Shown in pieces: positions 1 to 32,369 of a stretch of DNA of 32,369 nt (position 1 is the stretch's first letter; the number at the start of each line of letters is the position of its first letter). The notes under the pieces are model-generated. The model was given only the letters and a program-made list of their open reading frames with translations, ran no database searches and was not told the origin of the DNA. This DNA is from Theionarchaea archaeon (lineage in GTDB: Archaea > Methanobacteriota_B > Thermococci > Methanofastidiosales > SZ-28-30). A program made the position numbers and the translations under genes. The stretch spans positions 1 through 32,369 of the forward strand of contig JACVGW010000017.1 in NCBI GenBank assembly GCA_018992565.1, written 5' to 3'.

Positions 1-1
1 G

Positions 2-901
2 TGCCCACGCAGCTTCTTTGACGTTAATGTACTCTCCCAGGATAAGTATACAACCCAGGGAGATCCCCAGGTAGGGTTCTACCAGAAAGCATACACTGCC
101 CGAACCAAGAATGAGGCCATCCAGCACATGTCCCAGGACGGAGGAATTGTCACTGATCTCCTGTGTTACGTACTGGAAAAGGATATTGTGGATGCAGCTG
201 TCGTGTCAATTTCTCAGAGTGGGTGGAACACCCTTCCTGCAGTGGTTACCACTCCTGAAGAAGTCCTCAGAGCAGCAGGTACCAAGTATACGGTGGTACC
301 CAATCTCACAGGAATAAAAGAGGCCGTGGATAGAGGATTTGAGCGCATTGCTTTTGTAGGAGTACCCTGCCAGATCCAGGGCGTTGCCAAGACCGATGCG
401 TACCCCTTTGGAGATAGATACTACCACTCAAAGATTGCCCTGGCTATCAGCATCTTCTGCATGGAGAATTTCCTGTTTGGAAACCTCCGTTCCATTGTAG
501 AAGGGAAGACAGAGGTCCCCCTGGACTCTGTCAACAAGATGGGGATCAGTAAGGGGCGATTCTGGGTGAGATCTATAGATGGAAACAGGTATAGGACTCC
601 TGTCAAGTCCATTGAATCCTATGCCCAGAAAAGCTGTTCCTTCTGCCTGGATTTCTGTGGGGAGCTCAGTGATATCTCTGTGGGAAGTGTGGGAAGTTCT
701 GACGGGTTCAGTTCAATCTTTGTCAGGTCTACCAAAGGCCTGGAAATATTCAATGGGTTCAAGAACCGCATAGAATGTGAAGAACTCTCAGAAGAGGGAT
801 TGAAGGCCATCCAGGACCTGGCCAATATTAAGAAGTCGAAAAATGCAAAGCACATTCAAGAAAGAAAGGATAAGAAAGAGAGAGTTACCTGTTGTTTTTA
901 G
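2..901 (+). CDS. FrhB/FdhB-family (coenzyme F420 hydrogenase/dehydrogenase beta subunit) protein, 5'-truncated by the window
   Basis: The frame of ORF 128..901 is open back to base 2 (CPRSFFDVN...AYTART...SQDGGIVT). It has the FrhB motifs QDGGIVT, GTKY, VGVPCQ, IFCMENF and CSFCLDF..ELSDISVGSVGS. The leading CPR looks like the end of a ferredoxin motif. Confidence 0.85.
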   Translation, partial: CPRSFFDVNVLSQDKYTTQGDPQVGFYQKAYTARTKNEAIQHMSQDGGIVTDLLCYVLEKDIVDAAVVSISQSGWNTLPAVVTTPEEVLRAAGTKYTVVPNLTGIKEAVDRGFERIAFVGVPCQIQGVAKTDAYPFGDRYYHSKIALAISIFCMENFLFGNLRSIVEGKTEVPLDSVNKMGISKGRFWVRSIDGNRYRTPVKSIESYAQKSCSFCLDFCGELSDISVGSVGSSDGFSSIFVRSTKGLEIFNGFKNRIECEELSEEGLKAIQDLANIKKSKNAKHIQERKDKKERVTCCF

Positions 902-1655
902 GCAATTTCGGTATCAGCCAGGAAAGGAATGAATCTTCGCTTCTGGTTTGCATATAGATTTTCCCAGGCCCCTGGAATTCTGCTACCAACCCTTCTCCAC
1001 TGAATAATGTGGATTTCAATCCTCCAACGCGCCTGACATCCCACTGGACATTACTGTCAAAGGCCACAATATGCCCCGTATCCACCACGAGACGTTCCCC
1101 TGTGTTCAAGTTCACTTCATGCAGTGCCCCATATGCGGACATGAACAGGTACCCGGTACCTTCCAGTTTCAGCAAGAATAACCCTTCTCTGGCAAAAAAG
1201 GTCTTTGTACCGCCAAATTTAGTATCAATGGTCAGTTGAGGATCTGAAGCCATGTAGCACCCGGAAGTGACAAAGACTGTCTCTGACCTGAGTTCCCGGT
1301 AAATAACATCGCCAGATAACGTGGGGGCCAGCCCAATAATTCCCGGTCCACCTGTTGCAGTATAGGTGTTCATGAAAAAGCTCTCTCCACCAAGCATAGA
1401 CCGTTTCAGAGCACCAAGAACGCCTCCTTTTGCCTCTGTCAATAACTGGAGAGTGGAAGACATGTACACCATGGCTCCACCTTCTGCTGTAATACTCTGT
1501 CCAGATTTCAAGTGCACCTCGGCAAGAGAATAGCTCGGCCTGTACAGTATCTCGTAGTCCACCATCCCGGAAGACTCTATTCTAAAAGAAGCGCCGCAGC
1601 TCGCACAAAAGAGACTCCCTTCTGGATTTTCAGCACCACACTGTTTGCAATACAT
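885..1655 (-). CDS. TIGR00266/AIM24-family protein with N-terminal double zinc ribbon
   Basis: CKQCG...FCASCG at the N-terminus, then AEGGAMVYMS, GGESFFMNTY, VDTGHIVAFD, LFSGEGLV and GPGKIYMQTR. Confidence 0.85.
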   Translation of the reverse strand: MYCKQCGAENPEGSLFCASCGASFRIESSGMVDYEILYRPSYSLAEVHLKSGQSITAEGGAMVYMSSTLQLLTEAKGGVLGALKRSMLGGESFFMNTYTATGGPGIIGLAPTLSGDVIYRELRSETVFVTSGCYMASDPQLTIDTKFGGTKTFFAREGLFLLKLEGTGYLFMSAYGALHEVNLNTGERLVVDTGHIVAFDSNVQWDVRRVGGLKSTLFSGEGLVAEFQGPGKIYMQTRSEDSFLSWLIPKLPKNNR

Positions 1656-1676
1656 AAAACGTAGCCTGTTACCATC

Positions 1677-1721
1677 TATTTAAACTAACCCATTCTGATG
1701 CGAGAAACAAAGATTTATAAA
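1677..1721. promoter_or_regulatory. Divergent archaeal TATA boxes for the TIGR00266 gene and valS
   Basis: TTTAAATA on the minus strand (1677-1684), about 22 bp before start 1655. TTTATAAA on the plus strand (1714-1721), preceded by a purine-rich BRE-like stretch. Confidence 0.55.
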
Positions 1722-1768
1722 ACGTTCTTCGCATAACAAAAAAGCCGCATAGGACGCGTGGTGGTACG

Positions 1769-4348
1769 ATGATGGATCAATACAACCCTCAAGAGATGGA
1801 ACCAAGAATCCAGAAATTCTGGGAAGACCAGGGAATATTCAGGTTTAAGAGAGACTCTGAAGCACCAGTTTATTCCATAGATACTCCCCCCCGTACCTTA
1901 TCAGGAACCATCCACATGGGACACGCCATGAGCTACTCCCAGATGGAGTTCATCGCCCGGTACAAGAGAATGCAGAAGTTCAATGTGTTCTTTCCCATGG
2001 GATTTGATGATAATGGACTGGCCACTGAACGGTACGTGGAACAGAAGCATAATGTCTCATCAAAAGAGATGTCCCGGGAGGAGTTCATCAACCTCTGTTT
2101 AAAAGAGACTGTTGTTGGTGGCATGTACTTCAGGGATGTGTGGACCTCATTGGGAATATCCTGTGACTGGACCACCCTGTACTCCACCATTGATGAACAC
2201 TGCAGACGAGTGGCACAGAGGAGTTTCATAGAGTTGTACCCCAGGGGGAAGCTGGAACGGAAAAAAGACCCCATAACCTGGTGTCCTCTGTGTGAAACTG
2301 CCATTGCCCAGGCAGAATTGGAAGACAAGACAGAAGAAACTTTTTTAACCACCATACGATTCGTGTGTGAGGGGACTGACCTTCCCATTGCCACCACAAG
2401 ACCTGAATTCCTGGCTGCCTGCGTTGCTGTTGTGGTGCATCCCGATGATCAACGGTATAAGACCCTTCCAGGAAAGAAGGCTACTGTCCCATTGTTTCAG
2501 CAGGACGTCCCTGTCATTGCTGATTCCAGGGTGGATATGCACTTTGGAACAGGTATTGTCATGATCTGCACCTTTGGGGATAAGACTGATGTAGAATGGT
2601 GGCGGGACTATCAACTGGATACCCGCGTCATGATCAATAATGATGGGACCTTGAATGAGACAGCTGGTACATATAAGGGGATGACCCTTGTGAAGGCCAG
2701 GAATCTCATTTTGAAGGAATTGAAAGAGAAGAACCTCATAGTGGCCCAGGAGAAAATTGAACACACCCTCAATGCTCATGAGAGGTGTCATACTCCTGTG
2801 GAGTTCATCATAGCAAACCAGTGGTTTGTCAGAGTCATGGACCTGAAAGATGAGCTCATCAAAAAAGGAGAACAAATCCAGTGGTTCCCTGAGTTTATGG
2901 GGAAAAGATATGAATCCTGGGTGGAAAATCTACGGTGGGACTGGTGCATCTCCAGACAGAGGTACTACGGGATACCTTTCCCTGTGTGGTACTGCAAGAA
3001 GTGTGGAAGAATCATGCTGGCTGAAGAAAAGGATCTCCCTGTAGATCCGGTGAATGATAATCCGCCTCACCCCTGTGAATGTGGATCTACAGACTTTGAA
3101 CCTGAAACAGACGTTCTGGATACCTGGTTCACCTCAGCACATACACCTCAGATCGCGGCCCGATGGTTAGAACCTGACTCAATGATGGATATATTATTCC
3201 CCATGAGTCTGCGCAGCCAGGCCCACGATATTATCAGAACCTGGGCATTTTACACCATTGTAAAAGCTTTTCTCCACCATAATAGTGTTCCCTGGTTTAA
3301 TGCCATGATTTCAGGACATGGGCTGGATGAACATGGAAAAGGAATGCATGCTTCAAGAGGGAATGTGGTTTTATGCATGGACATGGTGAAGAAACACTCT
3401 GCTGATGCTGTGAGGTGGTGGGCTGCAGAAGCCAAACTGGGTGAAGACCTCCTGTTCAAGGAAAAAGATGTGATCAAAGGATATAAACTCTGCGTAAAAT
3501 TATGGAATGCGTCCAAGTTGGTTTCTCTTCATCTTGATTCAAAGCCAGAACGAGTTGATCTGAGAGAGGTGGACAGGTGGCTTCTGGGAAGGCTGGATAC
3601 GCTCATGAAGGAAGCCACAGAACACCTGGACAACTACGAATACAGCAGGGCCAAGAATCTGTTAGAACAGTCCTTCTGGCATGAATTCTGTGATAATTAT
3701 CTGGAACTTGTCAAGTACCGGCTGTATGGCGAAACTGATAAGGGTGCTGTCTATACATTGTATTACTCCCTGCTCACCTATTTGAAATTGCTGTCACCGT
3801 ATGTGGCCCACATTACAGAGGAAATCTACCAGAATGTGTACCGGCAGTGGGAAAAAGAAGTGAGCATCCACGTGTCTTCATGGCCCACGCCTTTTGAAAT
3901 CCCTGAAAGTGAAGAGGGGCAGACTCTTGTAGATGTCATTGCTGCTCTACGCAGGTGGAAATCAGACATGGGGATGCCTTTGAATAAAGAGGTATCAAGA
4001 GTGAAGCTGTATACACGTGCCCGCATCGAGGATGTGGAGGACATTAAGGGTGCCATGAATGTAGGGGCCGTTGAGATTACCAGTGACCCTCCCACCTGGA
4101 AAGAAAAGGTTGTAAAGGTCACTCCTGACTACAGTATTATTGGTCCGAAATTCGGAAAGGATACTGGCAACGTGGCTGCCCTCCTGGAGAAATATGCAGG
4201 AGACCTGGAACAGACCCCCCAACTGGAGAAAGATGGATTCCAATTGAAACGAGAGTACATTGTATCAATTCAAAAGGAATTCTATGTAGGAGAGAGGCGG
4301 GTTGAAGTGCTTTCTGCAGGTGATGTTGTCATTGAAATCGAGGTTTAA
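1769..4348 (+). CDS. valS: Valine--tRNA ligase, archaeal type
   Basis: 859 aa. DTPP..SG.IHMGH (HIGH), GFDDNGL.TER, ATTRPE editing domain, WDWCISRQRYYG.PFPVWYC, DVLDTWF, HDIIRTWAFYTI and FCDNYLELVK. The KMSKS position reads GMHAS. Confidence 0.95.
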   Translation: MMDQYNPQEMEPRIQKFWEDQGIFRFKRDSEAPVYSIDTPPRTLSGTIHMGHAMSYSQMEFIARYKRMQKFNVFFPMGFDDNGLATERYVEQKHNVSSKEMSREEFINLCLKETVVGGMYFRDVWTSLGISCDWTTLYSTIDEHCRRVAQRSFIELYPRGKLERKKDPITWCPLCETAIAQAELEDKTEETFLTTIRFVCEGTDLPIATTRPEFLAACVAVVVHPDDQRYKTLPGKKATVPLFQQDVPVIADSRVDMHFGTGIVMICTFGDKTDVEWWRDYQLDTRVMINNDGTLNETAGTYKGMTLVKARNLILKELKEKNLIVAQEKIEHTLNAHERCHTPVEFIIANQWFVRVMDLKDELIKKGEQIQWFPEFMGKRYESWVENLRWDWCISRQRYYGIPFPVWYCKKCGRIMLAEEKDLPVDPVNDNPPHPCECGSTDFEPETDVLDTWFTSAHTPQIAARWLEPDSMMDILFPMSLRSQAHDIIRTWAFYTIVKAFLHHNSVPWFNAMISGHGLDEHGKGMHASRGNVVLCMDMVKKHSADAVRWWAAEAKLGEDLLFKEKDVIKGYKLCVKLWNASKLVSLHLDSKPERVDLREVDRWLLGRLDTLMKEATEHLDNYEYSRAKNLLEQSFWHEFCDNYLELVKYRLYGETDKGAVYTLYYSLLTYLKLLSPYVAHITEEIYQNVYRQWEKEVSIHVSSWPTPFEIPESEEGQTLVDVIAALRRWKSDMGMPLNKEVSRVKLYTRARIEDVEDIKGAMNVGAVEITSDPPTWKEKVVKVTPDYSIIGPKFGKDTGNVAALLEKYAGDLEQTPQLEKDGFQLKREYIVSIQKEFYVGERRVEVLSAGDVVIEIEV

Positions 4349-5335
4349 ATGAAGGCTGCTGTCTATTACGGGGTCGATACTTTCAAAGTTGAGGAAGTAC
4401 CCCTGCCCAGAATTGGCGAGTATGAAGTCCTGGTGAGAGTCAGGGCATGTGGGGTGTGTGGCACTGATGTCCATAAAGCGATGCACCAGACAGTAAAGGC
4501 AGGAACTGTCTTAGGCCATGAAGTGGCCGGGGATATCATTGAAGTTGGCAAAAAGGTCACGAAATTTAAGATAGGTGAAAAAGTAGTTGTTCCTCATCAT
4601 ACACCCTGTTTTGCCTGCTCTTATTGTCACCATGGTCACCACACTCTGTGTGACCAGTACACAAAAACGAATATTGATCCTGGTGGATTTTCTGAGGTTA
4701 TCAGGGTCCCCCAGCCCAACGTGGAAAGAGCCATGCTGTCTTTTGATCATGTAGACTATGAGGAAGCTGCTTTTGTAGAACCACTAGCCTGCTGCATCCA
4801 TGCCTGGGAGAGACTCGAGGTATTCCCTGGAGATACTGTGTTGATTGTGGGAGCAGGGCCCATTGGGCTTCTCCATATGGAGCTTGCGAAAATACATCAG
4901 ACAGAGGCAATGGTGGCAGATATCAAGGAAGCCAGGTTACAGCAGGTAGAAAAAATGGGAGGTATCCCTGTTCAAGCAAGTGAGATGAAGGGAGTACAGG
5001 CTGACATTGTTATTGTGGCTGCTGGGAACAAGAACGCATATGAACTGGCCCTGTCCAGTGTGAAAAGGGGTGGCCAGATCAGTTTTTTTGCAGAGTGCCC
5101 TCCTGACTCGCATATTGCAGTGGATCCAAATATGATATATGGAAAAGAACTCACCCTCACAGGGAGTTATTCCTCCACTCCGCGTGGTCACTGGAAAGCC
5201 TTAACCCTCATCCGGGGCAGGAACCTGAATGTAACCCAGCTCATCTCCCACAGGTTTGGGCTGGAAGACCTGGGAAAAGCCATTGGAATGGCTTCCAAAG
5301 CTGATGACTGCTTGAAGATGATGATAAAGCCGTGA
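4349..5335 (+). CDS. Zinc-dependent medium-chain (alcohol/polyol) dehydrogenase
   Basis: CGVCGTDVH, GHE, structural Zn motif CFACSYC...C, EPLAC and Rossmann motif GAGPIG. Starts immediately after the valS stop (TAAATG). Confidence 0.9.
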   Translation: MKAAVYYGVDTFKVEEVPLPRIGEYEVLVRVRACGVCGTDVHKAMHQTVKAGTVLGHEVAGDIIEVGKKVTKFKIGEKVVVPHHTPCFACSYCHHGHHTLCDQYTKTNIDPGGFSEVIRVPQPNVERAMLSFDHVDYEEAAFVEPLACCIHAWERLEVFPGDTVLIVGAGPIGLLHMELAKIHQTEAMVADIKEARLQQVEKMGGIPVQASEMKGVQADIVIVAAGNKNAYELALSSVKRGGQISFFAECPPDSHIAVDPNMIYGKELTLTGSYSSTPRGHWKALTLIRGRNLNVTQLISHRFGLEDLGKAIGMASKADDCLKMMIKP

Positions 5336-5339
5336 TAGT

Positions 5340-6362
5340 ATGAAAGTCGCCATGTTTTATGGGCCTGGAGATGTCAGGCTGGAAGAGAAGGACATACCTG
5401 AGATTAAGGACACTGAAGTCCTGGTAAGAATACGAGCTGCCCTAACATGTGGAACTGATGTCAAGACGTACCGCAGAGGACATAGACTACTGCCTCCCCC
5501 CTCACCCTTTGGACATGAGTATGCTGGAGATGTTGTTGCAGTAGGGAAAATGGTGGAAAAAGTCACGGAAGGAACGCGGGTAGTTGCTGCCAATTCTGCA
5601 CCCTGCGGACACTGCTTCTACTGCAAGAGGGGGAGGGAAAGTCTGTGCGAAAACCTCTTTTTTGTGTGGGGAGCTTTTTCCGAGTACATTGTGGTTCCAG
5701 AGAGAATTGTGAAGAAGAATCTCCTGACTGTTCCCGATCACGTTACCTATGAGGAAGCTGCCCTGACAGAACCTCTGGCCTGTGTCATCCATGGTGTAGA
5801 AGAATCCGCTATTTGTATGGGAGATACAGTGGTTATTAATGGTGCAGGTCCAATCGGACTGTTTTTCACCGCACTGGTAAAACAGAAAGGTGCGCGGGTA
5901 ATCCAGACCGATCTGGTGGATGAAAGGCTTTCTGTGGCAGAAACCCTGGGTGCTGATCATATCATTAATGCCCAAGAAGGAGAAGACGCCACCATTAAGA
6001 AGGTGAAAGCACTTACTGAGGGAAGAGGAGCAGATATTGCCATCGAAGCTGTTGGGTATCCAAAAATCTGGGAAACTACCATCAAGATGACCAGAAAGGG
6101 GGGGACTGCCACGCTATTCGGCGGATGTGAAAAAAACACTGCCATTACAGTGGATACATCATTGCTGCATTACAGTGAGATAACAATGAAAGGTGTTTTC
6201 CATCACACTCCCCAGTACATCAGAACAGCTCTCAACCTGATATCGTGGGGAGCCATAGACACAAAGACGTTTATCACCGAGAAAATGCCTCTGTCCCGCA
6301 TTGATGAAGCGTTGCAGAAAGTACTGGCCCAGAAAGGGGTAAAAATTGCACTGATTCCCTGA
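5340..6362 (+). CDS. Zinc-dependent medium-chain dehydrogenase (second paralog)
   Basis: TCGTDVK, GHE, CGHCFYC...C, EPLAC and GAGPIG. Confidence 0.9.
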   Translation: MKVAMFYGPGDVRLEEKDIPEIKDTEVLVRIRAALTCGTDVKTYRRGHRLLPPPSPFGHEYAGDVVAVGKMVEKVTEGTRVVAANSAPCGHCFYCKRGRESLCENLFFVWGAFSEYIVVPERIVKKNLLTVPDHVTYEEAALTEPLACVIHGVEESAICMGDTVVINGAGPIGLFFTALVKQKGARVIQTDLVDERLSVAETLGADHIINAQEGEDATIKKVKALTEGRGADIAIEAVGYPKIWETTIKMTRKGGTATLFGGCEKNTAITVDTSLLHYSEITMKGVFHHTPQYIRTALNLISWGAIDTKTFITEKMPLSRIDEALQKVLAQKGVKIALIP

Positions 6363-6664
6363 GAAATCTACAATAAGAAAATTGATTTCTCGCCTCCATG
6401 ATCAAAAGTGGCCATCTTCTTGGTCTAGCTATAATTACCACAACCGTCGCGGGCTACAGAAGTCTGATACAGAGCCATTGACGACAAACAGAAAAGAGGC
6501 AGGAACACCAATCTACAAGATATGCAACCTATCTTCTGATCTGGAAGTTGAAATGACTCAAAAAAGGAAAATGAATGTAAGATCGCGAGAAACGGCAAAA
6601 CCGCTCAATGAATCAACCAAACATTTATATTCTCTGAAGAATCTCCGCTCGAGAAGGTGCTGTC

Positions 6665-7270
6665 ATGAATATAACCTATCTGAGCCATGCCTGTTTTGAG
6701 CTCAAGAATACCAAGACTATCCTCATTGATCCATTCTTTAAAGATAATCCAAATGCTCCTTCATACTCCGGAACCCCTGACCTGGTTCTGGTAACCCATG
6801 AACATTATGATCATAGTGATGCAGAAGGGTTTGACACAGTAGTAGTATGTCCTGAACCCTGCAGAAAGAAGTTCAAGAATCCCGTGACCATGAAAATCGG
6901 GGACAGGAACCCAGTGGAAGGTATCCCTCTTGAAATGGTGGAAGCCTCCCATCATCAGTCCTCCTGTCCCACTGGATTTATTATCAAGATGGAAGGAAAC
7001 TGCATCTACCATATGGGTGACACCTACCTGGATGGAGTCAGCTCTCACGGTACTATAGATATTCTCTTCATCCCCATTGGCGGGCACTACACCATGAACA
7101 TTGAAGAAGCTCTCAAGGCCCTGGACATCGTCAAGCCAATGCTGGCAATACCAATGCACTACAATACCTTCCCCCAGATCAAAGCAGATCCCCACGCATT
7201 CAAGAAAAAGGCAGAGGAAAAAGGATTTTCAGTGAAGGTGTTCAAGATTGGCGAGAGAGCTCAGTTCTAA
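6665..7270 (+). CDS. Metallo-beta-lactamase-fold hydrolase (UPF0173/UlaG-like)
   Basis: HACF, LIDPF, THEHYDH, YHMGDT, PIGGHYTM and IPMHY. TTTATATT box about 35 bp upstream. Confidence 0.9.
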   Translation: MNITYLSHACFELKNTKTILIDPFFKDNPNAPSYSGTPDLVLVTHEHYDHSDAEGFDTVVVCPEPCRKKFKNPVTMKIGDRNPVEGIPLEMVEASHHQSSCPTGFIIKMEGNCIYHMGDTYLDGVSSHGTIDILFIPIGGHYTMNIEEALKALDIVKPMLAIPMHYNTFPQIKADPHAFKKKAEEKGFSVKVFKIGERAQF

Positions 7271-8438
7271 TACAACCCGCATACTCTATGGAGGCATAAT
7301 TGCCCTGGGGTTGGCACATTTTCTGACTCATTTCTTAGAATTTGCCCTTCCTGCGGTTTATCCGTTGATACGAGAAGAATTCTCCCTAACATATTCGGAT
7401 GTGGGAGTGATTTCAAGCAGTGTTGTCATTACCCTCTTCATCTTTCAAACACCTATAGGACACGTATCAGATAGAAAAGGAAGAAAATATATCCTGATAG
7501 CATTCCTGTCCCTGCTCATTTGTTCTACCTTTCTGACAGCCCTTTCACATTCGTATATGTATTTGTTGCTGTTCCAGGTTCTGGTAGGGGTGGGTGCCAG
7601 TGCCTTCCACTCAGCAGGGATGGCCATGGCCTCAGATATTGCCCCCCACAGGAAAATGGGAAGGTACATGGCAGTCCAGGGGTTTGGAGGGACTTTTGGA
7701 GTTGCACTAGTCCCGCTGATTGTGAGTCTCCTGGGTAGCATTCTGGGATGGAGATACGCAATCCAGGGTGTCGCACTCCTGGGAGTACCCGTTCTGCTGT
7801 GCATATTTAAATTGCTTCAGGATACAGGAAGAGCGGTAGATTCTGAAGAGAAAGATCGTGTAATTCTCTCCAAAAAAGTCATAGTGCTCGTACTGCTTGG
7901 GTTTGTCCTGCAGGGATTCGTTTTCAGAGGTATTGTCTCTTTCTTTCCCACATATCTGGTGGACGTCTACGGGAGTTCTCTCAAGCTGGCGGGTTCATTG
8001 ACATTTCTACTCTTCCTCGGAGGAGCCTTCGCAGAGCTCGTGGGGGGCGAATTGTCTGATAGAACAGAAAAGCTCAATGTAGTAATCTTCTCTTATGGTG
8101 TCAGATGCGCCCTTCTCTATCTCATAAATACACTGGGTAATCCTCACCTTCTGGTGATTCTTGTGATAGGATTCGGGTTCTTTCAGGGGATGTCCACGCC
8201 TGCTGTGGCCTCTCTCATCAGAGATATGAGCCCTTCCGGTTCTGCAGGGAAATCATATGGAGCAGTATTCAGCATTGCCACGCTGACTGGATTCTTCTCC
8301 CCCCTTATCGTGGGATATGTGGGTGATCTGTACAGTCTGCGAGTCTCATTCTATATCTTGACCCTTGCCTTGCTGTGCGCCTTTACGTTCGTGGTGATAG
8401 CCAGGTACTTCAGGTTCAAAGAGACGCACTCTGCATGA
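7248..8438 (+). CDS. MFS transporter
   Basis: About 12 hydrophobic segments, motif A GHVSDRKGRK, and its repeat GELSDRTEK. TTG start overlaps the upstream gene; the exact start is uncertain. Confidence 0.85.
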   Translation: MARELSSNTTRILYGGIIALGLAHFLTHFLEFALPAVYPLIREEFSLTYSDVGVISSSVVITLFIFQTPIGHVSDRKGRKYILIAFLSLLICSTFLTALSHSYMYLLLFQVLVGVGASAFHSAGMAMASDIAPHRKMGRYMAVQGFGGTFGVALVPLIVSLLGSILGWRYAIQGVALLGVPVLLCIFKLLQDTGRAVDSEEKDRVILSKKVIVLVLLGFVLQGFVFRGIVSFFPTYLVDVYGSSLKLAGSLTFLLFLGGAFAELVGGELSDRTEKLNVVIFSYGVRCALLYLINTLGNPHLLVILVIGFGFFQGMSTPAVASLIRDMSPSGSAGKSYGAVFSIATLTGFFSPLIVGYVGDLYSLRVSFYILTLALLCAFTFVVIARYFRFKETHSA

Positions 8439-9440
8439 CTATATGGAGCGAATATACTGAGGATCCACGTGGAGAGAACCCAAGACAAGCCGGTACCGAT
8501 CATCTGCCTTTTCAAGTCTTCCCCTGGCTTCAACAATATCGCCTTCCACGAAACTATCGCAGTAGAGTCCTTCATAAGAAATGATGTCCTCCACCGGCTG
8601 TTCCCCTTCCTGCACCTCCAGTGTTTCAACTTTGTACCCGGCAGGAAGGAACATAGATTCAGAGCTATCAGTAATCACTGCTCTGACGGTAGCTGGCCCC
8701 AACCCAGTATACTGGATATCACCGTAGGTCTCAGTAATGTCTGCATCCGTTCTGGTAGGATGGAGAGAGAAGTAGGTGCCATCGAAGAACCCATAATTCC
8801 ACTTTCTGGCTGCAAAGAGCTCTGCTTGCTTCCTGTCAATGCCAAAGATACTCATCTTATGCTGAATCCATTCTTCCATCTTCTCCCCCTGTAATCCAGT
8901 GACATGGGGTAGCTGGGGTAATATCTCCTTTATCAGGATGGCATTTCTCCTTCCGTAGACGATCAGGTCAATATCAGAAAACACTGGATTGTGTAACCCA
9001 ATGAGAATAGAGCCTGTTATACCCAGTTGATTCAATGGGATTGATGTTTCCTTCATAATCTCCTGGGCAAATACTCTCACTTTTTGCTCCAATTCGTCAT
9101 GAGGATAGTCAACAAGCTGAGCTATTCTCTCTTCTGGTACATAGTACTGGCTGATTCTATCTCTTGGGACCATAGACATTTCTATGCTGCGCACTGGGCA
9201 GTAATGTACGTAGTGGGGAAAGTCCTTCTTCAAATAGTCAATAGTCTGTGAAACAGAGAAAACATGGTAGAACGGGAGTTCTCGCCTGAAATGAGAGGCT
9301 CCTTTCTTCCACTTTCCCTGACTGGCGGGCGAATACTTCAGATAGGCTGTGATCTTATCAGGAGGATGCAGATATCCTGCCACACAGAAAAACATTCCCT
9401 CTCTGGTTTCTATGAAGTCTCTGTCCTTGGGCTTTCTCAT
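8439..9440 (-). CDS. Predicted archaeal nucleotidyltransferase (COG1665-like)
   Basis: GITGS...SDIDLIVYG Pol-beta-type NTase motif, RDFIET..G.FFCV.GYLHP N-terminus and OB-like C-terminus. Start moved to ATG 9440 (MRKPKDRD) because a TTTTAATA box lies about 22-29 bp upstream. Confidence 0.75.
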   Translation of the reverse strand: MRKPKDRDFIETREGMFFCVAGYLHPPDKITAYLKYSPASQGKWKKGASHFRRELPFYHVFSVSQTIDYLKKDFPHYVHYCPVRSIEMSMVPRDRISQYYVPEERIAQLVDYPHDELEQKVRVFAQEIMKETSIPLNQLGITGSILIGLHNPVFSDIDLIVYGRRNAILIKEILPQLPHVTGLQGEKMEEWIQHKMSIFGIDRKQAELFAARKWNYGFFDGTYFSLHPTRTDADITETYGDIQYTGLGPATVRAVITDSSESMFLPAGYKVETLEVQEGEQPVEDIISYEGLYCDSFVEGDIVEARGRLEKADDRYRLVLGSLHVDPQYIRSI

Positions 9441-9545
9441 GAAAGAACCTTGACATGCAGTTATTAAAAGGTGAGCATTGAAATCCACGCTCCAGAAGAA
9501 AAGTGGTGGTATTGATCCACCACATGAAAAGCGAACCCATCTTCT

Positions 9546-10460
9546 CTATGCTGTCTGCTGCATATACAGGTACATTGCCGATTCCCAGGTATATTCTCTG
9601 TAGTCACCACTGTCTTCAATCTCAATGAAGAGAAGTTCTGCACGCCTCAATCCAGTTAACCGCTCGATCTCTGCAATCGCTTCGTCAAGATTCCCGATCA
9701 GATCTGCAAATCCCCATTGCACTGCCTGTTCACCCGTCCAGGTAAGCCCATCTGCATGCTGTTCCACCTGTCCGGTGGTGAGGTTCCTTCCCCTTGCCAC
9801 TGTGAATACAAACCGGTAGAACGCGTCATAGACCGAATCAGTGATGTACTGCCTTTCATCCTCATCGAGATCTCTCCAGTCAGCCCCTGCGTCTTTGTGC
9901 TCCCCGGTCTTGAAGACCTCGATATCGAACCCAAATTGACTATAATACCCGGAAGCATCGATGTGCACATAAATGACACCAATGCTGCCCACTTCTGCAT
10001 CAGGTCGCACCACAATTCTGTCGCACACAGACATGATGTAGAATCCACCTGAGGCAGCAACGCCTCCTGTGTAGGCCACAACAGGTTTCTTGTAGTTTAA
10101 CCGTTCAATTTCATAGGTGATCTGGGTCACAGCTGCCACCGACCCTCCTGGTGAATCCACCCACAAGATGACTCCCTTTATTGAGGTGTCCTGCTCCACT
10201 TCCCGTAGTTTTGCTGCAAGAGGCATCACATCTTCAGAATCGAGGATACCTTCAATGCGAATCACGGCTACCTTTCCATCTGTAGGACCTTCTCTAAAAG
10301 AGTTCTGGATGGACTGCTGCTCTCCACTGTATTCATCCTGCAACATGCTGTAGTCAGGACTGGGGACAGTAGGTTCTTTCACCGTGCCTTCCTGAGTGAG
10401 CTGTTCTGCACATCCTGTGACCAAGACGATAACAAGTAAGAGTAGTATCAATTTTTTCAT
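9546..10460 (-). CDS. sppA: Signal peptide peptidase SppA (S49), lipoprotein-anchored
   Basis: VDSPGGS, AASGGFY, VGSIGV and GEHKD motifs. Start ATG 10460 gives MKKLILLLLVIVLVTGC (lipobox), with a GGTGA RBS and TTTATATG box upstream. Confidence 0.88.
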   Translation of the reverse strand: MKKLILLLLVIVLVTGCAEQLTQEGTVKEPTVPSPDYSMLQDEYSGEQQSIQNSFREGPTDGKVAVIRIEGILDSEDVMPLAAKLREVEQDTSIKGVILWVDSPGGSVAAVTQITYEIERLNYKKPVVAYTGGVAASGGFYIMSVCDRIVVRPDAEVGSIGVIYVHIDASGYYSQFGFDIEVFKTGEHKDAGADWRDLDEDERQYITDSVYDAFYRFVFTVARGRNLTTGQVEQHADGLTWTGEQAVQWGFADLIGNLDEAIAEIERLTGLRRAELLFIEIEDSGDYREYTWESAMYLYMQQTA

Positions 10461-10650
10461 ACGTTCACCACAGTATTTTTCCTGTCCTTTCATATAAACT
10501 TAGTGACATCCTATCCTCCCACAGCCATACGTCTGCATCCTGCAAATGATGAAACCGTGCTGTCTTCACATTCTACATCAATATTCGTCTCTGTTTTCAT
10601 TTTTCACATAGCTTTTTATAGATACGTACAACTGGACTTCAGGTGATGAC

Positions 10651-11319
10651 ATGTCGATTGGTGAGAAAAAATCCATCTACTATTTTGATTACTGTGGAGA
10701 GTCAAATACAGAAAAGGTCCTTGAACTGGCTAAAGAAAGAGCGAAAGAGATGGGAATTGAGAAGATTGTCATAGCTTCGGAGACCGGCCTCAGTGCCCAG
10801 AAAGCAGCCACTCTTCTGAATGGGCTCAGTATCATTGTGGTTACCTCAGCTCTGGGAAGCAAAGTGGAGAATACTGGGCTTGGAGATCTGCTCATTGGAA
10901 TAGCAGACACTACCATCTTCCAGAACCTTCAGAAGACCTGCACTATTGTAAGAGGAACAGATCCCTTCCACAATATCAACGCACCTTTTCGGGAGATGAC
11001 CAATGATAAAATCATCAGGGCTATTCTGCACTGTATTTCTTCAGGAGTAGGAGTATGCATGCTGAGTGTGATGATGGCAACGGACCAGGGAGTGCTGACC
11101 ACAGGTGAGAGGGTAATCTCCTGCGGTGGATCATTTCTGGGACTGGACACTGCCTGTGTGGTGCGAGCCTCTAATTCAGTAGACCTTTTCACCGAGGATG
11201 GGGTAATAGTGGAAGAAATCGTGTGCAAGCCCCGGAATCCCAAGTATGAATGGCCTATTAATCAAAGCCTGTGGAAAGGAGATCTTGACCAATACAGGAA
11301 ATTTATGCTGAAAAAATAA
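10651..11319 (+). CDS. Pyruvate kinase C-terminal alpha/beta-domain-like protein (COG1751-like)
   Basis: YFDYCGESNTEKVLELAKERA..GIEKIVIASETG, GVGVC...MATDQG and GG...GLDTACVV. GGTGA RBS and TTTTATA box upstream. Confidence 0.75.
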   Translation: MSIGEKKSIYYFDYCGESNTEKVLELAKERAKEMGIEKIVIASETGLSAQKAATLLNGLSIIVVTSALGSKVENTGLGDLLIGIADTTIFQNLQKTCTIVRGTDPFHNINAPFREMTNDKIIRAILHCISSGVGVCMLSVMMATDQGVLTTGERVISCGGSFLGLDTACVVRASNSVDLFTEDGVIVEEIVCKPRNPKYEWPINQSLWKGDLDQYRKFMLKK

Positions 11320-11562
11320 TTTAGAAGCACTGATATGAGAGCAAGTTAGTATGTAATGGATTTCATGCAGTATAAAAGATAACCTCAATAATTCTGATCA
11401 GCAAATGGCTCAGCCGGTGTCCCTTTTGATTTTCTGTATATCTTGAAAATTATATGTCGCCTAAAAGATAAAGAATTTCTGATATATAACGTACTAGCTA
11501 CATAGAAATCAAAAGTGGTCTCAATTACGAAAAATTTATAAGTTCCTCAGAAATTGTTTGTC

Positions 11563-12057
11563 ATGTACTCCCACATCCGGAAATTCGTTGGGTACTTCTT
11601 CCATATGTCACTCAGGATCAAAATGAAAGCACTTAAGGTGATGGGCGTCAAAATCGGAAGGAACACAGTCGTTTACACTTCAATGCTCAATTTTGATACT
11701 TTCTTCCCAAATATCATCGAAATTGGATCAAACTGCGTTGTTTCCAAACATACGATTCTCATTACCCATGACTACTCCAGGAACTTCCCCACTGAAGGCC
11801 GGGCTTCCATGACTAAAGGGAGGATAGTGATAGGGGACAATACCTTCATCGGAATCGGGTGTATTATCCTCCCTGGTGTGAGTATTGGTAGCAATGTGAT
11901 TGTGGGTGCAGGGTCGGTAGTACGGGATTCTATTCCAGACAGTGTCGTAGCAGCGGGAAATCCCGCGCGAGTCATTAGTTCTCTGGAAAGATACATGAGC
12001 AAGGAACGTGCCAGAGAGGAAGCCTATGATACCACGTATGTTGTCAGGGCCATGTGA
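11563..12057 (+). CDS. Hexapeptide-repeat (LbH) acyltransferase
   Basis: IEIGSNCVV, ILITHD, IVIGDNTFIG.GCIILPGVSIG.NVIVGAGSVV and VAAGNPARVI. ATG 11563 lies about 22 bp after TTTATAA. Confidence 0.85.
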   Translation: MYSHIRKFVGYFFHMSLRIKMKALKVMGVKIGRNTVVYTSMLNFDTFFPNIIEIGSNCVVSKHTILITHDYSRNFPTEGRASMTKGRIVIGDNTFIGIGCIILPGVSIGSNVIVGAGSVVRDSIPDSVVAAGNPARVISSLERYMSKERAREEAYDTTYVVRAM

Positions 12058-13228
12058 TACGAAATTCTGCACTCGATGCGGATGCTGTATCAGTATATGC
12101 CCACAAGAATGTATCACGATAACCACACATGCAGAAATTGATGACTCATGTACGCAGTGCGGACTGTGCCGTGAAGTATGTCCAGGAGAGGGGACTGATC
12201 TGAAGGAAGAGGGAAGAAAGCTGTTTGAGGGCTCATGCTATAACCAGTATGTGGGCTGGATCAACCACGCATATACTGGTTACTCTTTTTCTGATGCAGT
12301 TCGGAAACGAGGCACCTCAGGAGGAGTGGTGACCTCACTGTTGATCTGCCTTCTGGAAAAGGGAATGATAGATGGTGCTCTGGTGGTGGGCTTTGACCCT
12401 GAAAAGCCCTGGAAGACTGTCTACCAGGTAGCCACCTGTGCTGAGGATATTCTAGAGAGTGCTCAGACCAAATATCAGGTGACGCCTTTAACCCAGCGTA
12501 TTTTCAGTTTGCCTTTGGAGAGAATTGCCGTGGTGGGCCTTCCCTGTGTCATTCAGGGGTTGAGAAAGGTTCAGGCTCTCAAGCAAGGGGAGAAGATAAG
12601 ACTTCTTATTGGGTTATTCTGCTGGGTAAACATGGAACGGGAAGCCACAGAATTCCTGCTGGATATGCTCAAGGTTTCTCCTGAAGAGGTAGCGTCCCTT
12701 GAATACAGGGGAGGGGATTATCTAGGAGGGTTCAGGGTCACCAAAAAAGACGGGGAGGTCATCACCCTGGACAAGGAGTGCTACAATGTTCTGCCCTTCC
12801 TGTTTGCCCCTGAGAGATGCGTTTGCTGCAGTGATTTCACCAATGAATTGGCAGACATTTCAATGGGAGATGCCAAATTTATGCATTCTCAGAAGGGACA
12901 TACCTTTGTCATAACCCGATCCCAGGAGGGAGAAACTATGTTGAAGGCATGTCTTGACCACGTATCGATAGATGAACATGATATTGAGGATATTATCTGG
13001 TCTGAGAGCTCTTCTCTTTTCTTCAAGAAGAGAGGACATAGGAGGTTGTTGAGAGAACCCTCAGTACACTCGGAAGAAGAGATAGACATTCCCGTTAAGA
13101 ATCGGCTCTTTGAATTCGGATTTACTCTTATTCACAAGAACAGGAACTTCTTTAGATCACTGTTCAAAGCAATGCCTGTAGAGTTGTTTAAACTGGTATC
13201 AAGAGTCATAACTAGAGAGAGAAGCTGA
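12026..13228 (+). CDS. FrhB-family protein with N-terminal 2x[4Fe-4S] ferredoxin domain
   Basis: CTRCGCCISICP, CTQCGLCREVCP, TSGGVVT, TKY, VGLPC, IGLFC and CVCCSDFTNELADISMGD. ATG 12026 follows GAGAGGA. Confidence 0.85.
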   Translation: MIPRMLSGPCDTKFCTRCGCCISICPQECITITTHAEIDDSCTQCGLCREVCPGEGTDLKEEGRKLFEGSCYNQYVGWINHAYTGYSFSDAVRKRGTSGGVVTSLLICLLEKGMIDGALVVGFDPEKPWKTVYQVATCAEDILESAQTKYQVTPLTQRIFSLPLERIAVVGLPCVIQGLRKVQALKQGEKIRLLIGLFCWVNMEREATEFLLDMLKVSPEEVASLEYRGGDYLGGFRVTKKDGEVITLDKECYNVLPFLFAPERCVCCSDFTNELADISMGDAKFMHSQKGHTFVITRSQEGETMLKACLDHVSIDEHDIEDIIWSESSSLFFKKRGHRRLLREPSVHSEEEIDIPVKNRLFEFGFTLIHKNRNFFRSLFKAMPVELFKLVSRVITRERS

Positions 13229-13274
13229 TCACCTGGAAGGTGTGATGTACATTCCAGTTCCAAGCGATTGAGGG

Positions 13275-13886
13275 TCAGCGGACAGTCCTCCAGATTTCTG
13301 ACAGGTCTGGGATTGAGCAGAATTCGTGGACATCTTTTCCCACAGGACATGACAGCACACATGTATAACACTTAATGCACTTCTCATGTCGAAACCAGGC
13401 ACCCAGTGCTCCCGTTGGGCACATATCCACACATACAGAGCAGGTAGCACAGGGATCAAATTCCAGGGGGGGACCCGGGAGTACAGGCATGGTAGTCAGG
13501 ATAGTAGAAAACTGAACCCTGGGTCCGAATTCAGGGGTTATCACAAGGAAGTTTTTTCCAATAATTCCCAGGCCAGCTTTCACAGCAAGCTCTCTGTGTG
13601 GGACTACGTTCCTGCCTGGCATGTCTTCCTGAGAGAAGAGAGCACCCCAGGCACCATATCCCTTCTCATAGAGGAATTGCCTCCCGTGTACGTTAAGCAG
13701 GTCCATGGTCTCGTTCATAACCTGTACAGTATCAGACTGGCTCTTCCTGAATAACCTGAGGACAGAGACACCTACAATAACTGCAGAAGAATACTCAGGG
13801 AAATACTCCCTGCAGTTGCAGAATCCCACAAGGTCGGCTCCTTTCTTCTTGAGGAATTGGCTTACCTGCTCCATCTCTATCTCCAT
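13275..13886 (-). CDS. QueG/reductive-dehalogenase-like Fe-S protein (epoxyqueuosine reductase family)
   Basis: GADLVGF, HRELAVKAGLGIIGKN.LVITPEFGPRV, CATCSVCVDMCP and CIKCYTCVLSCP. ATG 13886 chosen from TATA spacing; the GTG at 13901 is an alternative start. Confidence 0.75.
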   Translation of the reverse strand: MEIEMEQVSQFLKKKGADLVGFCNCREYFPEYSSAVIVGVSVLRLFRKSQSDTVQVMNETMDLLNVHGRQFLYEKGYGAWGALFSQEDMPGRNVVPHRELAVKAGLGIIGKNFLVITPEFGPRVQFSTILTTMPVLPGPPLEFDPCATCSVCVDMCPTGALGAWFRHEKCIKCYTCVLSCPVGKDVHEFCSIPDLSEIWRTVR

Positions 13887-13985
13887 GATCTCGAATGCCA
13901 CATTTACCTTATAAATGCTTCAGGAAGATTGAGAACCCTGAGGAAAGGTTGATAAGGCTGTCCTGTAACTAGGGATGGTGATTCT

Positions 13986-15068
13986 TTGAATGATGCATAT
14001 GAGGCATTGAGACGCACAATGAATTTGTGGCCCATTCGAACCCCGCGGACCAATGAAATTATGGAAATCCTCCATGTGTTGTATACTGAAGAAGAAGCGG
14101 GCTTCCTGGCTGAGATATTTTCTGCTCCCTATCAGGACGAGAAACATGCCCAGGAAATCGCTGACATGACCAACATGCCCCTGGATGAGGTGGTGAAAAT
14201 CCTCAACAGCCTGGCAGACAAAGGGTTAGTATTCAGATTTCCTCACTGGAAAAAAAAGGAGACGTACTATGCGCTTCTACCTCTGGTTCCGGGGCTCTTC
14301 GAATTCTACTTCTCAGGGCTGGCTGACGAGGAAAAGAAAGAGAAGCTCGCTACCCTCTTTGAGAAAGCCTATAAGAGCGGCCTTGCCATGGAAGCAGGTC
14401 CCAGTGATTATCCCTGGGAGCGGGTTATCCCCATTGAAAAAACACTACAGGTATCGCAGGAAATCCTACCTTTTGAAAGAGTCTCTGAATTCATCAGAAC
14501 GGCACACAAGATTGCCGTAATTCCCTGTGCATGCAGGACAAAGCACCCCTGCAAACATCCAGTGGATACTTGCATCGTTTTTGACAGCTCGGCGGATTTC
14601 ATGGTGGGAAGAGGAATAGGTACCTACCTGAGTATTGAAGCAGCCCTGGTTCTCCTGGAAGACATGGAAAAAGCGGGTCTTGTACACACCACTACCAATT
14701 CCCAAAGAAGACCTCAGTTCATCTGTAATTGCTGTACATGCTCATGCTTGATTCTGCGAGGATTGACTGAAATGCATAACCCACGAGCCTTTGCCATATC
14801 GAATTTCGTTGCCCAAAAAGATGAGGATGCATGTACCCTGTGCAGGACGTGTATTGAGGTGTGCCCTTTTGACTGTTACTTCTATCACTACGACCACGAT
14901 GATGAGCCTGAAAAAATCGGATTCAATCCTGAACGGTGTGTAGGGTGTGGTCTGTGCAGTTATCACTGTCCTGCAGGAGCTATTACTCTGCGAAGAGTGA
15001 GAAATGAAGTACCTGAAGAAACAGCAAGGGATGCCTGGTTGAGAGTGGAAAAAGAAAGGGTTCATTAA
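13986..15068 (+). CDS. 4Fe-4S-binding protein with N-terminal winged-helix-like region
   Basis: YTEEEA...EIA...LNSLADKGLV, CACR...C...C, ICNCCTCSC, CTLCRTCIEVCP and CVGCGLCSYHCP. TTG start after a GGTGAT RBS. Confidence 0.8.
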   Translation: MNDAYEALRRTMNLWPIRTPRTNEIMEILHVLYTEEEAGFLAEIFSAPYQDEKHAQEIADMTNMPLDEVVKILNSLADKGLVFRFPHWKKKETYYALLPLVPGLFEFYFSGLADEEKKEKLATLFEKAYKSGLAMEAGPSDYPWERVIPIEKTLQVSQEILPFERVSEFIRTAHKIAVIPCACRTKHPCKHPVDTCIVFDSSADFMVGRGIGTYLSIEAALVLLEDMEKAGLVHTTTNSQRRPQFICNCCTCSCLILRGLTEMHNPRAFAISNFVAQKDEDACTLCRTCIEVCPFDCYFYHYDHDDEPEKIGFNPERCVGCGLCSYHCPAGAITLRRVRNEVPEETARDAWLRVEKERVH

Positions 15069-15126
15069 TGACAGCCCGCAGAATATTGTGCTGCTACTGG
15101 GACAACTTCAGTGAAGCTGGCCCTTA

Positions 15127-15582
15127 TCACCACTTTTCAATGTGAGTAAGAATCACCTTGTGCAACTGATCCCTGTTCTCCCGGGTGACCTCAAAGACCT
15201 CTGCATCACCATAGGTAAAAGCATCCACAAGGTCACTTCTCACGATGAGGATGGCTGGCTCTCTGATATAGTGAAAAACATCAAGGACTCGTTCCACTTC
15301 CAGATACCCAATTTCATCATATACCAGAATATCTCCATCCCTTCCAAGACTGTCAATGATGAACTGCAGAGATTCTACACGAAAGAAAAATCTCCTGAAT
15401 TTCAATCCAGGCCCTGTTTCTGAGCAGAGTATCCTCTTTTCTCCTGTCTTCACGTCCTCAACATAGTACCCATCCTCAAACCGATCACTTATCACACCGT
15501 AGAAGTCCCTTCTGGATTCATTCACAATTCTCCGCAGCACTGTTGTTTTCCCAATTCCCCTCTCCCCTGTGATCACAATCAT
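15127..15582 (-). CDS. P-loop NTPase (NTPase_1/THEP1- or DUF2478-like)
   Basis: ITGERGIGKTT (Walker A) and LVYDEIGYLE (Walker B). ATG 15582 overlaps the EcfT stop (ATGA). Confidence 0.8.
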   Translation of the reverse strand: MIVITGERGIGKTTVLRRIVNESRRDFYGVISDRFEDGYYVEDVKTGEKRILCSETGPGLKFRRFFFRVESLQFIIDSLGRDGDILVYDEIGYLEVERVLDVFHYIREPAILIVRSDLVDAFTYGDAEVFEVTRENRDQLHKVILTHIEKW

Positions 15583-16250
15583 AGACTCCACCACCCCGCC
15601 CCAGCCAACGCAGCTGCCATGAAAAGAATCCAGGCATAATCAAACAGAGAGAATACCGATTGCTTCCTGAATGTCCTTTTCCTGTATATGCCGAAACATC
15701 GCCCCTCCATTGATAAAGTCAAAGCATCGGCTCTCTCCAGAGCCGAATATATCCACGGGAAGAAGGTATATCTCACACTGTTGAGAAGAGAAGAAACCCC
15801 TTCCAGGTTTATCCCCCTGGCCATCTGTGCCTTCTTAATCATCATAGATTCAGTACTGAAGAGTGGAATCAACCTGAAGGTGAGCACCATGGTCATGCCA
15901 TACCGGTAAGGCAGTCCACAATTCATGAGAGCGTGGGCAAATTCATTGGGGTCCTCTCGAGAAAATAACATGCCGGAAAACACAATTCCCAGGAATCTCA
16001 ACACAATACGCAGGGCATATTCCACTTTGTAAGAGAGATCTCCCTCAATAAAGAACGCGTTGATCCCGAAAATAATCACTGCAAATATCATGACAAATCG
16101 ACTCACCCGAAACCGAGTGACATACATCACAAAAGGGATGACAAAAAGCCCTGCCAGCACAACCAGGTCATCAACTATGAAAAGAATGACACAGTACACT
16201 GCCACCGTGAGGAATTTGGTGAGAGAATTCAGCCTAAAGCTTGATCTCAT
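15579..16250 (-). CDS. ecfT: ECF transporter transmembrane component T
   Basis: Hydrophobic N-terminal half, RLIPLF, AQMARG and SMEGRCF (the two conserved Arg motifs). True start is probably ATG 16250. Confidence 0.88.
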   Translation of the reverse strand: MRSSFRLNSLTKFLTVAVYCVILFIVDDLVVLAGLFVIPFVMYVTRFRVSRFVMIFAVIIFGINAFFIEGDLSYKVEYALRIVLRFLGIVFSGMLFSREDPNEFAHALMNCGLPYRYGMTMVLTFRLIPLFSTESMMIKKAQMARGINLEGVSSLLNSVRYTFFPWIYSALERADALTLSMEGRCFGIYRKRTFRKQSVFSLFDYAWILFMAAALAGAGWWSL

Positions 16251-17559
16251 GCAATTTCCCCCCTCGCAATTCAAATACACGGGTGCAAAATGCCTTGGCA
16301 ATAAAGGGATCATGCAACACCATAACACATGTCTTTCCTTTCAATAGATCCATGATCTTCTGGACATTCTCGTAGTCCTGACCAATGAAGGGTTCATCCA
16401 GGAGAATTACCGCTGGGTCATAGGAGAGAACTGAAACAATGTTGAGTCTCCTCTTCTCACCATAGCTCAATCTGAAGGGATTCCTCTCCTGGTATTCCTG
16501 CAGTCCTGCATCTGCCAGAAGTGGGGTGATATCACGTTCTACAGAAAAATTGGTTGCTGCGAAACATGCCTCTTTGCGCACAGTATTCTCAAATATCTGG
16601 TGATTCGGATTCTGGAATACGATCCCAACGTCTTTCGCGATTTCTGCAGTCTTTTTATCTCGTATGCTCTTGTTATTAATGAGGATGTCTCCTTCATAGT
16701 TGAGAAAATTCATGATACACATGAGGAGGGTAGTCTTCCCTGAGCCATTGGCACCCATGATCCCCACCACCTCATTTTCTCTCACTGTCAGGTTGACACC
16801 ATCCAGAATCAGGTCATCATATGAAAAAGTCACATTCTTGAGCTCCAGGACTGGTTCACCCACCTCCCTCATGTATCCGGTATAGTGAATATCTACAGGG
16901 GTCTCGATGCGGACTAAAGTCCCGTCCTTCATTTCATAGAAGTGGTCCGCATACTTGTAGATGTGTTTCCACTTGTGTTCAATGACAAGTGCCGAAATGT
17001 TTGCTTTTCCCTTGATTTTAGTAATGACTCGCATAATTTCCTTGGTTGTCTCCACATCCAGGTTTGAGGTGGGCTCATCAAAGATGATAACCTCCGGTTT
17101 CATGGCCAGAATGGAAGCAATGGCTACCTTCTGTTTCTCACCACCTGACAGAGAGCGGGTCTCTCTTTCTTTCAGGTGAACTCCTCCCACAATGCTCAGG
17201 GCCCAGTCTATTCTCTGCTGGACTTCTTCAGGTGAAAAACAGAGGTTTTCCAGCCCAAAGGCAATCTCATCCTCAACGTTCAGAGTACATATCTGTGCCT
17301 CGGGGTCCTGCTGCACCATCCCAATACTCTGGGCCAGTTCAAAGAGGTCCACCTCGTCAATGTTACTGCTAGAGAAGAGAATTTCACCGGTATGGAATCC
17401 AGTATCTCTCAGGAACCCCGCGATACTGAGAGCCAGCGTTGACTTGCCACTTCCACTTTTTCCTGTAATGACAATGAGCTCTCGGTCTACAGTGAGGTTG
17501 ATATTCCTCAGAATCCACCGATCGCCGTACTTGAAGCTGTAATCTCTTATTTCTATCAT
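16234..17559 (-). CDS. ECF transporter fused double ATPase (EcfA-EcfA')
   Basis: Two ABC domains: GKSGSGKS / QDPEAQ / LSGGEKQK / FDEPT, then GANGSGKT / QNPNHQ / LSYGEKRR / LDEPF. Confidence 0.92.
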   Translation of the reverse strand: MIEIRDYSFKYGDRWILRNINLTVDRELIVITGKSGSGKSTLALSIAGFLRDTGFHTGEILFSSSNIDEVDLFELAQSIGMVQQDPEAQICTLNVEDEIAFGLENLCFSPEEVQQRIDWALSIVGGVHLKERETRSLSGGEKQKVAIASILAMKPEVIIFDEPTSNLDVETTKEIMRVITKIKGKANISALVIEHKWKHIYKYADHFYEMKDGTLVRIETPVDIHYTGYMREVGEPVLELKNVTFSYDDLILDGVNLTVRENEVVGIMGANGSGKTTLLMCIMNFLNYEGDILINNKSIRDKKTAEIAKDVGIVFQNPNHQIFENTVRKEACFAATNFSVERDITPLLADAGLQEYQERNPFRLSYGEKRRLNIVSVLSYDPAVILLDEPFIGQDYENVQKIMDLLKGKTCVMVLHDPFIAKAFCTRVFELRGGKLHEIKL

Positions 17560-18509
17560 AATATCTCTATCTTTATCACGTCCTGCACCCAGTAACTCCC
17601 TTCATACCCCTTGGCTATCAGCCGTCTCTCTCTGGTAAGGATAAGCTCTTCAATCCCATCCAGTGGAAAATCCACCGCATATCCATCTTCTGCAATGACT
17701 CTCACTGTTCTTCCTCGAGGATTCGCCCTTTCCACAACAAGGGACAAGGGAATACCCGTATACTGGGCTTCGGGTTCATACTTGTACTGTCCCACCATCT
17801 CTGCTTCCACAGTGGTCTCATACTGGGAAAAATCATCATATATAAGGAAGTATGCCTGTCCTACGTCGCCTGTCACCTCAATTTTCTCCGAGGTCTTATA
17901 CACGAAAGAATAGTAGTACACGCCGCCCACCATGAAAGCTGCACATATCACCAGTGTCAGGGCTTTCCTCACGTTGTATTCCTGCTCTCTCCCTTCCACT
18001 ACATTCAGTACATTGTAGGCAAAAACACCGGCAAAAGCAACTCCTGAAACAAATGAAATGAGAGCAATCAGAGTGAAAAAGTGAATCGCATTGTAGGGAG
18101 CGAAGAACAGTTGGAAGATGAATACATTGGCTGCTGTTGCTATGCCTCCTGCAATGGAGTACGTATACACATTCTTCTTCCTCAAGACAAGGAACATCAC
18201 ATCAGCAAGAACTCCCTGGATACCGCTCAGCAGAATGACAAAAATACCAAGCTTGCCGCCGGTGAACAGCTCTACCAGCCCTTTGAGAATCCCCACCATA
18301 GTGCAGGTTCCTTCTTTTTTCACCAACCCAAAAGCCAGGATAACCCAGAATATGTGTAACCCTGCCAGAAATTGTCCTGCGCCAAAGGGGACGCCCAAGA
18401 ACCTGTTGACCAGGTTACCCAGGTATCCAATATATGTGGAACTCACTCCACCCAAAGCCGATAGTATAGCAATTTTAACCAGGTCTTTCGTTTGGAAGTA
18501 GTATTTCAT
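17556..18509 (-). CDS. ECF S-component (YkoE-like) fused to a C-terminal sulfite-oxidase-like (Oxidored_molyb) domain
   Basis: N-terminal ~175 aa: TKDLVKIAILSALGG followed by about 6 TM segments. An extra TM follows, then IEVTGDV...YTGIPLS.VV...VRVIAEDGY...RLIA....GSYWVQDVIKIE. Confidence 0.75.
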   Translation of the reverse strand: MKYYFQTKDLVKIAILSALGGVSSTYIGYLGNLVNRFLGVPFGAGQFLAGLHIFWVILAFGLVKKEGTCTMVGILKGLVELFTGGKLGIFVILLSGIQGVLADVMFLVLRKKNVYTYSIAGGIATAANVFIFQLFFAPYNAIHFFTLIALISFVSGVAFAGVFAYNVLNVVEGREQEYNVRKALTLVICAAFMVGGVYYYSFVYKTSEKIEVTGDVGQAYFLIYDDFSQYETTVEAEMVGQYKYEPEAQYTGIPLSLVVERANPRGRTVRVIAEDGYAVDFPLDGIEELILTRERRLIAKGYEGSYWVQDVIKIEIL

Positions 18510-19279
18510 AGTGGAATCACCTCGTATGTGACCTCATCCCCCACACGAACAACAATATAATGATGGAACCCCTGCCTCGTCAATGATGATCCAGCTCCCC
18601 CTGATACGATAAGGGTTGTGCCATTAATGTCTTCTTCGTACAGGTGGTGTATGTGGGAGCAGAAAACATAGTCCACATGGTATTTCTGTACAATCTCAAG
18701 GAATTCCTCTGGATGAATCATGCAGTATGTCCCTTGAGGATCCAGAGGTGGCACGTGCATGAACACAAAGGTGTGTTCAACTCCTCTCTTGAGTTGGTTC
18801 TCCAGAAATTCAAGCTGAGATTCGTTGAGAACCTTTCTCGAATTGTCCAGAATCACAAAGAGAGCATTCCTGTAGGTGATAGCATACACTCTGTCTCCCA
18901 GATGCTGGGAGTAGTAGGGGGAGTCATCATGGTTCCCACATACGTACAGGAGGGGGGGTTTCAAAACGGATACTGTCTCCAGAAATGCTTCAAAGTCGTG
19001 TGGTGTCCCTTCAAAGACGAAATCGCCTCCTCCCACTACGAACAAAGGGTCCAGCTCATTAATCTGTCCAAGCATTGTGATGAAAACCTCTGGGTGCTGC
19101 GAACCGTCAGTAGGCCTGCAATCCCCAAAGAAGACGAATGTGAATGGATAGGTATCACCAAACAATTCTCTTCCTTTGTAAACTGGATACTGGTCTCGTG
19201 TCCTCTGAACCTGATACCCTGTCATGAGGATCAGTGCTGCCACACCTACAGCAGCTACCAGCACGTACCATCTCTTCAT
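18506..19279 (-). CDS. Membrane-anchored or exported calcineurin-like metallophosphoesterase
   Basis: N-terminal hydrophobic anchor (MKRWYVLVAAVGVAALILM), FGDCR, GGDFV, GNHD, MHVP and SHIH. ATG 19279 lies 25 bp from a TTTATAA box; ATG 19291 is an alternative start. Confidence 0.85.
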   Translation of the reverse strand: MKRWYVLVAAVGVAALILMTGYQVQRTRDQYPVYKGRELFGDTYPFTFVFFGDCRPTDGSQHPEVFITMLGQINELDPLFVVGGGDFVFEGTPHDFEAFLETVSVLKPPLLYVCGNHDDSPYYSQHLGDRVYAITYRNALFVILDNSRKVLNESQLEFLENQLKRGVEHTFVFMHVPPLDPQGTYCMIHPEEFLEIVQKYHVDYVFCSHIHHLYEEDINGTTLIVSGGAGSSLTRQGFHHYIVVRVGDEVTYEVIPL

Positions 19280-19303
19280 CGATATGCTCATGTAAGCATG
19301 ACG
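19280..19303. promoter_or_regulatory. Candidate ModE-like operator, box 1
   Basis: CGATATG-ctcatgtaag-CATGACG, a 24-bp imperfect palindrome filling the gap between the minus-strand TATA (19304-19310) and ATG 19279. Confidence 0.55.
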
Positions 19304-19319
19304 TTATAAATATACCGTC

Positions 19320-19343
19320 CGATATGTCAGGGCAAGCATAACG
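19320..19343. promoter_or_regulatory. Candidate ModE-like operator, box 2
   Basis: CGATATG-tcagggcaag-CATAACG, 40 bp from box 1, abutting the plus-strand TTTATAAA (19344-19351) and covering its BRE position. Confidence 0.6.
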
Positions 19344-19381
19344 TTTATAAAGACCTCCAACCATGACACCGTGGTGATCAT

Positions 19382-20179
19382 ATGAAAAACCTTGGAATAA
19401 TGTTCATCCTGTTGGTCCTTGTACTGGGATGTATTGGACAGGAAGAAGTGGTGACAGAACCCGAGCCAGAGTACACATTGGACGTGACAGGACTGGCTCA
19501 AGGGACGATTACTGTTGCCGACCTGAGGGAAACTCCTTCAGAGTTCACCGCTATCCTGGTGAAATCTACAGGTACTGAAATCGAAAATACATGGAAAGGG
19601 AGGCTTCTCACTGAATTACTGGCACAATACAATGTGAATCCCGAATACATTTCATTTGTGGCTGAAGATGGGTACATGATCACACTCCAAATGGAGGACC
19701 TGAAGAATGCATATCTGTGCTACGAGATGGACGGGAAGCAGCTCGCTCTGGAAGACGGAGGGCCTGTAAGACTTGTCATCACCGACCAACCGGGGAAGCT
19801 GTGGATGTCGTATCTCAAAGAGATCAAGCTGATAGGAAAGGAAAATGCATTGATTATCCATGGCAAGACCAAAGTAGTCCTCGCTCTGACAAAAGAGGAT
19901 TTTGCGCGTTTTGACAAGAAAACGATGGAAGCTGAATTCAAGGGAGAAATGAAAACCTATGAAGGCATTTCCTTAACGGTACTACTGAATCAGGCGCGAT
20001 ATGAAGATGATGCAACTAGCATCAAATTCGTAGCTAGCGATGGATACACCATTGAACTGGATTTCGCTGAGGTATACGGTAACGAGGACATTCTGGTGAC
20101 TGAAGACTTCACTCTCGTTATGCCTGGATATGAATCGAAGTACTGGATGAAAGGCCTGGCGGAGATAGAGGTATTATGA
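19382..20179 (+). CDS. Lipoprotein with two sulfite-oxidase-like (Oxidored_molyb) domains
   Basis: Lipobox LVLGC. Domain 1: LDVTG...WKG.LL..LL...FVAEDGY...DGGPVRLV..DQPGKLWMSYL.EI. Domain 2: YEGISL..LL...FVASDGY...LVMPG..SKYWMKGL.EIE. Confidence 0.75.
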   Translation: MKNLGIMFILLVLVLGCIGQEEVVTEPEPEYTLDVTGLAQGTITVADLRETPSEFTAILVKSTGTEIENTWKGRLLTELLAQYNVNPEYISFVAEDGYMITLQMEDLKNAYLCYEMDGKQLALEDGGPVRLVITDQPGKLWMSYLKEIKLIGKENALIIHGKTKVVLALTKEDFARFDKKTMEAEFKGEMKTYEGISLTVLLNQARYEDDATSIKFVASDGYTIELDFAEVYGNEDILVTEDFTLVMPGYESKYWMKGLAEIEVL

Positions 20180-20895
20180 AGAGACTCTTATTATTTCTTT
20201 TTTTGATTTTAGGTCTTGGATGTATCCATCAAGTGCCCTGGACCTTTCATGTCATAGACGATGGTGTGACTGAATATGCGCTGGATTCTATCGCATCAAA
20301 AGACATCTCAACGATTGAGGAGACACTTGTTGAGAAAGAGATTAAGAAAGTCACGTGGGAAGGTGTTCTGGCCAGGGAATTCGGCGAGGGTGACACTATC
20401 AACTTTATTTCGCAGGACGGATATCTAGTCAGTATCCCATATAACGTGGATGTGATACTGGCATTCAGGAAAGAAGGAAATCCCATTGGGGAAGAAGATG
20501 GTGGACCCTTGAAGATTATCGTGGATCCCACCTATGGCTGCAAATGCAACTGGCTCAAGTATCTGAGAATTGTGGAATTCGTAGACAAAGAAGACTCTTT
20601 TTCAGTCTACGGGGATGTGTTCAACTTGCTGACCTTTTCCCCGCGGGACTTAAACTTGCACTACGGGCTGGAAGATGTCCTGGCTAATACCTCCAATGAG
20701 GTCCCTCTGGTATTTGTGCTGGACAAGGCCATAACCAAGGAAAACGCTACCACAATAACGTTTGTCACAGAAGATGGACGTTATACATACACGCTGCAAG
20801 AAATAAGAGACATGAATCCCACTCTGATTTATGACAATGGATTCTGTATCATAGAACTGGGAATAGTGAACTTGAAGGGAATCAAGATCGAATAA
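20176..20895 (+). CDS. Lipoprotein with sulfite-oxidase-like domains (second domain degenerate)
   Basis: Lipobox LGLGC, then WEGV...FISQDGY...DGGPLKIIV...YGCKCNWLKYL. Second repeat VYGDV...VPL..VL...FVTEDG. ATGA overlap with the upstream gene. Confidence 0.7.
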   Translation: MKRLLLFLFLILGLGCIHQVPWTFHVIDDGVTEYALDSIASKDISTIEETLVEKEIKKVTWEGVLAREFGEGDTINFISQDGYLVSIPYNVDVILAFRKEGNPIGEEDGGPLKIIVDPTYGCKCNWLKYLRIVEFVDKEDSFSVYGDVFNLLTFSPRDLNLHYGLEDVLANTSNEVPLVFVLDKAITKENATTITFVTEDGRYTYTLQEIRDMNPTLIYDNGFCIIELGIVNLKGIKIE

Positions 20896-21222
20896 AAACT
20901 GAGAATATGTTCGTAGTAATCTGAAAATGCTGTCATATTGTGATGGATTCACTGCTGTTTAGTTTATCATGGGACTGTAAGGCTGTCTTTACTTTTATGG
21001 CACGTAATTTGCTTGTTCTCTGTTGAAAGAAGAGATTTGCACGCTCTTATGGAGATTATCAGAGAATAACTCTGTACAGACCGTTTTCAGCAGATGGCTT
21101 TCTCTCCCACAAGAGAATGGTGTGTGAGGGTTGGTCCTGTCCAGAACCCGTGAGTAGTGCATCAGGTTGATCCAGCATCTGAACCTTTTTATATGTTCAC
21201 GAGGAAGCTCCATTGTGATTTC

Positions 21223-21942
21223 ATGATACTGAAAGAAGTATCCTGGTTGGACATAAAACCTGCAATAACAGAAGACGCTGTAGCAGTTATTCCTGTTGGA
21301 TCTACAGAACAGCACGGACCACAAAACCCTTTGGGGACAGATCATATGATTGCAGAACGCCTGGCTGCAGGAGTAAGAGAAGAAGCCATCATCACTCCCA
21401 CCGTTCCTGTGGGATACTCAGAACACCACAGACAGTTCCCTGGTACCTTGTGGGTTTCTCCCCATGTGCTTCAAGAGTATGTTTTAGGAATCTGCCAATC
21501 GCTGCAATACCACGGAATAAGGAAAATACTCATTGTCAATGGGCATGGCGGAAATACATTTCCCTTGCTGAGAGCAGCCATGAAGATGAGAGAACAGGGA
21601 GTCTTTGTAGGGCTACATGAGTGGTGGAAAGCCTGCAAAGAAGAAGATGCCCATGCGGGTTCTGGTGAAACATCATTAAACTTGTTTCTCTATGAACATC
21701 TGGTGCACATGGACAGGGCAAAAGACAATACAGCTGGATGGTCGCCTCCTCTCCATGGAACCATAATCTGGTATGATACTATTGATTTTTCTGATGATGG
21801 AACAGTGGGGAGTCCCACCAGAGCCACCAGAGGGAAGGGAGAGGTGCTGTACAGGGACGCTGTTAATCAGCTTAAGCAGACCATAGCCTACATGAAGGAA
21901 ACACCCCTGAAAGATTTGCTGTGCAAGGAGAGAGTGATGTGA
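21223..21942 (+). CDS. Creatininase-family amidohydrolase
   Basis: IPVGSTEQHGP..PLGTD, GYSEHH..FPGT, NGHGGN and HAG..ETS. ATG 21223 lies about 28 bp after TTTTATAT. Confidence 0.9.
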   Translation: MILKEVSWLDIKPAITEDAVAVIPVGSTEQHGPQNPLGTDHMIAERLAAGVREEAIITPTVPVGYSEHHRQFPGTLWVSPHVLQEYVLGICQSLQYHGIRKILIVNGHGGNTFPLLRAAMKMREQGVFVGLHEWWKACKEEDAHAGSGETSLNLFLYEHLVHMDRAKDNTAGWSPPLHGTIIWYDTIDFSDDGTVGSPTRATRGKGEVLYRDAVNQLKQTIAYMKETPLKDLLCKERVM

Positions 21943-22673
21943 CTGTGAGAATACTGGCTTTATCTGACTTTCATGGAGCTACTCATGTCCTGGATATGCT
22001 GATGGCCAGAATTGATCTGATTTCTCCTGATGTCATCGCATTCTCAGGGGACATTGTCAAAGGGCATAGCCGCGGAGACGAATGGCTCCAGGCACATGAC
22101 GAAGGAAGAACTCCTGAAGTGACAGAGGACATAAAAAACGAAGAGAAGGAAGATCTTCAATTTTATCAAGCTTTTTTCTCATTCCTGGACACGGTCAAGA
22201 TACCTTCTTTTGTGGTTCCGGGGAATATGGATGCTCCAGAAAGCCGCTTTCTCCAGGCGTGTCCTCAATCCAGACTGGTGCACCAAACCATGGTGAGAAC
22301 TCCTGTCAGCATTGCTGGCTTTGGAGGTGAGCTCACAGAAGAGCAGGAAGAAACAACATTTGTGCTCCAGTATTCCAGGGAGAGAGCCATAGAAGCCATG
22401 AAGCCATTTTCTGGCAAAGAAATCAGTATTCTCATTACCCATTCTCCACCCATATCTTCTCTCAGCAATGAAGATGGCCAGGAGAAAGGATCTGACGTTG
22501 TGAATTACCTGGTGGATCTTCTCCGCCCAGAGTATTTGGTCTGTGGGCATGCTCACAGCGCTCAGAGTTCAGAATGGATTAAGACAACGCTTGCAGTGAA
22601 TCCGGGGGCTGCGAAGTATGGTAATTATGCTGTAATAGAGGGGGATTCAGTGGAGTTCGGAAGGCTGGTTTAA
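21939..22673 (+). CDS. Icc-like metallophosphoesterase
   Basis: LSDFHG, SGDIV, VPGNMD, THSPP, CGHAH and VNPG. GTG 21939 overlaps the upstream TGA. Confidence 0.85.
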   Translation: MTVRILALSDFHGATHVLDMLMARIDLISPDVIAFSGDIVKGHSRGDEWLQAHDEGRTPEVTEDIKNEEKEDLQFYQAFFSFLDTVKIPSFVVPGNMDAPESRFLQACPQSRLVHQTMVRTPVSIAGFGGELTEEQEETTFVLQYSRERAIEAMKPFSGKEISILITHSPPISSLSNEDGQEKGSDVVNYLVDLLRPEYLVCGHAHSAQSSEWIKTTLAVNPGAAKYGNYAVIEGDSVEFGRLV

Positions 22674-23599
22674 GTTCTCCTTTGAGGGGCATAGGATCGC
22701 ATAGTGCATTCTCTGCAGGTACAGAGCCGAGGGCGACCTGCTCTTATCTTGTAACACCCTGCTTGTGATGCCAGTTCTTTGAAATAGGTGATACCCTCCT
22801 TCTCACCAGGGATATCTGGCATTCCTGCCCAGTCCACCTTACGAAGTCCACAGTCTCGTGCAGCGTCTACTACTGATTCCATCTCTTGTGTGCTACTTCC
22901 TCGTGCTCTCTCCAGTACAAAATTAGGCCTGAACGCCAGAAAAGACACAGGGGCATCTTCAGAGAGGTTTGCCAGGAATCGAGCAATGTTGACAGCTTCC
23001 CCCATCAGTCCCGGCATCACCAACACTCGAAACTCATACACCTTTTCCATAGCATGTTCTACAAGGTATTCCACATTCCGCAGGACAGGACCCACCCGCG
23101 CACCTGTCAAGAGGATGTGTACCTCATCGGTAAAGGCCTTGATGTCGAACGTGATCGAGTCTGAAAACGTGAGTATTCTCTCCAGCGAGGCTTCTGTCAT
23201 GAATCCATTTGTATCGAAGTTCACCTTTGCGTTGACAGATAGAGCCGCTGCTTCTACCCAGGGTAGAGAACACGTGGGCTCACCTCCCGTGAAAAACAGC
23301 CGGTCTGCCCCAATCTGCCTTCCCTCTATGGAATTCAAGGCAGCTACTCCCATTTCTGCCCACTCTTCAGGAGGTATGTACTTCCCTCTTTCCTGCAACA
23401 TGGAGAGAGGATAGTTCTGGCAGCCCAGACAGATGAAATTGCATCCTTCCATGAAGGCGTCGAAACTCGCTGGAGGCGCTGGATGCAACATGGAGACCAC
23501 TACTCGGGGTATTCCGATGCCACATATTCCAGTCTCACCAGATATCCTGTTGACCTTGCATCGCCATTCACATAACTGGCAGGACTCCAGTTCTTTCAT
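22670..23599 (-). CDS. Radical SAM protein (PflX/activating-enzyme-like)
   Basis: CNFICLGCQN (CxxxCxxC), FTGGEP, DTNG and FDIKA. Extra N-terminal CQLCEWRC..CG and C-terminal CTCREC motifs. Confidence 0.88.
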   Translation of the reverse strand: MKELESCQLCEWRCKVNRISGETGICGIGIPRVVVSMLHPAPPASFDAFMEGCNFICLGCQNYPLSMLQERGKYIPPEEWAEMGVAALNSIEGRQIGADRLFFTGGEPTCSLPWVEAAALSVNAKVNFDTNGFMTEASLERILTFSDSITFDIKAFTDEVHILLTGARVGPVLRNVEYLVEHAMEKVYEFRVLVMPGLMGEAVNIARFLANLSEDAPVSFLAFRPNFVLERARGSSTQEMESVVDAARDCGLRKVDWAGMPDIPGEKEGITYFKELASQAGCYKIRAGRPRLCTCRECTMRSYAPQRRT

Positions 23600-24006
23600 A
23601 GATCCAGCAGGAAGAGCCCTGTATCCTCATCCAGTGCTCTGCTCAAGCCCGGGACATTCGCTATGAATATCTCCAGCGTGGCAGATGCCTCAGCACTGAA
23701 TACATGACCGCCCTTGCAGTTACCATCCTTATCTCCTATAACTGCATGCAAGTGTACAACAAGATCACCGTCTTTTTCTGCAATGTTGCCCATGCATGAC
23801 ACCACTTCTCCCCTGCATTCAACCTGCAGGTAGTGCTTCCTCTCCATGTCAAAGTATCCTAGGATGGCCTTCTGAACAGCGCCGATGGCCTGCAGTGTGC
23901 CAGATGAAACCTTCTCCCTGATGCATACTTCCTTTACAGACTCAATGAGTTCTTCTCCCTTGAACAGGCGCATGACGATAGTATTCTCTTTTTTTGAATA
24001 TCGCAT
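23596..24006 (-). CDS. PPC/DUF296 domain protein
   Basis: RL.KGEELIES, AIGAV, EVVSCMGNI, HLHAVIG and GGH. Confidence 0.9.
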   Translation of the reverse strand: MRYSKKENTIVMRLFKGEELIESVKEVCIREKVSSGTLQAIGAVQKAILGYFDMERKHYLQVECRGEVVSCMGNIAEKDGDLVVHLHAVIGDKDGNCKGGHVFSAEASATLEIFIANVPGLSRALDEDTGLFLLDL

Positions 24007-24024
24007 ATGTATTCACCTACATGT

Positions 24025-24040
24025 AAAAGAAAAAAAAGAA
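24025..24040 (-). terminator. Oligo-T archaeal terminator after hsp20
   Basis: T-rich tract on the minus strand immediately after the hsp20 stop codon. Confidence 0.55.
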
Positions 24041-24041
24041 T

Positions 24042-24494
24042 TTACTCTATAGAAATCTCTTTCTTCTTCTCCTTCTCAGCTTTAGGCATTCTCACTTCAA
24101 GGACTCCATTCTTGTAGCCTGCGCTGACCTTGTCTGGATCAATGACAGCTGGAAGAGGAATTCTCCTGTAAAACCCTGAAAATTTCTTTCTGTGGGACTT
24201 GAATCCTTCTTTTTCCTCTTTAGATTCCTCTTTCATCTCGGCCTTAATTTCAAGGCTGTTTTTTGTCAAGTTCAGCGAAATATCTTCTTTCTTAATGCCG
24301 GGCAATTCCACAGTGGCAATAACAGCATCATCTGTTTCCTGAATATCTGTTATTGCGGTTCGCATTGCAGGCAGTCTCTCCCCAGGAACGGGAAGCAGTC
24401 GCTCTCCCGAATAGAATCTCTCATTGAATTCATTGAATAGTCGATCCATCTCTTCTCTCAACTTCCTCATTTCATCAAAAAAGTCTCCTGCCAA
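24042..24494 (-). CDS. hsp20: Small heat shock protein (Hsp20/alpha-crystallin)
   Basis: DIQETDD....VELPGIKKEDI, FYRRIPLP, A.YKNGVLEV.MPK and C-terminal ISI. TTG start with a GAGGTG RBS. Confidence 0.93.
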   Translation of the reverse strand: MAGDFFDEMRKLREEMDRLFNEFNERFYSGERLLPVPGERLPAMRTAITDIQETDDAVIATVELPGIKKEDISLNLTKNSLEIKAEMKEESKEEKEGFKSHRKKFSGFYRRIPLPAVIDPDKVSAGYKNGVLEVRMPKAEKEKKKEISIE

Positions 24495-24638
24495 AGTAAC
24501 ACCTCTATGTTAAAATAAGGTTTATGAATTTAAATACATTGCCCTTATCATGTATGTTTCCAGCTATAGTGTATCCCTATAGGTTAGCCAGGTTATAACG
24601 CCAATTCGTTAAAGAAAAAAGTGATAGGAGGTGCTCTT

Positions 24639-24689
24639 TTGACTATTGAGATGATTATTCACGGTACGCGGGCCCCCGTAAATTCTTAA
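24639..24689 (+). CDS. Candidate 16-aa small ORF (MTIEMIIHGTRAPVNS)
   Basis: GGAGGTG Shine-Dalgarno at 24627-24633 ahead of TTG, and TTATAA at 24593-24598. No recognisable homology. Confidence 0.3.
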   Translation: MTIEMIIHGTRAPVNS

Positions 24690-24817
24690 GCTCCTTCTGC
24701 TCTCTCCGTGAATACGCAGCTCATTCCCACCGTGAGCTAGTGACTGCTGGAATGCCAACCCCACAATGTTCTGCAGGACATGCTAACCTTTTTTAAGATA
24801 AACAGCCAGCTCCTCCG

Positions 24818-25660
24818 ATGTCATTCATGTGGGTTCCTCTTGTGACTCTCACCGTATTCTTGTACGGAGCTGGTCAGATATTCACCAAGAAAGGCACGTC
24901 CCGGTTAGGTTCGGGAGGAATGCTTCTTCTGCTTTCAATTACAATGGTGATTATCTACGGAGGTACGTGGATCTTGTTTGGTGTCAAGATTCCATTACAT
25001 GCCCATGAACTCATTTACTGCGTTTGTGCAGCATCTTTGTCATCAATTGGATATATTTTCTTCTATGAAGCTGTAGAAAGGCAAAAAATCTCCATAGTGG
25101 GAGTTGTTACTGCATCCTACCCTCTTATTACAGTGATCCTGGCTGTTCACGTTCTTCATGAACCTCTGACCACAATACAGATTGCTGCTGTCATCCTGAT
25201 TATTGCAGGTGTGTCTTTGTTATCCTACGAACCTCAGAAGGAAACCCCAGGCCATACCTGGCTGCTCATGGCAACGCTCTGTTTTATCATGTGGGGGTTG
25301 AGCTCTCTGGTGGCCAAGATTTCCATTACTCTGACAGGACCTCTGACGTACGCTGGGATTTATGCAGTTGTGGGCCCTACCATCTGGATTCCTTACTGGT
25401 GGTTGAAGAGTGGCAGGCTTCATTCTCTCTCATTTGACAGTAATGCCGAAATCAGTGTCATCTTCTTCTGCTTTGGAAGCCTTCTCTTTTACGCTGCTAT
25501 TAGCTACGGGTACGTCTCCATCGTGACAGCTTTTTCAAACCTTTACCCATTTGTCACCCTGGTACTGGCGAGATTCCTCATGTCTGAACTACTGTACCCA
25601 CACCACTATTGTGCTGCAGTATTGACACTTCTGGGTATCGTTTTTCTTGCCCTTTTTTAG
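24818..25660 (+). CDS. EamA/DMT-family transporter
   Basis: About 10 TM segments in two repeats (SIVGVVTASYPLITVILA..VLHE and SIVTAFSNLYPFVTLVLA...SE). Confidence 0.9.
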   Translation: MSFMWVPLVTLTVFLYGAGQIFTKKGTSRLGSGGMLLLLSITMVIIYGGTWILFGVKIPLHAHELIYCVCAASLSSIGYIFFYEAVERQKISIVGVVTASYPLITVILAVHVLHEPLTTIQIAAVILIIAGVSLLSYEPQKETPGHTWLLMATLCFIMWGLSSLVAKISITLTGPLTYAGIYAVVGPTIWIPYWWLKSGRLHSLSFDSNAEISVIFFCFGSLLFYAAISYGYVSIVTAFSNLYPFVTLVLARFLMSELLYPHHYCAAVLTLLGIVFLALF

Positions 25661-25812
25661 GATTTCCACCATACATCCATGGCACGACTGCTAATATTTA
25701 TTACTGCAGGTAATATTTCTTTACAAAAGAAAAGTAGATATCCTGGCACAGTGCACCATCTGGCAAAAGAAAGGTTTATTAGGTAAATGTCTTCATATTC
25801 TACGGTGATCGC

Positions 25813-26850
25813 ATGAATATTCATTTCATGGAATTTCCCCGGGAGGTACTCCTGGGAAAGAACATTCTCTCTAGGGTGGGTGAAATAATCAACAGGTTTG
25901 GATTTCATGCTCCTCTTATCATTTCTGGCCCTCTAACCTATAAGATTGCTGCATCCAGGATAGAAAAGGAAATACAGGCAGATGTTCTCACTATTGAGCA
26001 GGTAACGCTCTCCGAGGTAGAAAGAATCCAGCAGGAGATTAGGGAGACTCACAATGACGTGGTTATCGGAGCAGGCGGCGGAAAGATTATGGATGCCTCC
26101 AAACTCGCTGCCTCCTGGGCAGATATCCCCTGGATCAGTGTTCCGACCTCCTCATCCAACGACAGCCTGAGCAGCCAGGCTCTTTCCTTCCTGTTATCCA
26201 AAGAAGCAGAAGAAGAAGGAAAGTCCAGCCACGCCCATGCTCCCTTATGCATCGTCATTGACATGGCTATTGTGGAAAAAGCACCTCGCAGAATGCTTAT
26301 TGCCGGGTGCAGTGATCTCATCTCCAATTATACAGCGGTAAGAGACTGGGAGCTGGCTCACCGTCTCAAGGGTGAGTATTACAGCGACTATGCTGCAGCC
26401 CTGTCAATGATGAGTGCGAAACTGGTAATTGAGAATGCGCGCACCGTAAAGGAGGACCCCGATGAGGGGGCGCGTCTCGTTCTCAAGGGATTGGTATCTT
26501 CAGGAGTTGCCATGAGTATTGCAGGGAGTTCTCGTCCTGCCTCTGGATCAGAACATCTTTTCTCGCATGCCCTTGATCTTCTTGGTTCTAAAGCTCTTCA
26601 CGGGGAACAATGTGGTGCAGGAGCCATTATGATGATGTATCTGCACAACGCAGACTGGAAATCAGTGCGAGATGTTTTGAAATACATAGGAGCTCCCACA
26701 ACAGGAGCAGAACTGGGAGTCGATGCAGATACTGTTGTAAAAGCTCTTACCATGTGCCACAAGCTTCGTGATCGATATACTATCCTGGGAGAAAAAGGAA
26801 TAACCAGGAAAGCGGCCAAAGCGCTGGCTGAAACCACAGGTGTCATTTAG
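25813..26850 (+). CDS. egsA: sn-glycerol-1-phosphate dehydrogenase
   Basis: PREVLLG, GAGGGKIMD..K, SVPT, DLISNYTAVRDWELA, AGSSRPASGSEHLFSHALD, LHGEQCG and RDRYTILG. Confidence 0.93.
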   Translation: MNIHFMEFPREVLLGKNILSRVGEIINRFGFHAPLIISGPLTYKIAASRIEKEIQADVLTIEQVTLSEVERIQQEIRETHNDVVIGAGGGKIMDASKLAASWADIPWISVPTSSSNDSLSSQALSFLLSKEAEEEGKSSHAHAPLCIVIDMAIVEKAPRRMLIAGCSDLISNYTAVRDWELAHRLKGEYYSDYAAALSMMSAKLVIENARTVKEDPDEGARLVLKGLVSSGVAMSIAGSSRPASGSEHLFSHALDLLGSKALHGEQCGAGAIMMMYLHNADWKSVRDVLKYIGAPTTGAELGVDADTVVKALTMCHKLRDRYTILGEKGITRKAAKALAETTGVI

Positions 26851-27267
26851 ATGATTACTCTCGTTCCTTCCACCATTGCACGAAAGGGTTACACATTCAT
26901 TCACCAGGGAGAGACTCCCAAGGAATGTAAGAAATGTCGTCTGAAGAACACCTGCATTGAGAACCTGGAAAAAGGGAGGAGATATACAATCATGGAGATC
27001 AAGAATATCCAGCATGCATGCAATCTGGGGGGAACTGTTACTGTGGTGGAAGTCAGTGAGCCGGAGATTGTTCTGTTCATTGAATCAAAACTTGCTTTTG
27101 AAGGAATGAGTGTGGTGTACAACCCCGAATGCACAGGCTGTGAACTTGGAGACGCCTGTATGCCTGTTGGTCTGAAGAAAGGTGACAAGATTCAGATAAT
27201 GGAAGTCCTGAAAGAAGCTCCCTGTAAGAGAAAGAAGATGAACCAAGTTGCAGTGAAGAGACTATAA
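26851..27267 (+). CDS. UPF0179-family protein
   Basis: MITLV...AR.G..F, ECKKCRLKNTC.ENLE.GRRY.I and C..C...C.P.GL..GDK. Confidence 0.85.
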   Translation: MITLVPSTIARKGYTFIHQGETPKECKKCRLKNTCIENLEKGRRYTIMEIKNIQHACNLGGTVTVVEVSEPEIVLFIESKLAFEGMSVVYNPECTGCELGDACMPVGLKKGDKIQIMEVLKEAPCKRKKMNQVAVKRL

Positions 27268-27315
27268 TCCAGGAATTCCCGTGATGGTTGCGGTTTGCGG
27301 TTCAAATGAGATGTA

Positions 27316-27753
27316 TCATCCCTTTATTCTCTCATTTCTGGTATTGTTCCAGCGATACAACCCAGCATACACATACAATGATGCGACAAATCCTGCAGCA
27401 AGCCCAGTGGCCAATCGCAGGATGTTGTTGCTCTCCCTGAAAAGGAGCTGAGTCCCTCCATCCAGCACCAGTGGAAAAACGGCTGCCATCAGCACCCACC
27501 TCGGAGGAGAGGTCCCGGAAGCCACCGAACTTCCTATGAGAGCACCCAGATATATGCCTGTACACCGAGCGCACACTGGAAGCTGATGACCTGCAATATG
27601 GAAGGACCTTTGAGGGAGTTGATGGCAAACTGGGGAGAAAAATAGATACATGAATGCAGAGAATGCAGGGAACCTATCTCTCATTAGTGGTGTCAACACG
27701 ATAACCAGGCACCAAACACCAACTGCTGCCAGCACCTTACTTCTTAACCTCAT
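27316..27753 (-). CDS. DUF2085-family membrane protein
   Basis: VCHQLPQRSF...G.QLPVCARCTGIYLG, LDGGTQL and SNNILRLATG. Start at ATG 27753. Confidence 0.88.
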   Translation of the reverse strand: MRLRSKVLAAVGVWCLVIVLTPLMRDRFPAFSAFMYLFFSPVCHQLPQRSFHIAGHQLPVCARCTGIYLGALIGSSVASGTSPPRWVLMAAVFPLVLDGGTQLLFRESNNILRLATGLAAGFVASLYVYAGLYRWNNTRNERIKG

Positions 27754-28321
27754 TTGAGATGATTCCTCCCAATGCACCAAACAGCGCCAGCAGGACGAAC
27801 ATGACCAGAATAACAACAACGGCTAGTGCCCCTGCAAATTCCTCAAGAGTGATTCCTGCCTCTGTCAGAGCCTCTGTAAGCTCGGGTGTGTACACAGCTT
27901 CGTCTAAAAAGGACCTGTAATCCCCTACCATAAGAAACTGGACTACTACTATGATGAAAGCGGCCACACACCCAGAAATTCCTCCAGTCAAGGCTGCTTT
28001 TCCTGTAGAGATCTTCCCCTCGATAGCGTTCCAGCGTTTCACCAAGTATACTGCAAGAGCTCCGCCCACGACTATCCACAAACAGAGAACGCAATTCAGT
28101 ACTGAGATTACGGGAGCCACAGATAGAATGCCTCCAACAACGCCACCAATCAATGCTGGCATCAATATCTTCTGCATCTCTATGGAAGACTCGCCCGTCC
28201 CAAGGCAATCCTTGCAGTAGGTGCGGCCTTCCTTCATGACCACACAATCTGAACACAGGTTCTTCCCACAGGTGAAGCATTGAGCTACAGAAATCCTATC
28301 AGGATGGTAATAGCAGTTCAT
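27737..28321 (-). CDS. B-box-type zinc finger plus multi-pass membrane protein
   Basis: CYYHP....AQCFTCGKNLCSDC......YCKDC followed by about 4 Gly-rich TM segments. ATG 28321 lies about 22 bp after a TTTATA box. Confidence 0.75.
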   Translation of the reverse strand: MNCYYHPDRISVAQCFTCGKNLCSDCVVMKEGRTYCKDCLGTGESSIEMQKILMPALIGGVVGGILSVAPVISVLNCVLCLWIVVGGALAVYLVKRWNAIEGKISTGKAALTGGISGCVAAFIIVVVQFLMVGDYRSFLDEAVYTPELTEALTEAGITLEEFAGALAVVVILVMFVLLALFGALGGIISNEVKK

Positions 28322-28419
28322 AGTACGTATGAGCAGGTAGCCTATAAATTTCTTTCCCTGCTTCATTCCCTTAGTCACCTGAAGGAAACCTTTTTTATGA
28401 GTCAGCTCCACCCTTCTGC

Positions 28420-30336
28420 ATGAAGCGCTGGATAATCCCCTTTTTTGCACTCCTGCTGCTCTCTCAAGGAACAACAAAGGATGAATCCCATACTCTCATT
28501 ATCATTGAACCGCAGATTGGAGAAAATCGGATCGATGTCACCCAGGAATACACGTTAGCCACCAGTGGGATGACTGAATTCGAAATTCTAACTTTGGCAC
28601 TGTCATATGTAGATCTTCGTGTCTTTGATGATCAGAAAGAATTAGATTATCAAATTAATGATAATATTATTGTTGGAAAAAACATCTATCGAAAGATTAC
28701 CGTTTTTTTCCTTGAGCCAATCACTGCTCCTTATCACTTCGCGGTAAAGTACTGGTTCATCACCTCTGGGACAGGAAAACCCATTACAGGGAAATATCTT
28801 TACAATGTTGTCAACCTAACAGATACCACCTCTGTTAGAATTTCCATTCCTCTGACTGACGTCACAGCAACCTCCAGAGCCTCTCCCACTCCAACCATTA
28901 CGAGAACGGAGGACAGAACGATTTTTTCCTATGAATTAAGCAAAGACACCTCAATAGTCCTGCCTTACGAACTTGAAGAAGGAATCGACTATAAAGATAC
29001 GGTAACCAAGACGTTTTCCTACCAGGACTATTCTTTTGAGGTATTATGCCCTAAGAAGGCTGAGGTGTTCACTGATGATATCAAGGCATTTGTAGAGGAG
29101 GCCTTCCCCATATTCCTTGAAGAGACAGATACTCCTCCCACATACCATCAGTTCAGGATAACCCTGGAGAAAGAAGAAGACACATGGGCGGCTGCAGAAT
29201 ATGTCGGATCAGGAAGAATGACAGTCCTCATCAACAATACATCATCCTTCCCCTCACAATTTCTCTCTCACGAGCTCACTCATTCCTACATTGGGGACTT
29301 TCCACGGTATCTAGAAGAGGGGATGGCAAATTACTTTCAGAATCAGGTAGCTAGTAGACTGGCTCCTCCTCTTCCAGAACAGTTTATTCCCAGCCAGGAA
29401 TCATTCTTCCAGACGTATGAGAGGCAATTTGATGAAATTGTGGATGTTACTCCTTCACGGTATGGACTGGGGCTGACAGACAAGCAGGAAGCTCTCATCT
29501 ACGCCAAGTACAACAAGGGGATGTATGTCATCTATGAGATCAGCCGTACCTGTGGGCAGGAGACTGTCCAGCAGATGTTACGCATACTGGCAGAAGAGAG
29601 AGACTGCTCACTGAACTTCGTCGTGTACAACCTCAACAAAGGCGAGGCAGTATACACCATTCTCAGAAAGTATGGGTTTGAAGTTGTCCCTCCTTATGCA
29701 TATTCTGCAGAGCAGTTGTTAACTGAGACAGAAGAGGAATCCTGGTGGAGCCTGGTCTTATGCTTCAGTTCAGGGTTCAGATCAGATCTGGCCAGTGCAG
29801 CTCCCGAGAACGTTCCTGAGATTATGGGGGCTATTGAGAGTGTAAGGGATCTTGCCTCCGGGACTGTAGCTGTCATTACCGGGATTGCTGTAGGATTCTT
29901 GGGTGGAAGTTTTGCTGCATGCGGGACAAGACTATACGACGCACGGAAAAAAAATCCTCCAGTAGTCTATTATCTGTATTTTCTGCCTGTGATTGGATCT
30001 TCCATAGGGTCTGGCTACGTTCTGTACGAGTTGCTGTTTACTGGCTGCAAATTGCGATGGCTTCTCCTCAATGCATGTGCTCCATGGGCATTGGGGCTGT
30101 TTTCAGGTATTTTTATAGTTGCTGCGGCTTTTATCTTGCTTGAAAAATGGATTACGAGTTCCGGTGTAGTAATTGACGTAGTCTGGGCAACATTCTTTTT
30201 TGTCTTGACAGGAATGGCGATTCATGTCTTGCTGCTACAGGGAATACTCTTGGGACTGGGGTATGTCATGTCACTGGTAGCTGTCGTATTCTTGAAGAGA
30301 CAGGTACTCAATAAGAAACAGAGGGAGCTTACGTAG
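28420..30336 (+). CDS. Secreted, membrane-anchored zinc metallopeptidase (clan MA, gluzincin-like)
   Basis: Signal peptide, beta-rich N-terminal domain, HELTH...PRYLEEGMA, and about 5 C-terminal TM segments. Confidence 0.7.
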   Translation: MKRWIIPFFALLLLSQGTTKDESHTLIIIEPQIGENRIDVTQEYTLATSGMTEFEILTLALSYVDLRVFDDQKELDYQINDNIIVGKNIYRKITVFFLEPITAPYHFAVKYWFITSGTGKPITGKYLYNVVNLTDTTSVRISIPLTDVTATSRASPTPTITRTEDRTIFSYELSKDTSIVLPYELEEGIDYKDTVTKTFSYQDYSFEVLCPKKAEVFTDDIKAFVEEAFPIFLEETDTPPTYHQFRITLEKEEDTWAAAEYVGSGRMTVLINNTSSFPSQFLSHELTHSYIGDFPRYLEEGMANYFQNQVASRLAPPLPEQFIPSQESFFQTYERQFDEIVDVTPSRYGLGLTDKQEALIYAKYNKGMYVIYEISRTCGQETVQQMLRILAEERDCSLNFVVYNLNKGEAVYTILRKYGFEVVPPYAYSAEQLLTETEEESWWSLVLCFSSGFRSDLASAAPENVPEIMGAIESVRDLASGTVAVITGIAVGFLGGSFAACGTRLYDARKKNPPVVYYLYFLPVIGSSIGSGYVLYELLFTGCKLRWLLLNACAPWALGLFSGIFIVAAAFILLEKWITSSGVVIDVVWATFFFVLTGMAIHVLLLQGILLGLGYVMSLVAVVFLKRQVLNKKQRELT

Positions 30337-30501
30337 GCCACTGACTGTAATTCCCATTCTGGATTTTTACGTTTGTCGTACAAACCAAAAAATGATTACG
30401 GGTAAGAAAAGTACACCGAAATGTTCTTAAGATAGGAATTATAAAGAGAATGAGCGCCACAACGGCGCAACGATAGAAATTGCAGTAAAGGAGGGCGATT
30501 A

Positions 30502-31146
30502 ATGTTGTCAAAAGATGTTGTCCTTGCAGAATTCAAGGCAAATCAAGAGGCCGACAAGACAGTTTTAGAGATTGATGATGCAGTGAGGGAGTGTGCTGCT
30601 TCTTTAGATTCTGGAAAGGTGCCATCCAGTGTATCTGGGCTGGTAAGAGATGCATCGGGTCTGGTACGAGATGCGTCTGGGCTGGTAAGAGATGCATCGG
30701 GTCTGGTACGAGATGCGTCTGGGCTGGTAAGAGACCAGGCCACGGGCCAGCAGTACAAAGACATTGCCAGAAAGGCACGGCTCCTCTTCATAGAGCATTC
30801 CAGGTTTGCACTGACGATGAGAAGGTTTTCGGACTTGGCCAAAACGGGAAGCACTTCCAACGTGGTGGATGACGCCTCTGGATTGGTGAGAGATGCATCG
30901 GGTCTGGTACGAGATGCGTCTGGGCTGGTAAGAGATGTTTCTGAACTCATGTCAGACCCTGTGAAGAAAAAGAATTTGCAGCTCCTGATAAGTAATGCAG
31001 ATCTTGAAACGAGAGCAGGTAGTCTCAAGAATAATGCCGGAAATACGAAGACTCCTTCTGATGCCTCTGGATTGGTGAGAGATGCCTCTGGTCTAGTACG
31101 AGATGCGTCTGGGCTGGTGAGAGATGCCTCTGGATTAGTTCGATAG
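30502..31146 (+). CDS. Hypothetical protein with three blocks of DASGLVR heptad repeats
   Basis: AAGGAGGG RBS and a T-rich terminator-like tract after the stop. Variation among repeats is synonymous in this frame. Confidence 0.8.
   Translation: MLSKDVVLAEFKANQEADKTVLEIDDAVRECAASLDSGKVPSSVSGLVRDASGLVRDASGLVRDASGLVRDASGLVRDQATGQQYKDIARKARLLFIEHSRFALTMRRFSDLAKTGSTSNVVDDASGLVRDASGLVRDASGLVRDVSELMSDPVKKKNLQLLISNADLETRAGSLKNNAGNTKTPSDASGLVRDASGLVRDASGLVRDASGLVR
30631..30732 (+). repeat. 21-bp tandem repeat block 1 (VSGLVR + 4x DASGLVR), with a higher-order 42-bp period
   Basis: Alternating units gatgcatcgggtctggtacga and gatgcgtctgggctggtaaga. Confidence 0.95.
30871..30933 (+). repeat. 21-bp tandem repeat block 2 (3x DASGLVR)
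   Basis: gacgcctctggattggtgaga followed by the same two units as block 1. Confidence 0.95.
31060..31143 (+). repeat. 21-bp tandem repeat block 3 (4x DASGLVR), ending at the stop codon
   Basis: Four synonymous variants directly followed by TAG. Confidence 0.95.
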
Positions 31147-31170
31147 TTTCCTTCCTTTTTTCTTTTACTT
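31147..31170 (+). terminator. Pyrimidine/oligo-T terminator
   Basis: tttccttccttttttcttttactt immediately after TAG. Confidence 0.55.
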
Positions 31171-31288
31171 GTGTCTTCCAAGGTCTCCATTGGTCTCCCA
31201 ATTCAGAATTCGGACTGATTCAATCAGGTGTCTTTCAATTCTCCCGTAATGAAAAGAAGCTCTCGGAATCGGAGGGCTTGACGCGCGA

Positions 31289-32059
31289 TTAATTTTCATT
31301 TACAAGCGTTTTCAGTAAATCCATGCATATGCGTCTTGATTGGTCCACTCCTTCCATATCCGGATTCCAGCTAGACAGAGAAACTGCAGCTATCCTTCCT
31401 GTCTCAGAAAGAAAACGAAATACCTCTCTCAATTCGCCTGCAGAAGGACCGCCTTCGGCGGGGTAGCCCATGGCAGGCGCATCCCGTGGATCCACCACAT
31501 CTGTGTCAAAGTGAACATAAAGGGGTCCGTCTGGTATAGAATAGTCCGGGAGGGATCTCGGATCTGGTACAACATGAATCGTAGAGTCCTCTATCGCTGC
31601 CTTTTCCCCTGGGTCAAGATCACGTGCACCAGCAAGAATCACCATCCCCTCTGGTATGTTCTTGAGCCCCACAGCATCAACGAGTCTCTGGTCTCCCCGG
31701 CCTACTATCATGGCCAGCGGCATGCCTCCCAGGAATCCACTGGGAGTTGTCTCCCATGTATTGAAATCACCATGCGCATCGAACCAGATCAGGACAGGAG
31801 CAATGTTCTTCCTCTGCAGGCCAGCAAGAACTCCAATGGCAGTGCAGCAATCACCAGCAATACTAACAGGTCTCTCTCCTTTTCCCAAGACTTCTGCAAT
31901 GTAACCAGCAAGCGACTCATGTATGACAGAGATTCTTGTCATCTGGTCTCCTTCACCAGGGAAGGGCTTATTGACATACCACCCAGATGAGGCAAGCGTT
32001 TCAAGCTGTGGCAGATCTTCATCAAGGAAGTATGGTGTTACTACGTAGCGACTATTCAT
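31289..32059 (-). CDS. Arginase/ureohydrolase-family protein (GDC variant)
   Basis: AGDCC, WFDAHGDFNT..TTPSG..GGMPL, GARDLD.GE and HFDTDVVDP. TTTATA box at 32091-32096 on the minus strand. Confidence 0.88.
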   Translation of the reverse strand: MNSRYVVTPYFLDEDLPQLETLASSGWYVNKPFPGEGDQMTRISVIHESLAGYIAEVLGKGERPVSIAGDCCTAIGVLAGLQRKNIAPVLIWFDAHGDFNTWETTPSGFLGGMPLAMIVGRGDQRLVDAVGLKNIPEGMVILAGARDLDPGEKAAIEDSTIHVVPDPRSLPDYSIPDGPLYVHFDTDVVDPRDAPAMGYPAEGGPSAGELREVFRFLSETGRIAAVSLSSWNPDMEGVDQSRRICMDLLKTLVNEN

Positions 32060-32174
32060 GCAACCACTCTCCCGACTTCTGTTCTACTCATATAAACCTA
32101 TTCTCCTGGTCTTCACGTCTTCCTGTCACTCCACAATTCCAAATTTCTGTCCAGGCTCACATTTCTGCCAGTTC

Positions 32175-32369
32175 TTACATCATTTTCTGCTCCCTTTTGT
32201 CCTTCAACCGAAGTTCTTCAGTTCTTTCTTTAAAATTCCCATATCCTCCACCACCTGGAGTTTCTATCCCAATAATGTCACCTCTCAGCAACTCATACGT
32301 GGTCTTGGATGGTAATTCTATCTCATTCCCATCTCTTGTCAGTACATTCTTGCCCTTCCTTCCCTTTTC
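32175..32369 (-). CDS. Hydantoinase B/oxoprolinase-family protein, C-terminal end only (runs off the window)
   Basis: Hand translation, absent from the ORF track: EKGRKGKNVLTRDGNEIELPSKTTYELLRGDIIGIETPGGGGYGNFKERTEELRLKDKREQKMM*. TPGGGGYG is the family's C-terminal signature. Confidence 0.85.
   Translation of the reverse strand, partial: EKGRKGKNVLTRDGNEIELPSKTTYELLRGDIIGIETPGGGGYGNFKERTEELRLKDKREQKMM

Follow-up and report, generated by a model that had tools for sequence, protein, structure and literature searches.

A candidate ECF system for salvage of the tungsten/molybdenum pyranopterin cofactor in a Theionarchaea archaeon

What does an ECF transporter import when it is encoded together with an exported phosphoesterase and with lipoproteins built from a pterin-binding fold? 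The question is raised by seven genes in the window, the 32,369-nucleotide stretch of Theionarchaea archaeon DNA analyzed here. A first-pass annotation had proposed an importer for a pterin cofactor, and the in-silico tests named beforehand (fold, neighborhood, regulation, and phyletic pattern) all came out in its favor. The system is probably a dedicated ECF importer that salvages metal-loaded molybdopterin, the pyranopterin cofactor of tungsten and molybdenum enzymes. If this is true, a host rich in tungsten enzymes and without the cofactor pathway takes its cofactor ready-made from the environment.

Table 1 Features of the transporter locus in the window.
Feature	Position	Strand	Basis or remark
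NTPase, P-loop (NTPase_1/THEP1-like)	15127..15594	-	Last gene of leftward operon; PF03266, 2.1e-15 (Pfam)
EcfT, ECF T component (EcfT/CbiQ)	15579..16328	-	PF02361, 2.1e-17 (Pfam)
ECF ATPase, fused double, A-A' in one 441-aa chain	16234..17559	-	Two ABC_tran stretches, 1e-57
S component, YkoE-like, with C-terminal SUOX/PruR-like domain	17556..18509	-	PF09819 (ABC_cobalt), 3.6e-19
Metallophosphoesterase, membrane-anchored, predicted exported	18506..19291	-	PF00149 (Metallophos), 3.8e-11
Divergent promoter region	19292..19381	.	Read from sequence
LP1 lipoprotein, two tandem Cys-less SUOX/PruR-like domains	19382..20179	+	PF00174 (Oxidored_molyb), 6.5e-20
LP2 lipoprotein, divergent two-domain paralogue of LP1	20176..20895	+	PF00174, 1.3e-7

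The window was re-read, and all seven open reading frames were confirmed at the coordinates given beforehand. A Pfam or NCBIfam family was assigned to each, in agreement with the proposed seven genes around one divergent promoter. The tight coupling was also borne out. ATGA start/stop overlaps are read at the ATPase/S component, S component/phosphoesterase, and LP1/LP2 junctions, and the EcfT/NTPase junction is a fourth if the NTPase starts at ATG 15582, its probable start as judged from the letters. The likely start of EcfT, ATG 16250, falls 17 nt within the ATPase gene and gives 223 aa; the orthologue in locus L001 has the same length. The divergent promoter region holds two direct copies of the element AAGCATRACGTT, with an A/T-rich TATA-like box after each. 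The pattern is CGATATG, about 9 nt, and then CATAACGTTTATAAAG. This putative regulator-binding element is found again in the intergenic region that separates the two operons of orthologous loci (L001-L003, L005-L008, and L012), with a weaker form in L010 and L011.

The transporter core is the same machine as YkoEDC, the group I ECF system for thiamine/HMP in Bacillus subtilis (S structure 5EDL). Both encode together a PF09819 S component, a fused double ATPase, and a CbiQ-type T component. The PF09819 match spans residues 8-125 of the S component (Pfam), and the double ATPase scores 319 bits against ECF_ATPase_1 TIGR04520, for which the NCBIfam cut-off is 315. Homologues of the S component number 511 at E<=0.001. 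The profile of this family matched YkoE 5EDL in the PDB at 3e-15 and, via its C-terminal part, SoxC/SorA (SoxC 2XTS, 6e-6). Similarly, Foldseek with the AF2 model (pLDDT 82) returned 5EDL at 1.1e-7, SorA at 4.4e-5, and PruR entries at 1.4e-4 to 3.8e-3. In the model, six YkoE-like helices are followed by a predicted seventh TM helix (180-204) and then by a Cys-less SUOX/PruR-like beta domain, which is predicted to face outward. YkoE has neither the seventh helix nor this domain, and YkoEDC is not accompanied by an exported phosphoesterase, SUOX-like lipoproteins, and a kinase or NTPase.

The homology to YkoE, the double ATPase, and the JGI annotation of the S component as thiamin/HMP permease would fit a thiamine/HMP importer like YkoEDC, with the extra domains as unrelated accessories. 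This is highly improbable. The identity to YkoE is just 22 %, the fused domain has a pterin-binding fold, and the regulation differs, as YkoEDC is under TPP control whereas the bacterial homologues of the window system are under Moco/Tuco riboswitch control. RF01055, the Moco riboswitch, gave 17 matches in 13 of the 36 bacterial (Bacillota) loci scanned, directly ahead of the operon in 10 loci. TPP and B12 riboswitches, which the annotation had named as counter-evidence, were found in none of the 36, and neither were THF and preQ1 riboswitches. P3 was absent in all 13 inspected Moco riboswitch alignments. PMC2408646 and PMC11725836 link this form to the tungsten cofactor, and PMC11725836 also places it ahead of tupABC. 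The window itself gave no Rfam match; the description of the system as Mo/W-regulated is not borne out by the window letters and holds for the bacterial homologues. Since Tuco riboswitches also control tungstate transporters, the riboswitch alone cannot separate cofactor from metal.

Import of the metal rather than a pterin, as tungstate, molybdate, or a sulfidic or complexed form, has thus to be weighed. The SUOX-like domains and the dimetal phosphoesterase would then be oxyanion binders; tungstate and molybdate mimic phosphate at dimetal sites of this kind. The genomic neighbors give further points for it. Three loci (L056, L071, and L076) have modA-permease-ATPase genes and a pair of TupA-like genes adjacent to the operon, and in one database protein (P0171) the domain is fused to a TupA-like tungstate binder, which also counts against cofactor salvage. 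However, these three loci already have adjoining Mo/W ABC systems, ion uptake would leave the accompanying kinase without a function, and the fold with its conserved D-G-Y and Trp residues corresponds to a pterin site.

Five Cys-less copies of the SUOX fold are encoded in the window, two in LP1, two in LP2, and one on the S component, as had been counted before. The D-G-Y and C-terminal Trp motifs are common to all five aligned segments and show little or no variation in both families. The count is further verified by the matches of the S component C-terminus to SoxC/SorA and by hhalign of LP2 with the LP1 family profile (98.9 %, E 2.1e-17), in which residues 1-229 and both domains are aligned; the C-terminal domain of LP2 is the most degenerate copy. 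The suggested searches with PF00174, PF09819, and PF03266 all matched the expected proteins. Structure-model comparison confirmed the fold. The LP1 model (AF2, pLDDT 87.6) superposes on YedY with an rmsd of 2.1 A over 150 columns, and Foldseek returned SorA at 2.8e-8 and PruR 7KOM at 5.9e-8 (TM 0.73), PruR being nearest in size and shape. The SUOX-like domains and the phosphoesterase are predicted to be extracytoplasmic. The signal peptides of LP1 and LP2 end in L-G-C, with this Cys invariant in 21/21 homologues and no twin-arginine motif, and the phosphoesterase N-terminus is a hydrophobic anchor.

The Moco-binding fold is shared with the SUOX-family molybdoenzymes (sulfite oxidase, SorA, SoxC, and YedY/MsrP). 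Unlike these enzymes, the window domains lack the Mo-ligating Cys, a partner domain for dimerisation or haem, and a Tat signal. With a length of about 110-125 aa, they would be binders rather than enzymes. PruR (7KOU, 7KOS, 7KOM, 7KP2, and 7RKB; PMC11194511) is likewise a small, secreted, Cys-less SUOX truncation with a conserved C-terminal Trp. It is about as short as the window domains, and its Foldseek TM to the LP1 model is 0.66-0.73, normalised to PruR. For A. tumefaciens PruR, PMC11194511 gives Asn102 and Tyr104 as pterin contacts and matches the P-W Trp to the Cys that ligates Mo in SUOX. We infer that these roles carry over to 7KOM (V. vulnificus). In the phmmer alignment to 7KOM, the window D-G-Y lies opposite the PruR N-D-Y, and a Lys takes the place of the P-W Trp, that is, the Cys position.

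PruR binds monapterin or neopterin-type pterins and signals to the DcpA diguanylate cyclase/phosphodiesterase. Its truncated cleft, according to the PruR literature, fits small pterins and probably not the whole Moco, and this short cleft was counted against cofactor salvage. A different pterin or pterin-like base (neopterin/monapterin-type, a folate or methanopterin precursor, or 7-deazaguanine) could accordingly be the substrate, and in one genome (G031) SUOX-like proteins adjoin a gene for Vut_1 (PF02592, 'putative vitamin uptake transporter'). This substrate is unlikely, as the riboswitch class is Moco/Tuco, with THF or preQ1 in 0/36 loci, and the system is complementary to MoaC and MoeA specifically, a pattern that is not exclusive given that the profiling covered the Moco pathway. 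The window domains also differ from PruR in being tandem or fused to a transporter, with a phosphoesterase fusion in at least one relative, in having no DcpA partner, and in their genomic links to the W/Mo cofactor.

The phosphoesterase–S–double ATPase–EcfT block was found again in archaea and Bacillota, with 260 relatives, so the neighborhood, whose conservation was to be checked, is conserved across two domains of life. The phosphoesterase is directly upstream of S in 30/36 archaeal and 15/28 other loci. Where the flank is 1500 nt or longer, the double ATPase is downstream in 35/35 and 29/29, respectively. EcfT accompanies S in 31/31 archaeal and 19/21 other loci, and a kinase in 21/28 and 9/20. 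LP1 orthologues adjoin the S gene in 12/12 carrier genomes of families f1-f3. BLAST clustering placed phosphoesterases, S components, and lipoproteins in one cluster. The phosphoesterases of Thermoplasmata and Bacillota are about 430-580 aa long; of two long forms scanned, L019 has a C-terminal PF00174-like domain (3.1e-5) and L044 had none reported. The same domain thus occurs free, fused to S, and on a long phosphoesterase, as expected of a substrate-delivery module. Three Moco-making Thermococcaceae also have related lipoproteins, without the ECF genes, which was counted against cofactor salvage.

The annotation had further suggested testing for a correlation with missing moa/moe genes, and the genomes show one. 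The system complements the absence of these genes in AOR-rich archaea of two orders, in counts that include related genomes and are therefore non-independent. All 34 genomes of the window's order have AOR tungstoenzymes, and 13 carry the S fusion. Both MoaC and MoeA are missing from 11 of these 13 carriers, whereas the 21 non-carriers have MoaC in 18 and MoeA in 20. The 49 genomes of a Thermoplasmatota order, all with AOR, comprise 26 with S and no MoaC, 4 with both, 16 with MoaC and no S, and 3 with neither. Two carriers in the window's order (G018 and G029) have the system and MoaC; such carriers count against cofactor salvage. Absences were read from six-frame HMM searches of MAGs. By these, the MoaA C-terminal domain, MoaC, and MoeA were not found in G000, G001, and G004, and MoaE and MoCF_biosynth were not found in G000, G036, G010, G015, and G004, two of which are 99 % complete. 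The window genome (G000, 88 % complete) yielded no MoaA, MoaC, MoaE, MoaB/Mog, or MoeA, and no recognised ModA/WtpA/TupA, its PF13531 and PF12849 matches being PstS-type.

Archaeal carriers without MoaA, MoaC, MoaE, MoaB/Mog, and MoeA nevertheless have 1-10 AORs each, and metal alone could not supply their cofactor. Metal import is therefore rather unlikely. Bacterial carriers differ: G002 and G003 have MoaA, MoaC, and MoeA, and MoaC is present in 10/10 full-length carriers among 81 sampled Syntrophomonadales genomes. Their retained biosynthesis speaks for metal import and against cofactor salvage; the system would there be at most a supplement to de novo synthesis. A metal-free intermediate, cyclic pyranopterin monophosphate (cPMP) or molybdopterin, might also be imported, with the CpdA/GpdQ-like phosphoesterase acting on its (cyclic) phosphate. 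This enzyme matches best to families of cyclic-nucleotide and diester phosphodiesterases, among the intermediates cPMP is the most stable, and bacterial carriers have the downstream enzymes. But the archaeal carriers lack MoaE, MoCF_biosynth, and MoeA, so that neither cPMP sulfuration nor metal insertion is available by a known route, which makes this substrate improbable. The most likely form is the metal-loaded mononucleotide, Tuco/Moco, i.e., W- or Mo-molybdopterin.

The accessory enzymes were also compared with known families. The phosphoesterase matched the CpdA-type NF008359 at 1.8e-10, below the NCBIfam cut-off, and its closest solved relatives are 'Phosphohydrolase' chains (2DXL/2ZO9/3D03; 1.4e-6). 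Its motif I has the Asp and not the His, so its activity is uncertain, a further point against cofactor salvage. The NTPase matched NF010248 at 2.2e-17, far below the cut-off. Only in the window's clade does it occur with the system (cluster 3, 7/80 loci; 5/28 archaeal loci with enough flank), and an APH/RIO-like kinase takes its place in most other lineages. The gene set follows a logic like that of NAD salvage by NadN/PnuC/NadR, in which a surface phosphatase/nucleotidase, an importer, and a cytoplasmic kinase take NAD in via nicotinamide riboside. The activities in the window are predicted. For the pyranopterin cofactor, we know of no such phosphatase-importer-kinase scheme and of no molybdopterin kinase.

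For salvage of the metal-loaded cofactor, the following route is proposed. The outward Cys-less domains, two per lipoprotein and one on the S component, would capture the pterin moiety and could hand it from domain to domain; in other lineages, one capture domain would also be fused to the phosphoesterase. At the surface, the exported metallophosphoesterase may process cofactor that arrives as a phosphate ester or dinucleotide. The YkoE-like S component, EcfT, and the double ATPase would bring the cofactor in, and the cytoplasmic nucleotide-dependent enzyme, the P-loop NTPase here or the kinase elsewhere, may act after import. AORs would use the imported cofactor directly, and MobA/MobB would turn part of the pool into the dinucleotide form for formate dehydrogenase. 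The window genome keeps the late genes (mobA-like, mobB, and fdhD) and has a formate dehydrogenase (FDH alpha subunit) and 10 AORs.

The first-pass annotation had described seven genes, tightly coupled by ATGA or short overlaps, around one divergent promoter. All seven open reading frames were found there, and the observation was confirmed. Start and stop codons overlap at the ATPase/S component, S component/phosphoesterase and LP1/LP2 junctions. A fourth ATGA overlap, between EcfT and the NTPase, is conditional on the NTPase starting at ATG 15582. The most likely start of EcfT is ATG 16250; the protein is then 223 aa long, like its closest orthologue.

Features of the candidate system in the window
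Feature	Position	Direction	Match
P-loop NTPase (NTPase_1)	15127-15594	leftward (-)	Pfam 2.1e-15
EcfT/CbiQ (PF02361)	15579-16328	leftward (-)	Pfam 2.1e-17
441-aa protein, two ABC_tran domains	16234-17559	leftward (-)	ECF_ATPase_1 (TIGR04520) 319 bits, cut-off 315
S component (PF09819)	17556-18509	leftward (-)	Pfam 3.6e-19, residues 8-125
Membrane-anchored metallophosphoesterase (PF00149)	18506-19291	leftward (-)	Pfam 3.8e-11
Divergent intergenic region, 90 nt	19292-19381		
LP1 lipoprotein	19382-20179	rightward (+)	PF00174 6.5e-20
LP2 lipoprotein	20176-20895	rightward (+)	PF00174 1.3e-7

Elsewhere in the window the genes are ordinary for an archaeon (FrhB-like proteins, a class I aminoacyl-tRNA synthetase, an Fe-ADH-family protein and UPF0179). 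No tRNAs were found in the window, and the nearest database homologues carry the labels Theionarchaea or Methanofastidiosia. After LP2 stand creatininase-family, Metallophos_3, radical SAM and PCC-domain genes (21157-24006); none of the four had a BLAST match among the related loci, of which the closest, L001, stops short of here. The first three (21157-23599) and the ferredoxin-like genes upstream are not counted as parts, because they gave no BLAST match in the loci of other clades. The flanks of loci of the f2 family type are housekeeping genes (PurP-like, SRP54, aTrm56).

In the protein collection, 511 homologues (E<=0.001) of the S fusion, an S component with an additional C-terminal domain, were found. 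When each species was scanned through a single genome, 260 relatives were obtained, and the neighbourhood was analyzed in the best 80 of the 260 loci. By record title, 42 of these 80 are archaeal (Theionarchaea/Methanofastidiosia-type 'Thermococci', Thermoplasmata, Hadarchaeota, a 'Halobacteria' MAG and Methanomassiliicoccales) and 38 are Bacillota or unlabelled (Syntrophomonas, Pelotomaculum, Anoxynatronum, Dethiobacteria and others). The gene neighbourhood is conserved, with the block found in two domains of life.

Neighbours of the S-fusion gene among the best 80 loci; counts take in only loci with enough flank
Neighbour	Archaeal	Other
Phosphoesterase directly upstream of S gene	30/36	15/28
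Double ATPase neighbouring S gene	35/35	29/29
EcfT neighbouring S gene	31/31	19/21
APH/RIO-like kinase adjoining EcfT	21/28	9/20
NTPase	5/28	0/20

Secreted SUOX-like proteins (sulfite oxidase fold), free and with one to many domains, are frequent neighbours of the S-fusion loci. LP1 orthologues (E<1e-100) adjoin the S gene in 12/12 carrier genomes of families f1-f3.

By mechanism, the system belongs with the group I ECF importers of the YkoEDC type. The S component has about six helices (PF09819; helices 7-171 of the AF2 model, ahead of an extra helix), and the T component and two ABC ATPase domains are encoded with it in conserved adjacency. The N-terminal part of a 12-sequence S-fusion profile matches YkoE 5EDL (3e-15). 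The AF2 model of the S fusion (pLDDT 82) consists of a helical S domain, a long helix at 180-204 and then a beta domain, and it retrieved 5EDL by Foldseek at 1.1e-7. The transporter class is known; its accessory architecture is new, and its substrate class most likely so.

Rfam was scanned at gathering thresholds in 36 bacterial loci (20 + 8 + 8). RF01055 (Moco RNA) gave 17 matches in 13 of these loci. Apart from these, Rfam matched just a T-box and a c-di-GMP-I aptamer, elsewhere in two of the loci; none of the cobalamin, THF, FMN and preQ1 riboswitches was found in the 36 loci. The system differs from the YkoEDC thiamine/HMP system in this regulatory context, and the reading as a thiamine importer was rejected because the TPP riboswitch occurs in 0/36 bacterial loci. 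In 10/36 loci (L040, L058, L049, L064, L029, L048, L073, L076, L071 and L056), the aptamer shares the strand of the operon and closely precedes the opening gene of the block; this count is a lower bound since many other loci are short or start inside the block. In L076 and L071 the S gene follows the aptamer directly. The system had been called Mo/W-regulated; this held for the bacterial homologues, with RF01055 upstream on the operon strand, and did not extend to the archaeal window, which has no Rfam match.

The P3 stem is missing in all 13 aptamer alignments displayed. According to Regulski et al., P3-less Moco RNAs track tungsten-cofactor metabolism (PMC2408646), and a study of E. limosum describes the missing P3 as the signature of Tuco-responsive switches (PMC11725836). 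The latter account also has the Tuco riboswitch class controlling tungstate uptake (PMC11725836), which helps to keep alive the alternative that a metal species is imported.

In the archaeal loci, the region between the divergent operons (L001-L012 counterparts included) contains a conserved element, CGATATG followed after about 9 nt by CATAACGTTTATAAAG, present in two copies in the window. The TATA-like box TTTATAAA may serve both directions, since it is palindromic and, in compact loci, only about 27 nt separate it from the start codon of the phosphoesterase.

Five copies of one fold, all extracytoplasmic, had been proposed for the S fusion and the lipoproteins. Two segments each of LP1 and LP2 do align with the last 115 residues of the S protein, with D-G-Y and a C-terminal Trp in common. 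LP2 matches the LP1 family over both domains (hhalign 98.9 %, 2.1e-17). Foldseek matches to SorA, SoxC, YedY and chicken sulfite oxidase identify the fold as that of the SUOX Moco domain. The C-terminal part of the S-fusion family profile matches SoxC/SorA (6e-6 to 3e-3), and the S-fusion model retrieved SorA and SoxC at about 1e-4, YedY, and five PruR 'pterin binding protein' entries (1.4e-4 to 3.8e-3). The AF2 model of LP1 (pLDDT 87.6) retrieved SorA at 2.8e-8 and PruR 7KOM at 5.9e-8 (TM 0.73, PruR-normalised; rmsd 3.3 A over 136 columns), and its rmsd to YedY is 2.1 A over 150 columns.

The outside placement of all five copies is predicted from the seventh helix and lipobox-type signals. 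S components have both termini inside, and the seventh helix therefore places the fused domain, by prediction, outside. The signal peptides of LP1 and LP2 are of the lipobox type, with the lipobox Cys invariant in 21/21 homologues; no twin-arginine motif was found on reading the signal peptides. SUOX molybdoenzymes, in contrast, load their cofactor in the cytoplasm (Tat signal or cytoplasmic site) and carry a Mo-ligating Cys, where the 7KOM alignment has Lys at the corresponding position of LP1's first domain. Cys is wholly absent from the fused domain and the LP1 C-domain.

PruR is described as a degenerate SUOX fold without the Mo-ligating Cys, with the Trp of a P-W motif there instead (PMC11194511). 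In the same account, A. tumefaciens PruR sandwiches the pterin between Tyr104 and Trp160 with a hydrogen bond to Asn102, and a shortened cleft accommodates small pterins (PMC11194511). When the first domain of LP1 was aligned with V. vulnificus PruR 7KOM by phmmer, Lys stood opposite the Trp of the P-W motif and D-G-Y opposite N-D-Y, which probably corresponds to the Asn/Tyr pair of A. tumefaciens PruR. D275, Y277 and W307 of the S-fusion family, and D96/G97/Y98, W141, D220/G221/Y222 and W255 of the LP1 family, are invariant or nearly so. The window's domains share with PruR, a small secreted Cys-less SUOX fold, both fold and size; they have the conserved C-terminal Trp but lack the P-W motif. 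Unlike the PruR-DcpA operon, neither the window nor the recurrent neighbours include a GGDEF/EAL gene of the DcpA type.

Because Cys is missing, D-G-Y and Trp are conserved and a lipobox or transmembrane helix is present, the domains are classed as Cys-less, predicted-exported SUOX domains with putative pterin-site residues, and as such they would be binders, not enzymes. They cannot receive cofactor in the cytoplasm. By analogy, they may work like PruR. The system is not a SUOX enzyme, having neither the Cys of one nor its route of loading (by Tat export or in the cytoplasm), and it is not a PruR-DcpA signalling pair. A domain that occurs free, on the transporter and, in at least one relative, on a surface enzyme is the pattern of a putative substrate-delivery module. 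In the PruR literature the cleft is said probably not to fit a whole Moco, a point in favour of another pterin as substrate.

The window's genome (88.4 % complete, 1.6 % contamination) contains ten AOR-family genes (tungstoenzymes), an FDH alpha subunit (TIGR01591, 864 bits) and other PF00384 matches. Profile searches of this genome found neither MoaC, MoaE and MoeA_N nor the MoaA C-terminal domain, nor MoCF_biosynth, the domain of MoaB/Mog and the MoeA core; each Moco-pathway search found its family in 11-13 of 14 named controls. G001 (the genome of locus L011, apparently the same genome as G012) and G004 likewise gave no match for MoaC, MoeA_N or the MoaA C-terminal domain, nor were MoaE and MoCF_biosynth found in G036, G010, G015 and G004, of which G010 and G015 are 99 % complete.

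A test for correlation of the system with Mo/W enzymes and missing moa/moe genes had been suggested, and a complementary distribution of the system and the moa/moe genes searched was seen in two archaeal orders, all of whose genomes are AOR-positive. The window's order comprises 34 genomes with 1-10 AOR genes each, which are related genomes and not independent samples. Of its 13 carriers of the S fusion, 11 lack both MoaC and MoeA_N, while G018 and G029 have both genes. Among the 21 non-carriers, MoaC is present in 18 and MoeA_N in 20, and G013 (87 % complete, 6 % contaminated) is the only genome of the order without everything. The split between carriers and non-carriers falls at several depths: genus g1 vs g2 in family f1, all of family f2, and G012/G015 vs their congeners in g5. 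The sister family, 97 Thermococcaceae genomes, has the S fusion in 0/97 and MoaC in 91/97. In the Thermoplasmatota order (49 genomes), 26 have the S fusion without MoaC, 16 MoaC without the S fusion, 3 neither and 4 both, one of these with a partial MoaC; these are raw counts of related genomes, not independent samples.

The bacterial carriers retain cofactor biosynthesis, a point that keeps alive import of a metal species or of another pterin. G002 and G003 have MoaA, MoaC and MoeA, and among 81 genomes sampled from the order of G003, MoaC is present in 10/10 full-length carriers and in 2 domain-only genomes. Three further findings speak for these alternatives, namely a TupA-like binder fused to a SUOX-like domain (P0171), LP1/LP2-like pairs in Moco-making Thermococcaceae and SUOX-like proteins beside a Vut_1 transporter. 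Neither alternative accounts for AOR-rich genomes without moa/moe genes, and we keep both alive beside import of the cofactor itself.

On contig C109 of the window's genome (L087:2435-4313), fdhD, a mobA-like gene and mobB stand side by side, and all earlier Moco genes are missing from the genome. The best NCBIfam matches of the mobA-like gene are all MobA (99.9 bits, below cut-off); mobB scores 113 bits, above cut-off. This points to a metal-loaded mononucleotide cofactor as the imported form, because the dinucleotide-forming step is kept and cPMP synthesis, MPT synthase, adenylylation and metal insertion are lost. For metal uptake, no ModA, WtpA or TupA was recognised in this genome by PF13531 and PF12849 searches; the matches were rejected as PstS-type proteins adjoining PstC/A/B. 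In G010, G015 and G004 these searches gave single matches of apparently the same kind.

The interpretation of the first-pass annotation was supported by every in silico test that could be run. The system very probably serves W/Mo-cofactor acquisition in some form, and a molybdopterin-type cofactor is the favoured substrate, with fair confidence. A fuller reading is evenly balanced: that prokaryotes can import the intact W/Mo pyranopterin cofactor through this first recognised importer, in a cycle of dephosphorylation, import and rephosphorylation (or dinucleotide trimming), and that relatives of Theionarchaea/Methanofastidiosales and the Thermoplasmatota order are obligate Moco/Tuco auxotrophs, running up to ten tungstoenzymes on cofactor scavenged from the community. 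To our knowledge, Moco and Tuco are generally held too labile for sharing, and every prokaryote with molybdo- or tungstoenzymes is assumed to make its own.

In the literature searched, no description of a Moco-riboswitch ECF system or a prokaryotic Moco/Tuco importer was found. A regulon survey lists no Moco uptake category in its accessible text (PMC3766115), and a 2026 review calls the route of pterins across membranes unknown (PMC13259868). If true, import of the cofactor would explain the life of AOR-rich archaea without any moa/moe genes, add the pyranopterin cofactor to the traded 'public-good' vitamins of anoxic communities, change the inference of Mo/W metabolism from MAGs, give a role to many Cys-less 'molybdopterin-dependent oxidoreductase' annotations and supply a concrete gene set for cofactor-uptake tests.

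The accessory enzymes suggest possible steps of such an import. In the phosphoesterase, GD, GNHD, a lone His and S-H-I-H were found by eye. The ligand motifs of calcineurin-like metallophosphoesterases, which we take to be GD, GNHD, H and GHxH plus DxH in motif I, are varied in motif I of the window's protein and its relatives, where Asp is present and Arg or Gln replaces His. The nearest families are diesterases (CpdA-type, 1.8e-10; 2DXL/2ZO9 'phosphohydrolase', 1.4e-6). Outside the window's clade the protein reaches about 430-580 aa. Two long forms were scanned; that of L019 has a C-terminal PF00174-like domain (3.1e-5), and none was reported in the scan of L044. In BLAST clustering, phosphoesterases, S components and lipoproteins fall in one cluster. 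The APH/RIO-like kinase forms one BLAST cluster in 32/80 loci, with weak matches to PF01636 and PF01163, and the NTPase is limited to the window's own clade. The phosphoesterase, predicted to be exported, could trim a dinucleotide cofactor to the mononucleotide. Alternatively, it could remove a phosphate before transport, and the kinase or NTPase would re-phosphorylate the product inside; such a cycle would imply an as yet unrecognised molybdopterin kinase. In either case the cofactor may be relayed between the domains.

Related domains were also observed beside other transporters. In G031 (L084:3224-5968), two SUOX-like secreted proteins adjoin a gene for Vut_1 (PF02592, 'putative vitamin uptake transporter'), which suggests that transporters of more than one class use the domain as a binder outside the cytoplasm. 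Three Thermococcaceae that make Moco and have no ECF genes carry LP1/LP2-like pairs. One of them, G065 (L082:1290-8392), has the pair beside Peripla_BP_2, a FecCD permease, an ABC ATPase and a DUF364/DUF4213 protein, and the N-terminal stretch of its Peripla_BP_2 protein weakly resembles SorA. By analogy, type II importers of this kind may handle W/pterin species instead of iron, because 'Fe ABC-type' transporters are reported behind Tuco riboswitches in E. limosum (PMC11725836). P0171 (430 aa) is a TupA-like tungstate-binding protein (PF13531/PF12849) with a short C-terminal SUOX-like domain.

In the bacterial loci L056, L071 and L076, the neighbours of the ECF operon include modA-permease-ATPase genes and two TupA-like genes with their own aptamer, and a third aptamer precedes the gene for a 1400-aa secreted protein, probably with SUOX-like domains. 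Genes for secreted proteins of 1400-1500 aa, in the vicinity of the ECF operons, are located at L056:12270-17023, L071:11817-16523, L076:12260-17008 and L044:1039-5553. The first three copies fall in the same BLAST cluster, each with its own P3-less Moco riboswitch. The L044 copy, the sole one scanned with Pfam, combines SUOX-like domains with Reg_prop repeats and has no riboswitch directly ahead. DUF364 ('putative heavy-metal chelation') genes (L056:4744-5517, L071:4433-5266, L076:6818-7579) lie between the modABC-like genes and the riboswitch-controlled TupA/ECF genes, and members of the family also flank the lipoprotein pair of Thermococcus. In L044:13227-14010 and L073:14481-15029, a second ECF S component, which is unfused (PF12822, about 178 aa), stands directly behind its own Moco riboswitch. 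It may be another ECF substrate-capture unit related to the W/Mo cofactor, and in L044 it adjoins a xanthine-dehydrogenase-family gene.

Follow-up and report, generated by a model that had tools for sequence, protein, structure and literature searches.

A group I ECF operon of Theionarchaea with an S component fused to a cysteine-less sulfite-oxidase-fold domain: a candidate importer of the tungsten/molybdenum cofactor

The ECF operon and its fused S component

The window, i.e. the whole 32,369-nucleotide stretch of DNA analysed here (Theionarchaea archaeon, GCA_018992565.1, JACVGW010000017.1:1-32369), contains an operon that opens with a metallophosphoesterase gene, continues with the genes of an ECF transporter, and closes with a small P-loop NTPase gene, as well as two lipoprotein genes on the opposite strand (Table 1).

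Table 1. Features of the locus, with positions counted from the first nucleotide of the window.
Feature	Position	Strand	Basis or detail
Lipoprotein 2, 239 aa, one recognisable SUOX-fold domain	20176..20895	+	Lipobox LGLGC; PF00174
Lipoprotein 1, divergent, 265 aa, two tandem SUOX-fold domains lacking the Cys ligand	19382..20179	+	Lipobox LVLGC at 13-17
Metallophosphoesterase, membrane-anchored, probably extracytoplasmic, 261 aa, first operon gene	18506..19291	-	PF00149, 44.2 bits
S-component fusion: YkoE-type S component, TM7 and outside domain	17556..18509	-	317 aa, ATG start
S-component core, residues 1-178, six TM helices, YkoE type	17976..18509	-	PF09819; 5EDL
Seventh TM helix, residues 180-203, chain returns outside (predicted)	17901..17972	-	AF2, hydropathy, loop charges
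Extracytoplasmic (predicted) cysteine-less SUOX/PruR-fold domain, residues 205-317, 113 aa	17559..17897	-	VIA-align, Foldseek, profile
EcfAA', fused double ATPase, 441 aa	16234..17559	-	Two ABC_tran domains
EcfT coupling component	15579..16328	-	PF02361 (CbiQ), 63.9 bits
Small P-loop NTPase, 155 aa, last operon gene	15127..15594	-	PF03266 (NTPase_1), 57.4 bits

The stop codon of the phosphoesterase gene overlaps the start of the S-component gene, whose own stop overlaps the ecfA start; stop and start codons also overlap between the EcfAA' gene and its neighbours, the S gene being translationally coupled to EcfAA' and EcfT. With a dedicated EcfA/A' and EcfT in the operon of the S gene, the system belongs to group I of the ECF transporters. 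EcfAA' matched TIGR04520 (ECF_ATPase_1) with 319 bits (cut-off 315). Judging from the orthologue of locus L001, which is 223 aa long, EcfT probably starts at Met27, at about position 16250.

The phosphoesterase has a single, N-terminal hydrophobic segment (residues 3-29), and lipobox signal peptides were found on its orthologues in L021, L022, L056, and L028. Among sequences of solved structure, the phosphohydrolase 2dxl/2zo9/3d03 is the closest to the phosphoesterase (E 1.4e-6). The two domains of lipoprotein 1 matched PF00174 with 56.7 and 19.8 bits, respectively, and residues 58-140 of lipoprotein 2 did so with 31.8 bits; residues 146-239 of the latter matched no family. Homologues of lipoprotein 1 occur in Thermococcus (P0318 and P0319, 44-45% identical), and no copy was present in the five Thermococcaceae genomes sampled. 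Among the annotated ORFs of the window, none encodes a GGDEF or EAL protein. The Rfam scan of the window returned no RNA family, and hence no riboswitch in the archaeal DNA itself, and consensus sites for promoters and terminators occurred at chance level.

An earlier note on this DNA had described an S component that continues through an extra TM helix into an extracytoplasmic domain, and these elements were all recovered. Residues 8-125 of the fusion protein matched PF09819 with 69.5 bits (cut-off 25.2), and residues 6-165 matched the sequence of YkoE (5EDL) with an E value of 1.3e-6 (phmmer). In VIA-align comparisons, the AF2 model (pLDDT 88.3) matched the fold of YkoE with Z 22.3 over 173 residues (rmsd 3.0 Å), and those of the S components ThiT, RibU, BioY, FolT, and PanT with Z 10.8-13.0. 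The model comprises seven helices (7-38, 50-63, 68-82, 90-109, 114-136, 142-171, and 180-203), the last of which is the additional one and is followed by a beta-rich domain at residues 210-316. This seventh helix corresponds to a hydropathy segment at 183-205 and is present in all 33 aligned homologues. Lysine and arginine counts in the loops were 1, 2, 3, and 1 on the side of the N-terminus and 0, 1, and 0 on the other, so that by the positive-inside rule the N-terminus is predicted to lie inside and the C-terminal domain outside; the paralogous domains on the two lipobox-bearing lipoproteins agree with this topology. The motifs named beforehand are likewise found in the ORF: VTGDV at 211-215, YTGIPL at 250-255, AEDGY at 273-277, RL at 296-297, and YWVQDVIKIEIL at 306-317. 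A complex prediction for the S-fusion and mature lipoprotein 1 (residues 18-265), run twice and without controls, gave a score of 0.00, which counts neither for nor against an interaction.

The fusion is not an assembly artefact, a concern that had been raised at the outset: it is kept in hundreds of homologues from two domains of life. A total of 511 homologues of the fusion protein was found and, among the matches listed, 117 out of 120 covered at least 98% of the query; these belong to Theionarchaea/Methanofastidiosia, Thermoplasmata, Methanomassiliicoccales, and Bacillota. In species-representative genomes, relatives of the fusion protein are encoded in 278 genomic stretches. The JGI label carried by homologues is that of a thiamin/HMP permease subunit.

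A sulfite-oxidase fold related to PruR

The C-terminal domain (residues 205-317) had been proposed to have the sulfite-oxidase (PF00174) fold, and the structural comparisons bear this out, with Z 13.6 for SoxC and 13.2 for SorA, 11.8-12.1 for chicken SO, and 9.7-9.9 for YedY (VIA-align). The same domain matched the PruR proteins (7kos, 7kou, 7rkb, 7kom, and 7kp2) with Z 10.7-13.4 and an rmsd of 2.0-2.9 Å over 107-108 residues, the best being 7kos (Z 13.4, 2.0 Å, 108 residues). Foldseek agreed on the SUOX/PruR fold. As modelled, the domain is therefore as close to the PruR pterin-binding proteins as it is to the sulfite dehydrogenases. At the sequence level, a profile of the domain family matched SoxC (E 1.8e-7), PruR was not among its PDB profile matches, and the domain is 29% identical to domain 2 of lipoprotein 1 (E 2e-13). 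A direct Pfam assignment of the window's own domain to PF00174 was rejected (13.7 bits, E 0.049, below the cut-off of 24); since 24 of the 33 orthologous domains matched this family at E ≤ 0.01, we regard the domain as a divergent homologue.

Across the 33 aligned sequences the domain has no invariant or near-invariant cysteine, and the window's own copy has no cysteine at all. The invariant residues are G214, E237, G240, G252, D275, Y277, and W307. Of these, D275-G-Y277 and W307 follow the same order as N102, Y104, and W160 of the PruR of A. tumefaciens, and may be their equivalents, as judged from this order rather than from a residue-level superposition. According to the available excerpts of PMC11194511, PruR proteins are exported, cysteine-less SUOX-fold proteins that bind pterins at the analogue of the MoCo site, where the pterin is sandwiched by a Tyr and a Trp together with an Asn, plus a PW motif; their cleft is shortened, so that small pterins fit and MoCo does not.

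The fold is that of the SUOX enzymes, YedY included, and true fusions between SUOX domains and membrane segments exist, for example the MsrPQ-like ORF with a Cys motif in L083. The outside domain might accordingly be a catalytic Mo enzyme of the MsrP/YedY type, with a membrane anchor that merely resembles an S component. We find this reading hardly credible: a conserved cysteine was found in none of the positions of the 33 domains, the domain lies C-terminal to seven TM helices without a Tat signal, an arrangement that would preclude the export of a cofactor-loaded protein, and the S gene is coupled to those of the ATPase and EcfT. The protein is a vitamin-type ECF S component with a seventh helix and a cysteine-less SUOX/PruR-fold domain that is predicted to lie outside.

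Orthologous loci, Moco riboswitches and the loss of cofactor synthesis

The set formed by a PF00174-like exported protein, a Metallophos protein, the S-fusion, EcfAA', and EcfT was found in archaeal loci (L001, L003, L011, L020, L021, L022, and L050) as well as in bacterial ones (L028, L056, L065, and L036). In each of these loci the phosphoesterase gene lies next to the S gene, and in L021 and L022 its product carries a fused PF00174-like domain of its own. An NTPase gene likewise follows EcfT in L003, and in L011, L021, L077, and L056 its place beside EcfT is taken by a RIO1/APH-like kinase-fold gene. Two TupA-like PBP_like_2 genes and a ModABC-like set precede the S gene in L055, L069, and L077; for Pelotomaculum-type loci, in which TupA-like binding proteins and ModABC-like genes precede the operon, oxyanion uptake would also fit.

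Moco RNAs (RF01055) were detected in 8 of the 16 bacterial loci scanned, with 12 RNAs in total, and the other eight had none within 8 kb. In six of the 16 (L028, L056, L065, L055, L069, and L077), the RNA lies directly 5' of the S-gene operon. All 12 RNAs lack the P3 stem, a form tied to tungsten-cofactor metabolism by Regulski et al. in the accessible parts of PMC2408646. As the archaeal window has no riboswitch, the regulatory link is borrowed from these bacterial orthologues (40-45% identity).

Another cargo was considered at this point, namely a different phosphorylated vitamin or a small non-Moco pterin, for which the link with the Mo/W cofactor would be indirect. Candidates are thiamine/HMP, from YkoE; a monapterin- or neopterin-like pterin, from PruR; or a folate or methanopterin precursor. 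The JGI label on homologues would suit such a cargo, and a surface phosphoesterase paired with a cytoplasmic kinase is the usual salvage logic for many vitamins. YkoE, the closest characterised S component, binds thiamine (excerpts of PMC5037267), and the pterins bound by PruR-type domains are small, the cleft being too short for MoCo (excerpts of PMC11194511). We nevertheless consider this reading unlikely. In the 16 bacterial loci, the Moco RNA was the sole coenzyme-sensing RNA, and riboswitches for TPP, THF, or other coenzymes were not detected; with Moco RNAs in place of a TPP riboswitch, we do not file the fusion as a YkoE orthologue in function. Moreover, carriage of the fusion follows AOR tungstoenzymes, present in all 50 carrier genomes examined, and the loss of the Moco pathway, as described below; an importer of thiamine or folate predicts neither pattern.

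The window's genome (88.4% complete) encodes 10 AOR genes and at least two PF00384 enzymes. It retains a MobA-like gene and gave no match to MoaA_C, MoaC, MoaE, MoeA_N, or MoCF_biosynth. Its only PF13531 match, a PBP_like_2 gene on contig C70, was inspected as a possible TupA-like tungstate binder and turned out to be a PstS inside a pstSCAB-phoU operon; a second PBP_like_2 match, on C119, was PstS-like and below the cut-off. We therefore claim no tungstate transporter for this genome. Among the carriers, MoaC and MoeA were both absent from 25 out of 29 archaea, none of these 25 having a ModA/WtpA-type protein, and from 5 out of 21 bacteria. Both proteins were present in 4 archaeal and 15 bacterial carriers, so that the system is not restricted to auxotrophs.

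These absences bear on a further alternative, in which the operon encodes an ECF importer for tungstate or molybdate and the SUOX-fold domains have been recruited as receptors for the oxyanion. With ample cofactor, the riboswitch would then shut down metal uptake, just as it represses modABC. Some ECF systems are known to transport metal ions (Ni, Co), and the TupA-like and ModABC-like genes ahead of the S gene in L055, L069, and L077 are in keeping with this idea. Moco riboswitches classically control molybdate/tungstate transporters, as stated in the accessible parts of PMC2408646. However, the S component belongs with the vitamin (YkoE) type rather than the CbiM/NikM metal type, the known ligands of the fold are pterins (PMC11194511, in excerpts), and oxyanion uptake offers no role for a surface phosphoesterase that is conserved and in some loci fused to the SUOX fold. 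Moreover, with MoaC and MoeA missing from the window's genome and from most archaeal carriers, and MoaA, MoaE, and MogA/MoaB also missing from the former, an imported oxyanion would have no pterin to join and no insertase. An oxyanion cargo thus seems improbable.

A metal-free precursor, cPMP or MPT, might be carried instead, with dinucleotides or the cyclic phosphate as the target of the phosphoesterase. No intermediate of the pathway is more stable than cPMP, the families nearest to the phosphoesterase are phosphodiesterases, and a precursor would be usable in the bacterial carriers, most of which keep MoeA and MoaC. Against this, the window's genome lacks MoaE, MoeA, and MogA/MoaB, and MoeA is absent from the same 25 archaeal carriers; with the known enzymes, these organisms could convert neither cPMP nor metal-free MPT into the finished cofactor. 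We give this alternative, too, little weight.

In a sample of 133 genomes of the class around the window (13 carriers and 120 non-carriers), MoaC was absent from 11 of the 13 carriers and from 9 of the 120 non-carriers, an association that Fisher p values overstate because related genomes are not independent. Completeness was 91-99% in six of the MoaC-less carriers. In a single genus, MoaC was absent from two carriers (94% and 99% complete) and present in 12 out of 14 non-carriers. In Thermoplasmata (n = 151), the fusion was found in 20 of the 38 AOR-positive, MoaC-negative genomes, in 4 of the 47 positive for both, and in none of the 66 without AOR. The 18 remaining AOR-positive, MoaC-negative genomes had no fusion gene and no YkoE-like part, even at E 1e-3; the relaxed search gave weak matches to the C-terminal domain only, in 5 of the 18. 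One such ORF was inspected and rejected as an MsrPQ-like fusion with a Cys motif. These genomes may be incomplete or may use other routes. Most of the genomes are MAGs, and completeness figures are absent for the locus-derived genomes and the Thermoplasmata sample.

Proposed cofactor salvage and comparison with known systems

The cysteine-less, PruR-like domain, the Moco riboswitches, and the phyletic pattern together point to salvage of the W/Mo cofactor. On the strength of this context, we think it fairly likely that the fusion is the S subunit of a group I ECF importer that carries the W/Mo pyranopterin cofactor (Tuco/Moco), whole or trimmed. The chances seem to us about evenly balanced for the fuller scheme of a prokaryotic ECF importer of the intact cofactor, equipped with a tethered pterin-binding domain, 'antenna' lipoproteins, and a phosphoesterase that strips nucleotides or phosphate. 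The hybrid ECF/binding-protein mechanism of the earlier note appears reasonable in this light.

The steps of such a route, like the chemical form carried, are inferred. The SUOX-fold domains of the lipoproteins and of the S subunit would bind pterin cofactor released by other cells, and the metallophosphoesterase would trim it, for instance by converting dinucleotide forms to mononucleotide-free pterin or by removing a phosphate. The tethered domain would then pass the cofactor to the pocket of the S component. Toppling of the S subunit in the EcfT scaffold and ATP hydrolysis by EcfAA' would release it inside, where the NTPase or kinase-like neighbours might re-activate it or convey it to AOR-type enzymes; the NTPase may, for example, handle the cofactor in the cytoplasm after import. 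Given the additional absence of MoeA and MogA/MoaB, these archaea would be expected to import a cargo into which the metal has already been inserted. The notorious lability of free Moco counts against salvage.

In the literature searched, we found no description of a prokaryotic Moco/Tuco importer or of a link between ECF transporters and Moco/Tuco, and the accessible parts of PMC3766115 and PMC11477304 contain nothing on an ECF/SUOX-fold system. Moco is generally portrayed as a cofactor that cells do not import. A review states, in the portion available, that Moco uptake is impossible in most organisms (PMC9026282). Excerpts of PMC6147048 nonetheless report hundreds of organisms that encode Mo/W enzymes without the Moco pathway or known Mo transporters, an acknowledged but unexplained class of 'orphan molybdoprotein' organisms. 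Regulski et al. (2008) noted P3-less riboswitches before 'sulphite oxidase' genes of Syntrophomonas wolfei, which are left unexplained in the accessible parts of PMC2408646. Cofactor salvage offers one testable answer to both puzzles. If it is correct, whole lineages of uncultured, anaerobic archaea (Theionarchaea, Methanofastidiosa relatives, many Thermoplasmata, and some Asgard archaea) as well as some Bacillota would be Moco/Tuco auxotrophs that run up to ten AOR-type tungstoenzymes although they can no longer make the cofactor, insert the metal, or take up the oxyanion. Such carriers would live on community-supplied cofactor, which would join the traded 'public goods' of anoxic communities, and a cofactor-rich extract would be a candidate supplement for cultivating carrier archaea. 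The system would also be without known precedent among ECF transporters in its use of extracytoplasmic binding modules.

Among known systems, the group I ECF thiamine transporter YkoEDC of Bacillus subtilis shares with the present one the PF09819 family and fold and an operon that encodes a dedicated fused double ATPase together with a T component; the bacterial versions are under riboswitch control. However, YkoE consists of six helices without an outside domain, whereas the fusion continues into a seventh helix and a SUOX-fold domain of 113 aa, and YkoEDC lacks the accessory lipoproteins and the surface phosphoesterase found here. The YkoEDC operon is tied to thiamine; here, the Moco RNA of bacterial orthologues and the context point to the W/Mo cofactor.

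Like the outside domain, PruR is small, exported, and of the SUOX fold, and no longer has the cysteine that ligates Mo. It serves as a binding module rather than an enzyme, as the outside domain is expected to do. According to the excerpts of PMC11194511, PruR is a soluble signalling protein of Proteobacteria that controls the DcpA cyclase/phosphodiesterase. In contrast, the present domain is tethered to a transporter and has no DcpA-like gene nearby; it would work like a PruR-type binder and is not a member of the DcpA signalling system. PruR ligands are small pterins, whereas the ligand expected here is the larger pyranopterin cofactor. The SUOX Mo enzymes (SorA, 2blf; SoxC, 2xts; YedY/MsrP, 1xdq) resemble the outside domain in the fold of their Moco-binding domain and in the conserved C-terminal 'G..WV' strand. 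The outside domain differs from them in lacking the Mo-ligand cysteine, the dimerisation and haem domains, and Tat export, and in having a shortened loop region.

The ModABC, WtpABC, and TupABC transporters belong to the same bacterial riboswitch regulon and serve the same goal of provisioning Mo/W enzymes. As type I ABC importers, they use soluble binding proteins to take up the bare oxyanion and require a full Moco pathway, whereas the present system is of the ECF type and occurs where this pathway is absent in most archaeal carriers. Dietary Moco uptake by nematodes, as described in available excerpts, is a precedent for the acquisition of intact cofactor from other organisms, although that route is eukaryotic. 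Fused binding domains on ECF S components were not described in the literature searched; for a tethered binding domain as such, the precedent is provided by ABC importers of the GlnPQ and OpuA types, in which substrate-binding domains are fused to type I importers.

Domain architecture and conservation of the fusion

The open reading frame at 17556..18509 (-) was confirmed; its product, here called the S-fusion, has 317 residues and contains all five motifs quoted in the earlier note (VTGDV, YTGIPL, AEDGY, RL and YWV..V..IE). The YkoE-type S-component family PF09819 matched residues 8-125 (69.5 bits, cut-off 25.2), and B. subtilis YkoE (5EDL) was aligned by sequence comparison with residues 6-165 (E 1.3e-6). 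The AlphaFold2 model (33 homologues; pLDDT 88.3) exhibited seven helices and, after them, a domain rich in beta structure (210-316), with YkoE matching residues 4-178 by structure comparison (Z 22.3). Lys/Arg residues numbered 1, 2, 3 and 1 in the loops on the N-terminal side, and 0, 1 and 0 in the alternate loops. Given the usual N-in topology of S components and the seventh helix (180-203), the last 113 residues are predicted to lie outside; the modelled helices and loop charges thus bear out, as a predicted topology, the extra transmembrane helix and extracytoplasmic domain proposed earlier.

The SUOX fold proposed for this outside domain was also recovered. The window's domain has diverged too far for recognition by Pfam (13.7 bits against PF00174), but could be placed because four other results agree: 29% identity (E 2e-13) between it and domain 2 of a neighbouring lipoprotein, domain 1 of which matched PF00174 at 56.7 bits; PF00174 matches at E ≤ 0.01 in 24 of the 33 orthologous domains; matches of a domain profile to the PDB sequences of SoxC (E 1.8e-7) and SorA (E 4e-6); and structure comparison of residues 205-317 with SoxC (Z 13.6), SorA (Z 13.2), PruR 7kos (Z 13.4, rmsd 2.0 Å, 108 residues) and PruR-neopterin 7rkb (Z 12.8). 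The interpretation of the architecture as S component, helix and SUOX-fold domain is supported.

Among 33 sequences the outside domain has no conserved cysteine, and the copy in the window lacks this residue altogether, so that this domain cannot ligate Mo as SUOX enzymes do. Moreover, no Tat signal was found on the S-fusion, whose outside domain comes after seven transmembrane helices; export of a cofactor-loaded fold would therefore presumably be impossible. The best functional analogue is PruR, described as a small exported SUOX-fold protein without the cysteine, in which pterins occupy the MoCo-analogous site (PMC11194511). The invariant D275-G-Y277 and W307 recall the PruR pterin sandwich, N102-x-Y104 and W160, a resemblance in sequence that may serve as a lead.

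The fusion is real, and not the assembly artefact that the earlier note had allowed for. Of 5.8 billion clustered proteins searched, 511 matched, with query coverage of at least 98% in 117 of the best 120 (lengths 317-368 aa). Sources among the matches listed were Theionarchaea/Methanofastidiosia, Thermoplasmata, Methanomassiliicoccales, Syntrophomonadales and other Bacillota, and precomputed Pfam annotation gave both PF09819 and PF00174 for 20 of the 120 listed. An exhaustive HMMER search found 231 relatives among 50%-identity representatives, and 278 stretches of species-representative genomes encoded a relative.

Some relatives differed in length. The outside domain may be longer, or joined by a second one, in proteins of ~450-460 aa (P0138, P0140, P0142, P0145, P0148, P0152, P0154, P0161 and P0163), which matched query residues 2 to ~290 only. 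Others matched the seventh helix and outside domain only (P0177, P0199, P0201, P0209 and P0220; 160-213 aa) or were S components of ~190 aa without an outside domain (P0150, P0151 and P0153); these short relatives are possible split forms, either complete genes or contig fragments.

Gene neighbourhood and Moco RNAs

The S-fusion gene is the second of five on the minus strand, with overlapping stops and starts between neighbours. The nearest solved relative of the phosphoesterase was phosphohydrolase 2dxl/3d03 (E 1.4e-6).

Features of the window and of loci in other genomes (L numbers)
Feature	Position	Strand	Remark
Metallophosphoesterase, membrane-anchored	18506-19291	-	operon gene 1
S-fusion	17556-18509	-	operon gene 2
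EcfAA', fused double ATPase	16234-17559	-	TIGR04520, 319 bits (cut-off 315)
EcfT	15579-16328	-	operon gene 4
P-loop NTPase	15127-15594	-	operon gene 5
Lipoprotein 1	19382-20179	divergent from operon	lipobox; cysteine-ligand-less SUOX fold
Lipoprotein 2	20176-20895	divergent from operon	lipobox; same fold
Creatininase-family gene overlapping Metallophos_3 phosphoesterase gene	21157-22673	+	downstream of lipoproteins
Radical-SAM gene	22670-23599	-	convergent; downstream of lipoproteins
FrhB/FdhB-like gene	128-901	+	F420 hydrogenase/dehydrogenase beta-subunit family
FrhB/FdhB-like gene	12008-13228	+	same family
ORF, 638 aa	28420-30336	+	no Pfam family at E ≤ 1e-6
ORF, 349 aa	8439-9488	-	no Pfam family at E ≤ 1e-6
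ORF, 246 aa	27737-28477	-	no Pfam family at E ≤ 1e-6
ORF, 215 aa	30543-31190	-	no Pfam family at E ≤ 1e-6
RIO1/APH-like kinase-fold genes, 230-286 aa	L011:11149-11859; L021:11176-11976; L077:11454-12146; L056:11832-12692		adjoin EcfT
P3-less Moco RNA, Anoxynatronum	L036:13227-14010		just downstream of operon; directly precedes another ECF S-component gene, unrelated to the first (PF12822, 178 aa)
P3-less Moco RNA before 1413-aa protein	L069:11817-16523		PKD domains and PF00174 domain
ORF, 344 aa, Thermoplasmata	L083:1012-2046	-	N-terminal SUOX domain with Cys motif, C-terminal multi-helix membrane part

A set comprising a PF00174-like exported protein, the phosphoesterase, the S-fusion, EcfAA' and EcfT recurs widely, and was complete in archaeal loci L001, L003, L011, L020, L021, L022 and L050 and bacterial loci L028, L056, L065 and L036. 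Phosphoesterase orthologues bore a lipobox or signal peptide; in two Thermoplasmata loci they were fused to a PF00174-like domain, which ties the enzyme to whatever the SUOX fold binds. The kinase-fold genes beside EcfT, whose place is taken by the P-loop NTPase in the window and in L003, hint at a cytoplasmic phosphorylation step.

Three loci of Pelotomaculum/Desulfotomaculaceae (L055, L069 and L077) had neither the PF00174 protein nor the phosphoesterase; upstream of the S gene (~2300-7900) they held a TrmO_N-like gene, a ModABC-like transporter, a DUF364 'heavy-metal chelation' gene and two TupA-like PBP_like_2 genes. The L083 ORF resembles fusions of the MsrP-MsrQ type and has no relation to the ECF system. 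Homologues of lipoprotein 1 were observed in Thermococcus (P0318 and P0319, 44-45% identity, named 'reductase 1'), with the S-fusion in none of 97 sampled Thermococcaceae. The two FrhB/FdhB-like genes lie within 32 kb, in a genome related to non-canonical methanogens.

When 16 bacterial loci were scanned against Rfam, 12 Moco RNAs (RF01055) were identified in eight of them, directly 5' of the operon in six (L028, L056, L065, L055, L069 and L077); the distance to the S gene itself was 88 bases in L077 and 61 in L069. The other eight had no Moco RNA within 8 kb, which counts against a cofactor as the ligand, and riboswitches for TPP or other vitamins were absent from all 16. The P3 hairpin was missing in all 12 alignments. 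Regulski et al. (PMC2408646) describe P3-less Moco RNAs as tracking tungsten-cofactor metabolism, and list an exception left unexplained, a pair of such RNAs before 'sulphite oxidase' genes of Syntrophomonas wolfei; this exception matches the gene type of these loci. The 1413-aa protein of L069 may serve this system as a giant capture protein at the cell surface.

Distribution of the fusion and of the Moco pathway

The window's genome (2.8 Mb, 88.4% complete, 1.6% contaminated) holds ten genes of the AOR tungstoenzyme family and at least two PF00384 enzymes. It gave no match for MoaA (C-terminal domain), MoaC, MoaE, MoeA_N or the MogA/MoaB/MoeA MoCF domain, each search being positive in 11-13 of 14 control genomes. 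A MobA-like gene is kept (99.5 bits, below the strict cut-off). The sole PF13531 match was to the gene that also gave the stronger of two PBP_like_2 matches (on C70), which is a PstS within a pst operon; the other PBP_like_2 match (on C119) was PstS-like below the cut-off.

AOR was present in all 50 other carriers, i.e., genomes with the S-fusion gene. MoaC and MoeA_N were jointly missing in 25 of 29 archaeal carriers, none of which 25 had a ModA/WtpA-type protein (E ≤ 1e-20); absences are less firm in the many MAGs without a completeness value. Both were also missing in five of 21 bacterial carriers. The remaining four archaea hold both genes, and 15 of the 21 bacteria had MoaC and 16 had MoeA, which counts against the cofactor reading. 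Import of tungstate/molybdate oxyanion is kept alive for the bacteria by the TupA-like and ModABC-like neighbours in the Pelotomaculum-type loci; the main objection is that an imported oxyanion would be useless in archaea lacking the early Moco enzymes, MoeA and MogA/MoaB.

Within the window's class, the fusion occurred in 13 of 133 sampled genomes. MoaC was missing in 11 of these 13 (six of the eleven being 91-99% complete) and in 9 of 120 non-carriers (eight of the nine <90% complete); 91 of the 97 Thermococcaceae had MoaC, as did the one genome of a sister genus in the window's family, which lacked the fusion. One genus of 17 genomes contained two carriers without MoaC (94% and 99% complete) and one with it; 12 of its 14 non-carriers had MoaC. 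Among 151 Thermoplasmata (including unpublished genome G275, counted solely as MoaC+, AOR-, fusion-), the fusion was present in 20 of 38 AOR+ MoaC-, 4 of 47 AOR+ MoaC+ and 0 of 66 AOR- genomes. Fisher tests of the association gave p values of 8e-6 and 3e-9, which overstate it since related genomes are not independent. In eighteen AOR+ MoaC- Thermoplasmata, a search relaxed to E 1e-3 found neither the fusion nor a YkoE-like part, which counts against the cofactor reading (G190, G197, G201, G207, G208, G213, G232, G251, G267, G274, G281, G288, G294, G301, G305, G307, G314 and G321).

Overall, carriage of the fusion is linked with universal AOR genes and the combined absence of MoaC, MoeA and ModA/WtpA, with controls within the class and within a genus. 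The association is repeated in three or more lineages of one class, in a second class and in bacteria.

Probable function and relation to known systems

Architecture, predicted outside topology, conserved gene set, bacterial riboswitches and co-occurrence together best support an ECF importer for salvage of the W/Mo pyranopterin cofactor (Moco/Tuco), which we consider its probable function. The SUOX-fold modules would bind the cofactor. Metallophosphoesterases commonly cut nucleotide-diphosphate bonds, and the phosphoesterase may trim dinucleotide or phosphate groups from it; the tethered outside domain would pass the ligand to the S pocket, and the NTPase, or the kinase-fold genes of L011, L021, L077 and L056, could process it inside. 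Since MoeA and MogA/MoaB are absent along with the early enzymes, the cargo of such archaea should already contain the metal.

The literature found, with most subscription journals outside its coverage, describes neither a prokaryotic Moco/Tuco importer nor any ECF S component to which an extracytoplasmic binding domain is attached; its accounts of Moco uptake concern nematodes. Peng et al. (PMC6147048) report several hundred organisms with 'orphan molybdoproteins', i.e., Mo/W enzymes with an incomplete Moco pathway, most of them also without known Mo transporters, and leave this unexplained.

The S-fusion belongs to the S-component family PF09819, as does YkoE, of which it is nevertheless no functional orthologue; it is predicted to operate in the manner of other group I ECF systems. 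The S-fusion is not one of the SUOX enzymes. With PruR it has in common the fold and the cysteine loss, but it is not part of PruR-DcpA signalling. The kind of transporter is known, and the biological capability is potentially new.
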